In this document: positions 1-64,000 of the stretch, in pieces
Layout of the letters: each line of letters starts with the position of its first letter
Position numbering within the stretch: the stretch's first letter is position 1
Position numbers and translations under genes: made by a program
Source of the DNA: an uncultured Leptospira sp.
Lineage (GTDB): Bacteria; Spirochaetota; UBA4802; UB4802
Length of the DNA stretch: 64,000 nt
Assembly (NCBI GenBank): GCA_964509195.1
Contig: CAZDWJ010000008.1
Span: forward strand, 61,190 to 125,189
Direction of reading: 5' to 3'
The notes under the pieces: model-generated
The model's input: the letters and a program-made list of their open reading frames with translations, nothing else
Database searches by the model: none
Told to the model about the DNA's origin: nothing

Positions 1-322
1 TTTTTAATATGGCCTTGGTGTTAGCATACACACCAATGCGTTCAATGTGTGGATTTTTGGTTTTAATGTAAGTAAATATATCAAGTAAAGTTTGTGTTGG
101 CAATATAAGGACATCGCCATCGGTTAAGAATACACGTTTGAATCGGTAGCGTGAAGCTTCGTCAATGTCACGCTTAATCTGTTTTATGTCTTTGATATAG
201 AATTTCTGTTCCTTGTAGGTGCCGCAGAACGTGCACATGTTGTGTGAGCATCCTACCGTAACTTGAATTATCATGCTGTATGCTTCTGATGGTGGCCGTA
301 TAATATGCCCTACGTAATCCAT
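1..322 (-). CDS. Radical SAM protein, N-terminal part (gene continues beyond window start)
   Basis: Reverse translation from the ATG at 322 gives MDYVGHIIRPPSEAYSMIIQVTVGCSHNMCTFCGTYKEQ..., with a CxxxCxxC radical-SAM cluster motif (CSHNMCTFC). There is no stop before the window edge. It lies 8 nt downstream of the queE stop in the same orientation. Confidence 0.6.
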   Translation of the reverse strand, partial: MDYVGHIIRPPSEAYSMIIQVTVGCSHNMCTFCGTYKEQKFYIKDIKQIKRDIDEASRYRFKRVFLTDGDVLILPTQTLLDIFTYIKTKNPHIERIGVYANTKAILK

Positions 323-330
323 AGTGTCTC

Positions 331-987
331 CTAAAAATGTTTTGGTTCAGTATCCCACAATAGTTTGTGCAGTTGAATGTTGAGCCTCACCATAATTCTG
401 TCCCTCAGAATATATTCTGCCAGAGTGTGTGGATTCATAACATTTGCAACTGGCGAAAAATTTATCACGCAGGGAATATTTTTCAAGTACTTCCCTATAA
501 ATTCCTTAGAATAATTATAGTCATTGTCATCAGCAATCACAAATTTTATTTCATCGTGTGGTTGCAGAAGGGGAATATTGGAAAAATTAAATGAATCTGC
601 ATAGCCGCTTGAAGGTGTTTTAATATCAATAATTTTGTGGACGTGTGGTGGCACCTGTGCAATTGAAATACTCCCGTTTGTTTCAAGCTGCAGGGGGTAG
701 TTTTTTTGGGATAGAATATCCAGTAGCAGAAATGTCTCTTCCTGCAGCAATGGTTCACCACCGGTAATTGTGATGTGATGAAGTGAAGGATAAGTGTGTA
801 TGGTTTTAACGATCTGGGTGATAGTTACCGGAGATCCGTCTCGTGCATAGGGAGTATCGCACCACCTGCAGTTGAGATTGCAGCCAGCAAGCCGTATGAA
901 GAGTGAGGGGAAACCAGTGCGGGTTGTTTCGCCCTGCAGGGAATAAAAGATCTCATTGACGCACAGGGTAGTGTTAAATGTGTTCAT
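331..987 (-). CDS. queE: 7-carboxy-7-deazaguanine synthase QueE (radical SAM)
   Basis: 218 aa. It has a CNLNCRWCDT CxxxCxxC motif and an N-terminal FYSLQGE signature typical of QueE, and the size fits. Confidence 0.8.
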   Translation of the reverse strand: MNTFNTTLCVNEIFYSLQGETTRTGFPSLFIRLAGCNLNCRWCDTPYARDGSPVTITQIVKTIHTYPSLHHITITGGEPLLQEETFLLLDILSQKNYPLQLETNGSISIAQVPPHVHKIIDIKTPSSGYADSFNFSNIPLLQPHDEIKFVIADDNDYNYSKEFIGKYLKNIPCVINFSPVANVMNPHTLAEYILRDRIMVRLNIQLHKLLWDTEPKHF

Positions 988-1307
988 ACAATACTATGCT
1001 ATTATGCCTAAGATGTATTATATCACTAACTGTCGCACATAATAAAGTGCGTTTGAAAATATTCAATAATAAAAATAAGGACACTTCTAAAAACTAAATT
1101 TTAAGAATATTCCTATGAGGACACATAAATGACTAAAAATTGCTTTTTATTGTACATTTTTTAGGATAAAGCAGTTTTTAATTGTGCCCATAAGCTATTA
1201 ATTGATTTACAATAAAAAATGGTTGAAATAGAATTGCAAAAATCTGAAAGTAAATGCATATTCTGAAAGTATACAAATGAAATTTATTATCATGAGGTGT
1301 TAAAAAT

Positions 1308-1733
1308 ATGGCAGGTAAAAGTGATAGCATGAACAGTACTATTGGGGAAGGTTCTGTATTTGAAGGCAAGTTTTACATCAGCGGGTCTCTGCGAATTGAT
1401 GGGAAATTTGAAGGTGAGATAAAGACAGATGAGGAGCTGGTAGTTGGCGAAACTGGCAAGGTTAAAACAAATATTCATGCCAAGAATGTTGTTGTTGCTG
1501 GCACGGTGATTGGGAATATTATTGCTGATGAAGAAGTGAAACTTCTGGAAACTGCGAAGGTGTTAGGTGATATAGAAACGCCCATCCTTACAGTGCAGCG
1601 AGGAGTGGTAGCCCATGGCATGGTGACCATTACCGGCGGTCAGAAGAAGGATGTCAAAAAGCTTATAGAAGAATCGTATGCCGGAACACCACAAACACAG
1701 GGGTTGTTTGGCAAAAAAGGGTCGGATAAATGA
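1308..1733 (+). CDS. Bactofilin family cytoskeletal protein
   Basis: 141 aa. Repetitive beta-helical bactofilin pattern (GSLRIDGKFEGEI...VVVAGTVIGNI...). A GAGGTG RBS lies 8 nt upstream. Confidence 0.8.
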   Translation: MAGKSDSMNSTIGEGSVFEGKFYISGSLRIDGKFEGEIKTDEELVVGETGKVKTNIHAKNVVVAGTVIGNIIADEEVKLLETAKVLGDIETPILTVQRGVVAHGMVTITGGQKKDVKKLIEESYAGTPQTQGLFGKKGSDK

Positions 1734-1764
1734 TTAATGATCTTGCTATGCCGATAATTACACT

Positions 1765-2772
1765 ATGAAACACTGGCAATTACATACAAATTCTTTTGGT
1801 AATCTCAGTATAACAATTTTATCAGCTGAGATTATTATAATCTACAGAGGTAAAAAAAACACTTTTATTAAAAGTGTACAATTAAAAAAAATTAAACGCG
1901 TAGCTGTAGCATGTGGAGCTATATGCGGGGCAATGGTTTTGCTGGCAGGAATGGTAGGCTTTAATGATGTGTTTAAATCAGAAGCTGCATGGTATGATGA
2001 GATAAAGAAAAAAGCAATCGCAACTAAAGAATTTGAGGAACCTGATAAAAAACCTGTATTAAAGATTGTAACGCATACCGTAAAACCTGGCGAAACTTTG
2101 AGTGAGATTGCGCGAATGTATGGTGTTTCAATGGATACAATCTGTGGATGTAATAAGTTAGAGTCATATGAGCTTGTACACGTGGGGCAGGTGTTAAAAA
2201 TACCAAATAAAGACGGTTTACTTGTGAGAGGACAGCGTGGACAGACACTGCAGATGCTTGCTAAAAAGTATAATGTGGCAATTAATAAAATCATTGAAGA
2301 AAATTCAATTGCTAATCCTGATTTTATTAATATAGGACAGGATATTTTTATTCCTGATGCAAAACCACTGGATATTTTTAAAGGCTTTTTATGGCCTGTG
2401 AAAACAAAAAGTGTAACAAGCGGGTATGGGTGGCGAAAAGATCCTTTCTATGGTGAAAACCAGTTCCACCAAGGTATAGATGTAAGAGCACATTATGAGT
2501 GGGTTCGTGCAAGCAAGTATGGAAGGGTAAGCTATGCAGGGTGGCTTGGTGGGTATGGTAAAGTTGTTGTGGTAACGCATCCTGGGGGGGATAAAACATT
2601 ATATGGCCATCTTTCTAAAATAGTTGTTCGTGAGGGGCAATACGTAAAACAGGGTCAGATTATTGCAAAAAGTGGCAACACTGGTAACTCAACAGGTCCA
2701 CATCTTCACTTTGAGATTATCCGTAAGGGACAGCACATTAACCCTTATGCCGAATTAAAAAAGAAACATTGA
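1765..2772 (+). CDS. LysM-domain M23 family metallopeptidase (peptidoglycan hydrolase)
   Basis: Two LysM-like segments (YGVSMDTICGCNKLESYELVHVGQVLKIP; KKYNVAINKIIEENSIANPDFINIGQDIFIP). The C-terminal M23 signature is HQGIDV...GNSTGPHLHFEI. The start codon is uncertain; there is an internal TM/signal-like segment. Confidence 0.8.
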   Translation: MKHWQLHTNSFGNLSITILSAEIIIIYRGKKNTFIKSVQLKKIKRVAVACGAICGAMVLLAGMVGFNDVFKSEAAWYDEIKKKAIATKEFEEPDKKPVLKIVTHTVKPGETLSEIARMYGVSMDTICGCNKLESYELVHVGQVLKIPNKDGLLVRGQRGQTLQMLAKKYNVAINKIIEENSIANPDFINIGQDIFIPDAKPLDIFKGFLWPVKTKSVTSGYGWRKDPFYGENQFHQGIDVRAHYEWVRASKYGRVSYAGWLGGYGKVVVVTHPGGDKTLYGHLSKIVVREGQYVKQGQIIAKSGNTGNSTGPHLHFEIIRKGQHINPYAELKKKH

Positions 2773-2810
2773 GTATATAACAAATAATAATTCATTGACA
2801 GGACGTGAAT

Positions 2811-4883
2811 ATGGCAAAGCTTAATTTTGTATGCGAAATTGGTACCGAAGAAATACCTGCAGGGTACATCCCGCCGGCTATTGAGCAGGTAGAAAAAATT
2901 ATTACTGATAATTTACAATCATATCGTGTTGCATTTAGTGCATGCAATGTATTTGCAACACCACGCCGAATTGCAATTCTAGTATATGATATGGCTGCAA
3001 CTCAATCAGAAGATTATGAAGAACTCAAAGGGCCTTCTGTGAAAGCGGCATACGATGATAAAGGAAATCCCACAAAGGCATTAACAGGTTTTCTTGAGGG
3101 TAATAAAATTAAACTGGAAGATACCTATATACATAATACAAATAAGGGTGATTATATCTATGCTAAGCGTAAGGTAGAAGCAAAGCCAACCACAGAAATC
3201 ATCCCCAAACTTATTGAAAAGATACTACTGGAAGTAAATTTCCCCAAACGGATGCGTTGGAATGTGAAGCGCGTATCCTTCCCACGACCTGTCAATTACC
3301 TTTGTGTGCTTTTCAATGATGCGGTAGTGCCGTATGTAATTGATGGTATTGCATTTGATAATAAGGTGCGTGGGCATTACATACAACACAATACCATGAT
3401 ACCACTTTCACGATGTGAAGACTACATCCCGGTACTGGAAGAAAATGGCGTCATAGTAGATCAAGCTAAACGAAAGGCCATGATACATCAGCAATTGCAA
3501 CAGGCGGCTAAAGCATTGAATGGTATTCTTGTTGAAGATGAAGACCTGCTTGACACTGTAACTTTTTTAACTGAGTATCCATACGTGGTGACCTGCAGCT
3601 TTGATGAATCATTCCTAGCAATACCGGATATAGTACTCATTACTGAGATGAAAGAACATCAGAAATATTTTGCGGTGCGCGATAGCACCGGCGCTCTTTT
3701 GCCAAAATTTTTAGTAGTTTCAAATAATCCTCCCACAGAGCACATCGTTAAAGGGAATCAGCGAGTGATACGGGCACGTTTTACCGATGCGCGCTTTTTC
3801 TTTGAGGAAGACCGGAAAATACCACTGGCGGGCAGAGTGGATATGCTCAAAAGCATACTCTTTCACAAGGAGTTGGGTTCCATCTACGATAAAGTTGAAA
3901 GGATGCAAAAGATAGCAAACGTTATCTGTAATGAACTATCGACCGATACACAAACCACTCAGAAGATACAGCGTGCAGTGATGTTAACTAAAACCGACCT
4001 CACCACTGCACTGGTGTTTGAGTTTACATCACTGCAGGGACAGATTGGCAGGATATATGCGCTGCTTGATGGTGAGTATGCTGAAGTGGCAGATGCAATT
4101 GATTTTCAGTACAGACCCCGTTTCCATGGTGATGTACTCCCGGAACATATAGTGAGTATAGTAGTATCGCTGGCTGAAAAAATTGATAATATATTTGGTT
4201 CATTTTCGGTTGGCAATATCCCAAAGGGTTCAGCCGATCCTTATGCACTGCGCAGACAGGCCGCAGCAATCGTGGATATGCTGGTTGAACGTAAAATCCA
4301 TTTAGATCTTGCAAAGGTGTACAATGCCATTGCTGGTCAGTACAACAATGGAGAAAAGTTAGTAGAGCAGATACTGGATTTCATTAATGGCAGGGCAAAG
4401 ACATTTTTATACCAAATGCAGTTTGCCTTTGACGAGGTCAATGCATGCCTTGCAGTTGGTTGTTATGATTTCTATGAGCTGTATCTCAGGGCACAGAGCA
4501 TTCATGAATTCAGGAAGGATAAACGGTTTGGCGATTTACTTATTGCATTCAAACGCATGAATAATATTGTAAATGCCTTTGTGAAGAAAAATCCAGGTTA
4601 TTTATTTACGTTTAATCCCGAGGCACTGCTGGTTGATGAGGAAAAGAGATTATATCGCTTTTTCCATGAAAAAGAAAAAACAATAAAAGAATATATTGCA
4701 GCAAATAAATATAAAGAGTTGTTCCTTTTACTTATTGAGGGCAAAGAAGTTATCGACACATATTTTGATAAGGTAATGGTTATGGATAGCAATACAGCTG
4801 TTCGTGACAACAGGCTTGGGATGTTGCACTATATTCTGACATTGTTTACAACGCTGATTGATTTTTCTCAGATTCAGGAGTAG
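2811..4883 (+). CDS. glyS: Glycine--tRNA ligase beta subunit
   Basis: The N-terminus MAKLNFVCEIGTEEIPAGYIPPAIEQ is canonical for GlyS and the length is about 690 aa. ATG at 2811 is preferred over the GTG at 2805 used by the ORF track. Confidence 0.9.
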   Translation: MAKLNFVCEIGTEEIPAGYIPPAIEQVEKIITDNLQSYRVAFSACNVFATPRRIAILVYDMAATQSEDYEELKGPSVKAAYDDKGNPTKALTGFLEGNKIKLEDTYIHNTNKGDYIYAKRKVEAKPTTEIIPKLIEKILLEVNFPKRMRWNVKRVSFPRPVNYLCVLFNDAVVPYVIDGIAFDNKVRGHYIQHNTMIPLSRCEDYIPVLEENGVIVDQAKRKAMIHQQLQQAAKALNGILVEDEDLLDTVTFLTEYPYVVTCSFDESFLAIPDIVLITEMKEHQKYFAVRDSTGALLPKFLVVSNNPPTEHIVKGNQRVIRARFTDARFFFEEDRKIPLAGRVDMLKSILFHKELGSIYDKVERMQKIANVICNELSTDTQTTQKIQRAVMLTKTDLTTALVFEFTSLQGQIGRIYALLDGEYAEVADAIDFQYRPRFHGDVLPEHIVSIVVSLAEKIDNIFGSFSVGNIPKGSADPYALRRQAAAIVDMLVERKIHLDLAKVYNAIAGQYNNGEKLVEQILDFINGRAKTFLYQMQFAFDEVNACLAVGCYDFYELYLRAQSIHEFRKDKRFGDLLIAFKRMNNIVNAFVKKNPGYLFTFNPEALLVDEEKRLYRFFHEKEKTIKEYIAANKYKELFLLLIEGKEVIDTYFDKVMVMDSNTAVRDNRLGMLHYILTLFTTLIDFSQIQE

Positions 4884-4886
4884 GAT

Positions 4887-5552
4887 ATGAAAGTGTGTGA
4901 TGGAGTGTATGCATATATATGGCGTGGTGTATTTGAAAACAACTGCAATACATTTTATTTCAGTGAGCCTTTCAACATGTTCATAGATCCGGGGCTTGCC
5001 AAATATGTAGATATGCGCTTTGCGGATATGAAAAAAGATAGAATAGATACTGATGCTATTAGGCATGTAGTGGCCACACACTCACATCCTGATCATTTTG
5101 AGGGCTGCCATCAGTTTATGGGCAACGGCCCTAAAGTGGCAATGCATAAAGAGGAAATAGCGTTTTTAAATGAAGTTGGCCCACAGTTTTTTGCCATGTT
5201 TGGAATGAAGTTCCCAAAGTTTACTTTTGATATTGAGTTGCAAGAAGGACCATGGAAAATTGGCAATGAAGTGTTGCATGTGTACAAAACTCCAGGGCAT
5301 TCACCAGGTTCTGTATGTTTGTACTGGGAATCAAAAAAGGTGCTTGTGTGTGGCGACCTGATATTTAAGGAAAGTGTAGGCAGAACCGATTTCCCTGGAG
5401 GCAGCAGCAAGCTGCTTAAGGAAAGCATACAGCGCATGAGGGAACTGGATATTGAATACTTGCTGCCGGGGCATATGGATATAGTGGTTGGAAAAAACAA
5501 CATTAAAAAGAATTTTGAGCTAATAGAAAAATATATATTTCCGATGCTGTGA
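4887..5552 (+). CDS. MBL-fold metallo-hydrolase
   Basis: HSHPDH metal-binding motif (HxHxDH) and an AGGAG RBS. 221 aa. Confidence 0.75.
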   Translation: MKVCDGVYAYIWRGVFENNCNTFYFSEPFNMFIDPGLAKYVDMRFADMKKDRIDTDAIRHVVATHSHPDHFEGCHQFMGNGPKVAMHKEEIAFLNEVGPQFFAMFGMKFPKFTFDIELQEGPWKIGNEVLHVYKTPGHSPGSVCLYWESKKVLVCGDLIFKESVGRTDFPGGSSKLLKESIQRMRELDIEYLLPGHMDIVVGKNNIKKNFELIEKYIFPML

Positions 5553-6884
5553 TTACAAAGTCATCCGTGCTTTTTTGGATTGGCTATTCCAGAAAAGTTT
5601 GAATGTGCGCCTGGTTATAGATGTTGGTGCTGCTTTCAATTCTCTGTCCCAGCGTTCATGAAGTTCTAAAACTTTTTCCACACATTGCTTTGAAAAATCA
5701 AAATATTTTTGATTGCTGGATGATTTCTTTTTGTGTAATTCATTATCTTTTCTAATAAATTCATCTTCCAGTTCAAGTATAGTTGGGGCGATAGCTCTCA
5801 TAAAATAATCCCATTTGAAAATAGCCTGCCGGTGAATTCTTTCGTGCATCCACCAGTAGACATCAGGAGAATAGGTGCTTGTTTCATTAGCAGGTAGATA
5901 ATCTATTTCTTTTCCTATAAGGTAAAATGGCATGAAGACACTTGTACACGTACCTGAAGAGCCTGTTGCCCAGAAGACAGGAGTATCTTTGCGTAAATGA
6001 GCGACAAACGCAGCAACTGACTGGCTTGGCCGCGTTGGAGAAAGTGAGGCATGCATACATACGGTTCCCATATCAGTTTTATCGGGAGAAAGGTATTCAT
6101 GGTCACTTCCATGGTCACGCAAAAGTTGAAACATGGTTTGCGGCGTTATGGTACCAGAATAACGCAGTGCACAGCTTGTAGTTCGCGATTGCCTAACAGA
6201 ACATTTTGAAAAGTATGTGTAAAACCAGTCAGAGAAGCATTCTTTGAAGTTAAAGGGCTTGCCTTTTTTTAAGTATCCCTTTTTACGTGCATAATCTTCA
6301 ATGCCTTTAGATGAATAGTCAAATTCTTCACCTATTGTCAATCCATTGGAAATACTGCGAATGCCATCTACTTTTATAGCAACCCAGTGTTTGTTTGCAG
6401 TTTCAAGAACGTATGCTTCTTTTGTATCAGCAAAAATGAAAGAGTTATGATAATACAATGTATGTGCCATGCCGGCATTCCCACCCTGGCCATAATGCTG
6501 GATAAGTTCAGTAGAAAGCATTAATGCATCGTATGCTGTTTTACAACGCTCTAACGCAAGGCGCATAATATCCATTCCAAGCAATCCAGTTTTTTCATAG
6601 GGTTCTTTTGTGAATACTGCTTCATTGCCAATGGCAAGTCCGTATTCATTTGCTCCCATTTCGCAGCCCCACATCCAGAATGGAGTGGAGATTAATATCT
6701 CATGAGTTGTTTTAACCTGTGGTATGGAGATATAGGTGCACTGTACGGTGGTATCGTTGCCCCAGTTACGTTTAGCAATATATTTTAACAACTGGGCTTC
6801 GTTAGCTTCTCGGTCACTGTTTTTTGCCAGTATTACACTTCCATCAGCGGTTGCTTTACCAGTTGCAACAATGGTATCACACAT
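5553..6884 (-). CDS. Peptidase C69 family dipeptidase (Ntn-hydrolase, N-terminal Cys nucleophile)
   Basis: Begins MCDTIVATGKATADGSVILAKNSDRE, matching the C69 dipeptidase N-terminus (Met-Cys nucleophile). 443 aa. AAGGGG RBS. Confidence 0.6.
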   Translation of the reverse strand: MCDTIVATGKATADGSVILAKNSDREANEAQLLKYIAKRNWGNDTTVQCTYISIPQVKTTHEILISTPFWMWGCEMGANEYGLAIGNEAVFTKEPYEKTGLLGMDIMRLALERCKTAYDALMLSTELIQHYGQGGNAGMAHTLYYHNSFIFADTKEAYVLETANKHWVAIKVDGIRSISNGLTIGEEFDYSSKGIEDYARKKGYLKKGKPFNFKECFSDWFYTYFSKCSVRQSRTTSCALRYSGTITPQTMFQLLRDHGSDHEYLSPDKTDMGTVCMHASLSPTRPSQSVAAFVAHLRKDTPVFWATGSSGTCTSVFMPFYLIGKEIDYLPANETSTYSPDVYWWMHERIHRQAIFKWDYFMRAIAPTILELEDEFIRKDNELHKKKSSSNQKYFDFSKQCVEKVLELHERWDRELKAAPTSITRRTFKLFWNSQSKKARMTL

Positions 6885-6982
6885 AGTATTCCCCTTATAG
6901 TAAATATATTTATTATTTTGATTTTATAACACTCTTGAATAAAAGTCAAAAGAATTTTTAGGTTAATGAGTGTATACAGGAA

Positions 6983-7015
6983 TATACCCCACCTTGTTTG
7001 GCAGTGGGGTATATA
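6983..7015. terminator. Strong 11-bp hairpin between the antiporter 3' end and the C69 promoter region
   Basis: ATATACCCCAC-CTTGTTTGGCA-GTGGGGTATAT. There is no clean U-tract on either strand. Confidence 0.4.
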
Positions 7016-7025
7016 CTATAATAAT

Positions 7026-8237
7026 TTAATGATTATTATTAACACCATTCAATCCATCTAATTGTGGAATTTCCTCATCAGCCATAGGTGCTTCAAGCAG
7101 GTGTTCTGGCAAAAAGAATGTGTTTGCGATAAGAGTAGGAACAACAGCACTGGTAATAACAGCTGCTATAAGGAAAGAATACTGTGCTTGATCAATTATA
7201 TTGTGAGTTAGTCCAAATAATGCTGCGATTGAACCAAATGTGAGCCCAGTTGACATAAGCAAGGTGTAGTACCAGCGCTCTTTTGTACTTTCTTTGAAAA
7301 TTCCTATTATTGGATAAAGCCCAAATATTTTTGTGATAACCTTTCCACCAAAAAGAATTATAAATGGTAAAGGTGCCAAAAAAATTGCCGGTAAACTTAC
7401 TAAAAAGCCAGCACGTAAGAAATAAATTGGTGTTAAAAATCCTATAGTCAATGTTCGTAATCGGCGCATGAAAAATTCATCTTTTGCAACACTTGAAGCA
7501 AGGACCATCCCTAATATATAGGCGGGAAGTACAGCCTCACTTCCTGACCATAGTGCTAATGCACCTAATGCAAATAACACAAACAAAATCCACTTGGTTC
7601 TGATAGCTGCGGTTCGGTGGCCATAGATTTTTGTTAGCCGCGCAGTTATTGCCGGCATTGCAAAGAAGGTAACTATCGACACTATTATAAAAATAATTGT
7701 TTTGTAGGTAAATGGAGAAAAGATGATGCCAAGTGCAATCACCGTCCCCAAATCATTGACAAAACAAGCTCCTAAGATCCCTTTACCGTACTTTGTTTTG
7801 TTAAATCCATATTCAATCATTACAGCATACACAACAGCCATTGATGTTGTTGACAGGGCTACACCAGCAAGCAAACTTGATTCAAAATTCCAGCCTAAAA
7901 GATAGTATGCAATTAATGCACTTCCAACAAAAGGTGACAGAAAGCCAATAAAGCCAACGACTGTTACTTCTTTGAATGTATCCCTGATAGTGTGGTAGTC
8001 AAGTTCAGCGCCCGCTAAAAACGTCAGCACCACAGCACCCGTGCTGGCAATAAATTTTATCCAGTCAGAATTTGCCTGCATAAAATCGGGATTAAAATAT
8101 TTTGCAAATAGTAAACCTGCTATCGCACCAACAGTTATTTCCATAAGTGCCATTGAAATTTTTAAACGGTTAGCCAATATAGTAGAAATTACAGCAAGGC
8201 CAAGCCATACTGATGCTACTACAAACATAGTAAGCAT
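7026..8237 (-). CDS. Cation:proton antiporter (CPA family) membrane protein
   Basis: About 400 aa polytopic membrane protein with Na+/H+ exchanger-like TM pattern. Start placed at the second ATG (MLTMF...), which has a GGAGGA RBS 5 nt upstream. The ORF track starts 12 nt earlier at 8249. Confidence 0.6.
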   Translation of the reverse strand: MLTMFVVASVWLGLAVISTILANRLKISMALMEITVGAIAGLLFAKYFNPDFMQANSDWIKFIASTGAVVLTFLAGAELDYHTIRDTFKEVTVVGFIGFLSPFVGSALIAYYLLGWNFESSLLAGVALSTTSMAVVYAVMIEYGFNKTKYGKGILGACFVNDLGTVIALGIIFSPFTYKTIIFIIVSIVTFFAMPAITARLTKIYGHRTAAIRTKWILFVLFALGALALWSGSEAVLPAYILGMVLASSVAKDEFFMRRLRTLTIGFLTPIYFLRAGFLVSLPAIFLAPLPFIILFGGKVITKIFGLYPIIGIFKESTKERWYYTLLMSTGLTFGSIAALFGLTHNIIDQAQYSFLIAAVITSAVVPTLIANTFFLPEHLLEAPMADEEIPQLDGLNGVNNNH

Positions 8238-8277
8238 AACATCCTCCATACATAATTAGTAAAATTTTGGCGCAGGT

Positions 8278-8308
8278 AAAAATAAGAAACCTACTGCCAT
8301 GCAGTAGG
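8278..8308 (-). terminator. Rho-independent terminator downstream of the serine-hydrolase gene
   Basis: Perfect palindrome CCTACTGCCATGCAGTAGG (8290-8308), followed on the minus strand by UUUCUUAUUUU. A second hairpin, CTGTTACAGATGGTAACAG, lies at 8369-8387. Confidence 0.6.
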
Positions 8309-8427
8309 AGCCATCAGCCGGAAGGCATTCAACGGGGGACCCCATCCCCAGTTATAGTAGTGCAGCAACTGTTACAGATGGTAACAGTAAAAAGAATAGC
8401 ACTTTTGTCAATAGAATAAAAAATAAT

Positions 8428-9939
8428 TTATGTAGTGCTAGTTTTTTCTGGTATAAAGAAAAATGCCAGCAATACTACCCCGCAAAATGTCAGATAATAC
8501 CCTGCCCATACTGAAGCCTCCGGAAATACGGAAGTAATAAAAAGATAATCCTGATTAATTGCCCACAGTAGAAATAAAAATAGGAAAATTCCTGTAACAA
8601 GCTGCAGAATCTGGAAGATGGAATATTTTTTTTGAATGAGTTTGAATTCACGAATTTTTAATAGTAGTCCTGTTACTAAACGATAAACCTGTAATAGCAG
8701 TGTTATAAATGCAACATACAGTATAACCCATAATGCATATTCTGCATATATAATTTTACTCATCCCAATGGTATCAAACCCAATCCATTTTGACCAATCA
8801 TTAAGGATATACGCAAAGAATGGCCAGCTTCGTTGACTGTTGGTTACTAGTACAATACCGTCACCAGTTTCAGGTAGTGAATGAAAGTGTGTCATCCACC
8901 CAGTTCCCTGGCCGCCATGTGATACAGCTTTTTTATTGTTTTTTGAAAATTCAATAAAATGCCCAAATCCATACCAGGGAAACGCAAAACCATACAAGCC
9001 TGGTATTTTTATAGTAGGCTGATACATTTTGTGAATAAATTCATTGCTCATTATTTTTAAGCCGATGGTATTGTACTTTGTCGTACCCGCAGTCACAAAC
9101 AGTGCAATATCCTCAACAGTTGAAAATAACCCGCCAGCTCCTTTTTCCGGATATACATACTCGGGGATTGCTGTTCCATTAAGAGTATATCCTTTGGGGA
9201 ATGGGGTATAGTTGTTATTCCATTTATAGCTTGAATGTTTCATGCCTAAATTGTTTAAAACCTCTTTTTGCATAAAATCAGCAAAGGGCTGTTTTGTTAC
9301 TTCTTCTATAAGCAATTCAAGCAGATTAAATCCCGTATTGGAATATGAAAAAATTGAACCCGCTGGTGCTATCATAATTGCATCTTTATAAAGACTTTCT
9401 TTTAGTGTTGGTCGTGCTTCCTCTGGAGAATAACGTACTCCAATAGTACCAAGAGGCAGGCCTGCACTGTGGCTCAATAATTGTCGTATAGTTATTTTTT
9501 CAGGGTGGTATGCTGAAGGTGGAAATTCCCATGTTTTAAAATATTTTGCAACTGGTTCATCTAAATTTATTTTACCGTTATATGCTAATCTCATTACGCC
9601 CCATGTGGTTACTGATTTTGAAATTGATTCAACGCGGCATATTGTTCCTACTTTCATAGGGATTTTTTTTTCTTTGTCAGCATATCCGTATGCGTTTGAC
9701 CATATTATTTTTCCTTGCTTGATGATCGCAATATTCACTCCAGGAATCTTATATTTTCTCATTAGAAATTTCACCCGATGATCAAGGTGGTGAATGAAAT
9801 TTTTTTCAGTTGTATATGATGTTATATGGGGGGAAGTAATCAGATAAAAATTATTTAAAAATATATATACTGCAAGTAGTATTGAAAATGTTATTATCGA
9901 AAACAATGCTAGTGCTCTTTTTTTTATGTGATAGTTCAT
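8428..9939 (-). CDS. Serine hydrolase (beta-lactamase/PBP fold) with C-terminal multi-TM domain
   Basis: N-terminal TM anchor, SxxK active-site motif (SISKSVT), then four predicted TM helices at the C-terminus. Confidence 0.6.
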   Translation of the reverse strand: MNYHIKKRALALFSIITFSILLAVYIFLNNFYLITSPHITSYTTEKNFIHHLDHRVKFLMRKYKIPGVNIAIIKQGKIIWSNAYGYADKEKKIPMKVGTICRVESISKSVTTWGVMRLAYNGKINLDEPVAKYFKTWEFPPSAYHPEKITIRQLLSHSAGLPLGTIGVRYSPEEARPTLKESLYKDAIMIAPAGSIFSYSNTGFNLLELLIEEVTKQPFADFMQKEVLNNLGMKHSSYKWNNNYTPFPKGYTLNGTAIPEYVYPEKGAGGLFSTVEDIALFVTAGTTKYNTIGLKIMSNEFIHKMYQPTIKIPGLYGFAFPWYGFGHFIEFSKNNKKAVSHGGQGTGWMTHFHSLPETGDGIVLVTNSQRSWPFFAYILNDWSKWIGFDTIGMSKIIYAEYALWVILYVAFITLLLQVYRLVTGLLLKIREFKLIQKKYSIFQILQLVTGIFLFLFLLWAINQDYLFITSVFPEASVWAGYYLTFCGVVLLAFFFIPEKTSTT

Positions 9940-9977
9940 GATGACACAGTCCCCCTTTCTATTATTTGCTATAGTGT

Positions 9978-12134
9978 TTATAATACTTTTTTTCTTATTG
10001 CGAATTGTTTTTTTTCGTGTGATATCGATTGCAATGTGTCTATCTGAGACATTATTTTTGTTAACGTCTTTGTGAGTGCTTCAGTATTTTCATATACGGA
10101 ATTGGTTATTTCAACAAGTTGATTTATAGTAGATGTTATCTGGCTAAGTGTAATTTTTTCCTCCTGTGTTGCAGTTGTTATCTGTGAAGAACCCTGCAAC
10201 ACGACTACCATATTCTCTTCAATGCTTTTAGTCAATTGCTCCTGAGACATACAAAAATCAAGGATAGTGTCTATTGCGTGATTAACCATATACACAGAAC
10301 GCTCAACATCTTCATTTGAATACACCACTGTGCCCATAAGTATTGTCTGGGTTTCAATATCAGAAACTATCTCAGATAAAATTGCCTGAATACTTTTTGA
10401 TTGTTCTAATGATCTATCAGCTAATTTTCCAATTTCATCAGCAACTACAGCAAAGCCCCGGCCATACTCGCCTGCACGTGCGGCCTCAATCGAAGCATTG
10501 AGTGATAAAAGGTTTGTCTTTTCCGCAATATCATTAATGGTTTCAGTTATCTTAAGTATGGTATCAGAATAATTTTTTATTTTTTCTATACCTCTAAGTG
10601 CTTCTGAAAGATGTTCCTTTGTTACCGCAGTTTGGCCTTGGCTTTTGTAACTGAGCTTAACTGCCGTTTTGGCAGCATCGGTAATATGGTTGATGCCTTT
10701 GATTAATTCCATCAGAAGTTCCTTGTTTTTATTAAGCACTGTATCCTGATGCTGTGAGTTAGATGCAATAATATCTACTGTTGATGAAAATTCCTCCAGT
10801 GCTGCTGATGTCTGCTCTATACTAGATGTTTGGTCATGCATGCTGTGTTGCAGAACCTGTGCTGAACGTTCAACTTCCTTTGCAACCTGCTGTAATTCTG
10901 CAATTGACTGATTAATTTTTTGTAAGATTTGTATCAAATCTGCATTCTTTTTTTCAATGTATAGTTTTGAATCAAGGAGTTCCTCAGCAAGTGTTGCGGA
11001 TCGTTGAGACAGTATGGCACCTATACCTAAAATTAGTGCCGGATAACCTAAATTAAGCCAGAAAAAATTTGCATACAATACACCTGAAACAGCAAGTGAA
11101 TCATGTGCTACACATAGCATCATAAAAAGGTACGGGATTAACAGTGTTTTAGCTTCCTTTTGATTTTTTCGTATGCCTTTTATAATGAGTATTCCCCACA
11201 GTATCTGAACGGTAAGCCCAAAGGTTCCTATGACCTCAAACCTCCAGCCTGTAACAGGATCGTTTTCTGTTGCTGAAAGGCTTAGAATGATCATGCATGC
11301 AGCTGTAACTGTAATCACAATCCTGAGTGTTTTGTTAAAACTGGCTGTCACATTTTCAAAGAAGAAATATACAACGATAGCAATAACTGCAGTCAGGGCG
11401 TAGTATATTTTATCCTGTGTATTGAAATCAATAATCCAAAAATGCGGTAAGTAAAAATGCATTGCACTTACACACCACACTAGCGAAATAATTGCAAAAT
11501 ACAGTGTCAGCTTATCTTTGTTTTTCAAATAAAAATACAAAGCAATAATGCCTAAAATAAATGTGAGAAAACTTGTAGCAAGTGGTATATATTCGGCAAG
11601 TAAGGAACGGTAAAAATTTATTACTTTAGCATTAGACAGTGTGGTAATTAAAGGTACTCCATTATATTCAGCATTCTGGTTACTGAACACTCTTATGGCA
11701 ATAACATTTGGCTGGTTATAATTAATGATATGTGAAGGAATACTATAATACCTGAAACTGTTCCATTCAGAGTGGAAGTTTGGGTATTCGCTGCCAGCAG
11801 AGCCAATTTTGTAGCCATTGAAGAAAGTTTGTTCCACATCCCACACTTTGCCTAGTACAAATGCAATGTCATGCTTTTTAAATGATTCTGGTATTACTAC
11901 TGATTTCCTGAGCCATAGATACTGTTTTGTTTTTTTAGGCGATAGTTTCCCGGGAAGGGTAATTGGTTGCAGTGATGAATCATCAAATCCAGGATTTACA
12001 ATTGAAGAATTGTCGCCAGAATATATCTTCCAGTCAGAGTGAATGTCAATAACTGGAACGCCTGTATCACAGCCAGCAGTAATAAGCAAAAATATGAATA
12101 TGGTTATATACTGAAGTAAGATAGATACCTTCAT
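9978..12134 (-). CDS. Methyl-accepting chemotaxis protein with 7TMR-DISM sensor
   Basis: Lipoprotein-type signal (LLITAGC) after a Met with an AGGAAT RBS. A periplasmic domain is followed by a 7-TM block, then a coiled-coil MCP signalling domain ([26 protein letters not shown]). The ORF track extends 93 nt further upstream. Confidence 0.75.
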
Positions 12135-12261
12135 TAGTATTCCTAAAAATAAACTGGTGAGATAAATCGCTGTGAATTTTTTATCAAATACAAACGAATA
12201 TGTCAACAATATAAAAAGGAGTGTCAATATAAATTTTATCTTTATCTAACAAAGAAGTCAT

Positions 12262-12293
12262 ACTACATAGAAATGGGGTGCACCGCACCCCAT
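12262..12293 (-). terminator. GC-rich hairpin terminator downstream of the Zn-peptidase gene
   Basis: ATGGGGTGC-ACC-GCACCCCAT forms a 9-bp GC-rich stem, followed on the minus strand by a moderately U-rich tract. Confidence 0.5.
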
Positions 12294-12319
12294 CTGCATT
12301 CTAACTTTGTTTGCTTTAT

Positions 12320-13018
12320 TTACTCATCTCTTCCACCAAGCAGTCCAGCTCTGATAAGGAAATACAACAGTGTCACTATTGCGGAAGCTGCAGCTGCCAC
12401 ATAGGTCATGGCGGCAGCGGAAAGCACTTTACTTACTCCTGCAAGTTCACCAGAGCTTACAATGCCATAGCCCTGAAGTATTTCCTTTGCACGGGATGAC
12501 GCGTTGAATTCAACCGGCAATGTAATAAGCTGGAACACCACCACTAAACTGAAGAGCAATATCCCAAGCTTAACAAGCCCAAGTGATCCCATGATAAACC
12601 CTGCAAAGATGATGATCCATGAAAGGTTTGAACCAATTGATGCAGTTGGTGCAATTGCATTACGTAGCACAAGTGGGCTGTACTGTTTAGCATGCTGTAT
12701 GGCATGACCTGTTTCATGAGCCGCAACGCCAATTGCAGCCAGTGAATTGCTATTATATACCTCAGGCGAAAGCCTTACTACTTTCTTGATTGGGTCATAG
12801 TGATCTGATAAAAATCCAGTGGTTTCTTCAACAGGTATATGGGACAATCCATTTCGCTGTAGAATGATTCGTGCAACATCAGCACCAGAGTACCCCGACC
12901 GTGATGGAATTTGAGAATATTTATTAAACGCACTTTTTACCCTGAACGATGCCCAAAGAGAAATAAGCAATACAGGAGCCATCATCATCCAGTATAAAGG
13001 GTCAATCCCAAAAAGCAT
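12320..13018 (-). CDS. Membrane zinc metallopeptidase, YugP-like (Zn_peptidase_2)
   Basis: HETGHAIQH motif, TM helices at both ends, 232 aa, and a strong AAGGAGG RBS. Confidence 0.65.
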   Translation of the reverse strand: MLFGIDPLYWMMMAPVLLISLWASFRVKSAFNKYSQIPSRSGYSGADVARIILQRNGLSHIPVEETTGFLSDHYDPIKKVVRLSPEVYNSNSLAAIGVAAHETGHAIQHAKQYSPLVLRNAIAPTASIGSNLSWIIIFAGFIMGSLGLVKLGILLFSLVVVFQLITLPVEFNASSRAKEILQGYGIVSSGELAGVSKVLSAAAMTYVAAAASAIVTLLYFLIRAGLLGGRDE

Positions 13019-13299
13019 TTGTTACCTCCTTAAATGTTTTAGTATACTCAAGTATTAATGGTTCTATTAATGGTTCCTTCCAACACATCTTTACTTTACT
13101 ACATGCAATGTATAATATACAAAAATTCTTTACATATGCAAAGTATTTTTGTATCAATCCTTTTGTTTTTGTTACAAAATTATTACCAGTTTTATCTCCT
13201 GCTATTTTATATTTGACAGTTACTGGAAATAGTATATATTGTAATATACCTTTAATAACCAGGAATATCGCTTAATAATAGTATAAAGGAATTATTGCC

Positions 13300-15156
13300 A
13301 TGAAAAGATCCCTGCCCTTGTTGCTAAGTATTATACTTTCCTGTACCTCCGTTCAGAATGTTCAAAAGGGTAGTATAACTAAACCTGTTTATAAAGAAAC
13401 ATCATTTGAGTTGTACAGTAGAGCGTTATTGCTAAAAAATGAAAAGAATTACTCAGAGGCTATTTCCCTTTTTGAAGAAGCAAGCAAAGAAGGCAGGGAG
13501 TTAGATGCCATTTATTATCAGATTGCTGAATGTTATTATTATCTGTATGATTATGAAAAGGCGATAGATTATGCAAATAAATCAATAGCTATAAATGAAA
13601 ACTGGGATAAGCCTTACCTGTTGCAGTATTCAGTGTATATGAACCTGAATCAAATTGATGAAGGTACTTTAGTACTTGAAAAACTGTTACAGAAAAGACC
13701 TGAGTTGTACAGAGTTCGATTTAATCTGGCTACCGTCTATTATTCACAACTGAAACAGAATATTAAAGCCCGGTATCATTTTTTAAAAATTATCGAACAG
13801 AGTGAATTTGAATCAATTGAATCCTACTACAAAGAGCAATCATATTACTATTTGGGGCATATATATTACAGCTTTGGTGAATATAAAAAATCATATCACT
13901 TCTTTTCAAAGTCATATAATGAAAACCCCGAAAACCATTCCATGGTATATATACTTGGCCTTTTAAATCTTGAGAAAGGGGATATAACTCAGGCAACCAG
14001 CTTACTATCACAATATCTGGATCGCTATCCTAATGATCTCAAAGCCATATTGCATCTTGGCAGGATATATTATATCTATGAAGATATGAAAGCCTTGCAA
14101 GTGTTACGAAAGGCCATCCATCACAGGAGCTCTGAAGGGTTGCTGGCGCGAATGATGTATCTGGAACTTTTGCACAAAGATGATGAAGCTATGGAAATTG
14201 CTCAGAAATTAAAACGCATGAACAGCTCTCTAGATATGCCATATATTACAATAGCGCGTATTGCAATGAGGAAGCAGGACACTGCTACTGCTGCATCAAA
14301 TTTTTATACTGCCGGAGTATTGTTATATCAGAAAAAAGATAATAATGCAGCCATACCCATGTTTATCAAGGCACTGGGGATGGACCAAAATATACAGGAG
14401 GCAAATCTCTACTTAGGTCAAATATATGAAGATTTAAACCAGCTTAATACAGCCATCTATTATTATACTAAAGCAAAAACATCTAAAAATGAAAAAGACA
14501 TTTTACTGAGAGTAGGATATCTGTATGCACTGTTGAAGGATTATACTAAAGCATTTGAATATATGAATGCAGCGCAGGCAATGGATACAAAATATCCTGA
14601 TGCATATTTTTTCAAAGGTCTGGTATATTTAAAGAAAAATAGTTATAGTGAAGCTGAAGATATGTTGCGCAAAGCGGTTAATTTAAAAAAGGATGAAATG
14701 TATTATTTTTACTTAGCATCAGTTCTTGATAAACAGAAAAGAGTGCAGGATACTATCGCCATACTCCAGGAAGCCTGCGATAATGAGCTAAAAAGTGCCC
14801 GTATATGCAACTACCTTGGCTATTTATATGCAGATAATGGCATAAAATTAGATGAATCATATACGCTTATCAGTAGGGCCCTGGAAAGCGAACCAACCAA
14901 CGGTGCATATCTTGATTCGCTGGGGTGGGTATATTATAAAATGGGGAAATATCATGATGCGCTGCCATTATTACTTGAAGCTGCACAGGAATTGGAATTG
15001 GAAGGATACCCTGATGCAGTAGTGTATGAACATATAGGTGATGCCTACAATGCACTGCAATTACAGGATAAAGCTGTTGAGTACTGGAATAAATCATACA
15101 CTCTTGACCCAAAACCTGAAGTGCAAAGAAAGATACATACTCAGAAAGGGAAGTAA
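13300..15156 (+). CDS. TPR-repeat lipoprotein
   Basis: Signal peptide with LSC lipobox, followed by many 34-aa TPR-like repeats. 618 aa. Confidence 0.7.
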   Translation: MKRSLPLLLSIILSCTSVQNVQKGSITKPVYKETSFELYSRALLLKNEKNYSEAISLFEEASKEGRELDAIYYQIAECYYYLYDYEKAIDYANKSIAINENWDKPYLLQYSVYMNLNQIDEGTLVLEKLLQKRPELYRVRFNLATVYYSQLKQNIKARYHFLKIIEQSEFESIESYYKEQSYYYLGHIYYSFGEYKKSYHFFSKSYNENPENHSMVYILGLLNLEKGDITQATSLLSQYLDRYPNDLKAILHLGRIYYIYEDMKALQVLRKAIHHRSSEGLLARMMYLELLHKDDEAMEIAQKLKRMNSSLDMPYITIARIAMRKQDTATAASNFYTAGVLLYQKKDNNAAIPMFIKALGMDQNIQEANLYLGQIYEDLNQLNTAIYYYTKAKTSKNEKDILLRVGYLYALLKDYTKAFEYMNAAQAMDTKYPDAYFFKGLVYLKKNSYSEAEDMLRKAVNLKKDEMYYFYLASVLDKQKRVQDTIAILQEACDNELKSARICNYLGYLYADNGIKLDESYTLISRALESEPTNGAYLDSLGWVYYKMGKYHDALPLLLEAAQELELEGYPDAVVYEHIGDAYNALQLQDKAVEYWNKSYTLDPKPEVQRKIHTQKGK

Positions 15157-15163
15157 TGATACC

Positions 15164-15955
15164 ATGATTGCAATATATAAGAACAAATTACTGCCAATAG
15201 CCATATTATATTTAGTTGTCTTTTTGGGATGTACATCCACACCAGTGAAAGAAACTGAAAAAAAAGAAACTAATGCCATAGCACTTTTAGAAAAAATAAT
15301 ACAATTAAATGCCACGTTGCCGCATACAGTGTCTGCGTCGTTCAGGATTGAGAGCATGTCCAAAAATAGTTTCAAGACTTCGGCAAAATTGCAGTATAAC
15401 GTGGATACAAAGAAAGCACGAATGTCAATTGTGGATTCGGTATTTGGCAGCCAGCTCAGTGTGGTAGTACGTGACAATGATACGCTGTACATTTATCAGC
15501 CTATTGATAATAACTTGCTTGTGTTTGATTATTCTAAGTTCCCAGTGCACTCATTCCTGCCGTTTGATATAGATGTTGAACTTATTGATAATCTTTTAAT
15601 AGGGAAAATTCCATTGTTGAAAAATTACTATGCTACTAAAGCTTTAGAATCTGATGGTGAGCAATTTATACTGCTGGAAAATGATACAATGCATCAAACC
15701 ATATCAATGAAAAATGCTATGCTCACAAAGATTTTATTTGTGCAAAAAGGAAGCAATGCCCGATATGAGATATATTTTATTAAGCCAAAGGTAGAAAATA
15801 ATATCTTTACCTGTACTGCAATACGATTTGTTGATGTTACCGGTAAAACAACCTTTGAAGTGACCATGCAGCAGTACACTATTAATGCTAGTGTGCCTGA
15901 TGGGATTGCGGAATTGAAATTGCCCAAAAATACAAAAATAATAGATTACCGATAG
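15164..15955 (+). CDS. Lipoprotein of unknown function (LolA-like size)
   Basis: ATG at 15164 gives MIAIYKNKLLPIAILYLVVFLGC with an FLGC lipobox, and has a GGGAAG RBS. The ORF track's longer version (from 15038) overlaps the TPR gene and was not used. Confidence 0.5.
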   Translation: MIAIYKNKLLPIAILYLVVFLGCTSTPVKETEKKETNAIALLEKIIQLNATLPHTVSASFRIESMSKNSFKTSAKLQYNVDTKKARMSIVDSVFGSQLSVVVRDNDTLYIYQPIDNNLLVFDYSKFPVHSFLPFDIDVELIDNLLIGKIPLLKNYYATKALESDGEQFILLENDTMHQTISMKNAMLTKILFVQKGSNARYEIYFIKPKVENNIFTCTAIRFVDVTGKTTFEVTMQQYTINASVPDGIAELKLPKNTKIIDYR

Positions 15956-17181
15956 TACTCAGATATAATATTTTGATATATAGTTGCCATTTGCATAGCG
16001 GCATTGTCCCAGTTGAAAAGTGTTTTTACACGCTGAATACCCTTGTGCGATAGCTCCTGTAGCAATGTTCTGTTGTGTAGTAGCCTGTCGATGGCATTAG
16101 CCAGTGCCACCTCATCACGGGTAGGCACAACAACTCCAGCATCGCCAACCACTTCCCTCAACGCACCACCGTCACTGGCAATAACTGGTGTACCGCATGC
16201 CATAGCCTCGGCAGCAGGAAAGCCAAACCCCTCGTACACAGACGGCACAATGGCTATTGCAGCTTCATTATAGTGATGCACCAGCTCATCAGTTGAGGCG
16301 GCGCCTACAAATTCTACTTTAGTGCGTACACCTAATGTATCAACAAGCTTCTGGGTGATGCGTCGGTGTGGAGCACCACCATCAATCACTGTCAATGTGG
16401 CCTTGCTTTTAATAAGGGTCAGAGCTTTTAAAAGATATACAAATCCTTTTTTGCCATCTTCAACATTTCCAACAAACAAAAGCTTGTCTGGCTTTTTCTT
16501 AACATGTGGAAGTTTTCTAAAAATTGAGGTATCTAACCCATTATATACCACTGACTGTTTGTGAGGAGGAACGCCAAAATCTTTTGTAATTCTGTTTTTT
16601 GAATCTTCCGAAACTGTAATGATATGGTTAAGCCTTTTTGAAACAATTTGCTGCATTAAAATAGGATAAAACATGACGCCTTTTATTCTGTTAGTAAACG
16701 ATGATGCACGCTCAAGCACATTTTCTAGGTCAATAGTTAATGGATGATGGATAGTGGCTATTACAGGAATACCTAAGGCTTTCATAAAAAGAAGGCCATA
16801 GCCAATACACTGATTGTCATGAATGATGTCAAACTGGAGTTTTTGGTGGAGCTTTCGCAGCATAAAAAAAGCACGATAGCTGAAACCGCTTATTTCAGAG
16901 AACGCACCAAACCGTGAGTGGATATATTCGTATGCGTTAATAGGATTAAAAATATCAAATGGCTTATCCTGTGTGATGAATTCAAAACCTTTTTTGATAT
17001 AGTATTGATTATTTTCTATATAGTGAATGGTAACATTTTCCATTTTGTGTGGATAGGGAGGGCCCACAACTGCATGCACCTGATGCCCCTGACGGGCAAG
17101 AGCTTCCGCTACATATTTAAGGTAAATACCCTGTCCTCCGCAAAAAGGGTTTGCCCTGTAACACAAAAGGCATATCCTCAT
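15946..17181 (-). CDS. Glycosyltransferase family 1 (GT4-type)
   Basis: C-terminal EGFGFPAAEAMACGTPVIASDGGALREVV nucleotide-sugar-binding motif. 411 aa. Confidence 0.8.
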   Translation of the reverse strand: MRICLLCYRANPFCGGQGIYLKYVAEALARQGHQVHAVVGPPYPHKMENVTIHYIENNQYYIKKGFEFITQDKPFDIFNPINAYEYIHSRFGAFSEISGFSYRAFFMLRKLHQKLQFDIIHDNQCIGYGLLFMKALGIPVIATIHHPLTIDLENVLERASSFTNRIKGVMFYPILMQQIVSKRLNHIITVSEDSKNRITKDFGVPPHKQSVVYNGLDTSIFRKLPHVKKKPDKLLFVGNVEDGKKGFVYLLKALTLIKSKATLTVIDGGAPHRRITQKLVDTLGVRTKVEFVGAASTDELVHHYNEAAIAIVPSVYEGFGFPAAEAMACGTPVIASDGGALREVVGDAGVVVPTRDEVALANAIDRLLHNRTLLQELSHKGIQRVKTLFNWDNAAMQMATIYQNIISEYYR

Positions 17182-17813
17182 ATACGTGGTGCTCCCACCT
17201 TTTGATACAGTGTGCTATGAGTGATAACCTTCTCAGGGTCAATATCTTTTATAATCCGTGCAGGATTACCTGCCACAACAACATTTGGCGGTACATCCTT
17301 TGTTACTACGGCACCTGCGCCAACAACAGAGTTTTCGCCTATATGCACACCTTTGCAAATAATAGCAGAATCACCAATCCAAACACCCTTTTCAAGAATA
17401 ATTGGTGCAGTTTTGCCAATAGGATTGGTGCGGTCATGTATGTCATGCCAGTCGGCATCAGTAAGATAGCAAAAGTTTGCTAGCATACAGTCATCACCAA
17501 TAATAATATGCGATGCACTGCTGATGCGCACACCGTTCATAACAAGCACATTATTGCCAATATCAATACGCCCTTCGTGCCCGGCCAGCCTTACAGTTGT
17601 TAACGCAGTTTTGCTGCCATTTGCAGCCAAAAAGACCACATTTTTTCCAAGGTGTATGTTGGGACCATATATATCGATATTCCATAAGCCCCACACAATG
17701 GGATTACCTGCAATGGAAGCAAATTTCTTTTTATACGATAGCTCCCAGTATAAACGGGTTTTTATGTTAAACACCAATCGTTTGAATGCTGATACTTTGA
17801 GATAGTTTTCCAT
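17178..17813 (-). CDS. Hexapeptide-repeat (LbH) sugar O-acetyltransferase
   Basis: Left-handed beta-helix hexapeptide repeats (IGDDCMLANFCYLTDADWHDIHDR...IGDSAIICKGVHIGENSVVGAGAVV). It overlaps the GT gene start by 4 nt, so they probably form an operon. Confidence 0.75.
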   Translation of the reverse strand: MENYLKVSAFKRLVFNIKTRLYWELSYKKKFASIAGNPIVWGLWNIDIYGPNIHLGKNVVFLAANGSKTALTTVRLAGHEGRIDIGNNVLVMNGVRISSASHIIIGDDCMLANFCYLTDADWHDIHDRTNPIGKTAPIILEKGVWIGDSAIICKGVHIGENSVVGAGAVVTKDVPPNVVVAGNPARIIKDIDPEKVITHSTLYQKVGAPRI

Positions 17814-17884
17814 AAAAAGTCCTTGTTTTAGTGATTACAGGCACACTATTCAAATTTGATACACCGTCAAGAGAATTTTTATTG

Positions 17885-17925
17885 TTCAAATAGAAAACCA
17901 ACTGGTAAAATTATATCCCAGTTGG
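17885..17925 (-). terminator. Rho-independent terminator downstream of the OMP gene
   Basis: CCAACTGG-N12-CCAGTTGG stem, followed on the minus strand by UUUUCUAUUUG. Confidence 0.55.
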
Positions 17926-17971
17926 TGTGCATTGTAAAAAATAATTGTTACAGTGATAATGATTTGCGCGT

Positions 17972-18796
17972 TTACAATTTTGTACTTACACCAAAGTCAG
18001 CCCACAGGTGATTTTTTAATTTGCTGGCTTTGCCATTGGCATCACCATCATAGTCAATAAAAAAGTCTCTTGCAATTGTGCGTGCATAATTTACTGCCGA
18101 AAAGAACGTAATGCCTTGATAATCATAAAGTGATGAAAATGTTACTCCGCTGTCACTGAAGCCTTTCCTATCAAAATAGGCATTATTGTAGTATGCTATC
18201 CATATGCCGGCTTTAAATGTAAAATTGTTTGCATTCACCAAATCTTTAAAAAGAGTACCTTTAATATATAGGTCCTGATTGACTGGTGTTTCATCGGCCG
18301 TTTCTTCCACATAGTAATCATAGTATACTTCAAGGGTAGGCACAAAATATGAACTATAACTTGCAATTACATATCCTTCAAAGAAGGATGGATCAACTGT
18401 TGCACCTGCACTATCATAAAATGGATAATGAGTATATTTTACTCCAATAGTGCTACTCAATGAATCTTTACTGTAAGCATATTCAATACCGTAGTCAAAC
18501 TCATGATATGTTTTAGCAAGTTTTCTATCACCTTTTTCAGTTGCCATCAAGTAATCCTGGTTGATACCCACAGTAACATATGCTGTTACTCCACTCAATT
18601 CCAGTCCCACTTTTGGCCATAGAACTCCAGCACCCTTGCCATTTAACTCAATACCACGCCACCAGTAGATACTGTTATAGGTAATGCTGAGCGGAAAATA
18701 TAATTTTTTTTCATCTGAGTAGCTTTTACCTGTAACAATAAAGAGACATGTTACACTAAACAAACATAGAATAAGTGTACTGATACTTTTTTTCAT
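17972..18796 (-). CDS. Putative outer-membrane beta-barrel protein
   Basis: Signal peptide, alternating aromatic/hydrophilic beta-strand pattern, C-terminal aromatic residue, and an AAGGAG RBS. Confidence 0.45.
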   Translation of the reverse strand: MKKSISTLILCLFSVTCLFIVTGKSYSDEKKLYFPLSITYNSIYWWRGIELNGKGAGVLWPKVGLELSGVTAYVTVGINQDYLMATEKGDRKLAKTYHEFDYGIEYAYSKDSLSSTIGVKYTHYPFYDSAGATVDPSFFEGYVIASYSSYFVPTLEVYYDYYVEETADETPVNQDLYIKGTLFKDLVNANNFTFKAGIWIAYYNNAYFDRKGFSDSGVTFSSLYDYQGITFFSAVNYARTIARDFFIDYDGDANGKASKLKNHLWADFGVSTKL

Positions 18797-18831
18797 AATA
18801 AACTCCTTTTAAAAAATTTTAAATTTTACAA

Positions 18832-18857
18832 CGCACATATATGTGCGTTTTTTTTAT
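18832..18857 (+). terminator. Palindromic hairpin plus T8 (plus-strand-oriented terminator-like element)
   Basis: ACGCACATATATGTGCGT followed by TTTTTTTT. No plus-strand gene lies upstream, so it may terminate an antisense or ncRNA transcript or act as an insulator. Confidence 0.45.
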
Positions 18858-19212
18858 AGTTAGAAAATAATAATGTTGTCAACAACTGGCTATTTCCCGG
18901 GAGGTTTTAATAGGGTTATTTAACATAGTAGAAATATATATGTAATCTTACTGTAATAAATGGTTTAAGAATACGGTAGCGTTGTGATGTTTTTTATATT
19001 ACTATCCGGATTTACTATGGGGCTGTCCTACAAGTTGTCGTTGTGTAAATGTCGCAAACATTTTATTGTAAAAACGCTCATTTGGATATAATTTTGCCAC
19101 AATGCGTGGCAAAATTACTCAATGAGCGCTATAAAATTTTTATCCAAACAACTTTCTAAACAGCCCTTTAAAGGGGAGGTTATAGAATAATTCCTAGTTC
19201 AGGAAAAAACAT

Positions 19213-20190
19213 TCACTTCTTAGCTAGATCGCTAAGAAATACAGTAATAGCTTTTTCTGCTTTGCCCCAGTCAGATTTGACATATTTTGATAACAGGACA
19301 TGATCCCCATTTTCAATTGCAACTTTTCTGCTTAAAGAATGGGGATTTCCATTGTTAAATGTATCGTAAGCCTTCAGCATTGCCTCAACCTGGGCAGAAC
19401 CGTCTTTGTGTTTGTCATCTTTATAATAATAGAGTAGGAGTACAGGACATGAAACTTTTTTGTAAATATCATCATTAGCAATTAGATCTCCAAGATCTAG
19501 CAATGAATGAAGTGATGCCCAGTAATTTTTTTGATACCAGTACATAGTCCAATTATCTTTAGGATCATCATACGGATCATGTCGTTCACGGTAGGTAGTA
19601 AATAGTAACACGGTTTTAAAAAAAGGCCTGAAAAACAGGGCATTCCCTACTGGATTTGCAAAGCGGTAGAATGGTGATACCAGTACAATAGCATCAGGTA
19701 TATCTGGATGCTCTGCGGCAATATAGGTTGCGATGCCTCCCCCCATACTTGTGCCAATGATTACCAGCTTATCTCCCAAAAGTTTTGTCATCTGTGCAGC
19801 TTCTATAGCAGTGTCAAGAAGCTGGTAGTATTCTGTGTTTTTATGATCATCCATGGTGGTACCATGGCCGGGCAATCGCAAATAGTAAGTATTATATTTT
19901 AATTTTTTGGCGATAGTATCTATCACAAATTGGCCCTCACCACGGGAAGCACCATAACCGTGAATGTAGAGCATTGCTATTTTTGTTTTGGGAGCAAACT
20001 TTAAAAGTTTTTCCTCATTGTTAGGTCGAACTCCTTTTTCTTTACTTTCTTTGAGTTTTAATGTGTAATATTCATCAAATGTAGCAGGAAGTTTTTTTTG
20101 ATTGTATGTATAGGTTATATGTGATTGATACGCATCAACTGCAATGAGTGCAGCAATTACAATAGCAAGTCCTATTAATATTTTTTTCAT
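19213..20190 (-). CDS. Secreted alpha/beta-hydrolase
   Basis: Signal peptide, GTSMGG nucleophile elbow (GxSxG), and an AGGAGG RBS. Confidence 0.6.
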   Translation of the reverse strand: MKKILIGLAIVIAALIAVDAYQSHITYTYNQKKLPATFDEYYTLKLKESKEKGVRPNNEEKLLKFAPKTKIAMLYIHGYGASRGEGQFVIDTIAKKLKYNTYYLRLPGHGTTMDDHKNTEYYQLLDTAIEAAQMTKLLGDKLVIIGTSMGGGIATYIAAEHPDIPDAIVLVSPFYRFANPVGNALFFRPFFKTVLLFTTYRERHDPYDDPKDNWTMYWYQKNYWASLHSLLDLGDLIANDDIYKKVSCPVLLLYYYKDDKHKDGSAQVEAMLKAYDTFNNGNPHSLSRKVAIENGDHVLLSKYVKSDWGKAEKAITVFLSDLAKK

Positions 20191-20288
20191 ATGGGTCCTC
20201 CTAAGATAATTATTCGATATCGATAAAATAATAAGATATTGAACAGATTAAGTAAAGAAATTTTTAAAAATTTTTTCTTTTTACTATC

Positions 20289-21503
20289 TTAAAACGCCAC
20301 AGCTGTTTTAATGGCTTTATGTAATCCTTTGTTGCTATTTACCTCAATCATTTCTCTGTACAGTTCAATACTGAATGTATGGGTTACCATAGATTCAATA
20401 TCAGGCATTTTTTTCATAAGCTCAATGGCTTTTTCAAAGATATGTTTTTGTTTTCCTGCTTCCTTTACGTAGCCATATCCATATACGCCTTTGACAGTAA
20501 TAAGTTTTAACCACAGCGGTGTTGGATCAAAAGAAAGCTTGGCAGTGATACCAACAAGGCTTACTGTACCCCCGGCACGTGTAATATTTATGGCTTTAGC
20601 AAAAGTTTTTGTTGAGCCAACCGTGTCAAATACTTTATCAAAACCACCTTGCATGATATGTGGACCCATCATGGGTTTATATATTTTTCCTTTTGTAAGT
20701 TCAACTATCTGCGTTTCATTATCTATCACTGTATTTGCCCCGTATTCTAATGCCTTTTCTCTGTGGAATAAAGAAGGCTCCATAATCGCTATGGTAGATC
20801 TAATATTTAATGCTCTCAGTGCTCGAATGAGCATAAGTCCAATAACACCGCAGCCAATGATACATATGCGGTCAGAATTTTGTGGTTTATTATCATAGAT
20901 TGCCTGCAGAGCCACACTTAATGGCTCAGTAAGCACTGCTGCTTTATCGCTGATTGTAGCAGAAACTACAAAAAGCTGTGCGCGGTGTGCAGGCAGATAC
21001 TGCGCAAAGCCGCCGTTGACTTCTTTACAAATTCCAGTAAACATCCCTGGGGCAATACTGCCTTTAGCAAAGTTTTCGCAGTTTGCAGGCCTGCCATTTT
21101 TACACGCCTGGCATAGCGGTTGCTGTCGCACAACACAGGAAAGCATGGGATTTACTACCACACGCTGCCCTTTTTTTAAACCGGTGCCTCCTGGCTCTTC
21201 AATAGTACCACACACCTCATGACCAATCACGCATGGAAATGATGTAAATGGTGAGGCCATGGGCGAGTCATGAAGCTGTATCAGGTTATAATCACTTCCA
21301 CAAAAGCCACAATAGGTGACTTTAACAATGGCCCAGTTTGTATCAAGAGGCTTTGGTGCAGGAATATCTACAAGTTTGAGTGTGCCAAGTTGGCTTTTAT
21401 AGAACACAGATTTTGAAAATGCACCAAGTGTTTTGAGCGCTATCCATTGTGGGACAGTTACATTGAATTGCAGTGCTTTCATATTTTCACATTCATCAAT
21501 CAA
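20289..21503 (-). CDS. Zinc-dependent alcohol dehydrogenase (MDR family)
   Basis: GHEVCGTIEE zinc-binding signature and GCGVIG Rossmann motif. The TTG start overlaps the upstream TPP-enzyme stop (TTGATTGA). An alternative ATG at 21482 is possible. Confidence 0.8.
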   Translation of the reverse strand: MIDECENMKALQFNVTVPQWIALKTLGAFSKSVFYKSQLGTLKLVDIPAPKPLDTNWAIVKVTYCGFCGSDYNLIQLHDSPMASPFTSFPCVIGHEVCGTIEEPGGTGLKKGQRVVVNPMLSCVVRQQPLCQACKNGRPANCENFAKGSIAPGMFTGICKEVNGGFAQYLPAHRAQLFVVSATISDKAAVLTEPLSVALQAIYDNKPQNSDRICIIGCGVIGLMLIRALRALNIRSTIAIMEPSLFHREKALEYGANTVIDNETQIVELTKGKIYKPMMGPHIMQGGFDKVFDTVGSTKTFAKAINITRAGGTVSLVGITAKLSFDPTPLWLKLITVKGVYGYGYVKEAGKQKHIFEKAIELMKKMPDIESMVTHTFSIELYREMIEVNSNKGLHKAIKTAVAF

Positions 21504-23151
21504 ATTTCAGCGACTGATAAAAAAGTGGCGTTGCCGGGCTTGTCACTGTCGGATCTGTTAAGACATTTACACATGCTGGTTTGCCGCTTTCCTTTGCACG
21601 GATGAGCGCTGGTGCTATCGCCTCATCCTTATCAACAAATTCGCCATAACAACCCATTCCTTCTACAACCTTTTCGTAGCGGCGAATGCCAAGCTCAGCA
21701 CAGGTCACGCGCTCTTTGCCAATTGAAAGCTCCTGGCTGTGTTTGATCATGCCCCACGCACAGTCATTGTTCACAATGCAGGTAAATGGGATATTATGGC
21801 GCACCGCTGTGTCAAATTCAAATCCGTTAAATCCAAATGAGCCATCGCCTGATAGTACCACCACCTGCTTATTCGGATGAATTAGCTTTGCAGCAATGCC
21901 AAAGGGCACCCCCGCACCAAGGCATCCAAGAAGTCCTGCCGATTGTGATATAACACCTGCTTTGTGTTTAGATTGAAATCCTACCAGGCCAAAGTATGTG
22001 GTATCACCACCATCTACCACATACAGAGCGTCGGTGCCAAACACTTCCTGAATCTTTGCAACCAGCCTGATTGGATGAATTGGATCAGAGGAATTCTGTC
22101 TAAGTTTTATTTCACTGTCAATAAATGCGTATCCTGCCTGAGTCAGCATATCAAGCCACTGTGTATGATCTTTTTGTTCAACAAGTGGCAGTAATGCTTT
22201 GAGTGCTGCGCCTGCATCGCCGTAAAGTCCCACATCAGCTTTTCGGTTGCGGTTGATCTCAGTTGGTTCAATGTCAATGCGTATAACTTTTGTGGTTGGC
22301 GGAATTATTGCCCCCGACTGAAAGAGCCAGTTGAAGCGGATACCGGTCGCAACAATGACATCAGCCTGTGATAGTGTCATCATGAGTCCTACGTTGCCAA
22401 TATTCCATATTGATTGGGGATGATTATCAGGAAGCACTCCGCGTCCACCATTGAGCAAAATAAACGGTATGCCGGTTTTTTCTACAAAAGCCTGTAGTTC
22501 CAGCGCACAGTTGCTATATCCTATACCTGAGCCACCAATAAAAAGTGGCTTTTTAGCAGTGTTGATAATATCAGCAGCTGTGTAAAGGCCTGCCATATCT
22601 GGCACAGGCTTGCAATTATCATAACTTATCTCAAATTCAAAATCATCAACCGACCTGCCCAACACATCTGGCGGCAGTTCTAAAAATACTGGACCTGGCC
22701 TGCCACATGTTGCGTGTCTAAATGCTAAGTCTAAATATTCTGGAATGCGCTTTGTATCATAACAGGTAGCGCACCATTTCACAATGGGCTTTACCACATC
22801 AACCTGATTCATCTCCTGCAGTGCGCCTTTGTGGTCATCACGCAGTGGATGACGTCCGCACAGCACCACAACTGGTGCATTATCTAAATACGCATTTGCA
22901 ATGCCGGTAATGCCGTTGGTAAAACCTGGACCTGCGGTTAGAAAACATACTCCGGGATTTCCGGTATACACTGCCACAGCATGCGCCATCATCACTGCAG
23001 CTTGTTCATGGCGTACATCAATCGACCTTATACCATACTGCTGCAACCCGTCTAACAGCGCTTCAATATGCCCACCTGATATGCCAAATGCAAATTGCAC
23101 ATCACGCTTTGACAAATACTTCCCTATCAAATGGCCACCATTTATAGCCAT
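21496..23151 (-). CDS. Thiamine-pyrophosphate-dependent enzyme (acetolactate synthase-like)
   Basis: 551 aa. N-terminal TPP-Pyr domain (GISGGHIEALLDGL), central domain, and a C-terminal TPP-binding region (GDGSFGFNG...N). The exact substrate is unassignable. Confidence 0.8.
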   Translation of the reverse strand: MAINGGHLIGKYLSKRDVQFAFGISGGHIEALLDGLQQYGIRSIDVRHEQAAVMMAHAVAVYTGNPGVCFLTAGPGFTNGITGIANAYLDNAPVVVLCGRHPLRDDHKGALQEMNQVDVVKPIVKWCATCYDTKRIPEYLDLAFRHATCGRPGPVFLELPPDVLGRSVDDFEFEISYDNCKPVPDMAGLYTAADIINTAKKPLFIGGSGIGYSNCALELQAFVEKTGIPFILLNGGRGVLPDNHPQSIWNIGNVGLMMTLSQADVIVATGIRFNWLFQSGAIIPPTTKVIRIDIEPTEINRNRKADVGLYGDAGAALKALLPLVEQKDHTQWLDMLTQAGYAFIDSEIKLRQNSSDPIHPIRLVAKIQEVFGTDALYVVDGGDTTYFGLVGFQSKHKAGVISQSAGLLGCLGAGVPFGIAAKLIHPNKQVVVLSGDGSFGFNGFEFDTAVRHNIPFTCIVNNDCAWGMIKHSQELSIGKERVTCAELGIRRYEKVVEGMGCYGEFVDKDEAIAPALIRAKESGKPACVNVLTDPTVTSPATPLFYQSLKFD

Positions 23152-23163
23152 AATTCCTCCTGT

Positions 23164-23529
23164 TTATTTTTTGTTTTTATTAAGGGCGATAGTTACTGCA
23201 TCATTAAACCACTGTATAAAAAAAGCCATTCCCTCAACATGAAGGTTGCCTGCTGCTGCCGCATAAAACGATGCTTCTTGAGTTCCATCTTTCAACACAT
23301 TGAATGCGGTTTTTGCATCTGAAAACACCAGCGCAGCATCATAGTGTGCAAGACGCCGCGTTGAAGAGACCACCCCTTTGTTGAAAATGAATGTGCGGCC
23401 TTTGTTGTTTTTTGTTTTTATTGCAATTTTAACATTTACTGTTCCAATGTAGCGCTTAAATGCATTATTGTATTTTGATGCAAATTTTAAGGCCAGTCCC
23501 AGTATGCGAAGTAAGAGAGCGAACCTCAT
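23164..23529 (-). CDS. SCP2 sterol-binding-domain protein
   Basis: 121 aa. SCP2-like pattern DAALVFSDAKTAFNVLKDGTQEASFYAAAAGNLHVEGM. The C-terminus overlaps a copy of the GGCGATAGTTACTG repeat. Confidence 0.45.
   Translation of the reverse strand: MRFALLLRILGLALKFASKYNNAFKRYIGTVNVKIAIKTKNNKGRTFIFNKGVVSSTRRLAHYDAALVFSDAKTAFNVLKDGTQEASFYAAAAGNLHVEGMAFFIQWFNDAVTIALNKNKK
23184..23201 (+). repeat. Copy of the dispersed motif GGGCGATAGTTACTGCAT (core GGCGATAGTT)
   Basis: An 18-mer identical to 57656-57673. It overlaps the last codons (AVTIAL) of the SCP2 gene and lies about 25 nt upstream of the TPP-enzyme start. Confidence 0.7.
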
Positions 23530-23711
23530 TGTACTATCCTTTTATATTTTAAAAATGACAAATACACCTGCAAATGTATAATGAGTTTTGCTATTTTGTA
23601 AATTATTTTTTTTACATATGCTGAAAAAATATGCTTGCGATAAATGCATTTATAGTGTATTATATGTAGAATCTGGAAAAAGCATATAACGCACATAAGA
23701 GGTGATTGACC

Positions 23712-24059
23712 ATGCTTACTGTTTCGGTTAACCAGCTAGGAGATGTTGTAGTAATTGATATAGCAGGTGAGTTTGATATTGATGTAATACGGGATGTAGA
23801 GCAAGCATGGAGCCAGGCATTGAGCAAAAATCCAAAAGTAATAGGATTCAATTGCCTGGAATTAAAATTTATTGATTCATCAGCATTAGGCACTCTGGTT
23901 AAATTTATGAATAGTGCAACAAATAGAAAAATAACATTTACTCTTTTTAATATTTCACCACCAATTGCAACAATTTTTAAAACATCAAAACTGGATAAAT
24001 TTTTCTCAATTAATTCAAAAGAGGATTTTGAGAATAAATATCTTTCTATAAGCAAATAA
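23712..24059 (+). CDS. STAS-domain anti-sigma-factor antagonist (SpoIIAA-like)
   Basis: STAS fold pattern (VVIDIAGEFDIDV...FIDSSALGTLVKF). ATG at 23712 has an AGAGGTGA RBS. No partner anti-sigma kinase is nearby. Confidence 0.7.
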   Translation: MLTVSVNQLGDVVVIDIAGEFDIDVIRDVEQAWSQALSKNPKVIGFNCLELKFIDSSALGTLVKFMNSATNRKITFTLFNISPPIATIFKTSKLDKFFSINSKEDFENKYLSISK

Positions 24060-24313
24060 CGGGAATGCAAATTAAGTAAAAAACTTGCAAAATAAACCTA
24101 CCATTTTAGAAATATCTTTGTATGACACAATTTTCATTTAGCGCTATTACTCCCGCTAAAGAGTCAGTCATTTTATGGATACATCAAAAACTGCTTTCAT
24201 TCTGACTTTTAAAATTAAAGAAAGCAATTTTTGCATTTATATGTGTCCATACGGGAACATTCTTAAAATTATTTTTTAGAAGTTCCATTATAATATAAAA
24301 TGGAGGATAGATA

Positions 24314-25510
24314 ATGGCAGACAATGATGTTGTAGTTGTATCGGCATGCAGAACACCAATTGGGAGTTTTGGACAATCGCTTAAGGATGTAAAAGCGTAT
24401 GAGCTTGCTGCACTGGTAATGAAAGAAGCATTACAGCGTGCAGGTATTGAAGGTAGTGCGCTGTCAGATGTTATCTTTGGTAATTGCTTAATGGGATCTG
24501 ATGAGGCTAATGTGGCACGCACTGCTGCATTAAAAGCTGGTATACCTGTAGAGGTGCCTGCAACATCGGTGCAGCGACAGTGTGCTTCAGGTATGACTGC
24601 AGTGGTATTTGGCTCTCAGCAGCTTATTGCAGGGGATTCTGATATTGTACTGGTTGGAGGCGTTGAGTCAATGTCAAATGCTCCCTATGTGTTATGGAAA
24701 GCACGATGGGGACTTCGGCTTACACATTCTGAACTTACCGATGCTATGTGGGAATTGCTCCATTCCGGAAGCGGGCTTTTAGGTGAGCCCTATATTATGG
24801 GACAGACTGCTGAAAATCTGGCGGAAAAATATACTATATCACGTGAAGAACAGGATCAGGTAGCGTATGAAAGCCATAAAAAGGCAGCTGCAGCTATTGA
24901 TTCAGGAAGATTTAAGGATGAGATAGTTCCTGTCCCCATACCGCAGAAAAAAGGGGAACCTAAACTATTTGAAAACGATGAACATGTACGCCGTGATGTA
25001 ACACTGGAGAGCCTGGCAGCATTAAAACCCGCCTTTAAAAAGAATGGCACGGTGACAGCAGGCAATGCATCAGGAATTAATGATGGCGCTGCTGCACTGG
25101 TACTTACCACAGCCAAACGCGCACAGGAGTTGGGAGTAAAACCGTTAGCGCGTATTGCTGCAAATGCTTTTGCAGGTGTAGAGCCACATCTTATGGGATA
25201 TGGCCCTGTACCGGCAGTGACAAAGCTTCTTAAAAAAACCGGAAAAAAATTAGATGACATAAACCTGATTGAACTCAATGAAGCATTTGCTGCGCAGTAT
25301 CTTGCCTGTGAGAAGGGATTAGGGCTTGACCGCAGCAAAGTGAATGTGAACGGTTCGGGCATTGCGCTGGGGCATCCTGTTGGATGTACCGGTGCACGAA
25401 TAATTGTTTCGCTCATATATGAACTAAAGAAGCGCAATGCTCAATGGGGGATTGCAACTTTGTGTGTTGGCGGAGGAATGGGCGGTGCAGTACTTGTAGA
25501 GAATATATAG
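24314..25510 (+). CDS. Acetyl-CoA C-acetyltransferase (thiolase)
   Basis: VVVSACRTPIG N-terminus, the NASGINDGAAALVL, GHPVGCTGARI and CVGGGMG thiolase signatures, and a GGAGG RBS. Confidence 0.9.
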   Translation: MADNDVVVVSACRTPIGSFGQSLKDVKAYELAALVMKEALQRAGIEGSALSDVIFGNCLMGSDEANVARTAALKAGIPVEVPATSVQRQCASGMTAVVFGSQQLIAGDSDIVLVGGVESMSNAPYVLWKARWGLRLTHSELTDAMWELLHSGSGLLGEPYIMGQTAENLAEKYTISREEQDQVAYESHKKAAAAIDSGRFKDEIVPVPIPQKKGEPKLFENDEHVRRDVTLESLAALKPAFKKNGTVTAGNASGINDGAAALVLTTAKRAQELGVKPLARIAANAFAGVEPHLMGYGPVPAVTKLLKKTGKKLDDINLIELNEAFAAQYLACEKGLGLDRSKVNVNGSGIALGHPVGCTGARIIVSLIYELKKRNAQWGIATLCVGGGMGGAVLVENI

Positions 25511-25570
25511 TTTGCTCCTTATGCTAGATTTGCTAATAGTACCAAACTCTATTTAGCAAAGAGCAAAACA

Positions 25571-25608
25571 TTCACAGGGTGGTTATACACCCTGTGAATG
25601 GTATTTTT
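25571..25608 (+). terminator. Rho-independent terminator after the thiolase gene
   Basis: TTCACAGGGTG-N8-CACCCTGTGAA then TGGTATTTTT. Confidence 0.65.
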
Positions 25609-25624
25609 CCGGCAATGATTGAGG

Positions 25625-25636
25625 GTAACTATCGCC
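25625..25636 (-). repeat. Inverted 12-mer copy (GTAACTATCGCC) upstream of leuC
   Basis: Exact reverse complement of GGCGATAGTTAC, just after the thiolase terminator. Confidence 0.6.
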
Positions 25637-25735
25637 AAAACTGCCATAAAAAACTGAAAATATATAAAAGAATGATACATTTTTTACTATCATAATCCCG
25701 TATAATCAAAACCATTTATGTAAAAGGATACTGTT

Positions 25736-26995
25736 ATGGGCATGACAATTACTGAAAAAATATTAGCTGCACATGCCGGGAAGGAATATGTTGAGCCAGG
25801 CGAACTGATTGAAGCTAAAGTTGATCTTGTATTGGGAAATGATATTACTGCTCCTATAGCAATAAAAGAATTTGAAGAGTTAGGAATTGATAAAGTTTTT
25901 GATAATGAAAAAATAGCACTCATCCCTGACCACTTTACTCCCAATAAAGATATTAAATCTGCTGAGCAGGTTAAAATATTACGGGAATTTGCAAGAAAAT
26001 ACAGTATCATCCATTTTTATGATGTAGGAAGAGTGGGCGTTGAGCATGCACTGCTGCCTGAACTTGGCCTGGTACGGCCAGGTATGTGTATTATTGGTGC
26101 TGATTCGCATACGTGTACCTATGGCGCATTTGGTGCGTTTTCAACCGGTGTTGGCTCAACCGATATGGCTGCTGCAATGGCAACCGGCAAAACCTGGTTT
26201 AAGGTGCCTGAGTCAATCAAATTTGTTGTGTATGGAAAACTGCAACCGTATGTTTCGGCAAAGGATATCATTTTGCATATTATTGGCAGCATTGGCGTTG
26301 ATGGTGCTTTATATAAATCTATGGAATTTACCGGTGAGACAATCCATGAGCTATCAATGGAAGGCAGGATGACCATTGCCAATATGGCGATAGAAGCTGG
26401 TGCTAAAAATGGTATTTTTGCGCCTGATGGTAAGACTATTGAGTATATAAAAAGTCGTACAGGACTGCCGTATACGCTATATTACAGTGATGAAAATGCA
26501 CGATACAGCGATGTAAAAGAATACGATGCATCCACAATAGAACCAACAGTATCATTCCCCCATCTGCCAGAAAATACAAAACCTGCGCGCGAGTCAGGAG
26601 TACCAATTGACCAGGTGGTTATTGGCTCATGTACCAATGGACGTATAGAGGATTTACGGGTGGCAGCTAAGATTCTGAAAGGGCGAAAAGTCCATAAAGA
26701 TGTGCGTTTGCTCATCATCCCTGCTACTCAGGAAGTGTATCGCAAAGCGTTAGAAGAAGGATTGATTGATATCTTTATTGAAGCCGAAGCCGCTGTGTCA
26801 GCTCCTACCTGCGGTCCCTGTCTGGGTGGTCATATGGGAATTTTAGCTGAAGGTGAACGGTGTGTAGCTACAACCAACAGAAACTTTGTTGGCAGAATGG
26901 GTCATCCAAAAAGCGAAGTGTATCTGGCAAGCCCTGCGGTGGCGGCAGCATCTGCGATTTTAGGAAGGATTGCTCATCCAGATGAAGTGAAGTAA
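25736..26995 (+). CDS. leuC: 3-isopropylmalate/homoaconitate-type dehydratase large subunit (archaeal-type LeuC)
   Basis: 419 aa aconitase-family large subunit ([10 protein letters not shown]..., [16 protein letters not shown] Fe-S ligand motifs). Confidence 0.8.
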
Positions 26996-27032
26996 AAAGA
27001 GCTATCGCCAAAAAATAACGATGAGGTATAGT

Positions 27033-27527
27033 ATGAAGGCATACGGAAAAGTATGGAAATTTGGCAACGATGTAAATACCGATGAGATAATACCTGCACG
27101 ATATCTTAACACATCAGATCCTGATGAGCTTGCACAGCACTGCATGGAAGATGCTGATCCTGAATTTATGAAAAAGGCTAAGGCTGGTGATATTATCGTT
27201 GCTGGGAAAAATTTTGGGTGTGGCTCTTCACGTGAGCATGCTCCCATTGCTATAAAAGCTGCAAAGATATCATGCGTTATTGCCGAGTCGTTTGCGCGCA
27301 TATTTTACCGAAACAGCATCAACATTGGGCTTCCCATCATTGAGTCAGAAGAAGCGGCACGTGACATAGCTGAAGGCGATGAGATTGAAATTGATTTTGA
27401 CTCAGGGGTTATTAAAAATATTACAAAGAACAAAGAATATAAAGCTAAACCATTTCCACCATTTATGCAGGATATTATTGCAAAAGGTGGGCTTATGGCC
27501 AAGGTTAAAGCTGAACTAAAAAAATAG
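27033..27527 (+). CDS. leuD: Dehydratase small subunit (archaeal-type LeuD)
   Basis: [25 protein letters not shown] is the typical LeuD N-terminus. GAGGT RBS. The ORF track's 27021 start adds 4 aa without an RBS. Confidence 0.8.
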
Positions 27528-27528
27528 A

Positions 27529-29616
27529 TTACCGAACCTGCTTTATATTTTTGCCATCAAAGATATCTTTCCCTTGTGCTCTAAACGGGATTATATACCA
27601 TCTGCCTTTTTTATATTTTGCCAATTGAAGCAAAGCAGGGTTTGGTAAATCCTGTATAAAATTAGAACTGAATTCCAGTGATATGGCTACATCACTTTCA
27701 TCATGACGGTTGTACTGGCCATTCAATTTAAGTCGTATCTCAGGTGCATTAAATATAAATGAATTGATGGTGATGGCAGGACCGTTAAGATTAAAATTAC
27801 CATATATTTTTTGAAACTCTAAATTAGCTAGTTTATATTTTAAATCCTGAAGCCATACGCTAAGACCATTCTGTAAGCCAGTGTTAGCTAGTTTACCGTT
27901 TTCTACTGAAACCTCAATCTTTCCGTTTATTCTATCAATAATAGGATCTTTTGGTTCGATAGTTACCTGTAATTGGCCTGATACATTACCAAAAAGGCGA
28001 TTTTCATACTCTTTAAGATACGCACTGATATTCTGCAATCGTAAGTTATTATATTTAGCAACAAGTGTTATTTGCGGATTATCTTGTGAGAGTGTGATAA
28101 CACTTCTACCGGTGACATCTCCTCCAAAAACTCTGGCCGTAAATGATGGTAGCGCAATAATATTTTTTGACATTGTGTAATTGCAGTTAACTTTTTCTAT
28201 CACAAGCTGATCTTTATACAATTTTTGCAAAACCAGTTTGCCCGATAGTTCATAAGGGATGTTTATTTCTTTTTTTGATTTTGCAGGTTGTTCAGGTTTT
28301 TTGGTAAGTATTTTATCCAGGTCAACTTCATCTGCTTCAATGTTTATGGTAAACTTTTTTAGCGAAGAATCTACTGTTGATACTGATATGACACAGGGCA
28401 CAGAATATACTGTTACCTGTATGCCATCTTTCTGGAACTGGTTGTTTTTGACAATAAGGCTTGTTTCCTTTAAAGCTATAATAGCATCTTTTTGGCCTAT
28501 AGAAATATTTGATAGCGTTACATCGGCATCAATTACGTTATTTTTATATTCAAAATTTCCATTTATTTCGCCTGAAATATCGCTTACATCAATATTGCCA
28601 AGTAGTGGAGCTATCTCTCTGATTCTAATTGATGCGTCATTGACTTTGATATTTTTAATATCACCATCAAAGTTAAATAATAACTGGTTTACAACAAAGG
28701 TTGAATTTTCTATTTTTCCTTTTGCGTTGGCGATTGTTACTGTTTCTTTGTTGATATTCACGGTACAGAATAGATTGCTTACAAAAAGCATAGAATTGTT
28801 GCTAAGCTTGCAGCTCCCTGTTACAGTTCCCTGAACACTGTTTTTTGTTATCACCAGATTATGTATTGTTCCTGTGAATATGCGGTAGGGCAGTATGCTT
28901 TCAAGATTATTGCCCCAGCGATATACCCATATAAGGTCACAGTTGTGTAACGATACATTGCCATGAATGCTATAGTCTTTTGAAGTTTTAATTAAGCAAT
29001 CACCAGAGATTTTTCCTCTGTTTTGTGGAAGTATGATCGACAGGTTTTTCAATTCTATATCGTCATCATTCAGCTCTACATTGGTATCTATACTGTATGT
29101 GCCTTCCAGTGGCTCGAGTTCTTTTGGTGGGTTTTGCAGGATGACTGTTGTATTATTAAATAATAGTGATTTGATCTCAGTGGTTATAGTAGATTTTTCA
29201 GCTGATAATAGTTCTTTGATAAGCTTTTCAAGGTTAGATGTTGTAAGTTTGTTTTCAGTATAATAAAGTATATTGATAACAGCATCATTGAGTGAGATAT
29301 AATTGATAATAAATTGTTTTTGCAATAAAGGTGCAAGCTGAAACCTGATTGCGGCATCTTTTGAATGTGCAATAAATGGCTTATTTTCGTCTGTGTCAAA
29401 AATATATAATTCAGTTAATTGGACACCTTTAATACTGTAATCTATTGCTCCTATTTTTACAGGCCTATGTAAAGCATCCTGCAAGGTTTGCACAATTATA
29501 GATTTCAATGTTTCTTTTGGGAAGAAATAGGTAAACGCTGCTGCAAAGGCAACAATCAGTAAGATAACAATAGAAAGAACTATCGCACTGTATTTAACTA
29601 CTCTTGCTGGCTTCAC
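27529..29616 (-). CDS. AsmA-family outer-membrane biogenesis protein
   Basis: N-terminal TM anchor then a long beta-rich periplasmic domain, matching the AsmA/DUF748 architecture. 695 aa. Confidence 0.55.
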   Translation of the reverse strand: MKPARVVKYSAIVLSIVILLIVAFAAAFTYFFPKETLKSIIVQTLQDALHRPVKIGAIDYSIKGVQLTELYIFDTDENKPFIAHSKDAAIRFQLAPLLQKQFIINYISLNDAVINILYYTENKLTTSNLEKLIKELLSAEKSTITTEIKSLLFNNTTVILQNPPKELEPLEGTYSIDTNVELNDDDIELKNLSIILPQNRGKISGDCLIKTSKDYSIHGNVSLHNCDLIWVYRWGNNLESILPYRIFTGTIHNLVITKNSVQGTVTGSCKLSNNSMLFVSNLFCTVNINKETVTIANAKGKIENSTFVVNQLLFNFDGDIKNIKVNDASIRIREIAPLLGNIDVSDISGEINGNFEYKNNVIDADVTLSNISIGQKDAIIALKETSLIVKNNQFQKDGIQVTVYSVPCVISVSTVDSSLKKFTINIEADEVDLDKILTKKPEQPAKSKKEINIPYELSGKLVLQKLYKDQLVIEKVNCNYTMSKNIIALPSFTARVFGGDVTGRSVITLSQDNPQITLVAKYNNLRLQNISAYLKEYENRLFGNVSGQLQVTIEPKDPIIDRINGKIEVSVENGKLANTGLQNGLSVWLQDLKYKLANLEFQKIYGNFNLNGPAITINSFIFNAPEIRLKLNGQYNRHDESDVAISLEFSSNFIQDLPNPALLQLAKYKKGRWYIIPFRAQGKDIFDGKNIKQVR

Positions 29617-30811
29617 GTTTGCGTTCTAATGCTGATTTTTTCTTGTAAAAGTTAACAGTCTTTTCAAGCTCTTCTAAATTGGTACAGATGAGCTTGCCTT
29701 CATCCAATGTAATATTTTTGTCCTCAAGAAGTTCCACCACAAGATGATCCCCCTTATCCTGTGGGATTCCAACCATGTTAAGAAGCTCTTTGACTCCAAA
29801 ATCAAAGGTAAAACTTTCCTTGGGTGCAATCTTTACCTTTTGTTTTTCAACCTGAATGAGCAGTGTGTCATACATTCTGCCCAGCGGGTCGCGTATCATT
29901 AAGTTTTCAAGCTGGCGGTATGCTGTCCAAATTCGTTCACTTAAAAGCTGTATAAGCCGTGTTGCAAGCTGTGGTTGCGTCTGAACCATTGTTTCAAAAT
30001 TTTGTCTGTTGATTGCCATAAGTGTGGTATCACCAAACGTGATTGCAGAAGCGCTTCGGGGTCTGTTTTCAAGCAATGCCATTTCGCCAAAGATGTCACC
30101 TGGTTTTAATACCGCAAGCAGCACTTCTTCATCAACAATTTTGGTAATCTTAACCTTACCGCCCTGAATGATGTACAGTTCATCGCCTGGCTCATTTTCA
30201 CAGAATATCATCTGGTTGTCTTTATACACACGTGTGAGACTACTTTTCTGAGGATTTTCCGGGACTTTTAGCGGGGCATTGATTGATTTCAGATGAGCTA
30301 TCGCCTTATCCCTATTTACTCCATTTGGGCAGTGCTGTATATAGCGTTGCAATGCATATGCCGCATGGGGCAGGTTTTTCTTTTTAAGGTAGTATTCGCC
30401 AATTTTAAAAAGGTGTTCGGGATCCTCTTCAACTGCATTGGCAAAGGTAAGGCGGGTGATTGCCTGGTCAAACTCTCTGAGTTTGCGGGAAAAGAATCGA
30501 ATAATCTTCATGGCAACCGCAGGATTTTTCTGAATGAGAATACCAAACTGGTCTCGCTGCACTGAGATAAGCGAAACATCGGTTAATGCGACAGCACTTT
30601 CAATGTGGGCATGGCCACTCATGCAGGGAATAACACCAAAAAAATCACCAGGCCCAAGCAGGGGATTTGTTTCCTGTGCTATTGGATTTTCTTTCACAAG
30701 CTTAACTTTTCCCTGGCGTATGATATAAAAATTATCAGCGTTGCGCTTGCCTTCAACAACAACGAACGAATTTGCTAGATAGTTGACAACTTTAAACTGT
30801 TCCTGTGCCAT
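29594..30811 (-). CDS. Protein with two cyclic-nucleotide-binding (cNMP) domains
   Basis: Two CAP-family cNMP-binding signatures (GDFFGVIPCMSGHAHIESAVAL; GDIFGEMALLENRPRSASAI). No obvious HTH. Confidence 0.65.
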   Translation of the reverse strand: MAQEQFKVVNYLANSFVVVEGKRNADNFYIIRQGKVKLVKENPIAQETNPLLGPGDFFGVIPCMSGHAHIESAVALTDVSLISVQRDQFGILIQKNPAVAMKIIRFFSRKLREFDQAITRLTFANAVEEDPEHLFKIGEYYLKKKNLPHAAYALQRYIQHCPNGVNRDKAIAHLKSINAPLKVPENPQKSSLTRVYKDNQMIFCENEPGDELYIIQGGKVKITKIVDEEVLLAVLKPGDIFGEMALLENRPRSASAITFGDTTLMAINRQNFETMVQTQPQLATRLIQLLSERIWTAYRQLENLMIRDPLGRMYDTLLIQVEKQKVKIAPKESFTFDFGVKELLNMVGIPQDKGDHLVVELLEDKNITLDEGKLICTNLEELEKTVNFYKKKSALERKREASKSS

Positions 30812-31031
30812 GCAGTGCCGTTACCATTTAAAATTACTGTCTTTGCTCAAAGGATAGTGTATTCACAATAAAAGTAAACAAAAAAATGAGTTTTAGCAAT
30901 AATACTATATACTAATTATTCCTAAACGCTTAATTATAACTAAAAAAGAAATTGATGCACACATCCTTATACATTAAAAATCGGTATTATAGACTATAAT
31001 ATCAAGAAAATTTAGATACATAAAAGGGTAT

Positions 31032-31382
31032 CTATGCTTTGAGGTTGGTAAGATTCTGTATTTTCAGGCGTTTGATCTGATTGAAAATATTTGAGTCCGA
31101 TGGCTCATAGTAGGATGCTTTTTGGTATGAAGCGATAGCTGCTTTTGTGTTCTGCAAAGTTTCATACACCTGACCGCGGTGAGAATAAAACTCCTTCTGG
31201 CGTATGCGTACTTTCTGTAACGAGAGATCCGGTTGCTCGCCAATTGGTGGTACTGGAAGCTCTTTTTTAAAGCGCTTCATAGGAGCAAGTATGTCATTTG
31301 TGGCATCTGCATACACAGAATCGCGTTTCTTGAGCTGTAGGATAACAGGTATTGGTGAAACGTTTTTAATTGGTTCAATCAT
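31032..31382 (-). CDS. Hypothetical protein
   Basis: 116-aa ORF with a weak AGGAAT RBS and a single TPR-like segment. Confidence 0.4.
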   Translation of the reverse strand: MIEPIKNVSPIPVILQLKKRDSVYADATNDILAPMKRFKKELPVPPIGEQPDLSLQKVRIRQKEFYSHRGQVYETLQNTKAAIASYQKASYYEPSDSNIFNQIKRLKIQNLTNLKA

Positions 31383-31569
31383 AGTACTATTATTCCTATC
31401 TTACTATAAATATATATGGAATCCTTGTGGGAAGTCAACAAAAAAAAAGCTGGCTAACACTGCGATGTAGTTATTAAAACATCAAAATCCGCTTTCCTGA
31501 TTTTGCGGGAAGGGGATGGAAGTGGGGATACACTATAGTACTTATTTTCAACAGAGAAAAATTAAATAC

Positions 31570-33240
31570 CTAATCCGAAGTAAGATATTTTTCCAGATAC
31601 TCATTCAGGTCGTTGATGTTTTTTCGTATCATGGATTTAAATTCCGGAGGTATGTTCTGCTGCATTACCACTCTATAGTAATTCAGGGCATCACGCACTT
31701 TTCGCTTTTTTATAAGGTCATCTGCTTTCTGTAATAACGGTCTGTATTTATAAAAGGCATATTCCAGGATATTTTTTTCTCTTGAAAGGCTGAATTCATC
31801 CGGGAGTTTTTTAAAGTCATAAGTTACTTTTAATATTGGCAAATCCTTTTTCTTTCGTCTGTCATGCTGCAAAAACTTTTCATAAAATTTGCGGTCTTCT
31901 TCCAGTTTGCGAAGTGTTTCCGGGTCTGAAGTATCATATTCAACTTCTTCAGATTTTCTGTAGTCACCTAATATTTCAATTTCGTCCTGTTTTTTACGTT
32001 TATCCTCTTCAAGTATCTTTTTGAAGATATCTTCATCGCTGACTTCATCCAGCTCACTTTTTTTCTCATCTTTTATGATGTCGCTGATAAGTTCCCAGTC
32101 CTCTTCTTCTTTTTGTTTTTCAGTTTTTTCCACAATTTCTGATGATTGTGTTGTTTCACCCGGCTTGACTTTATCACCATACAGCTTTTTCAGAATATCT
32201 TTTGCAATATCCCCGTGAATTTTGTCTTTGTCTATGGGTTGTGGTTTTGGAGCGGTTATAGTTGGCAGCTTTTCCAGGATTTTTAGTATAGGCTCCGGGT
32301 CAATTTCAATTGGCAATTTGCCCTCATATTTTACTGTGGAAACAGCAGGCTGAGCGCCTGATTCAAGAAGCTTAGAGTGTACTTCCTTTAAACGTTCTAG
32401 TTCATTCCTGGTTTTTTCTTTTTCTTCATATAGTTTAAACATTCTGTCGGTAAGGTCATTTAGCTGATTTTGCAACTTCTGCATTTCGGATGATTCTTCT
32501 TTGCCGGCTAATCCCTTTAACTGGTTTGATAATTCTTTTTTTAATTCCTCTAAGCGTGATGCTAAGCTACTGATTTCATCTTTGTATTTATTGATTGCAG
32601 CTTCTTCCAGATTTTCTAATTTCTGCTTTTCCTGAATACGTCTGGTAATTTCATCAACTATCCTGTCAACATCCACAGGCTGAGGGTTAAATCCAATCTG
32701 TATTTTATCAGGAAGCTTTATGGGGCTGTCCAGTGAAATTTTGATTTCATTTGGCTTGCTTCTAGATTCAGTTTTCATCTGATGTTGTTGAGTTTCTTGT
32801 TTTTGCTTGTATTTTTTAAGGTAATCAATATTAGCATTGATTTTTGCATTGGTTTCCGCATCTAAGATTCTATCATTTACGCCTTCGTATAGTGAAATAG
32901 CTGTGGTAAAATCGCCTTTTTTAGCATACACTTCCGCATTCATTAGTATCCGCATATATATCCTGAATCGTGAATGAGAAGGAATTATCTCTAAAGCAGA
33001 ATAAGGCAATTTAAAATCATCATCAATGAATGTTTCTTCATGAGGTGCATCAGTTGCTCTTCTCTTAGGTTTGCTTGCATCAGGATATTTCTCTTCAATT
33101 TCGAGGTCACTTGCGCGGCGGCGGAAAATTTTTTCTGGAGGCGCACTTTGGGCTGTCTCAGCTTTTGAATCATTACCTGTGATTGCCCACAGTAGTATTA
33201 TAATCACAACAATCAACAATGTAATAAGAATTGGTATCAT
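31570..33240 (-). CDS. Membrane-anchored K/E-rich coiled-coil protein
   Basis: N-terminal TM helix, TPR-like segment, then about 350 aa of charged heptad-like coiled coil. 556 aa. Confidence 0.55.
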   Translation of the reverse strand: MIPILITLLIVVIIILLWAITGNDSKAETAQSAPPEKIFRRRASDLEIEEKYPDASKPKRRATDAPHEETFIDDDFKLPYSALEIIPSHSRFRIYMRILMNAEVYAKKGDFTTAISLYEGVNDRILDAETNAKINANIDYLKKYKQKQETQQHQMKTESRSKPNEIKISLDSPIKLPDKIQIGFNPQPVDVDRIVDEITRRIQEKQKLENLEEAAINKYKDEISSLASRLEELKKELSNQLKGLAGKEESSEMQKLQNQLNDLTDRMFKLYEEKEKTRNELERLKEVHSKLLESGAQPAVSTVKYEGKLPIEIDPEPILKILEKLPTITAPKPQPIDKDKIHGDIAKDILKKLYGDKVKPGETTQSSEIVEKTEKQKEEEDWELISDIIKDEKKSELDEVSDEDIFKKILEEDKRKKQDEIEILGDYRKSEEVEYDTSDPETLRKLEEDRKFYEKFLQHDRRKKKDLPILKVTYDFKKLPDEFSLSREKNILEYAFYKYRPLLQKADDLIKKRKVRDALNYYRVVMQQNIPPEFKSMIRKNINDLNEYLEKYLTSD

Positions 33241-33381
33241 AACAAACGCTAGTAATCAATCTCCGTATCAATTATATTTTATACACCACTGACATTCTAA
33301 AACTAGATAAAGAATTTGCACATGCTGTCATTGTAAACATTATTTAAGATGAGTTGTGCCATAAATGTCCTTTTTACCTTT

Positions 33382-33471
33382 TAACTATCGCTCATAATAA
33401 TTATAATATACAAATAATATATGCAATGCAATAGAATTATGAAAAAAATATTTTTTAAGCGATAGTTACTG
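33382..33471. repeat. Inverted pair of motif copies (TAACTATCGCT ... AGCGATAGTTACTG) flanking a 65-nt AT-rich spacer
   Basis: An 11-bp perfect inverted repeat at 33382-33392 and 33458-33468 in the glgX-downstream / coiled-coil-upstream intergenic region. Confidence 0.6.
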
Positions 33472-33498
33472 TTAAAAATACCTTCTATTACACTATCG

Positions 33499-35646
33499 TC
33501 ATACGTGAGCAGAAATCAAAACTACAGATGACATTTTTTTAGTTAAATAGCTTTCCTGGGAAGGGATTGACGTACCTTGTAGTATTATATCATCAGGTGT
33601 ATGCAGTGAGGTATCGACCACACGTAGCCATTGACTACCGTTAAATGGCTTTGGTAGTGAAAATGCGAGGTCATATTCAGATGCGTTGAATATCATATAT
33701 ATATCATTATCGGGAGTACCGTATTGAAGCTTAGCATATGCACCGTTAAGATGCAATGCAATAGAATGGCTGTAATATCCAAGATCAGGGGCATGGCAGT
33801 TAACACCGTGCCACACGCAATCAGGGTGTGTAAACCCTTGCTGGGCAGTGCCTGATAAAAAGTGCTTTTGCCGTAGTACTGGATGCATTTTGCGAAATTG
33901 AATCAAACACCGCACAAATCTATGTATATCATCAAATTGCTGCATCCTGTCCCAGTTTATCCAGGATATTTCGTTATCCTGGCAGTAGGCGTTGTTGTTA
34001 CCATTTTGAGTTCTACCCATCTCATCTCCTGCAAGCATCATGGGTACACCCTGAGACAAAAACAGTGTAGTAAAAAAATTTTTTATCTGCTGTCTTCTGA
34101 TTGTAAGTATTTCAGGCGGAGCATCATGACCTTCAACGCCGTAGTTACAACTCAAGTTATTGTTGTCCCCGTCTTGATTATTTTCACCATTAGCAAGATT
34201 GTGTTTTTCATTAAATGAAACTAAATCCAGCATAGTAAAGCCATCGTGGCAGGTGATAAAATTAATGCTGTGCAGTGGACTTCTGTTGGTTTTTTGGTAA
34301 ATATCAGGGCTGCCAATAATGCGCTGCATAAAGTTGACAACGGTATCATTATCGCCACGCCAGAAATGACGGACATCGTCACGGAATTTGCCATTCCATT
34401 CGGCCCACCGTCCGGGGAAATGGCCTATTAAGTACGCTCCGCCAGCATCCCAGGCTTCGGCAATAATTTTAGTGTTGCGCAAGATGGGGTCTTCGGATAT
34501 TTTTTCGATAAGTGGTGGATTTTGCAAAATATTTCCATCCTGATCCCTTCCAAGTATTGAAGCCAGATCAAATCTAAATCCATCAACATGCATATCAACA
34601 ACCCAGTAGCGCAAGCAGTCTAAGATAAAATCACGTACCAGTGGATTATTGCAGTTAACTGTGTTACCGCAGCCGGAAAAATTTTGATAAAATCGTTTGT
34701 TCTCTTTCAGCATGTAGTATATAGAATTATCAAAACCTTTAAAACTTATTGTGGGACCCAGATGGTCACCCTCAGCGGTATGATTGAATACAACGTCTAA
34801 AAACACCTCAATGCCAGCTTCATGAAAATCACGGATCATTTCCTTGAATTCATTAATCTGCTGACCCATTGTGCCACTTGATGAATATGTTGATTTTGGT
34901 GCAAAGAACGCAATGGTGCTGTAGCCCCAGTAGTTTTTGAGTCGCTCACCGGTAAACGGGTTCACATTAACATTTTCAAATTCATCAAATTCCTGAATGG
35001 GCATAAGTTCAACGGCAGTAATTCCCAATTCTTTCAAATAGGGTATCTTTTCGGTTAAGCCTTTAAAGGTACCTCTGTGCTTGACATTTGATGATGGATG
35101 ATAGGTAAACCCTTTTACATGAAGTTCGTAGATGATGGTATCTTCCATTGGAGTTTGAATGGGACGATCGTACCAATCAAATTCAGTGTCTACAACAATA
35201 CATTTGGGTGATTCTTTATAGTTTTTATCTGTAGAAAACGAAAGGTCCTCATCCGGGTGCCCCTTAATGTATCCACAGGCTTTGCTGAAATCCCATATAT
35301 GATTGCCACTGATAGCTTTAGCATAGGGGTCAAGCAACAGCTTATTTTTATTAAAACGATGCCCCTGATTAGGCTGATATGGTCCGTCAACTTTATAGCC
35401 ATAAAGCTGTCCTTCACGAATACCAGCAATCCAGATATGCCAGACATCACCTGTTTTATTGAGTTTGGGATCTAATTCAATTTCAATATATTCTTCAGTT
35501 TCTGATGAAGAAAATAGCAGGATTGAAACAGCTGTGGCATGACGGCTGAATAGCGCAAACCGTGCACCATGCCTGTCTAAATGAACACCTAATGGCAGGG
35601 GAGTCCCCGGCAACGTAACAAAATGATGTTGTTTAATGGGATGCAT
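33499..35646 (-). CDS. glgX: Glycogen debranching enzyme (GH13, GlgX/TreX type)
   Basis: 715 aa. N-terminal CBM48-like region followed by a GH13 catalytic domain (GFRFDLASIL, EAWD, FITCHDGFT conserved regions). Confidence 0.85.
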   Translation of the reverse strand: MHPIKQHHFVTLPGTPLPLGVHLDRHGARFALFSRHATAVSILLFSSSETEEYIEIELDPKLNKTGDVWHIWIAGIREGQLYGYKVDGPYQPNQGHRFNKNKLLLDPYAKAISGNHIWDFSKACGYIKGHPDEDLSFSTDKNYKESPKCIVVDTEFDWYDRPIQTPMEDTIIYELHVKGFTYHPSSNVKHRGTFKGLTEKIPYLKELGITAVELMPIQEFDEFENVNVNPFTGERLKNYWGYSTIAFFAPKSTYSSSGTMGQQINEFKEMIRDFHEAGIEVFLDVVFNHTAEGDHLGPTISFKGFDNSIYYMLKENKRFYQNFSGCGNTVNCNNPLVRDFILDCLRYWVVDMHVDGFRFDLASILGRDQDGNILQNPPLIEKISEDPILRNTKIIAEAWDAGGAYLIGHFPGRWAEWNGKFRDDVRHFWRGDNDTVVNFMQRIIGSPDIYQKTNRSPLHSINFITCHDGFTMLDLVSFNEKHNLANGENNQDGDNNNLSCNYGVEGHDAPPEILTIRRQQIKNFFTTLFLSQGVPMMLAGDEMGRTQNGNNNAYCQDNEISWINWDRMQQFDDIHRFVRCLIQFRKMHPVLRQKHFLSGTAQQGFTHPDCVWHGVNCHAPDLGYYSHSIALHLNGAYAKLQYGTPDNDIYMIFNASEYDLAFSLPKPFNGSQWLRVVDTSLHTPDDIILQGTSIPSQESYLTKKMSSVVLISAHV

Positions 35647-36082
35647 GTTTAAATAAATATGATTAGCTTTGTTGTGTAAATAGTTACAGCATACAAATAT
35701 GGATGTATGCGCATAACAGTCAATGCAAATTTTTCTTAAACAGTGGTATGTTTATAGCTTATTGTGAAACAGTCCAATACCTTTGGAAAACAAAGATATA
35801 AAAATGCTATAGTAATGGAAGCTAAAAGTGGGGATAAAATGCGCAATGTAAACCATAGCGGTAAAAAAAAGATCAATGTATTTTAAGTTGGTTTATGCTC
35901 TGCAATATTAAAAAATGATATATGGTGTTTCAGTAAAGTGTTAGTTAATACGTTAGATTTAAGGGAACTTGAGTAAATGCATTTATAAAGAAGTACTCAT
36001 GTCATCCACCAATACACTGTGAAGATATTGCTTTAAAAAAAATTTAAAAAAATTCATTGACAAATCTAGTATATATAATAAC

Positions 36083-36113
36083 ATCAGACCATATGATAAT
36101 CTGATTTTTTTTG
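36083..36113 (+). promoter_or_regulatory. Leader hairpin plus T8 immediately upstream of the uxuA start (possible attenuator or operator)
   Basis: ATCAGA-N11-TCTGAT inverted repeat followed by TTTTTTTT. It lies downstream of a TATAAT at 36074-36079 and 13 nt before the uxuA ATG. Confidence 0.35.
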
Positions 36114-36125
36114 TGGACAAAAACC

Positions 36126-37121
36126 ATGATTAAAATTGCTGAATTGCTTCCCCCGCGCCCTTCTGCATTGTGGACCATGGTAAAGCAATGTGGAATAGAG
36201 TATGTTGTTGGCGGTATGCAGCATTACGCTGGCTGGGAAAATATGCCAAAGGACTTCTGGCCATGGAGCTATAATTCACTGGTTCATATTAAGACCAATT
36301 ATGAAAACGGAGGATTTACGCTTGGAGTCATTGAATCCCGACCTCCAATGGAAAAAATAAAATTAGGCCTGCCGGGAAGGGATGAAGAAATTGAAAATGT
36401 CATAATGCTTATACAGAACATGGGGAAACTGGGCATTCCCGTATGGTGTTATGAATGGATGCCCGTGTTTGGTTGGACAAGGACTTCAACAACAACGCCC
36501 ATCCGCGGGGGTGCAATGGCTACCTCTTATGATCATGCACTAATGGAAAAGGCTCCAATGACTGAGTACGGAATTGTAACCGAAGAAACATTATGGAAAA
36601 ATCTACAGTATTTTCTAAACGCCGTTATCCCTGAAGCAGAAAAAGCAGGTGTAAAATTAGCCATGCATCCAGATGATCCACCCATTTCTCCTATTCGCGG
36701 TGTTGCGCGTATTATGCGCTCGGTTGAACATTTTCAAAAGTTACTGGATCTTTATCCAAGTGAGTTTAATGGCATTGCATTGTGTCAGGGTAATTTTGCA
36801 TTGATGACGGATGATCTTCCTGCTGTAATCAGAAAATTTGGAAAACAGGGTAAAATCTTTTTTGTCCATTTCAGGAATGTAAAGGGAACCGCACACAAAT
36901 TTACTGAAACATTTCATGACGATGGGATGATTGATATGTACGAATGCATGAAGGCATACTATGAGATTGGCTATGAGGGACTGATGCGTCCTGATCATGT
37001 TCCCACTATGGAAGGCGATAGCAATGATAATCCTGCCTATTCCTCAATTGGTAGGCTTTTTGCCATTGGGTACATAAAGGGCCTGGCGGAAGCAGTTGAA
37101 AAAAATCAATGCGGAAGGTGA
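36126..37121 (+). CDS. uxuA: D-mannonate dehydratase
   Basis: Blocks CYEWMPVFGWTRT, LAMHPDDPP, MRPDHVPTM and AYSSIGRLFAIGYIKGLAEAV align with UxuA (CYNFMPVLDWTRT, MAVHPDDPP, MRPDHGHQM, GYSAIGRLKGLAEV). ATG at 36126 is preferred over the TTG at 36111, which lies inside a leader hairpin/T-tract. Confidence 0.8.
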   Translation: MIKIAELLPPRPSALWTMVKQCGIEYVVGGMQHYAGWENMPKDFWPWSYNSLVHIKTNYENGGFTLGVIESRPPMEKIKLGLPGRDEEIENVIMLIQNMGKLGIPVWCYEWMPVFGWTRTSTTTPIRGGAMATSYDHALMEKAPMTEYGIVTEETLWKNLQYFLNAVIPEAEKAGVKLAMHPDDPPISPIRGVARIMRSVEHFQKLLDLYPSEFNGIALCQGNFALMTDDLPAVIRKFGKQGKIFFVHFRNVKGTAHKFTETFHDDGMIDMYECMKAYYEIGYEGLMRPDHVPTMEGDSNDNPAYSSIGRLFAIGYIKGLAEAVEKNQCGR

Positions 37122-37128
37122 ATTAGAT

Positions 37129-37830
37129 ATGGATACCATACAACCAATTAAGCGTAATAAGCTCACTGAATCGATAGTGAATCTGGTATTGACAAATATT
37201 AAAAATGGCACTCTTCCTCCAGGAAGCAAATTGCCTCCCGAGCGGGAATTGATGAAAAAATTGCAGGTGGGGCGTTCCACATTGCGTGAAGCGGTACAGT
37301 CGCTTGCACTTATGGGTATACTGGATGTAAAACCGGGTGAAGGAACTTTTGTAAGAACTATAGCCAAAGAAGAAATTATTGGCCCTCATTTATTTGTTCC
37401 ATTGATTGATAACGAAAGTATGGCAGATTTTTTTGAAGCTCGCCTTTTAATTGAACCACGCATCGCTGCGCTGGCAAGCAAAAGAAGGAATGCAGAGGAT
37501 ATTAAAGCTATTGAAGATACATTGGTAAAGACAAAACAACATATCAATAGTGGGGAAGATGTGGATCGCTTTGCAGGTCAGTTCCACTTGCAGATTGCAA
37601 AGGCATCAAAAAATATTGTGTGTGTCCGCTTTATGGAAGCCATTCTTTCATTCCTGGTTGGGAAAAGAGAAAACGCTGAACGTAATAAAGCCTTTTTACA
37701 ATGGGAGTATGAATCACACGAAAGCATTTTTACAGCAATAAAAAAGGGAGATGAAACAAAAGCATATAAGGCTATGGAGCAACATATTCAGGCAGTTTCA
37801 CAGTGGTATAAAAAATTAGATGTTGTATGA
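37129..37830 (+). CDS. FadR/GntR-family transcriptional regulator (FCD domain)
   Basis: N-terminal GntR wHTH (RELMKKLQVGRSTLREAVQSLALMGIL) and C-terminal FCD domain. ATG at 37129 has a GGAAGGTG RBS. Confidence 0.8.
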   Translation: MDTIQPIKRNKLTESIVNLVLTNIKNGTLPPGSKLPPERELMKKLQVGRSTLREAVQSLALMGILDVKPGEGTFVRTIAKEEIIGPHLFVPLIDNESMADFFEARLLIEPRIAALASKRRNAEDIKAIEDTLVKTKQHINSGEDVDRFAGQFHLQIAKASKNIVCVRFMEAILSFLVGKRENAERNKAFLQWEYESHESIFTAIKKGDETKAYKAMEQHIQAVSQWYKKLDVV

Positions 37831-37853
37831 TTTTTCACTGATGGAGGTTTGCC

Positions 37854-40700
37854 GTGTATGGGAAACTATCTATTCTATTTTTGATACTTTTTTTTAATGT
37901 TGGGTATGCGATAGCAGCCACGTTCAATGTACTCATCTATCCAACGCCACTAGTATACATACACAATCAATCATATTTTCAGAGAATCATTATACAGGCT
38001 CATCAAGAGTTTGAAGGTGAAATTGTTGCCTGGATGGATGGTGTCAGCACAAAGAAGATAGTTACTACTCCAACAACTAATACAGCTATCGACTGTAAAA
38101 GAAATAGTATCAACTCGCCATCACAATTGAAAATTACTATAAGAAGGAATGATTCTATAGTTGCACAAAAAATCCTGTCAATACCTCCGGTAAAGGAATG
38201 GAAAATCTACTGTGTGCCCTTTGCGCACGTAGACATAGGTTTTACACAATCACAAAAGAATGTCCGCATTCAGAATCTGCGCAATATCGATACACATCTT
38301 TCCTTGTGCCAAAAGACAAAAAACTATCCGCCCGGCTCTCGATTTAAGCTTTTTACGGAAGTGAGCTGGCCTATTATTGAATACCTCAATGACCCGGCAA
38401 CACCTCACAGCAACAAGAATACACTTATTAAAGCATTGAAAAATGGTGATGTTGAGCTGGGTGCTTTTGTCATTTCTCATCAAAATAGGTTTATGAGTAC
38501 TTATGCACTTTTATCATCAGTGCGGCATACACTTACTATCGCACAAAAATACAACGTTGCCGTGAAAACTGCATGTATTCATGATGTCATGGATTTTTCC
38601 AAATTGCCAAAAGTCCTATATGCCAATAATATACCATACTGCCTGATTGGCCCCAATGACTCACGATATATAGTGCCGCCCCTTTTTTATCTAGCATCAC
38701 CTGATGGAAGCGCAAAGGTGCTGGCGTGGCATACCGTTGGGCTTAACGGGTATGGCGAAAATTTTGATTTGAATATGCGTCTTACATTGCCCTTCAAAGA
38801 CGATGATTTTAGCATAATGGAAACCAGCGTTGCACAGCATTTGGCGCAACTTGAAAAAGGATATCCCACAGAAGAAATTTCACGGTATTATGATTATGCA
38901 AACAAACAGTGGAACTATCCCTATGATGCATATCTTTTACCGTATTATCCGTCCCAGGGTGGCGACAATCAGCCTCAGACGATTGTACCTTCAGAAATTG
39001 CAAAGAGATGGAATGCAAAATTTATTAATCCAAAGATAGTCATTGCAACGCCTGCGGATTTCTTTGATTATGTATCAGCTGCGTATGGCGCACAGATTCC
39101 GATTATAAAAGGGGAATTGCCGCCATTCTGGGGTGAACAGATATATTTAGATTTTATTCAGGTTGATCCGCAGCGATTATCAATTAACTACTGGTATGAT
39201 TATGCACACCATTCACGCGGGATACATATGGTACAATCGCTACTTCTTGGTAAGCCTGTTGATATTACATCGTATAGTACACAAAGTCTTGAAGGGTACA
39301 TGGCAATCATACTTAATAATGACCACAATCCCAGACCTGTGCCATTCGGGAAAACGCATTACACAAAGCAGGATGTTCAAGACTGGATGGACACACGCAA
39401 TCAGTGGGTATATGCGCCTTTGAATGTTATGAAGGATGCAAAAGATGTACAGCAAAGCCGTAAGGAAGATGCTTTGTGGACGCTGGTGAACACACAAACA
39501 AATCCTCTAATTCTTGAAAATGCATTCTACCGTATTGCATTTGATAAAACGAAAGGCTGTATTACCAGTATTTTTGATGCACAGCTACAAAAGGAATTGG
39601 TAAACACACAGCACCGCTACGGCTTTAATCAATACGTTATAGGGGTACGGGGTGAAAACACTGGGAAGCGCAATTATTTTGACACCCAGGAAGGATTCAA
39701 ACGCGTCATATCCACGGTATATACAAATCCCAACAACGATTACAAAATAATTGTTAAAGGGTCAGAGCGTTCCTATTACAAGGGTATGGAATTGCTCTCT
39801 GAATTTTTGCATAAAGCATTTGGCATAAAGTTACCACCAACTTTGTTGAAAGTAGCGTATTTTTTCTATCAGCTGTTTACACCATCACTGTCGCTTACAC
39901 AGGAGATTATCATACCTGCTAATGAAAAGCGAATTGATTGTATACAACATTTTGAAGGTACTGCACCTCAAATAGCGGAACATTACTTTGCCTATCCTTT
40001 GGTTTTTGATGAGCTATCGTATGATTCTGGCTTTACGGTTGTAAAATGGAAGAGTCAAGACAATAGCGGTGACCTTATCCCAGCCGCTAAAAATACTGCA
40101 CCATTTAGAAGCATTAACGATACGCTGTATCCATTTCAGTGGATGTACGCAATCCCAACTTCTTTGTATTGTGATGGGTTTGTGTTGCAAAAAGACCGTT
40201 CACACTATGCATTATTTATCACACACAATAGCAAGGCGATAGTTCCAGATAATGATTCAAGTGCATTTTATCACTGTTGCATTGGATGGTCGTTGTGGGG
40301 TACTTTAGGGCTGGGACGCAATTTGCCAGATACTATCGCATTTAAAAGCACTTTTACAAGCTTTACGGCACACACAAAGAATGAAGCGATAGCAACTGCG
40401 TACAAACTTACATTTGATATATCAGGCCACACGAATCAATCGGCTGTAGAGTCACGTAATAGTAATGTGCGTGTTGTATATCTTCAACCTCTTTCAGAAA
40501 AAAGGATTGTTGTTGGTGTTTATGAGCTATCAGGCACGATGCAGTTTACTGAGCTTGTGATAAACACAAAACGTAGGATACTCAAGGCATATCATTCAGA
40601 CATTAATGGAAAAAAAATCAAAGCGCTGCAATTATCAGGAACTTCATTACCATTGAGTCTACATCCACATCAACTATCGTTTATAACATTTGAATTATAA
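37854..40700 (+). CDS. Secreted large glycoside hydrolase, GH38-like N-terminal signature (alpha-mannosidase family?)
   Basis: 948 aa with signal peptide. IYCVPFAHVDIGFT resembles the GH38 N-terminal metal-site motif (hlVpHsHwDreW). The family call is tentative. GTG start with GGAGG RBS. Confidence 0.45.
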   Translation: MYGKLSILFLILFFNVGYAIAATFNVLIYPTPLVYIHNQSYFQRIIIQAHQEFEGEIVAWMDGVSTKKIVTTPTTNTAIDCKRNSINSPSQLKITIRRNDSIVAQKILSIPPVKEWKIYCVPFAHVDIGFTQSQKNVRIQNLRNIDTHLSLCQKTKNYPPGSRFKLFTEVSWPIIEYLNDPATPHSNKNTLIKALKNGDVELGAFVISHQNRFMSTYALLSSVRHTLTIAQKYNVAVKTACIHDVMDFSKLPKVLYANNIPYCLIGPNDSRYIVPPLFYLASPDGSAKVLAWHTVGLNGYGENFDLNMRLTLPFKDDDFSIMETSVAQHLAQLEKGYPTEEISRYYDYANKQWNYPYDAYLLPYYPSQGGDNQPQTIVPSEIAKRWNAKFINPKIVIATPADFFDYVSAAYGAQIPIIKGELPPFWGEQIYLDFIQVDPQRLSINYWYDYAHHSRGIHMVQSLLLGKPVDITSYSTQSLEGYMAIILNNDHNPRPVPFGKTHYTKQDVQDWMDTRNQWVYAPLNVMKDAKDVQQSRKEDALWTLVNTQTNPLILENAFYRIAFDKTKGCITSIFDAQLQKELVNTQHRYGFNQYVIGVRGENTGKRNYFDTQEGFKRVISTVYTNPNNDYKIIVKGSERSYYKGMELLSEFLHKAFGIKLPPTLLKVAYFFYQLFTPSLSLTQEIIIPANEKRIDCIQHFEGTAPQIAEHYFAYPLVFDELSYDSGFTVVKWKSQDNSGDLIPAAKNTAPFRSINDTLYPFQWMYAIPTSLYCDGFVLQKDRSHYALFITHNSKAIVPDNDSSAFYHCCIGWSLWGTLGLGRNLPDTIAFKSTFTSFTAHTKNEAIATAYKLTFDISGHTNQSAVESRNSNVRVVYLQPLSEKRIVVGVYELSGTMQFTELVINTKRRILKAYHSDINGKKIKALQLSGTSLPLSLHPHQLSFITFEL

Positions 40701-40714
40701 AAGGAGGAAAACGT

Positions 40715-41419
40715 ATGGCACCAGCATATTCGCATGACGAAATTATAAAACTTTGTGAGCGATTGGAGAAAACCTACACGCCAGCAGTGTGTGATACGCT
40801 TGATGAGATGGGCTTTATGCATCAGGCAATGTGTTCTGGATTTATGCCCATTATGCCACGCGCTGCTGTTGCAGGGCCTGCATTTACAATGGAAGAAGCA
40901 AAGACACGCAAAAGCACACGATTAAAAGAGTATGATCCGGAATTTGTTGCCAAGGTGCTTGAGGATCTGTTTGGCACCATGCAAAAGGGGCAGGTGGTAG
41001 CAGTGAATACTAATGAATTTTACGGTGCAGGTGCGTGGGGTGAGCTTATGTCAACGACGTGCAAATTTTTTGGCGGCGTAAAAGGCGCTGTGGTTGATGG
41101 GCCAATTCGGGATATTAATCGCATTCTGGAAATTGAGTTTCCTGTGTGGGCACGCGGTAATATCCCCACCGATTCAATAGGAAGGGTTGATCTTGTTGGC
41201 ATTGGTGGTCCTATATGGTGTGGTGGCGTGCGGGTAAATCCCGGTGACATTATTTTTGCCGACTGTGATGGAGTGGTAGTTATTCCAATGAAGGATGTTG
41301 ATTTAAAAGAAGTGGTTGAAAAAGCAGAAGAGGTGGTGCAGGCAGAACGGCGTTCACGCCAGGAGATACGGCAGGGCAAGTCATTGCTTGATGTGTACCG
41401 CAAATATGGAAAGCTGTAA
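40715..41419 (+). CDS. RraA-family protein (4-hydroxy-2-oxoacid aldolase-like)
   Basis: 234 aa with the RraA/MenG-like fold pattern (GAVVDGPIRDINRILEIEFPVWARG) and an AAGGAGG RBS. Confidence 0.7.
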   Translation: MAPAYSHDEIIKLCERLEKTYTPAVCDTLDEMGFMHQAMCSGFMPIMPRAAVAGPAFTMEEAKTRKSTRLKEYDPEFVAKVLEDLFGTMQKGQVVAVNTNEFYGAGAWGELMSTTCKFFGGVKGAVVDGPIRDINRILEIEFPVWARGNIPTDSIGRVDLVGIGGPIWCGGVRVNPGDIIFADCDGVVVIPMKDVDLKEVVEKAEEVVQAERRSRQEIRQGKSLLDVYRKYGKL

Positions 41420-41433
41420 TGTGAGGAAAGGAT

Positions 41434-42405
41434 ATGAAAACAATAGTTGTAACGGGATGTTCAGGGTATCTGGGGCAGCATGTAGTGCAAACGTTACTAC
41501 AGGAACAATATGCAGTCACCGGCATTGATATAAAAGAATCACCGGCACAGGGTCAGAGCAATTTTACGTTTGTCAAAGGCGATATTGTTGATTCTGAATT
41601 TGTGATGAATGCCTGTAAAAATGCTAATGCCGTAGTCCATTGTGCTGCTGCGCTTGCGCAATTTGTCAAAGATGCACAACGCATGCATGATATAAATGTA
41701 ATTGGTACAAAGAATATCATTGGAGCGTGTAAAAAACATGCCATAAAACAATTAGTATTTATCTCATCGGTTGAAGTGTATGGTATTGATGTGCCCGTTC
41801 CCTGTCCTGAGGATGCACCTTTGCGCCCTGTATGTCCATACGGCGAACACAAGGTTGAAGGGGAGCGGATGTGTGCAGAATTAGCCGGGAAAGGCTGTGG
41901 TGTTGCAATCCTCAGACCACCAACAATTAACGGACCCGGGCAAAACGAGCCTTTCCTTGTTGAACAGATGAAAGCTATAAAACAAGGAAAGCCAGTAATT
42001 CTTCCAGGTGGAGGAAAAACACGATTGCAGATGGTGGATGTCCGCGATGTTGCTCAGGCAGTGCTGCTGTCACTCAAAAAAGTTAGCAAAGGAGTACTCA
42101 TTGCAAATATTGCTAGCGATAATGTGCCTACCATCCGCCAGATGGTAAAAGCTCTGTTTAATCATGCAGGAAAGAAAGAAAAGATACTATCTGTACCTGC
42201 ACCTGTAGCACGTGCTATTGTCAAAACCCTTTCATTGTTTGGCATATCACCGCTGGAACCACAACATCTGGAAATAGCACTGCGCGATTATGTGTTTGAT
42301 AATACACGAGCAAAGAAAGAGTTGGGATGGAAACCAACCAAAAATGACATTGAAAGCGCTATTGATGCATATGAGTGGTTTATCCACCACAATCCTTCGA
42401 CGTAG
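41434..42405 (+). CDS. NAD-dependent epimerase/dehydratase (extended SDR)
   Basis: VVTGCSGYLGQHVV Rossmann motif and a YxxxK catalytic region. 323 aa. Confidence 0.8.
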   Translation: MKTIVVTGCSGYLGQHVVQTLLQEQYAVTGIDIKESPAQGQSNFTFVKGDIVDSEFVMNACKNANAVVHCAAALAQFVKDAQRMHDINVIGTKNIIGACKKHAIKQLVFISSVEVYGIDVPVPCPEDAPLRPVCPYGEHKVEGERMCAELAGKGCGVAILRPPTINGPGQNEPFLVEQMKAIKQGKPVILPGGGKTRLQMVDVRDVAQAVLLSLKKVSKGVLIANIASDNVPTIRQMVKALFNHAGKKEKILSVPAPVARAIVKTLSLFGISPLEPQHLEIALRDYVFDNTRAKKELGWKPTKNDIESAIDAYEWFIHHNPST

Positions 42406-42418
42406 CATTGAAAATAAT

Positions 42419-42541
42419 GGAATTAGCTATGAAACAGGGGGTTCCACTGCAAAAATTAGTCACTCATAAATTTAGCATTGATGAAGCTGAAGCGGCATTG
42501 CTACGAAGTGATTACATGAAAGCAGTAATTGTGCCATAAGT
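42419..42541 (+). pseudogene. Relic of the C-terminus of a zinc-dependent alcohol dehydrogenase
   Basis: A 40-codon ORF, MELAMKQGVPLQKLVTHKFSIDEAEAALLRSDYMKAVIVP*, matches the conserved MDR-ADH C-terminal end (..LiTHrfpLeeaeeAf....KvVi). There is no upstream catalytic domain. Confidence 0.4.
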
Positions 42542-42560
42542 ATATTGATGAGGATGAGTC

Positions 42561-43262
42561 ATGAACATTTTTTTTATATTAATTGGACAGGCAACCGTTG
42601 TTATTAACGTAAATGGGATAGTCTTTATGACCGATCCCTGGTGGGGCTCTTTTGAATTTTTGCGTGCAGTCCCATTGTCAATAAATCCAGAGGAAATATC
42701 ACCTCTGCATTATATGCTAGTTTCACATAATCACATTGATCATTGGTGTGAGAGTGCCATCAAACTGGCAAAAGAAAAGGATTGCATGGTTATAGGGTCA
42801 ACAAAATCGGTAAAACGTGCCCGTAAAAAGAGTGTTAAACAATGTAAGGCTCTGACCCCGGGCGATAGTGTTGATTGCAATGGTGTTATGGTGTATGCGG
42901 TTCCAGGATTTCATCCATTTGCAAAGGATGCAATAGGCTTTATCATACAAAAAGGTAATATTACACTGTATTTTTCGGGGGATACGCTGTACACTGAAAA
43001 TTTACTCAAGGCTCTGACCCCATACTCAGTAACTATCGCCATGATACAGGTTGCCTGTTCCACCTACCCACTGGTGGGTAAAGACGGGATGGATTTGGAG
43101 GCGGCATCACGCTTTGTTGCAGATGTAAAACCTGGGATTGTAATACCCATACACTATCAGATAAAGGGAAAGTACCTCACTTACGCGCAGTTACAAAACT
43201 GGAACGTTGATGCACAAAAAATTATTTTGCCCCATGGGAAGGAGTTTCATTTGCAAATATAA
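42561..43262 (+). CDS. MBL-fold metallo-hydrolase
   Basis: HNHIDHW (HxHxDH) motif. 233 aa. Confidence 0.7.
   Translation: MNIFFILIGQATVVINVNGIVFMTDPWWGSFEFLRAVPLSINPEEISPLHYMLVSHNHIDHWCESAIKLAKEKDCMVIGSTKSVKRARKKSVKQCKALTPGDSVDCNGVMVYAVPGFHPFAKDAIGFIIQKGNITLYFSGDTLYTENLLKALTPYSVTIAMIQVACSTYPLVGKDGMDLEAASRFVADVKPGIVIPIHYQIKGKYLTYAQLQNWNVDAQKIILPHGKEFHLQI
43027..43040 (-). repeat. Inverted copy of the 14-mer (CAGTAACTATCGCC) inside the MBL-hydrolase CDS
   Basis: Exact reverse complement of GGCGATAGTTACTG. Confidence 0.65.
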
Positions 43263-43541
43263 GGGAACTTTTAAAAAACCATTTATAAGGTTGTTCCCTT
43301 GTGGGCACAATATATAGGCAAAAACCGCTTTTTTGCTGCTAATTGTAAGGATGAAAGTGGTTTTTAGAGGTGCCCATAATTTCTGGGATTTTAGTGCAAT
43401 TGTTGTAACAAAATGAGAATAGCATGAAAATGTTATATTGATCACTACCAAAAGGAGAAACATCCAGGGTTGTAAAGACTAAATTTTCGATCGCATAATG
43501 ACCTCAAAATGACATTACAAAAAAATATTTTGGAGGAAAGT

Positions 43542-44858
43542 ATGATAGAAAAGCCACCTTCTGGTTTTAACCTCATCAAAGTGTTGGGTCCGGGGCTTGT
43601 GTGGTCGGCAAGTGCAATTGGGGTGTCAGAGCTTGTGTTTGCCACACGTTCTGGCGCGTTATTTGGATATTTGTTGTTATGGGCGCCGATTGTATCTCTT
43701 GTGATGAAGTATGCTATCTTTGAGCTGGTTGGCCGATACACCATTGCAACAGGTCAAAATGTCCTGATTGCATTTGCCCAGGTTGAAATTGATCTAAAAC
43801 TTTTCAAACTAAAAACCGGGTGGGTGATAACACTTTTCTGGATAGTGTTTATTGCAAGTGTTTCAGGAATAGCAGGTATTGCCTTGTCGGTTGGTAGCTG
43901 CATATACGGGCTTGTTCCTGCAATTTCAATGGAGATGGCAACGGTGTGTTCGATAGTAGCTGTTGGAATAATTTTGTATTTAGGAAGTTATGTAACGCTG
44001 GAAAAAATATCACGGGTGCTGGTTTTTGTAATGATACTGTTTTTAGTGTATGCATTAATCGAAACTTCTCCCAATCCAGCTGAGATGGCAGGTGGTCTGC
44101 TACCACGGGCGCCGTTTTACACGTTACGTGAGCTCATTCCGCTTTTAGGGTGGACTGGTGCAGGAGCCATAGGCGTGGTATGGTATTCATTATGGATAGA
44201 AGGCAGTAAACGTGGTAAAGGCGATAACACCATAGATACAGACGAAGACAAGCACAGGATAAAAAAATGGATAACCATTAATCAAATAGATTTAAGCATT
44301 AACACTCTCATCACCGCACTGTTAACAGTATTGTTTTTGATTGCAGGTGCAGTGATATTATACCCCAGAGGTATAGTTCCTAAAGGTGAGCAATTAGGCC
44401 TGCACATATCACAGATTGCAGGGGAGAGCTTTGGCAAAGCAGGCGAGATAATTTTTCTTGTTGGCATCTTTGGCACACTGTTTAGCACATTGCTTGCAAA
44501 TATTGATGGATTATGCCGTGTAGCATCTAACTCTGTGTGGTATAGGCGCAAAAAAGATGGCGATAGCAAGTTGCATTATTATAGACTTTTTGTTTTTGTT
44601 TACGTGATACTCACAGCTCTGTTTGCAGTGGTTTTTCCTGCCCCGGTAATACTATTGCAAATTTCTGCAATCATTGATACAGTTTTTTTGCCACTGGTTA
44701 TTGGTCTTGGTATCTACATCTGCCACACACACCTGCCAGATATCTACCGGCCGGGGAAGACACTTACCATAACTGCAATAGCATCAGCACTTTTTTTTAC
44801 TTTTTTTATTGGACTATTTTTCTGGGCTGTGATAATGAAAGTTAACTTTTCAATGTAA
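43542..44858 (+). CDS. Nramp-fold (MntH-related) transporter with non-canonical binding-site motif
   Basis: GPGLVWSASAIGVSELVFATRSGALFGYLLLW aligns to the MntH segment [32 protein letters not shown], but the DPGN metal-binding motif is replaced by AIGVSE. About 11 TM. ATG at 43542 has a GGAGGAAAG RBS. Confidence 0.55.
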   Translation: MIEKPPSGFNLIKVLGPGLVWSASAIGVSELVFATRSGALFGYLLLWAPIVSLVMKYAIFELVGRYTIATGQNVLIAFAQVEIDLKLFKLKTGWVITLFWIVFIASVSGIAGIALSVGSCIYGLVPAISMEMATVCSIVAVGIILYLGSYVTLEKISRVLVFVMILFLVYALIETSPNPAEMAGGLLPRAPFYTLRELIPLLGWTGAGAIGVVWYSLWIEGSKRGKGDNTIDTDEDKHRIKKWITINQIDLSINTLITALLTVLFLIAGAVILYPRGIVPKGEQLGLHISQIAGESFGKAGEIIFLVGIFGTLFSTLLANIDGLCRVASNSVWYRRKKDGDSKLHYYRLFVFVYVILTALFAVVFPAPVILLQISAIIDTVFLPLVIGLGIYICHTHLPDIYRPGKTLTITAIASALFFTFFIGLFFWAVIMKVNFSM

Positions 44859-44868
44859 GCACGTAAGT

Positions 44869-45891
44869 ATGAATACTGTTATGTTCGATAGCTCAAAATA
44901 TTTTATCTGCTTTGGGGAAGTGCTCCTACGCATGTCACCACCAGATACTCAGCAGTTGATGCAAACAAATGTGTTTCATTCATATTTTGGTGGTGCTGAA
45001 GCCAATTGTGCAGTGTTGCTATCGCAGCTTGGATTAAAAACAAAATTAATTACTGCAATACCTGATAATGACCTTGGGAAGGCTTTAGTGCGATATTTTA
45101 GATCATTTGGTATTGCTATGGATAATGTCATAGTAGTGCAAGATGCACGAGTGGGAGTTTATTTTTATGAAAAAGGCATAGGTGTGCGTCCTTCACGATT
45201 AATATACGACCGGGGTCACAGTGCGTTTGCATTAATACAAAAAGGTGACATCAACTGGGAAGAGGTTTTGAAAGACTGTGGCTGGTTTCATACTACAGGG
45301 ATAACGCTTTCACTATCGCCGGTAATAGTTGAAGAAACACTGAAAGCATGTGACATTGTGAAGAGTACTCACGGCATTGTATCGTTTGACATTAATTATC
45401 GCTCAACATTATGGAAAGATATACAGTTAGCTAAAAGTATTATTGGCGAATTTGTAAAAAAAGTAGATGTGTTAATTGGGAATGAAGAACATATAAAGAT
45501 GCTTTTATTGTCGGAGAATGTATCACACTATTATGATATTATAGATTATCTTTTTACAAAGTTTCCCAATTTGAACAGTATATTGCTAACACATCGATAT
45601 GGTACAACCGCTTCTGAGGTTGAAATAGGAGCAGTAGCAGCAACACATGATGCTAGTACAGAATTAAAAATTAGAAAACTGCATAATGTTGTTGACCGGG
45701 TGGGTTCAGGAGACGCGATGGCAGCAGCGTTTATGTACGGATTAATGAGTAGCTACACGTTAGAATACTGTGTTGATTTTGCTATAGCAGCTGGTGGTCT
45801 GGCGCATATGATCGATGGTGATAATTTTATTGTGAGTGCTAACGATATCCTTACAGTAATGAAAGATGCAGGCTGGCAATTAATCCGGTAA
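44869..45891 (+). CDS. kdgK: PfkB-family sugar kinase (2-dehydro-3-deoxygluconokinase-like)
   Basis: C-terminal VDRVGSGDAMAAAFMYGL PfkB signature and an N-terminal GG-motif region. 340 aa. Confidence 0.7.
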   Translation: MNTVMFDSSKYFICFGEVLLRMSPPDTQQLMQTNVFHSYFGGAEANCAVLLSQLGLKTKLITAIPDNDLGKALVRYFRSFGIAMDNVIVVQDARVGVYFYEKGIGVRPSRLIYDRGHSAFALIQKGDINWEEVLKDCGWFHTTGITLSLSPVIVEETLKACDIVKSTHGIVSFDINYRSTLWKDIQLAKSIIGEFVKKVDVLIGNEEHIKMLLLSENVSHYYDIIDYLFTKFPNLNSILLTHRYGTTASEVEIGAVAATHDASTELKIRKLHNVVDRVGSGDAMAAAFMYGLMSSYTLEYCVDFAIAAGGLAHMIDGDNFIVSANDILTVMKDAGWQLIR

Positions 45892-46900
45892 GTGGGGGGG
45901 GTTATGGTATCAAAAAAAAGAAGATACATCATAGCTCTTGTAATCGCAGCATGCATTGTACTGGTGGTAATCTGTAAACCAGTTGATAAAGGAAAACCAT
46001 ATAATGATTACTTTGCTTCACTAAATAAAGAATTAAAAACAAGTGGGATTGCATTACCGTGTATCATAATAGATCTTGACTGAGTAGACCATAATATACA
46101 TCAAATGAACAGTTTACTGAAAGCTCCACTTAATTATCGTATAGTAACAAAATCACTGCCTTCCATAGAGTTGCTGGATTATGTGATGAAAAAAAACCAG
46201 CACTAATAAGCTCATGGAATTTCATCAACCATATCTGTCGCTTATAGTAAAAAAGTATGGTTATAACCTGGATATTCTTTTGGGTAAGCCGTTTCCCATA
46301 CAAAGCGTACAAAAATTTTATAATGATTTTCCAAAGAGTGACTATCAGCAGTTATTTGGTGAATGATATTGCAGCAGGCTCATGTGTGGTTAAACCATCT
46401 ACTTTTGATTTTTTTACTCTTGATACACATATTCCAGCACTATTTATTGCAGCTCCAATTTTGAAAAAAATTAATAGCTATGAGGTGCCATTTCTTGAAC
46501 TGTTTAACTGACTGATAGAGTGATGGGATCCAAACTGCAGGCAAACATATTATACGTATGGTGGTGGGTGGAACGAACTTATAGATTCTCCTGAAGGTGT
46601 TTTTGTAAATGCACTGACTGCAAGCCCTCCCAACGAAAATTTGCTTCCCAATCAGAGTATGCTGAATGGGTCATCGTCAACAAAACTTGAAGTGGGGGAT
46701 TTTGTCTTTTATAGGCCAAAACAGGGGGATGCGTTATTTCATTTCTGAGATATTATCGTTATTAGGAATGGTAAAATCATTGCATCGTGGAAACCATTTC
46801 CTGAAAGATTTTAATTTTACAATATCTTTACAGGGTCTTCATAATTTCTTTATAATTATGAGATTTGTTACAGTTAATAGTTAATTCCTATCAGTTATTG
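45892..46900 (+). pseudogene. Degraded gene for an alanine-racemase-fold PLP enzyme (DSD1/D-threonine-aldolase-like)
   Basis: Pieces in three frames, separated by stops. The first piece, ...LPCIIIDLD / VDHNIHQMNSLLKAPLNYRIVTKSLPSIELLDYVM, resembles the N-terminal alanine-racemase-like barrel (P.lvvDld.l..Ni..m....g..lRph.K.....e.....). The second, DIAAGSCVVKPSTFDFFTLDTHIPALFIAAPIL, is also barrel-like. The third is a C-terminal beta-domain-like piece (GDFVFYRPKQGDALFHF). Confidence 0.35.
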
Positions 46901-47005
46901 GAATACATTTTTTCAATTTCATATCTGTTGTAGTGGTATTGCTTTTAGCAGCAGCATTGGAAAGTGTATTAAAGGAATTTATAAAACAAATAATAGTAAA
47001 TTGCT

Positions 47006-47914
47006 ATGTTAAAAGATACTTTAAAATCAGCACTTAATATCCACAACGTAAGCGACAAAATGGTGAAATATATCTTCGCTGTTGTGGGATTTTTATCTGT
47101 TTCGTTTTTGTTTTTGATCATGATATTCCTCTTCAAGGAAGGTCTTCCAATTTTTAAAACGGTCAGTCTAAAGGATTTCATTTTTGGAACAAGTTGGTAT
47201 CCAACGTCAGAACCTCCAAAATTTGGGACGTTGCCATTGATTGTAGCATCATTATCAGTTACATTTGTTGCTGCTATTTTAGCTGTGCCATTCAGTTTAG
47301 GGATAGCAATCTATTTATCAGAATTGGCACCTGCATTTGTCCGTGAAATCGTCAAGCCAACCATTGAACTTATAGCATCTATTCCATCGGTTATCATTGG
47401 TTTTTTTGGAATGGTTGTTATTGCTCCATTTCTACAGTACCATTTTGATATTGATACTGGGTTGAATCTTTTTAATGCTTCAATCATGCTTGCTTTTATG
47501 GCAATACCAACAATCGCAAGCATATCAGAGGATGCTTTATCATCTGTACCGATATCATTGAAAGAGGCATCATACGCGCTTGGTGCAAACCGTTGGCAGA
47601 CAATTGTGCACATCACTATGCCTGCAGCTCTTTCAGGTATATGGACAGCTATTATACTAGGTATAGCACGAGTTCTTGGCGAAACAATGGTGGTGCTTAT
47701 GGTAGCTGGTGGTGCAACAACATTTCCCACATCGCTGTTTGACCCGGTGAGACCATTGACATCAAATATTGCTGCTGAAATGGCAGAGGCATCATATCGC
47801 AGTGACCATTATTTTGCATTGTTTGCAATAGGCATAATATTGTTTCTGCTTACGATGCTTTTTAATATTATAGCTAACTACCTTTCATTACGATATAAAT
47901 TCAAATATCATTAA
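47006..47914 (+). CDS. pstC: Phosphate ABC transporter permease PstC
   Basis: 302 aa, 6 TM with the EAA-like loop. It is followed by pstA, and PstB/PhoU are found nearby. Confidence 0.85.
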   Translation: MLKDTLKSALNIHNVSDKMVKYIFAVVGFLSVSFLFLIMIFLFKEGLPIFKTVSLKDFIFGTSWYPTSEPPKFGTLPLIVASLSVTFVAAILAVPFSLGIAIYLSELAPAFVREIVKPTIELIASIPSVIIGFFGMVVIAPFLQYHFDIDTGLNLFNASIMLAFMAIPTIASISEDALSSVPISLKEASYALGANRWQTIVHITMPAALSGIWTAIILGIARVLGETMVVLMVAGGATTFPTSLFDPVRPLTSNIAAEMAEASYRSDHYFALFAIGIILFLLTMLFNIIANYLSLRYKFKYH

Positions 47915-47922
47915 AGGAAACT

Positions 47923-48789
47923 ATGGCATCATTACAGGCAAAAGCGAAAGCAATTGAAAAAACATCATTCATAATAATCAGTTCTCTGTCATATATCATA
48001 ATAGCGTTCCTGTTGTTTGTGCTGGGGTACATATTTTTACAGGGTTATCGAGCATTATCATGGGAATTTTTAACTGCATTCCCAAAAAACGAAATGCGTG
48101 AGGGGGGAATCTACCCGGCAATATTAGGAACATTCTACCTTATGGTAGGCTCTTCAGTTATATCGGTTCCTATTGGTATCATGACAGCAATATATTTGAC
48201 TGAGTATGTGGAAAATATTAAGGTGCTCCAATTCATACGGTTGGGTATCAATAATCTAGCTGGTGTACCATCGGTAGTATTTGGCCTTTTTGGATTAAGT
48301 GTTTTTGTTATATTCCTGGATTTTGGTTCTTCTATTGTTGCTGGATCACTAACATTGGGAATTCTCAACCTTCCGCTCGTCATACGTTCAACCGAGGAAG
48401 CACTGCTAACAGTGCCAATTTCATATCGTGAAGCTTCGTTATCGTTAGGTGCAACCAAATGGCAGACAATTTATAAGATAGTTCTGCCAACAGCTCTACC
48501 GGGTATACTGACGGGCATTATGCTGTCACTGGGAAGAGCAGCAGGGGAGACAGCTCCGATAATGTTTACCTGCGCTACATTTTACACACCGCATATCCCT
48601 GACTCCCTGTTCAGTGAAGTGATGGCGCTGCCCTATCACATTTATGTACTGGCTACAGCAGGAACTCACATTGAAGCAACACGGCATATACAATATGGAA
48701 CAGCGATAGTACTTATTGCACTGGTGTTGGGATTAAATTTTACCGGCATGGTATTGCGGTACAAATACAGAAAGAAATTTAAACAGTAG
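47923..48789 (+). CDS. pstA: Phosphate ABC transporter permease PstA
   Basis: 288 aa permease paralogue immediately downstream of pstC. Confidence 0.85.
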   Translation: MASLQAKAKAIEKTSFIIISSLSYIIIAFLLFVLGYIFLQGYRALSWEFLTAFPKNEMREGGIYPAILGTFYLMVGSSVISVPIGIMTAIYLTEYVENIKVLQFIRLGINNLAGVPSVVFGLFGLSVFVIFLDFGSSIVAGSLTLGILNLPLVIRSTEEALLTVPISYREASLSLGATKWQTIYKIVLPTALPGILTGIMLSLGRAAGETAPIMFTCATFYTPHIPDSLFSEVMALPYHIYVLATAGTHIEATRHIQYGTAIVLIALVLGLNFTGMVLRYKYRKKFKQ

Positions 48790-48958
48790 TGTTTTTATTT
48801 TACTCTAAAAGTTTTAATTAAATTGCACCAGCCTCTTTTGATAAAAAATGTGATTTTCATTCTGTATCTGTGACGATTTTGCACTGCAATGAAATTGTTA
48901 AGATGATATTGTTAACAAGCACACATTGTGATAAACTGTAATAATGAAAATATTTACA

Positions 48959-49156
48959 TAGAATGATGAAAAGAATACACTATTGAAAAGAACCGGAGTA
49001 TTTCTTTTTAAGGTTGTGGTTAATTGTATTCAAGAGGGCAAATTATTGTCAATTGTTGAGCATAAAAATCCAGATAGATATCCTAACCAAAGGATGTACA
49101 TAATTGAGTTTAACAATTATGTATATTTAGTCCCTTTTATTAAAACTGAAAAGTAA
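48959..49156 (+). pseudogene. Possible toxin-gene remnant (start-less ORF fragment preceding the BrnA-like antitoxin relic)
   Basis: An open frame without a start codon, ...KVVVNCIQEGKLLSIVEHKNPDRYPNQRMYIIEFNNYVYLVPFIKTEK*, with a beta-strand-rich small-toxin-like C-terminus. It sits directly upstream of the antitoxin relic. Family not assigned. Confidence 0.25.
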
Positions 49157-49237
49157 ATTTTTTTGAAAACAATTATTCCCATAAGAAGAGCAACGAAATT
49201 TTCTCTAGAGGAAAATAAAAAAACAAATTTAGTAAAT

Positions 49238-49500
49238 ATGAAAAGAGATGTAGTAGAATTTTATAAAAATAATGAGTTAGAAAGAAGTTAAGGGGATAAA
49301 GAATAAAATTAAAAGACATGGAAGCCATGCAAAAGCTGCTTTAAAGAACGATAAACGCGTAAATATACGAATTTCACAAAAGAATCTTGAATCATTACAA
49401 AATAGCGTTGGAAGAAGGTATTCCTTACCAAACTTTGATGTCCAGTGTACTTCGTAAATATGCAAATGGGAAATTAGTTGAAGTTAAGAAATATAAATAA
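49238..49500 (+). pseudogene. BrnA-like (COG3514/RHH-type) antitoxin gene disrupted by two frameshifts
   Basis: Three consecutive frames give MKRDVVEFYKNNELERS* / KEVKGIKNKIKRHGSHAKAALKNDKRVNIRISQKNLESLQNS / ALEEGIPYQTLMSSVLRKYANGKLVEVKKYK*. Joined, they match the BrnA consensus (KVtIrLdsdvLeffK..Aee.G.gYQTLIN.vLReYv). Confidence 0.45.
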
Positions 49501-49508
49501 TGATTTTT

Positions 49509-51242
49509 TTACTTATGTGGTATTATAATTGTAAATGTAGAACCATTTGATGAAGAAGTTACTCCAATTGACCAACCTAATATAAGTGCTGCATGTTTCA
49601 CAATTGAAAGGCCAAGTCCTGTACCGCCAGTTTCGCGTGAACGACTTTTATCCACGCGGTAGAAACGCTCAAAGATCCTATTAATTTCATCATGAGGGAT
49701 TCCTATGCCAGTATCAGTGATATATATTGTGAGCAATTGAGGGTTTGAAGTAGCTGTGATAGTGATTGAACCGTGCTCATTGTTGTAATTAATGGCATTG
49801 TCAATTATATTGAAGAATATCTCTTCAGCTAAAAATGCATTCCCCAAAATATTTTCAGGCAGGGATTCAATGTCCATAACTATCGCCAGGTTCTTTTTAT
49901 GAATTTTTGGCATTAGCAGATCAACACACTGTGAAATGACTTTTTTAAGATTAACAGATTCGCTGGTGATGTAGGACGATGTTTCTAATTGATTGAGTTT
50001 AAGCATATCGTTGATGATAGCATTCTGGCGTTCAACATTGGCCAGGGCACTTTCAATAAAATTCTCAGCTGTTTTCTGGTCGCAAATATTGTCTTTAATT
50101 GTTTCTAAATATCCGCGGATGATACTGATAGGTGTTTTTAATTCATGTGAAAGATTGCCCACAAGATCCGATTTGAGTTGCTGTATGCGCTTTTGTTCCG
50201 TGACATCATGCATCAGTAGCAGGGTGCCCGTAGCAGGTTCAGCAAACGGATAGATAAATATCTGAAAATGATTCCCAGCTATTGTTTCTTCAAACGATAT
50301 CCTCTGCTTCTGAGAAAAGGCAACATGTATTTTTGCGTTCAACTCGCTGTGGCGGATGACCGTGAAATAATATTTGTTGGTAATGCTTTCAGGGTACTCA
50401 AAGCAGTGAGCAAATGCTTTATTGTGAATAGTAATTTTTTTATCTTCATCGATTAGTGCAATGGGGTCATGGATGCTTTCAATAATCATGAAAAGTTTGT
50501 TCTTTTCATTGGTAAGTTCGTTGATGCGCTGCTGTATGTTATCTGCCAGCTGATTCATGGCTTTTTGCAAATATCCCATTTCATCATCTTTGTAATTGAG
50601 AATACGTGCACCAAGATCACCATTGAAAAACCTGTGTATGAACTGCAATGAATCCTTGATTGGTTTTGTGAAAGCAGTGGCAAACAGTGCAGTAACTATA
50701 ACACTTATCACCAATACAACAATACCAACAGCAAGAATATTTTTAGTGATGGATTCAATCAATGCGTTAATAGTATTCAATGATTTAGCTGTGCGGATAT
50801 AGTAATAATTGTAATATGAGGCAACATATAGCATATCGGCATTCATTGTAGTACTGTATCGTACAGACATACCGGTGCCCTTTTTTCGTGCTTCCAGGAT
50901 TTCAGGGCGGTATAAGTGGTTTTCCATTAAATCAGGATTGGCATCTGAATCAAAAATGACGGTACCATCATTCTGTATGATAGTAATGCGCAAAGAACTT
51001 TTCTGAGCAACATTTTTTAACGCAGTTGCTATCTCATTGTTAAAAAACATTTTGCTCACTGGTTTGTGAAATGAAAGGAGGTAGGTGTTTATATATTCAA
51101 TATTTTGCTGCAATTCAACTTTTAAAAATATTCTGAATTCATTCTGTATATGGCGTTGAATGTATAATAAAAGAAGCGAAATAAAAAGGATTAATGCTAT
51201 AGAATAAACAATGATTAATTTTGATTTAAGGCTCTGTATCAT
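49509..51242 (-). CDS. phoR: Phosphate-regulon sensor histidine kinase
   Basis: N-terminal TM, HAMP/PAS region, HisKA H-box (HELKTPISIIRGYLETI) and HATPase_c G-boxes (GGTGLGLSIVKH). Confidence 0.8.
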   Translation of the reverse strand: MIQSLKSKLIIVYSIALILFISLLLLYIQRHIQNEFRIFLKVELQQNIEYINTYLLSFHKPVSKMFFNNEIATALKNVAQKSSLRITIIQNDGTVIFDSDANPDLMENHLYRPEILEARKKGTGMSVRYSTTMNADMLYVASYYNYYYIRTAKSLNTINALIESITKNILAVGIVVLVISVIVTALFATAFTKPIKDSLQFIHRFFNGDLGARILNYKDDEMGYLQKAMNQLADNIQQRINELTNEKNKLFMIIESIHDPIALIDEDKKITIHNKAFAHCFEYPESITNKYYFTVIRHSELNAKIHVAFSQKQRISFEETIAGNHFQIFIYPFAEPATGTLLLMHDVTEQKRIQQLKSDLVGNLSHELKTPISIIRGYLETIKDNICDQKTAENFIESALANVERQNAIINDMLKLNQLETSSYITSESVNLKKVISQCVDLLMPKIHKKNLAIVMDIESLPENILGNAFLAEEIFFNIIDNAINYNNEHGSITITATSNPQLLTIYITDTGIGIPHDEINRIFERFYRVDKSRSRETGGTGLGLSIVKHAALILGWSIGVTSSSNGSTFTIIIPHK

Positions 51243-51249
51243 TATGCTG

Positions 51250-51930
51250 TTACCCTTTTAACCCGTAGCCAACGCCAGAATACGTCTTGATGGCTTCCTT
51301 ATAATGCCCTAACTTTTTCCTTAAATTCATAATATGCACGTCAACCGTTCTGTCAATTACATATACATTATCTCCGCGAATACTGTCGATGATGTTATCA
51401 CGGGAAAATATTTTGCCAGGGTATTGCATGAAGAGTTTAAGAATAAGAAATTCGGTTTTTGTTAAATCAACGGGTTCTTTGTCGATAGTTACTGAAAATT
51501 TTTCTGGATACAGTGCAATGCCTTTATATGTTAGGACTTCTTTCGGTGTTTCTTCTTTGCCATGGACACGCCGCAAGATTGCTTTCACACGGGCAATGAG
51601 TTCGTGTATGCTAAATGGTTTGGTGATGTAGTCATCAGCTCCCAATTCAAGCCCTAACACTTTATCAAGCTCTGCTGATTTTGCTGACAGGAATAAAATG
51701 GGGATTTCTTTTAAATTGCTGGATGCCCGGATCTGCTTACACAGATCCAATCCATCCATACCGCTCATCATGATGTCAAGAATTAAAAGATCAGGTTTGG
51801 CGATAGCTAACTGTTTTAAAACCTCTTCAGCTGAAGCAAATGTAAAAACATCATACCCATTTTTTTGAAGATTGACTTTCAGGATCTCGCGAATATCCTT
51901 TTCATCATCAACAACATATATTTTTGGCAT
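51250..51930 (-). CDS. phoB: OmpR-family response regulator
   Basis: Receiver domain (VVDDEKDIREIL...D at 52-55) and a winged-helix C-terminal domain (GYGLKG end). It lies in the pho operon. Confidence 0.85.
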   Translation of the reverse strand: MPKIYVVDDEKDIREILKVNLQKNGYDVFTFASAEEVLKQLAIAKPDLLILDIMMSGMDGLDLCKQIRASSNLKEIPILFLSAKSAELDKVLGLELGADDYITKPFSIHELIARVKAILRRVHGKEETPKEVLTYKGIALYPEKFSVTIDKEPVDLTKTEFLILKLFMQYPGKIFSRDNIIDSIRGDNVYVIDRTVDVHIMNLRKKLGHYKEAIKTYSGVGYGLKG

Positions 51931-51933
51931 GCA

Positions 51934-52587
51934 TTACTCCTGATGTCGTATATCTTCGCCTTCAATAAAGTAGATTGCCCTCTCAGCGATGTTGGTTGCG
52001 TGATCGCCAATGCGCTCTAAGGCTTTTGCCACCATGATAAGGCCAAATGCAGGTGATATGGTAGCAGGGTTTTCCACCATAAAGCTGAATAGTTCACGGT
52101 TGATTTGCATATTGAGTTCATCAACTTCTTTATCCATCTCAATGCATTTACGCGCGTAAGTGATATTTTTTTCGGTTATTGACTGAAATGCTAGTTTAAT
52201 CATTTTAATACAGATTTCTGTCATGCGGGGAATATCAATAAGTGGTTTTAGGAGTGATTTGCCTTCCAGACGAATGGTCTCTTTTGCAATGTTTGTTGCC
52301 AGGTCACCAATGCGTTCCAAATCAGTGTTGGATTTTAGAATTGCCAATATTAATCTTAGGTCGGCAGCTGCAGGCTGTTTGGTGACAAGAATTCTACCAC
52401 ACTCTTCATCAATAAACACTTCCAGTTTATCCAGTATGGTGTCTTTCTGTATTACTTTCTCGGCTAGTTTCACATCTATCGTCTTTAATGACTGTACCGA
52501 ATCGCTCACTGCTTCAATGGCGATATCTGCCATCTCCAGTATTTTGCGCAATAAATCATTGAGTTCCTGTTCAAGGTGTGTTGGCAT
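51934..52587 (-). CDS. phoU: Phosphate transport system regulator PhoU
   Basis: Two PhoU repeats (ERIGDLATNIAKE; ERIGDHATNIAER). 217 aa. Confidence 0.85.
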   Translation of the reverse strand: MPTHLEQELNDLLRKILEMADIAIEAVSDSVQSLKTIDVKLAEKVIQKDTILDKLEVFIDEECGRILVTKQPAAADLRLILAILKSNTDLERIGDLATNIAKETIRLEGKSLLKPLIDIPRMTEICIKMIKLAFQSITEKNITYARKCIEMDKEVDELNMQINRELFSFMVENPATISPAFGLIMVAKALERIGDHATNIAERAIYFIEGEDIRHQE

Positions 52588-52608
52588 TGTGGTCTCCTTA
52601 AAAAAGTA

Positions 52609-53373
52609 TTATCCAAATTTACCAGTTATGTAATTTTCGGTCATCTGCTTTTCTGGTTTTGTAAACATGATTTCGGTTTTATTTACTTCAATGAGCTTAC
52701 CCATATAAAAAAATGCAGTATAATCGCTCACACGAGCTGCCTGTTGCATATTGTGTGTTACTATTATTATGGTGTATTGCTTTTTTAAATCTTGAATAAG
52801 CTCTTCAATCTTTTGCGTTGAGATGGGATCAAGCGCTGATGCTGGTTCATCCATTAGAATAATCTCAGGCTGCACAGCAATGGTACGCGCTATACAGAGC
52901 CGCTGTTGCTGACCTCCTGAAAGGCTCATAGCTGAATCATTGAGCCTGTCCTTTACCTCATCCCATAGAGCAGTGCGTTTTAATGAATCCTCAACAATAC
53001 GTTCTATAGTGTACCTGTCTTTAATACCATTTATCTTAAGCCCGTATGCAATATTATCAAAGATTGATTTTGGGAATGGATTTGATTTCTGAAACACCAT
53101 TCCAACTCTTCGACGCAGTTGTGTAACATCATACCTGGTATGGTATATGGATTCATTATCTATGACTAATTCCCCTTCAATTCTGGTATACGGAATAATA
53201 TCATTCATCCTGTTGATGCAGCGCAGGAATGTTGATTTCCCACATCCTGAAGGTCCAATCAGTGCCATTACTGTGTTTTTATACACTGTTAAGTCAATAT
53301 TGAAAAGAGCCTGATTATCACCGTAAAAAAAAGATAGATTTTCTGCTTTAACCTTTACTGTGTTTTCAGACAT
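52609..53373 (-). CDS. pstB: Phosphate ABC transporter ATP-binding protein PstB
   Basis: Walker [13 protein letters not shown] signature [13 protein letters not shown], Walker B IILMDEP. 254 aa. Confidence 0.9.
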
Positions 53374-53409
53374 ATATCACCGTTATTTTATTTCTTTATA
53401 CAACTGACT

Positions 53410-53426
53410 TTGATTAATAGAATCAA
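53410..53426. promoter_or_regulatory. Palindrome TTGATTAATAGAATCAA in the divergent pstB / pstS promoter region
   Basis: A perfect 6-bp inverted repeat with a 5-bp spacer in the 268-bp intergenic region that must carry both Pho-regulated promoters. Confidence 0.3.
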
Positions 53427-53641
53427 ATCACTCAAAGGTTAAGAATTTATAATGATAATATAAAGAAAATGTTAAGTTTCTATAACAAAAAAATGTAATG
53501 CACTTGACTATTCCCATAATACAAATAGAAAATTAATCGTATCTTTATAAAATTTTCATAATAGCGGGATACTTATTACACCAGGTGAAAGTAGTTATTG
53601 TGATTTACACAATAGTTATTAAAATATAACAGGAGGCCATA

Positions 53642-54472
53642 ATGAAGGTCAAGAGTTTTTCAGTTTTTTTAATGATAATGGCGTTAATAAGCTCATTATC
53701 AATTGGTTTTTCACAGACTAAAGGATCAAAAGTAGTTATTAAAGGTTCAACAACAGTATTGCCGATAGCTCAGAAAGCACTGGAAGCATTTTATGAAAAG
53801 ACAAAGATTGTCATAAGTCTTTCGGGCACCGGTTCAGGCGATGGGATTAAATCACTTATTGATGGCAGCTGTGACATCGCAAATTCTTCAAGAGAAATGA
53901 AACCTGAAGAATTAAGTCTGGCAAAATCTAAGGGTGAAAAGATTAAAGAAGTTGCTATCGCGTATGATATGATAGTCCCAGTCGTGCATCCTTCAAATCC
54001 AGTAAAAAATCTTTCCATGGCTCAGCTGAAAGCTATTTATGAAGGCGCTATCACCAACTGGAGCCAGGTAGGTGGCAATAATGAAAGGATAGTAGTAATA
54101 TCTCGCGACTCAAGTTCCGGTACATTTGAAGTATGGGAAACCAAAGTTATGAAGAAAGCGGAGGTCCGTAAGGATGCGTTATTACAGGCATCTAATGGTG
54201 CAATAGTATCAGTTGTTTCAAAGAATAAAAGAGCCATTGGATATATAGGTTTTGGATATCTTGATGACAGGGTAAAAGCATTAACAGTTAATAATGTTGA
54301 ACCAACAATCCCTAATGGCAAATCAGGTGTATATCCTATAGCCCGTAAATTGTATATGTATGTTAATGAAGTGAAAATCAAACCAGAAGCCCAGCAATTT
54401 ATAGATTTTATCCTTTCAAAAGAAGGACAGCAGATTGTGAAAGCAGCAGGTTTTATACCACTCACTGATTAA
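53642..54472 (+). CDS. pstS: Phosphate-binding protein PstS (PhoT-type), copy 1
   Basis: Signal peptide. IKGSTTVLPIAQKA...SGTGSGDGIKSLIDGSCDIANSSREM is the PstS-family binding-site region. AGGAGG RBS. Confidence 0.8.
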   Translation: MKVKSFSVFLMIMALISSLSIGFSQTKGSKVVIKGSTTVLPIAQKALEAFYEKTKIVISLSGTGSGDGIKSLIDGSCDIANSSREMKPEELSLAKSKGEKIKEVAIAYDMIVPVVHPSNPVKNLSMAQLKAIYEGAITNWSQVGGNNERIVVISRDSSSGTFEVWETKVMKKAEVRKDALLQASNGAIVSVVSKNKRAIGYIGFGYLDDRVKALTVNNVEPTIPNGKSGVYPIARKLYMYVNEVKIKPEAQQFIDFILSKEGQQIVKAAGFIPLTD

Positions 54473-54499
54473 TGTACATACAAAATATTGATTTATAAA

Positions 54500-54525
54500 A
54501 CGCTACAGCAATGTAGCGTTTTTTG
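54500..54525 (+). terminator. Rho-independent terminator between the two pstS paralogues
   Basis: ACGCTAC-AGCAA-TGTAGCGT followed by TTTTTT. Confidence 0.7.
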
Positions 54526-54624
54526 TTAAAAAAGTGTTGCAAAAGATTGGAATGACTGATAGATTAAAAAAGGAACGGGGCTAAGGGCTAGGTAAATAAT
54601 TTAATTCTCTATGGAGGGTACAAC

Positions 54625-55452
54625 ATGAAAATAAAAAGTATCATATTTTTTATATTGATATTTGTTATCGCAATAGTACTGAGCATGTCGTGTTCAAAAG
54701 AAGCTAAGGAGAAAATTGTTATAAAAGGGTCAACTACGGTGTTGCCCATTACCCAAAAAGCTGCGGAAGCTTTTTATGAAAAAAATAAAATTGTCATTTC
54801 TCTTTCAGGTACTGGCTCAGGTGACGGGATTAAGTCTTTAATTAATGGTAGCTGTGATATTGCCAATTCTTCACGGGAGATGCATCCAGAAGAATTAGAC
54901 CTGGCAAAACGTAAAGGTGAAGTAATAAAAGAAGTGGCAATTGCGTTTGATATGATAGTTCCTATTGTGCATCCTTCAAACCCTGTTTCAAATCTCACGT
55001 TGCATCAGTTAAAAGCAATATATGAAGGGTCAGTCAAAAACTGGAAGGATGTTGGTGGAAAAGATGAAGCTATCGTTGTCATTTCACGCGATTCAAGTTC
55101 GGGCACATTTGAAGTGTGGGAATCTAAAGTAATGAAACATGGTGAAGTGCGTAAAGACGCACTACTGCAGGCTTCTAACGGAGCTATCGTGCAGACTGTA
55201 TCACAAAACCTTAAAGCAATAGGTTATGTGGGTTACGGATATCTGAATGACAGAGTGAAGCCATTATTTGTAAATAATGTTGAACCAACAATTGACAATG
55301 GAAAAAGTGGCAAATATCCTATAGCTCGCAAACTCTATATGTATGTGAATGAAGTAAAAATAAAGCCAGCCGCACAAGCATTCATAGATTTCATGCTATC
55401 TGATGAAGGTCAGGCGATAGTGAAAGAGGCGGGCTTTATTCCGGTTAAATAG
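54625..55452 (+). CDS. pstS: Phosphate-binding protein PstS (PhoT-type), copy 2 (tandem paralogue)
   Basis: About 80% identical to copy 1 across the mature protein. Lipoprotein-type signal (LSMSC). GGAGGG RBS. Confidence 0.8.
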   Translation: MKIKSIIFFILIFVIAIVLSMSCSKEAKEKIVIKGSTTVLPITQKAAEAFYEKNKIVISLSGTGSGDGIKSLINGSCDIANSSREMHPEELDLAKRKGEVIKEVAIAFDMIVPIVHPSNPVSNLTLHQLKAIYEGSVKNWKDVGGKDEAIVVISRDSSSGTFEVWESKVMKHGEVRKDALLQASNGAIVQTVSQNLKAIGYVGYGYLNDRVKPLFVNNVEPTIDNGKSGKYPIARKLYMYVNEVKIKPAAQAFIDFMLSDEGQAIVKEAGFIPVK

Positions 55453-55814
55453 TATCGTGTCGTTTTTATACGGTATTGTTATAGTTTAAATAATTAAACT
55501 CAGTCCATAATTTTTGGGAAAATTTAAAAAATGATAACTCAATATTTTCTATGATTAAAAAATAATAATATATGGTGTAAAACCACCAGATTAAGGAATG
55601 GTATATGAGCAGTTTATAATAAGAGGTAATTTATGATGAACGATCTATTGCCATATTTGGGGGTTGCGTTATTAAAACAGTATAAGAAAGGAACGTTCTT
55701 CTATTTTCAAAATTTTCAAATAGGACAAATTACATTCAATTATAAAAGAATATTTCTGTTACAGCCAAAGTATTTCTAAATATTCCTACTCTAGCTACTT
55801 TTGATTTTAGCATT

Positions 55815-56360
55815 ATGGAATTTGAAAAATTTATTTTTAGTTTACCAGATACACCTAGTTTTATTCATCTAAAAAATTTTTATGAAAGTTATTATAATAA
55901 TAGTTCTGATAAAACAATTGTTGTTCCCGTTTTAGACCACAATCTAATTGATATAGATAACTGTATAGCTGGCTATCTTTGGGAGGAAGAAGTTGATGGA
56001 AATGGGCTAGTTTTTGTACCATTTAAATCATTTGAATTAGTTAAGAATTATATACCCTCTTTTATTGAAAAAGGAGAACAACCTTTAAACGTAATAGCTT
56101 TTGACTTTTTACTATGTGCTATATCAGAAAATAAAAATATACCAGCAATGCAACCATATTTAAAAGCTATGTTACATATGAATGATATTGAAGAAGATTA
56201 TTATTATGATAGTGGGGTGAGTATAGTTATATATTTTTTAGATGCAATAAAGGTATGGAGATCTAAAAATATTAAACCATTAAGAGATGAACTAAAGATG
56301 AAATTGAAAAGATATGAAAGAGGAATGCAAAAATGGAATGAAACACAAAACGAAAAATGA
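55815..56360 (+). CDS. Hypothetical acidic protein in an AT-rich islet
   Basis: 181-aa ORF with no recognisable motifs. Local GC (about 28-30%) and codon usage (TTA/ATA-rich) differ from the flanks. Confidence 0.45.
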   Translation: MEFEKFIFSLPDTPSFIHLKNFYESYYNNSSDKTIVVPVLDHNLIDIDNCIAGYLWEEEVDGNGLVFVPFKSFELVKNYIPSFIEKGEQPLNVIAFDFLLCAISENKNIPAMQPYLKAMLHMNDIEEDYYYDSGVSIVIYFLDAIKVWRSKNIKPLRDELKMKLKRYERGMQKWNETQNEK

Positions 56361-56594
56361 AGCCGCATAATAAGCACGTCCATTAAAGTAGTTTTTAATA
56401 GAACACCATGCTTTATAGATGCTGTTATGACGTATTATACATATTTATGAGATACCAAAGGGGCTAAAGAGGGGTTATTAATAAATGCTCAATTTTGGTA
56501 AAAAATATCCAGAAGAGCAATTAATTGTGGAGTGTATCATTTTTAACAGGCAGTGTTATTTTCTATATTCAAATTGAATTTAGCTGAGGTAAGT

Positions 56595-57656
56595 ATGAAG
56601 TTGTGTACTATCAAAGCCGGGCAAAGAGCCTACAGTATAATTATAGATGAAGGATTACAAAAAGAAAGAATTAAATGTGTACTTGGTGCTGCAGGTGGGC
56701 CAAAGTGGCTTGTGTTGTATGGACTGGACAAGGCTATATATACACAGTTTTTAACAAAACGAAAAAGCCCCGTGCAATTAATTGGTTCTTCTATTGCAAC
56801 ATGGCGCTTTGCTGCACTGGCACAAAAGGATGGTGAAAGGGCAATAGATATTTTTAAAGAGCGGTATATGGCACAAAAATATTCGCTTAATCCTAACAGA
56901 GAAGAGATAACCGCTGAGACAGCGGCAATTCTGGAAACGTATTTACCCGACAGCAAGATACAAGAGATACTTACACATCCGGTACTTAGGCTTTGCATTA
57001 TTACTGCACGCGCAAAACATCTGCTACAGTATGAACACAAATATCCACTAATGGCAGGACTTGCTTTTACCGCACTTACCAATGCAGTGAGCAGAAAATT
57101 ATTGCAGATAGATTTTGACAGATTTATATTCTATGATAAAAGGGAGTTTCCCTCGTTTATCAGGTGGGATGACTTTAATACTCAGTACATTCCGCTTGAT
57201 GGCACAAACATAAAAAAAGCCATTATGGCTTCAGGTGCTATCCCACTTGTGATGAAAGGGGTGCCCTTTACATACAATGGGCATACTACAATGCTGCGTG
57301 ATGGTGGGCTTGTGGATTATCAGATGGATCTGCCGCTAACGCTGAATGGTGGTATTGCGCTGTATCCACATTACCGTGACAGCATTATATCGGGGTGGTT
57401 TGACAAAGCGTTACCGTACCGCAGGAGGCAACACAACCTGGAGGATATCTGTATTATTTCGCCTAATAAAGAAGCTATTTTCTCACTGCCGTATAAAAAG
57501 ATCCCTGACAGAAATGATTTTTATACATTTGCAGGCAATGATAAAGAACGCCTCTCGTTCTGGGAAAAGGCAGTTGAATTGGGTATACACATGGCAGAAG
57601 AATTTATGGAACTGGTGGACAGTGGAAAAATTAAAGACAGGGTTGTGTTATTGTAG
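56595..57656 (+). CDS. Patatin-like phospholipase family protein (tentative)
   Basis: Oxyanion-like VLGAAGGPKW (GGxK), a nucleophile-elbow-like LIGSSIATW (GxSxA, non-canonical) and a catalytic-Asp DGG motif (MLRDGGLVDY) occur in patatin order and spacing. ATG at 56595 has a GAGG RBS. Confidence 0.45.
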   Translation: MKLCTIKAGQRAYSIIIDEGLQKERIKCVLGAAGGPKWLVLYGLDKAIYTQFLTKRKSPVQLIGSSIATWRFAALAQKDGERAIDIFKERYMAQKYSLNPNREEITAETAAILETYLPDSKIQEILTHPVLRLCIITARAKHLLQYEHKYPLMAGLAFTALTNAVSRKLLQIDFDRFIFYDKREFPSFIRWDDFNTQYIPLDGTNIKKAIMASGAIPLVMKGVPFTYNGHTTMLRDGGLVDYQMDLPLTLNGGIALYPHYRDSIISGWFDKALPYRRRQHNLEDICIISPNKEAIFSLPYKKIPDRNDFYTFAGNDKERLSFWEKAVELGIHMAEEFMELVDSGKIKDRVVLL

Positions 57657-57673
57657 GGCGATAGTTACTGCAT
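57656..57673 (+). repeat. Copy of the dispersed motif GGGCGATAGTTACTGCAT
   Basis: An identical 18-mer that begins on the last base of the stop codon of the patatin-like gene. Confidence 0.7.
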
Positions 57674-57820
57674 GAGGGATGCGAAGGGTAAAAAAATCAC
57701 ATTAACAATTAAAAAAATTAGTTGATTAAAAAAATACATAACACTGTAATTTTTTCTTTACAAACAGTCAGTAAAATGATATACTCAAATTTGTTACTAT
57801 AATTTGAATAGGGGTGGAGT

Positions 57821-59518
57821 ATGATTCTTTTAAATCCAAAAAAGTACAATGTACAATTTTCTGACAAAGAGTCAGAAGATATTATGAAAAAAACCATTAA
57901 TTTTTTTGAGACCAAAGGCTTAAAAAAGATACTGGATGATGACCACAACTGTGTGTGGTATGATGACTTTTTACAGTTTCAGAAAGACAATCAGATTTTT
58001 GCAAAGCTGTTCACGCCAAAAGGGTATGGTGATGGTGATAGTCGATGGGACACCTACCGCATAGTCAACTTTGCTGAGATTTTGGGTTTTTATGGCCTGT
58101 GCTACTGGTATACATTTCAGGTTTCGCAGCTTGGGCTTGGGCCAATCTGGATTGGTAAAAACGAAGAGGTAAAGCAGAAAGCTGCTAAGCTTTTAAAAGA
58201 AGGTGCTATCTTTGCGTTTGGTTTGTCAGAAAAAGAACATGGTGCTGACATCTACTCAAGTGATATGATGCTGTATCCTAACGGCGATGGTACCTATAGA
58301 GCTAATGGCGATAAATACTACATTGGCAATGGTAACAAAGCTGCTATGGTTTCCACATTTGGTAAGTTTGCTGATACAGGTGATTATGTATTTTTTGTAG
58401 TGGATTCGCAGCATCCAAAGTATGAGTGCATAAAAAATGTTATTCATAACCAGTCATATGTTGCTGAGTATGCATTGCACGATTATCCTATAACTGAAGC
58501 TGATATCCTTGATAAAGGCAGGGATGCGTGGGATGCTTCGCTCAATACCATTAATATATGTAAATTTAATTTAGGATGGGGTTCCATTGGTATTGCAACA
58601 CACTGTTTTTATGAAGCATTGAACCACGCTGCACACCGCAACCTTTATGGCAAATATGTGACTGAATTTCCACACATCAAACAGTTCTTTGTTGATTCGT
58701 ACACACGGCTTGTGGCAATGAAGTTGTTTGCACTGCGCGCTACTGACTATATGCGAAGCGCCAATGAAAATGACAAACGGTATTTGCTGTACAATCCTAT
58801 GGTTAAAATGAAAGTGACCACACAGGGCGAAGAGGTTATTAACCTGCTGTGGGATATCATTGCTGCTAAAGGCTTTGAAAAGGATACCTACTTCCACATG
58901 GCTGCACGTGATATCAGGGCATTGCCAAAACTGGAAGGCACTGTGCACGTTAACATGGCACTCATTATTAAATTTATGTTTAACTACTTCTTTAATCCAA
59001 AAGAATTCCCCGAAGTACCCCAGCGGCTTGATGCAGCTAATGATGATTTTCTTTTTAATCAGGGGCCAACAAAAGGATTGGGCAAGATTCAATTCCACGA
59101 TTATAACATTGCGTATAATAGCGTGAGCCTGCCCAACGTTGAGATTTTCAAAAAGCAGATTAATGCATTCAAGGATTTCATGATGGGTGCAACCCCTGAC
59201 CAGAAACAGGCTGAAGACATTGACTTTTTACTATCAATTGGTGAACTTTTTACACTGGTTGCGTATGGTCAGCTTATCCTTGAGAACAAGAAGATTTACA
59301 ATGTGGAAGATGATTTGATTGATCAGATCTTTGATTTTATGATCAGAGATTTTTCAAAATTTGCTTTACAGATTTATTCCAAGACTAGCAGTACCGCAAA
59401 GCAGCAGGAGCTGTGTTTAAAGATGATACAGAAGCCTGTGGTTGATCATGACAGGTATAACCGTGTGCTTGAAAAGTATGTGTATTCACAGGTTGATGCG
59501 TATCAGATGAATGAGTAG
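57821..59518 (+). CDS. Acyl-CoA dehydrogenase family protein (long form)
   Basis: FGLSEKEHGADI (ACAD middle-domain motif), YRANGDKYYIGNG (KxWItN-like FAD/substrate motif) and a C-terminal helical domain. 565 aa. GGGGTGGAG RBS. Confidence 0.7.
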   Translation: MILLNPKKYNVQFSDKESEDIMKKTINFFETKGLKKILDDDHNCVWYDDFLQFQKDNQIFAKLFTPKGYGDGDSRWDTYRIVNFAEILGFYGLCYWYTFQVSQLGLGPIWIGKNEEVKQKAAKLLKEGAIFAFGLSEKEHGADIYSSDMMLYPNGDGTYRANGDKYYIGNGNKAAMVSTFGKFADTGDYVFFVVDSQHPKYECIKNVIHNQSYVAEYALHDYPITEADILDKGRDAWDASLNTINICKFNLGWGSIGIATHCFYEALNHAAHRNLYGKYVTEFPHIKQFFVDSYTRLVAMKLFALRATDYMRSANENDKRYLLYNPMVKMKVTTQGEEVINLLWDIIAAKGFEKDTYFHMAARDIRALPKLEGTVHVNMALIIKFMFNYFFNPKEFPEVPQRLDAANDDFLFNQGPTKGLGKIQFHDYNIAYNSVSLPNVEIFKKQINAFKDFMMGATPDQKQAEDIDFLLSIGELFTLVAYGQLILENKKIYNVEDDLIDQIFDFMIRDFSKFALQIYSKTSSTAKQQELCLKMIQKPVVDHDRYNRVLEKYVYSQVDAYQMNE

Positions 59519-59546
59519 TGAAAACATCGCGGGGATGTGCGGATAG

Positions 59547-60044
59547 TTATGTATTATCTGCATCCCCGTTTTTGTATCCTATTGCTTCCAGATCAGCTAA
59601 ATCCTGATATCTTCCTAATGCCTTTTTATTTTTAATAAACTGTTCCTTCCCAATAAAGAGAACTTGTACATCTCCATAATTTCCTAATAGTGCATTATTA
59701 TAAACTTCATCCCAGCTGACACCGGTTAGAGAGGTGATTAAATCAATTCTTAAAGGTGGGTAGCCCAATTGTATCACTGTATCAGGCTCCATGATATCTT
59801 TTTTTGTTATATTAAAGGAGGAAAAGCCAAAATCTTGCAACGCTTTGACAATTTTTTCTGCATTGCCTTCATCGCAACCTATAAATATATCAAGATCGCC
59901 TGTATATCTGGGATTTCCATGAAATGCCAGAGCATACGCTCCAACTATAACATACTGTGCATTATGATCGTTTAATAATTGTAACAACTCTTTGTAATCT
60001 TGATGTATTTCCATAGATTTGCCTGCGTAATATTTCAACAGCAC
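59547..60044 (-). CDS. Minimal nucleotidyltransferase-fold protein (DUF2204-like)
   Basis: VIVGAYALAFHGNPRYTGDLDIFIG matches the NTase hG[GS]...[DE]hD motif. 165 aa (155 aa if it starts at the internal ATG at 60014). Confidence 0.5.
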   Translation of the reverse strand: MLLKYYAGKSMEIHQDYKELLQLLNDHNAQYVIVGAYALAFHGNPRYTGDLDIFIGCDEGNAEKIVKALQDFGFSSFNITKKDIMEPDTVIQLGYPPLRIDLITSLTGVSWDEVYNNALLGNYGDVQVLFIGKEQFIKNKKALGRYQDLADLEAIGYKNGDADNT

Positions 60045-60150
60045 TTATTCGTTCTTCAGGAGTTTTTGTAATCCACCACTTATAATTGTCAGTGGGGGAA
60101 CAATCTTTTATATTTTTCTTTACAGCATGAGTTTTTTTTAAGTGTTCCAT
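59962..60150 (-). CDS. Small ORF overlapping the 5' end of the nucleotidyltransferase gene
   Basis: 62 codons (MEHLKKTHAVKKNIKDCSPTDNYKWWITKTPEERISAVEILRRQ...). It overlaps the NTase ORF by 53-83 nt in another frame. It may be a genuine upstream partner or spurious. Confidence 0.25.
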   Translation of the reverse strand: MEHLKKTHAVKKNIKDCSPTDNYKWWITKTPEERISAVEILRRQIYGNTSRLQRVVTIIKRS

Positions 60151-60359
60151 ATTTGCATACTTATAGTATTAAATATTAAGATTAAAAATATACATTAATG
60201 GACTTTAAGTCAATAAGAATTTATATAGTCCATGTAAGGATTTTACCCTATTAACCAGTGACTGTTCACTGATAACGTAATAATGAATTTGCACTTGACA
60301 CGGTAGTATCATTATACCATTTATCATAACCATTACGCAAAAGAAAGAGGAAACAGACT

Positions 60360-62090
60360 ATGAGAATGTCACGCTATCTTATTCCAACGCTCAAAGAAGA
60401 TCCTGCAGATGCAGTGATAACCAGCCACAAGCTTATGATACGTGCAGGGCTTATCCGGAAAGAATCAGCTGGTATGTATATCTATCTGCCATCAGGATTG
60501 CGTGTTTTGCAAAAGATTATTAATATAGTGCGCGAAGAAATGAATAAAGCTGGTGCGTTAGAGTTCTTAATGCCGGAGCTTACCAATGCAGATCTTTGGA
60601 AAGAGTCGGGGCGCTGGCATACCATGGGCCCTGAAATGATACGCATAAAGGACCGCAATGGACTTGAATATGCCCTGGCACCAACGCATGAAGAAGCATT
60701 CACCAATGCAATCCGCATGATTGTAACCTCTTACAGGGATTTACCTGTCAATGCATATCAAATCAACACTAAATTTCGTGATGAGATTCGCCCGCGATTT
60801 GGTGTTATGCGCAGCAAAGAATTCATAATGAAGGATGCGTATTCGTTTGATATAGATGAAGCCGGACTTGAGCGCTCATACCAGATAATGCGGCAGACGT
60901 ACCGAAATATCTTCAAACGGTGCGGATTGGAGACAATTCCGGTAGAAGCTGATACTGGTTCAATGGGGGGAAGCGATTCGGAAGAATTCATGGTGGCATC
61001 TGAGGTTGGGGAAGAGATTTTGCTTTTGTGTGATGCATGTGGCTATAAGTCCAATCAGGAACGGGCCACCTGTCAGTATGAACTATCGCCCAATAAAGAA
61101 AATGCCGAAGCACTTGAAATAGTAGATACCCCTGATGTGCGCACAATTGATGAGCTGGTGCAATTTTTTGGATGCAGTGCACATGCATTTTTAAAAAGCC
61201 TTATTTACGTTGCCGACGGTATGCCGGTGATGGCTGTGGTGCCAGGTGATCGCGAAATAAACGAGGTGAAACTAAAAAATGCGTTGGGTGCAGTTGAATT
61301 AGAGCTTGCTCCTGACACGGTTGTGGAAGAGGTGACAGGAGCGCCTGTTGGTTTTGCGGGGCCAATTTTAGCAAAAGGTAAACAGGTGCGCATCATCTTT
61401 GATACTCAGGTAAAATATATTGGCAACGGCATTACAGGAGCTAATGAAAAAGACAAACATTATAAAGGAGTCAATCCCGGAAGAGATTTTGCCATTACGC
61501 AAGAGGCTGACATTACTCTGGTGGTTGCCGGGGATAAATGTCCACACTGCGGCTATCCTCTCAAAGAAAAAAAGGGGATTGAGGTGGGGCACATTTTTAA
61601 GTTAGGCTATAAGTACACAAAGTCAATGAATGTAACAGTGCTTGACCAGAATGGAAAGGCTATTACCCCCATTATGGGCTGTTATGGGATTGGCGTTAAC
61701 CGCACTATGGCAGCGGTAATTGAGCAGCATCATGATGAGCGAGGGATTATCTGGCCAATGAGCGTTGCACCATTTCACGTGCATCTGGTGAGTCTGGCTA
61801 AAAATGAAGCTGAAGAACAATTAGCTGACCAGGTGTATATGCTGCTTTCAACGCACGGGATAGAGATTCTCTATGATGATCGCAAAGCAAGCCCCGGCTT
61901 TAAGTTTGGCGATGCTGATCTTATTGGCATACCAGTACGCCTCACATTGGGGAAAGCATTTTTTGGCGATAGTTCCTCAATTGAGGTCAAACTGCGCAAC
62001 AAAGATGAAAAACAAATCGTTGCTAAAGACGATATTGTGTCGTATTGCAAAAAGCTAATTGCCGACCAATTATCCACCCTGAATTCATAG
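60360..62090 (+). CDS. proS: Proline--tRNA ligase (bacterial type with INS editing domain)
   Basis: MRMSRYLIPTLKEDPADAVITSHKLMIRAGLIRK is the canonical ProS N-terminus. 576 aa. AAGAGGAAA RBS. Confidence 0.9.
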   Translation: MRMSRYLIPTLKEDPADAVITSHKLMIRAGLIRKESAGMYIYLPSGLRVLQKIINIVREEMNKAGALEFLMPELTNADLWKESGRWHTMGPEMIRIKDRNGLEYALAPTHEEAFTNAIRMIVTSYRDLPVNAYQINTKFRDEIRPRFGVMRSKEFIMKDAYSFDIDEAGLERSYQIMRQTYRNIFKRCGLETIPVEADTGSMGGSDSEEFMVASEVGEEILLLCDACGYKSNQERATCQYELSPNKENAEALEIVDTPDVRTIDELVQFFGCSAHAFLKSLIYVADGMPVMAVVPGDREINEVKLKNALGAVELELAPDTVVEEVTGAPVGFAGPILAKGKQVRIIFDTQVKYIGNGITGANEKDKHYKGVNPGRDFAITQEADITLVVAGDKCPHCGYPLKEKKGIEVGHIFKLGYKYTKSMNVTVLDQNGKAITPIMGCYGIGVNRTMAAVIEQHHDERGIIWPMSVAPFHVHLVSLAKNEAEEQLADQVYMLLSTHGIEILYDDRKASPGFKFGDADLIGIPVRLTLGKAFFGDSSSIEVKLRNKDEKQIVAKDDIVSYCKKLIADQLSTLNS

Positions 62091-62122
62091 ATTTTTCTTG
62101 CTGATGCGATATACTTTTTAGT

Positions 62123-62272
62123 ATGGAAGAAATAGTTACAATAGTTATACTGGTTATCGCATCACTGGTGTATATCATTCACTATGTGAAAGTAACTTTG
62201 CAAAAACCACAGCAATGTGTATGTGAGAAATGTCCTGTAGAGTGCAAAGAAAGAAAAGAGCGCCACTAAAGG
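62123..62272 (+). CDS. Possible small Cys-rich membrane protein (FeoB-associated Cys-rich type architecture)
   Basis: 49 codons, MEEIVTIVILVIASLVYIIHYVKVTLQKPQQCVCEKCPVECKERKERH: one TM helix plus a C-x-C...C-x2-C tail. The 3' end overlaps the ssb terminator hairpin. Confidence 0.3.
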
Positions 62273-62277
62273 CGCTC
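62245..62277 (-). terminator. Terminator downstream of ssb
   Basis: GAGCGCC-ACTAAA-GGCGCTC stem, followed on the minus strand by UUUUCUUUCUUUG. Confidence 0.5.
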
Positions 62278-62303
62278 ATGAGCTATGGAAGAGTTATTGC
62301 TTA

Positions 62304-62657
62304 TCAGGAATTAAGTACTACTTCTTCAGCATTTTTACTGTTTAGTGATTCAATGAATTTTACCTGATTAGATACAAGTTTAATTTTAGAACGAGATTTA
62401 CCTGTATCATCCTGCCATCTGTCCTGCTTTAAGCGTCCTGTTGCCTGAATCATCCGTCCTTTTTTGATATTTTCTGCACACAGATCAGCAAGTTTTTCCC
62501 ATGTTTCAATATCAATATACGAAACATGAGGTTTTGCTTCACCTTTAATTGGATGGTCCATGGCAATGGCAAACACACATACAGATTTGCCAGTTTTTGT
62601 TTTTCGTAAAATAGGATCGTGAGTAACTCTTCCTTCCAGATCGATTGGTTTTGACAT
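62304..62657 (-). CDS. ssb: Single-stranded DNA-binding protein (short form)
   Basis: OB-fold SSB pattern (IDLEGRVTHDPILRKTKTGKSVCVFAIAMDH...ETWEKLADLCAENIKKGRMIQATGRLKQDRWQDDTGKSRSKIKLVSNQVKF). Confidence 0.7.
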   Translation of the reverse strand: MSKPIDLEGRVTHDPILRKTKTGKSVCVFAIAMDHPIKGEAKPHVSYIDIETWEKLADLCAENIKKGRMIQATGRLKQDRWQDDTGKSRSKIKLVSNQVKFIESLNSKNAEEVVLNS

Positions 62658-62814
62658 AGTATCACCTCATGTAATAAAAATATTTTGATACAACGTTTCA
62701 CTATATAAAACGCTTGATGTTAGAAAAATTAATAGTGAGGTGAAAATTTTTGGATTTTTTTTAAAAAATTTTTAAAAATGAGGTGTAAAACGTACTTCAG
62801 CTAAAAAAATATTT

Positions 62815-62823
62815 TGCTATAAT
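62815..62823 (+). promoter_or_regulatory. Extended -10 element (TGCTATAAT) upstream of the M18 aminopeptidase gene
   Basis: TGnTATAAT consensus about 85 nt upstream of the ATG. The -35 element is weak. Confidence 0.3.
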
Positions 62824-62905
62824 TACCCTTATACGCAAGTGTGATACATTGTAATATACGCTATGCTAAGTATAGTACCGATTATCACGTAAAAAGGGGA
62901 ATAAT

Positions 62906-64000
62906 ATGGCAGAGGAAAAAAAATCACCCAATCAGGAATTGCAGGAAAAGTTAAGTGTAAAAAAAGAAAGTGCATGGATAAAAATAAAAGACAAAATCGA
63001 AGCAATATACAGCTTTTCTGAAGAGTATAAATCATTTATGGGCAAAAATAAGACCGAACGGCTGTGCATTCGCACCATGATTGAGATGCTTGAAAAGGCA
63101 GGTTTTTCATCAATTACTACACAGCATGAGTTGAAACAGGGCACTGCAGTGTATAAAAATATTAAAGGCAAAAGCCTCATTGTCTGTAAAGTAGGCTCTG
63201 ACCCCATGAAATTGCGCATAATCGGCGCTCATGTAGATTCCCCAAGGCTTGATTTAAAACCTTATCCGCTTTATGAAGATGCAGAGGTAGCGCTGTTAAA
63301 ATCACATTACTATGGCGGGATAAAGAAATATCAGTGGGTAAATATACCGTTAGCTATTCATGGAGTGGCTTTTACAAAAGAAGGGAAGACAGTTGAAATA
63401 CATATTGGCGAAAATTCCGATGAACCGCGGTTTATCATTCCAGATTTATTGCCTCATTTAGCCAAAGACCAGATGAAAAAGACCGGTGAGAATATAATTG
63501 AGGGAGAAGAGCTCAATATTCTTTTTGCCCACATTCCTGTTGATGATAAAGATATAAAAGAAAAGATAAAATTTAATGTATTAAAATATCTCAATTCTAC
63601 GTATGGACTTGTAGAGGAGGATTTCATAGCTGCTGATATTGAACTAGTGCCTGCATACCAGCCGGTAGATATCGGAATTGACCGTGGCCTCATTGCTGCG
63701 TATGGACAGGACGACAGGGCATGTGCGTATACAGCATTCAGAGCATTGCTTGACACTAGTGATTGCAAAGAGACAGTTATATTGTATTTAGCTGACCGAG
63801 AAGAGATTGGCTCTATGGGCGATACAGGTGCTGAAAGTTTTGTATTTGTAAACTTTATGCGTGAGTACATACGTAAAACAGGAATCATAGCAACATGGGA
63901 TGAGCTTTTAGAAAATGCAGTTTCAATTTCTGCTGATGTAACAGGTGCTCTTGATCCCACATTTAAAAGTGTTAATGATCCAAATAATGTGTCGTATCTT
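62906..64000 (+). CDS. M18-family aminopeptidase (aspartyl aminopeptidase-like), 3'-truncated by window end
   Basis: Open for 365 codons from the ATG at 62906 (GGGGAATAAT RBS) to the window edge. The sequence includes HVDSPRLDLKP and EEIGSMG, which are M18/M42 zinc-ligand regions. Confidence 0.75.
   Translation, partial: MAEEKKSPNQELQEKLSVKKESAWIKIKDKIEAIYSFSEEYKSFMGKNKTERLCIRTMIEMLEKAGFSSITTQHELKQGTAVYKNIKGKSLIVCKVGSDPMKLRIIGAHVDSPRLDLKPYPLYEDAEVALLKSHYYGGIKKYQWVNIPLAIHGVAFTKEGKTVEIHIGENSDEPRFIIPDLLPHLAKDQMKKTGENIIEGEELNILFAHIPVDDKDIKEKIKFNVLKYLNSTYGLVEEDFIAADIELVPAYQPVDIGIDRGLIAAYGQDDRACAYTAFRALLDTSDCKETVILYLADREEIGSMGDTGAESFVFVNFMREYIRKTGIIATWDELLENAVSISADVTGALDPTFKSVNDPNNVSYL

Follow-up and report, generated by a model that had tools for sequence, protein, structure and literature searches.

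Genomes known to carry the uptake words DUS or USS have one dominant word, at a density of roughly 1 per kb. Polar signals such as Chi and KOPS are 5 to 8 nt long and strongly co-oriented with replication. Spirochaetes are not known to undergo natural transformation with sequence-specific uptake, and no uptake sequence for this group was found in the literature searched. DUS are strongly conserved and located in permissive regions of the core, and acquired genes seldom have them (PMC2397512). For HIP1, Xu, Lawrence and Durand inferred selection and a role in the nucleoid from hyper-abundance and conservation both in and between ORFs (PMC5861425).

The window analyzed here is a continuous stretch of 64,000 nucleotides (64 kb), placed by its ProRS and LeuC proteins in an uncultured Spirochaetota lineage with a GC content of ~38%. 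It is an ordinary piece of housekeeping chromosome, with glyS, leuCD-like genes, a thiolase, a TPP enzyme, pst/pho genes, and proS, and no mobile genes were found in it. The sequence very probably carries a hyper-abundant, strand-independent word, TTnnG-GGCGATAGTTACTG-nnnAW, which is specific to one clade, was made by point substitutions where the sequence allows them, in spacers, at gene ends, and in variable loops of proteins, and is kept by a force acting at the DNA level.

Nine exact copies of the 10-mer GGCGATAGTT or its reverse complement were found on the two strands of the window, against a mean of 0.07 (maximum of 1) in dinucleotide shuffles and 0.125 under a Markov-3 model. A preliminary description of this DNA had listed eight matches in strong excess over chance. 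The excess stands, while the count had missed the copy at 40235, and the position given as 11939 should be 11938. The comparison with a Markov-3 expectation, which the same description had proposed as a check, gave counts far above expectation in the window. A k-mer survey of the window showed that the true core of the motif is GGCGATAG, observed 23 times (1.4 expected). Copies of the 14-mer GGCGATAGTTACTG with 0, 1, 2, and 3 mismatches numbered 3, 3, 5, and 21, respectively, where 0, 0, 0.17, and 2.6 were expected. When mismatched copies are included, there is about one recognizable site per 2 kb of the window, and the over-representation of the word relative to chance is ~20- to 100-fold. 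Perfect copies are sparser, at ~0.05 per kb for the 14-mer and 0.14 per kb for the 10-mer. Extrapolation from the window density gives an estimated hundreds to ~1,500 copies per genome, abundance having been sampled in the 64-kb window and in ~400 kb from relatives, all of them partial genomes. The spacing of the copies was no more regular than random (coefficient of variation [CV] of 0.84; p = 0.2) within these 64 kb, a length too short for periods of 10 to 90 kb. The copies in the window on which the analysis draws are the following.

Exact GGCGATAGTT starts: 11938 (+), 23185 (+), 25627 (-), 40235 (+), 43031 (-), 49878 (-), 57657 (+), 61081 (-), and 61965 (+)
23185..23198, plus strand: exact 14-mer GGCGATAGTTACTG, lying ~20 nt ahead of the RBS of the TPP-enzyme gene, in the 3' end of a small ORF on the minus strand; exactly kept in L200, L201, L202, and L203, where the adjoining T-tract differs in length
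57657..57670, plus strand: exact 14-mer whose first base follows directly on the TAG that closes the gene at 56553-57656; core kept in 4/4 aligned genomes
43027..43040, minus strand: exact 14-mer, antisense in a metallo-beta-lactamase-fold gene and read as VTIA; conserved in L032, with a copy of the second word (see below) 5 nt beyond
28729..28742, plus strand: one-mismatch copy GGCGATTGTTACTG within an AsmA-family gene
33458..33471, plus strand: one-mismatch copy AGCGATAGTTACTG in the spacer between a glgX-like gene and a 556-aa gene, right arm of an inverted pair; kept in L200-L203
33382..33391, minus strand: partner copy AGCGATAGTT (plus strand, AACTATCGCT), left arm of the same pair
51481..51494, plus strand: one-mismatch copy GTCGATAGTTACTG, antisense in the phoB-like gene and read as SVTID; identical in L115 and L118, with unrelated codons in the outgroup L117
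25623..25636, minus strand: two-mismatch copy GGCGATAGTTACCC, 23 nt past a terminator hairpin in the spacer between the thiolase and leuC genes; exact in L200 and L202; a conserved spacer block upstream of leuC starts at the motif
40235..40248, plus strand: two-mismatch copy GGCGATAGTTCCAG, read as AIV within a 948-aa GH38-like gene, with two weaker copies nearby at 40327 (-) and 40385 (+)
49874..49887, minus strand: two-mismatch copy GGCGATAGTTATGG, sense in the phoR-like kinase gene of the pho operon and read as AIV; conserved in the CALEUQ relative
61965..61978, plus strand: two-mismatch copy GGCGATAGTTCCTC within proS, giving GDS in a variable loop of ProRS that has a 1-residue insertion relative to outgroups
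61081..61090, minus strand: exact 10-mer, antisense in proS, read as LSP from the rare codons CTA-TCG
11938..11947, plus strand: exact 10-mer, antisense in an MCP gene
817..830, plus strand: two-mismatch copy GGTGATAGTTACCG in a radical-SAM gene
51799..51808, plus strand: variant GGCGATAGCT, antisense in the phoB-like gene, read as AIA
27000..27009, minus strand: variant GGCGATAGCT in the 25-nt leuC-leuD spacer, after TTTTTT

Most of what the preliminary description had said about single copies agrees with this list. The three exact 14-mers at 23185 (+), 57657 (+), and 43027 (-) were all recovered, as was the 18-mer GGGCGATAGTTACTGCAT said to be identical at 23184 and 57656. Its one-mismatch copies at 33458 and 51481 are present, and a third, at 28729, had been overlooked. 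The genes to which it had assigned the copies are likewise those found here: MCP (11938), a metallo-beta-lactamase-fold protein (43031), the histidine kinase of the pho operon (49878), a phoB-like gene (51481), and proS (61081 and 61965).

The consensus of the full motif, TTnnG-GGCGATAGTTACTG-nnnAW, comes from a position matrix of 40 independent copies from the window and related genomes, and no information content was detected in these copies outside positions -5 to +18. Positions 2 to 9 (GCGATAGT) are nearly invariant. Single mismatches are tolerated at position 1 and at positions 10 to 14, with hardly any at positions 2 to 9. The AT-rich flanks are weakly conserved, as a T-tract at -5/-4 on the 5' side and an A at +17/+18 on the 3' side. 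The motif is asymmetric and non-palindromic. Nothing is common to the copies beyond ~24 nt, their flanks being otherwise unrelated, and DNA folding of six copies gave no hairpin at the motif (z-scores of -0.7 to +1.3). Since the flanks are unrelated and the sites do not fold, the word is a short asymmetric duplex word and not a MITE, a REP, or a hairpin. The preliminary description had named, as an outcome that would refute it, copies that all belong to one larger repeat such as a MITE, and this outcome was not observed. Two further strings are given here for reference: GTCAGAGC, which is named beside GCGATAGT in the question of base modification, and TTTTGGGCGATAGTTACTGCATAA, the duplex form named for the question of protein binding.

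Inside genes, the word occupies every stop-free frame on both strands, being read as AI(A/V) or GDS in sense and as (T/A)IA or LS in antisense. Sense and antisense intragenic copies are equally common (46:44), revealing no transcription bias. The word imposes rare codons, with GCG, GCC, CTA, and TCG each accounting for 9 to 13% of their own codon family, and the matching codon pairs exceed expectation (CTA-TCG, 10 versus 1.1 expected; ACT-ATC, 16 versus 5.1; GCG-ATA, 12 versus 6.1). Over half of the strong copies are intragenic, whereas 20 of 44 copies of the 12-mer are intergenic in DNA of which only ~12 to 18% is non-coding. Many intergenic copies abut or overlap stop codons, the overlap arising because the TAG of the word itself (TAA on the other strand) acts as the stop, and some fill tiny spacers between convergent genes. 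No fixed relation of the copies to promoters or terminators was found. The copies in tandem spacers are forward (9) or reverse (3) relative to downstream genes, and their orientation and distance are inconsistent. The terminator hairpin at 25569-25600 adjoins the motif without containing it and is not conserved. A role in termination was rejected on these grounds, the hairpin lying beside one copy and not within it. The window holds a single inverted pair (33385/33458), whose arms are ~74 nt apart and flank an AT-rich, promoter-like spacer of ~60 nt; it is found in 4/5 genomes with a spacing of 73 to 76 nt.

Orthologous segments from six related genomes (~74 to 82% nucleotide identity) were aligned to the window. 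Of 18 comparisons (site by genome), 13 showed the core 8-mer fully conserved, a state reached by ~22% of random 8-mers. Third-codon identity was 86.7% within the 10-nt core and 57.8% outside it (Fisher p = 5e-9), and non-coding identity was 90% within the word and 76% outside it (p = 7e-5). These P values are indicative only, given the phylogenetic dependence among the comparisons. Of the intergenic copies, those at 23185 and 25627 and the pair at 33385/33458 are kept in 4 or 5 genomes, even where the DNA beside them has changed by shifts in T-tract length or by replacement of the terminator hairpin with unrelated sequence. The ProRS and PhoB copies fall in variable loops, where the clade has ELSP, FFGDS, LAIAK, and SVTID and the outgroups have unrelated residues in loops of the same length, give or take one. 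No 14-nt insertion was found at these ProRS and PhoB sites relative to the outgroup proteins, the difference being a single codon at most. The near-constant length of the loops implies that the word arose by substitution, and thereby imprinted the proteins, and that it was not inserted. At 51799, the L115 ortholog has GGCGATAGTT, read as TIA, and the A/T amino acid difference between the two species (GCT ATC GCC versus ACT ATC GCC) is the C/T that is permitted at position 9 of the motif. These data support the conclusion that selection at the DNA level, and not a codon or peptide effect, keeps the word. The preliminary description had argued for such a DNA-level signal, and the use of all open frames, the rare codons, the enrichment in non-coding DNA, and the conservation at synonymous sites all bear it out.

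An exact scan for the 14-mer in one genome per species (185,579 species) returned at least 113 matching stretches. Among the 113 matches listed, 31 came from eight Spirochaetota MAGs, and every other genome appeared once, as by chance. The density of the core in clade genomes (at least 8 kb sampled in each) was 0.13 to 0.36 copies per kb, computed after dropping the copy by which each locus had been found. The controls, ~2.4 Mb in total, gave 0.043 per kb in 580 kb of unrelated genome loci, 0.043 per kb in 834 kb of metagenome loci, and 0.029 per kb in 1 Mb of viral contigs. The metagenome loci came from a LeuC scan of metagenome contigs that returned only distant relatives (at most 72% identity), and the matches in viral contigs were single and at chance level, which is uninformative for the phages of this clade. 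Two sister lineages showed no enrichment, with 2 core 8-mers in 21.7 kb of L117 (ProRS identity, 74%; GC, 52%) and none in 21.3 kb of L204 (LeuC identity, 82%; GC, 55%). Genomes down to 85% ProRS or 89% LeuC identity carry the word, whose range is limited to one low-GC clade among the uncultured Spirochaetota. The clade MAGs are GCA_026414805.1, GCA_040756435.1, GCA_029572435.1, CALEUQ01, JARYLT01, DYLU01, JBBFLA01, DAOLVF01, and DCUV01/UBA2205, with the JGI contig Ga0495054_000020, and the sister genomes are GCA_053578275.1 and GCA_035408725.1. Three accessory islands of relatives held 0 or 1 core copies where ~3 to 4 were expected, a difference that is not significant in this small sample (~9.5 kb).

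A second word, GGGGTCAGAGC, behaves alike in these genomes. In the k-mer survey it was found, as GGGGTCAGAGC(M), in 27 copies in the clade loci (0.1 expected) and in 6 copies in the window (0.02 expected), and it is conserved at orthologous sites; in the controls, it was at background (0.005 per kb). No conserved flanks were detected around it, nor any linkage to GGCGATAGTTACTG beyond chance co-occurrence, and a single composite of both words was rejected on this basis. Most clade genomes have both words, while the JARYLT01 MAG carries the first and lacks GGGGTCAGAGC (0 in 56 kb). These are thus two independent words.

Which force keeps the first word is a matter of weighing several readings. 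The single most likely mechanism, put forward tentatively, is that the word may mark self-DNA for uptake or transformation and may owe its spread to molecular drive. The duplex word would be read by a sequence-specific component of a DNA-uptake or transformation apparatus, as DUS and USS are, and word-bearing fragments would be preferentially taken up and recombined. Alleles with the word would then replace alleles lacking it, in a combination of molecular drive and mutation-selection balance, and this drive would spread the word to both strands, leave a halo of near matches, and preserve the existing copies. We prefer the uptake tag because the invariant core with AT-rich flanks, the halo, the permissive sites, the conservation, the clade specificity, and the apparent scarcity in islands match DUS and USS. 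The preliminary description had compared the behavior of the word with that of uptake sequences, and this likeness holds for its strand symmetry, strong core, AT-rich flanks, near-copy halo, permissive sites, conservation, and restriction to a clade. Its mention of inverted pairs after genes does not hold in the sense of Neisseria terminators, given that there is one pair, around a ~60-nt promoter-like spacer, and that the terminator hairpin lies only beside a motif. Against an uptake function stand the presence of the unrelated second word GGGGTCAGAGC, the density of perfect copies, which is below that of DUS and USS, the lack of terminator-forming inverted pairs, a spacing no more regular than random in the window, and an island depletion that does not reach significance. 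No competence, pilus or pilin, or DNA-receptor genes were seen in the window and the fetched loci. Furthermore, conservation alone cannot tell uptake drive from a cis-acting chromosomal function or from biased repair.

Comparison with the two described families of uptake words shows how far the likeness goes. Like the DUS of Neisseriaceae (GCCGTCTGAA and its dialects), the spirochaete word is non-palindromic (10 to 14 nt) and hyper-abundant in either orientation, within genes as well as outside them, shows enrichment in spacers and at gene ends, and is permissively placed yet conserved between species. It is also clade-wide and absent outside the clade, and its apparent scarcity in acquired islands, not significant in the small sample, would be a further likeness (compare PMC2397512). 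It differs from DUS in its unrelated sequence, its phylum, a density of perfect copies ~5 to 10 times lower, inverted pairs that form no terminators, and the presence of a second unrelated word. With the USS of Pasteurellaceae (AAGTGCGGT core), it shares a near-invariant short core with weaker extensions and with AT-rich flanks no more than about one helical turn away, a halo of copies that are one base off, and an imprint on proteins in tolerant frames, whereas its sequence is unrelated and its density lower. A known DUS dialect or USS type was rejected, as GGCGATAGTTACTG is unrelated to GCCGTCTGAA or AAGTGCGGT; the word is an analogue at most.

The main rival, a serious contender if a somewhat unlikely one, is a chromosomal word of the HIP1 type, that is, the site of an abundant nucleoid or chromosome-organizing protein, or a structural need in cis, kept by purifying selection. 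The pattern seen here, hyper-abundance and conservation inside and between ORFs, is the same, and two words of different phylogenetic spread fit two DNA-binding proteins at least equally well. The copies that fill tiny spacers between convergent genes also agree with it, and the core GGCGATAG matches 7 of the 8 bases of the extended HIP1 word GGCGATCG. Over-representation in the 15- to 300-fold range, with no peptide, RNA, or expression explanation, is another common feature (PMC5861425), as are the origin by substitution, a function unsettled between nucleoid structure and transformation signal, and the GGCGAT-G that the core shares with extended HIP1 (GGCGATCGCC). However, HIP1 is a palindromic octamer with the methylation sites CGATCG and GATC, while the spirochaete word is longer and not palindromic; no candidate protein is known, and no periodicity was detectable in the window, which is too short for it. 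HIP1 may itself be an uptake or transformation signal (bioRxiv 10.64898/2026.06.24.733823), so that the uptake and HIP1-like readings may converge.

Repair or methylation bias and a global operator rank as lesser rivals of the uptake tag. In the first, which we regard as distinctly unlikely, the word would be a neutral by-product of a mutational bias linked to repair or methylation, of the very-short-patch kind, by which near-copies are "corrected" into a functionless word. Its origin by substitution rather than insertion and the graded halo of copies with 1 to 3 mismatches would follow, and a pair of such enzyme systems, each present only in certain lineages, could lie behind the two words. 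In addition, the orthologous neighborhood of one relative holds a Type I R-M island, indicating that these genomes exchange modification systems. Yet known VSP-type biases act on sites of 4 to 6 nt with an enrichment of about two-fold or less, whereas the information here spans ~15 to 24 nt and the enrichment is 20- to 100-fold. Moreover, the action of a repair enzyme does not readily explain AT-rich flanks with weak conservation, and a specificity of 14 nt is beyond known methyltransferases.

More improbable still is an operator of a global transcription factor, of which the intergenic copies would be functional and the intragenic ones incidental. The enrichment of full-length copies is about twice as high in spacers, and several adjoin conserved promoter-like blocks (upstream of leuC; 33385/33458 in 4/5 genomes). 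This reading has to face the intragenic majority of strong copies, conserved at synonymous sites, the inconsistent orientation and distance to downstream genes (9 forward and 3 reverse, with many copies abutting stops or lying between convergent genes), and a frequency of ~1 site per 2 to 7 kb, far above the need of a regulon.

A polar signal, either Chi (RecBCD/AddAB) or KOPS/SRS (FtsK/SpoIIIE), is very improbable. Over-represented short oligomers scattered in genes are typical of Chi and KOPS, and the preliminary description had offered a Chi-like signal as an alternative. GC skew is positive along the whole window, and the window alone has a mild plus-strand excess (8:3 for up to 2 mismatches and 13:10 for the 8-mer), which is not significant. 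In the pooled independent clade loci, however, strong sites were divided 26:26 (up to 1 mismatch) and 43:36 (up to 2 mismatches) between the G-rich and C-rich strands, with GC skew as a proxy for the leading strand and the direction of replication. A strand skew of 75% is rejected (P ~1e-4), and the Chi-like alternative falls with it. The spirochaete word is thus strand-symmetric and, at 14 nt or more with AT-rich flanks, exceeds every known Chi or KOPS about two-fold in length.

Equally hard to credit, and refuted by these data, are fragments of a larger repeat (a MITE, a REP, or an excision footprint), for which only the 18 nt common to 23184 and 57656 speak, against 40 copies with no information outside -5 to +18, no hairpin, over half of the copies intragenic, and no insertion past a single codon relative to outgroup proteins, and a peptide or codon artifact, at odds with the use of all open frames on both strands, the rare codons, and the higher density in non-coding DNA. 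Some known elements were also compared with the word. The ops consensus (GGCGGTAGnnTG, RfaH) is rare, lies in operon leaders on the non-template strand only, and has GGCG-TAG and a downstream TG. The word also has GGCG-TAG followed by a downstream TG, but with 4 nt and not 2 nt before the TG and with an estimated hundreds to ~1,500 copies per genome, and ops was rejected by the 46:44 ratio of sense to antisense copies and by the frequency of ~1 per 2 to 7 kb. In an informal comparison by eye with consensus sequences, none of the sigma-54, IHF, DnaA-box, parS, and EbfC (GTnAC) sites fitted. After these exclusions, the class that remains is that of strand-symmetric, hyper-abundant, maintained words, either DUS/USS-like or HIP1-like.

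There is strong evidence from the sequence for the reality of the word and for its maintenance at the level of the DNA. In the searchable literature, its strings occurred only within primers, and the word is a new, phylum-distinct case of a known kind of genomic feature, undescribed in the literature searched. Maintained strand-symmetric words are known from only a few lineages, Neisseriaceae (DUS), Pasteurellaceae (USS), and cyanobacteria (HIP1), and this would be a fourth, independent case, with a different phylum, a long asymmetric motif, and a co-resident second word. Each of the three has been informative on transformation, recombination, or chromosome organization. The clean boundary of this one, present at ~85% ProRS identity or more and absent at 74%, makes the clade a natural comparative system, in which one can ask for genes that appear together with the word (receptors, methyltransferases, and repair enzymes) and so approach the purpose of such words. 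For metagenomes, it also provides a sharp marker, both in binning and in the detection of DNA from this clade. With regard to the uptake tag, it is possible, if doubtful, that this Spirochaetota lineage has evolved its own sequence-specific system of self-DNA recognition, serving uptake or recombination, with GGCGATAGTTACTG as its tag and possibly GGGGTCAGAGC as a second one. If true, this would extend the biology of uptake sequences to a phylum without described natural transformation or any such word, and would imply a new DNA receptor.

A second hyper-abundant word, GGGGTCAGAGC(M), unrelated to the 14-base word treated so far (the first word, or motif), was identified in the window, with 6 copies where 0.02 would be expected, and in the clade loci, the sampled stretches of the low-GC uncultured Spirochaetota carrying the first word, where 27 copies were counted against 0.1 expected. 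It is carried on both strands and retained at orthologous sites, and the flanks of its copies showed no conservation. The clade MAG JARYLT01 lacks this second word and has the first. The copies in the window are the following:

16416-16425, + strand, second word
39759-39768, + strand, second word
41550-41559, + strand, second word
42848-42859, - strand, second word
43010-43021, - strand, second word
63194-63205, - strand, second word

Further copies were found in the clade loci L044, L078, L111, L114, L028, L032, L099 and L089, among others.

Two intergenic regions carry the first word in conserved settings. Between a glgX-like gene and a gene of 556 aa without a family match, two inverted copies of the motif, 73 to 76 nt apart, flank an AT-rich, promoter-like spacer (TTGCATTGCAT...TATAAT-like), and this pair is kept in 4 of 5 genomes (L200, L202 and L203 being relatives' loci orthologous to parts of the window):

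window 33382-33471, inverted motif pair
L200 17709-17798, inverted motif pair
L202 17113-17199, inverted motif pair
L203 11582-11669, inverted motif pair

The arrangement at 33382-33471 is operator-like, which that of the other motif copies is not. The second region is the thiolase-leuC spacer:

window 25569-25735, thiolase 3' hairpin and leuC upstream block

In relatives, unrelated hairpins stand in place of the terminator hairpin 3' of the thiolase gene (25569-25600). The block of about 90 nt upstream of leuC, possibly a leader or promoter of leuCD, is almost invariant and starts exactly with the motif (25623).

The neighborhood of the ADH and TPP-enzyme genes (orthologous to about 19-21.5 kb of the window) is a variable hotspot among relatives, whose islands hold 0 or 1 motif copies:

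L200 1-4719, hotspot island
L201 179-2220, hotspot island
L202 1579-4377, hotspot island

Three relatives differ in what they carry there: the first has a Type I R-M system, the second a toxin-antitoxin pair of the HepT/MNT kind and the third a PLD-SNF2 helicase.

The window also encodes a fluoride riboswitch (8298-8358, - strand; RF01734, 43.8 bits, E = 8e-9), directly followed by a Na+/H+-exchanger-family gene (7026-8249) in place of the usual crcB. The 92-nt "tRNA-Tyr" called by ARAGORN (36794-36885, + strand) lies within a uxuA-like coding sequence (36111-37121) and is probably a false positive.

Among the control hits, first-word matches outside the clade, L068 and L107 (Aliterella cyanobacterial MAGs) have three copies each of GGCGATAG, probably one-off variants of GGCGATCGCC, their extended form of the palindromic cyanobacterial word HIP1.

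Both hyper-abundant words reach clade-typical density in the MAG DYLU01, which was deposited under the name "Leptospira biflexa isolate SulCav_AS07-7_37_12" (loci L015, L044, L052, L078, L083, L104, L111 and L114). Either the clade lies near Leptospiraceae, or the "Leptospira biflexa" label was mis-assigned.
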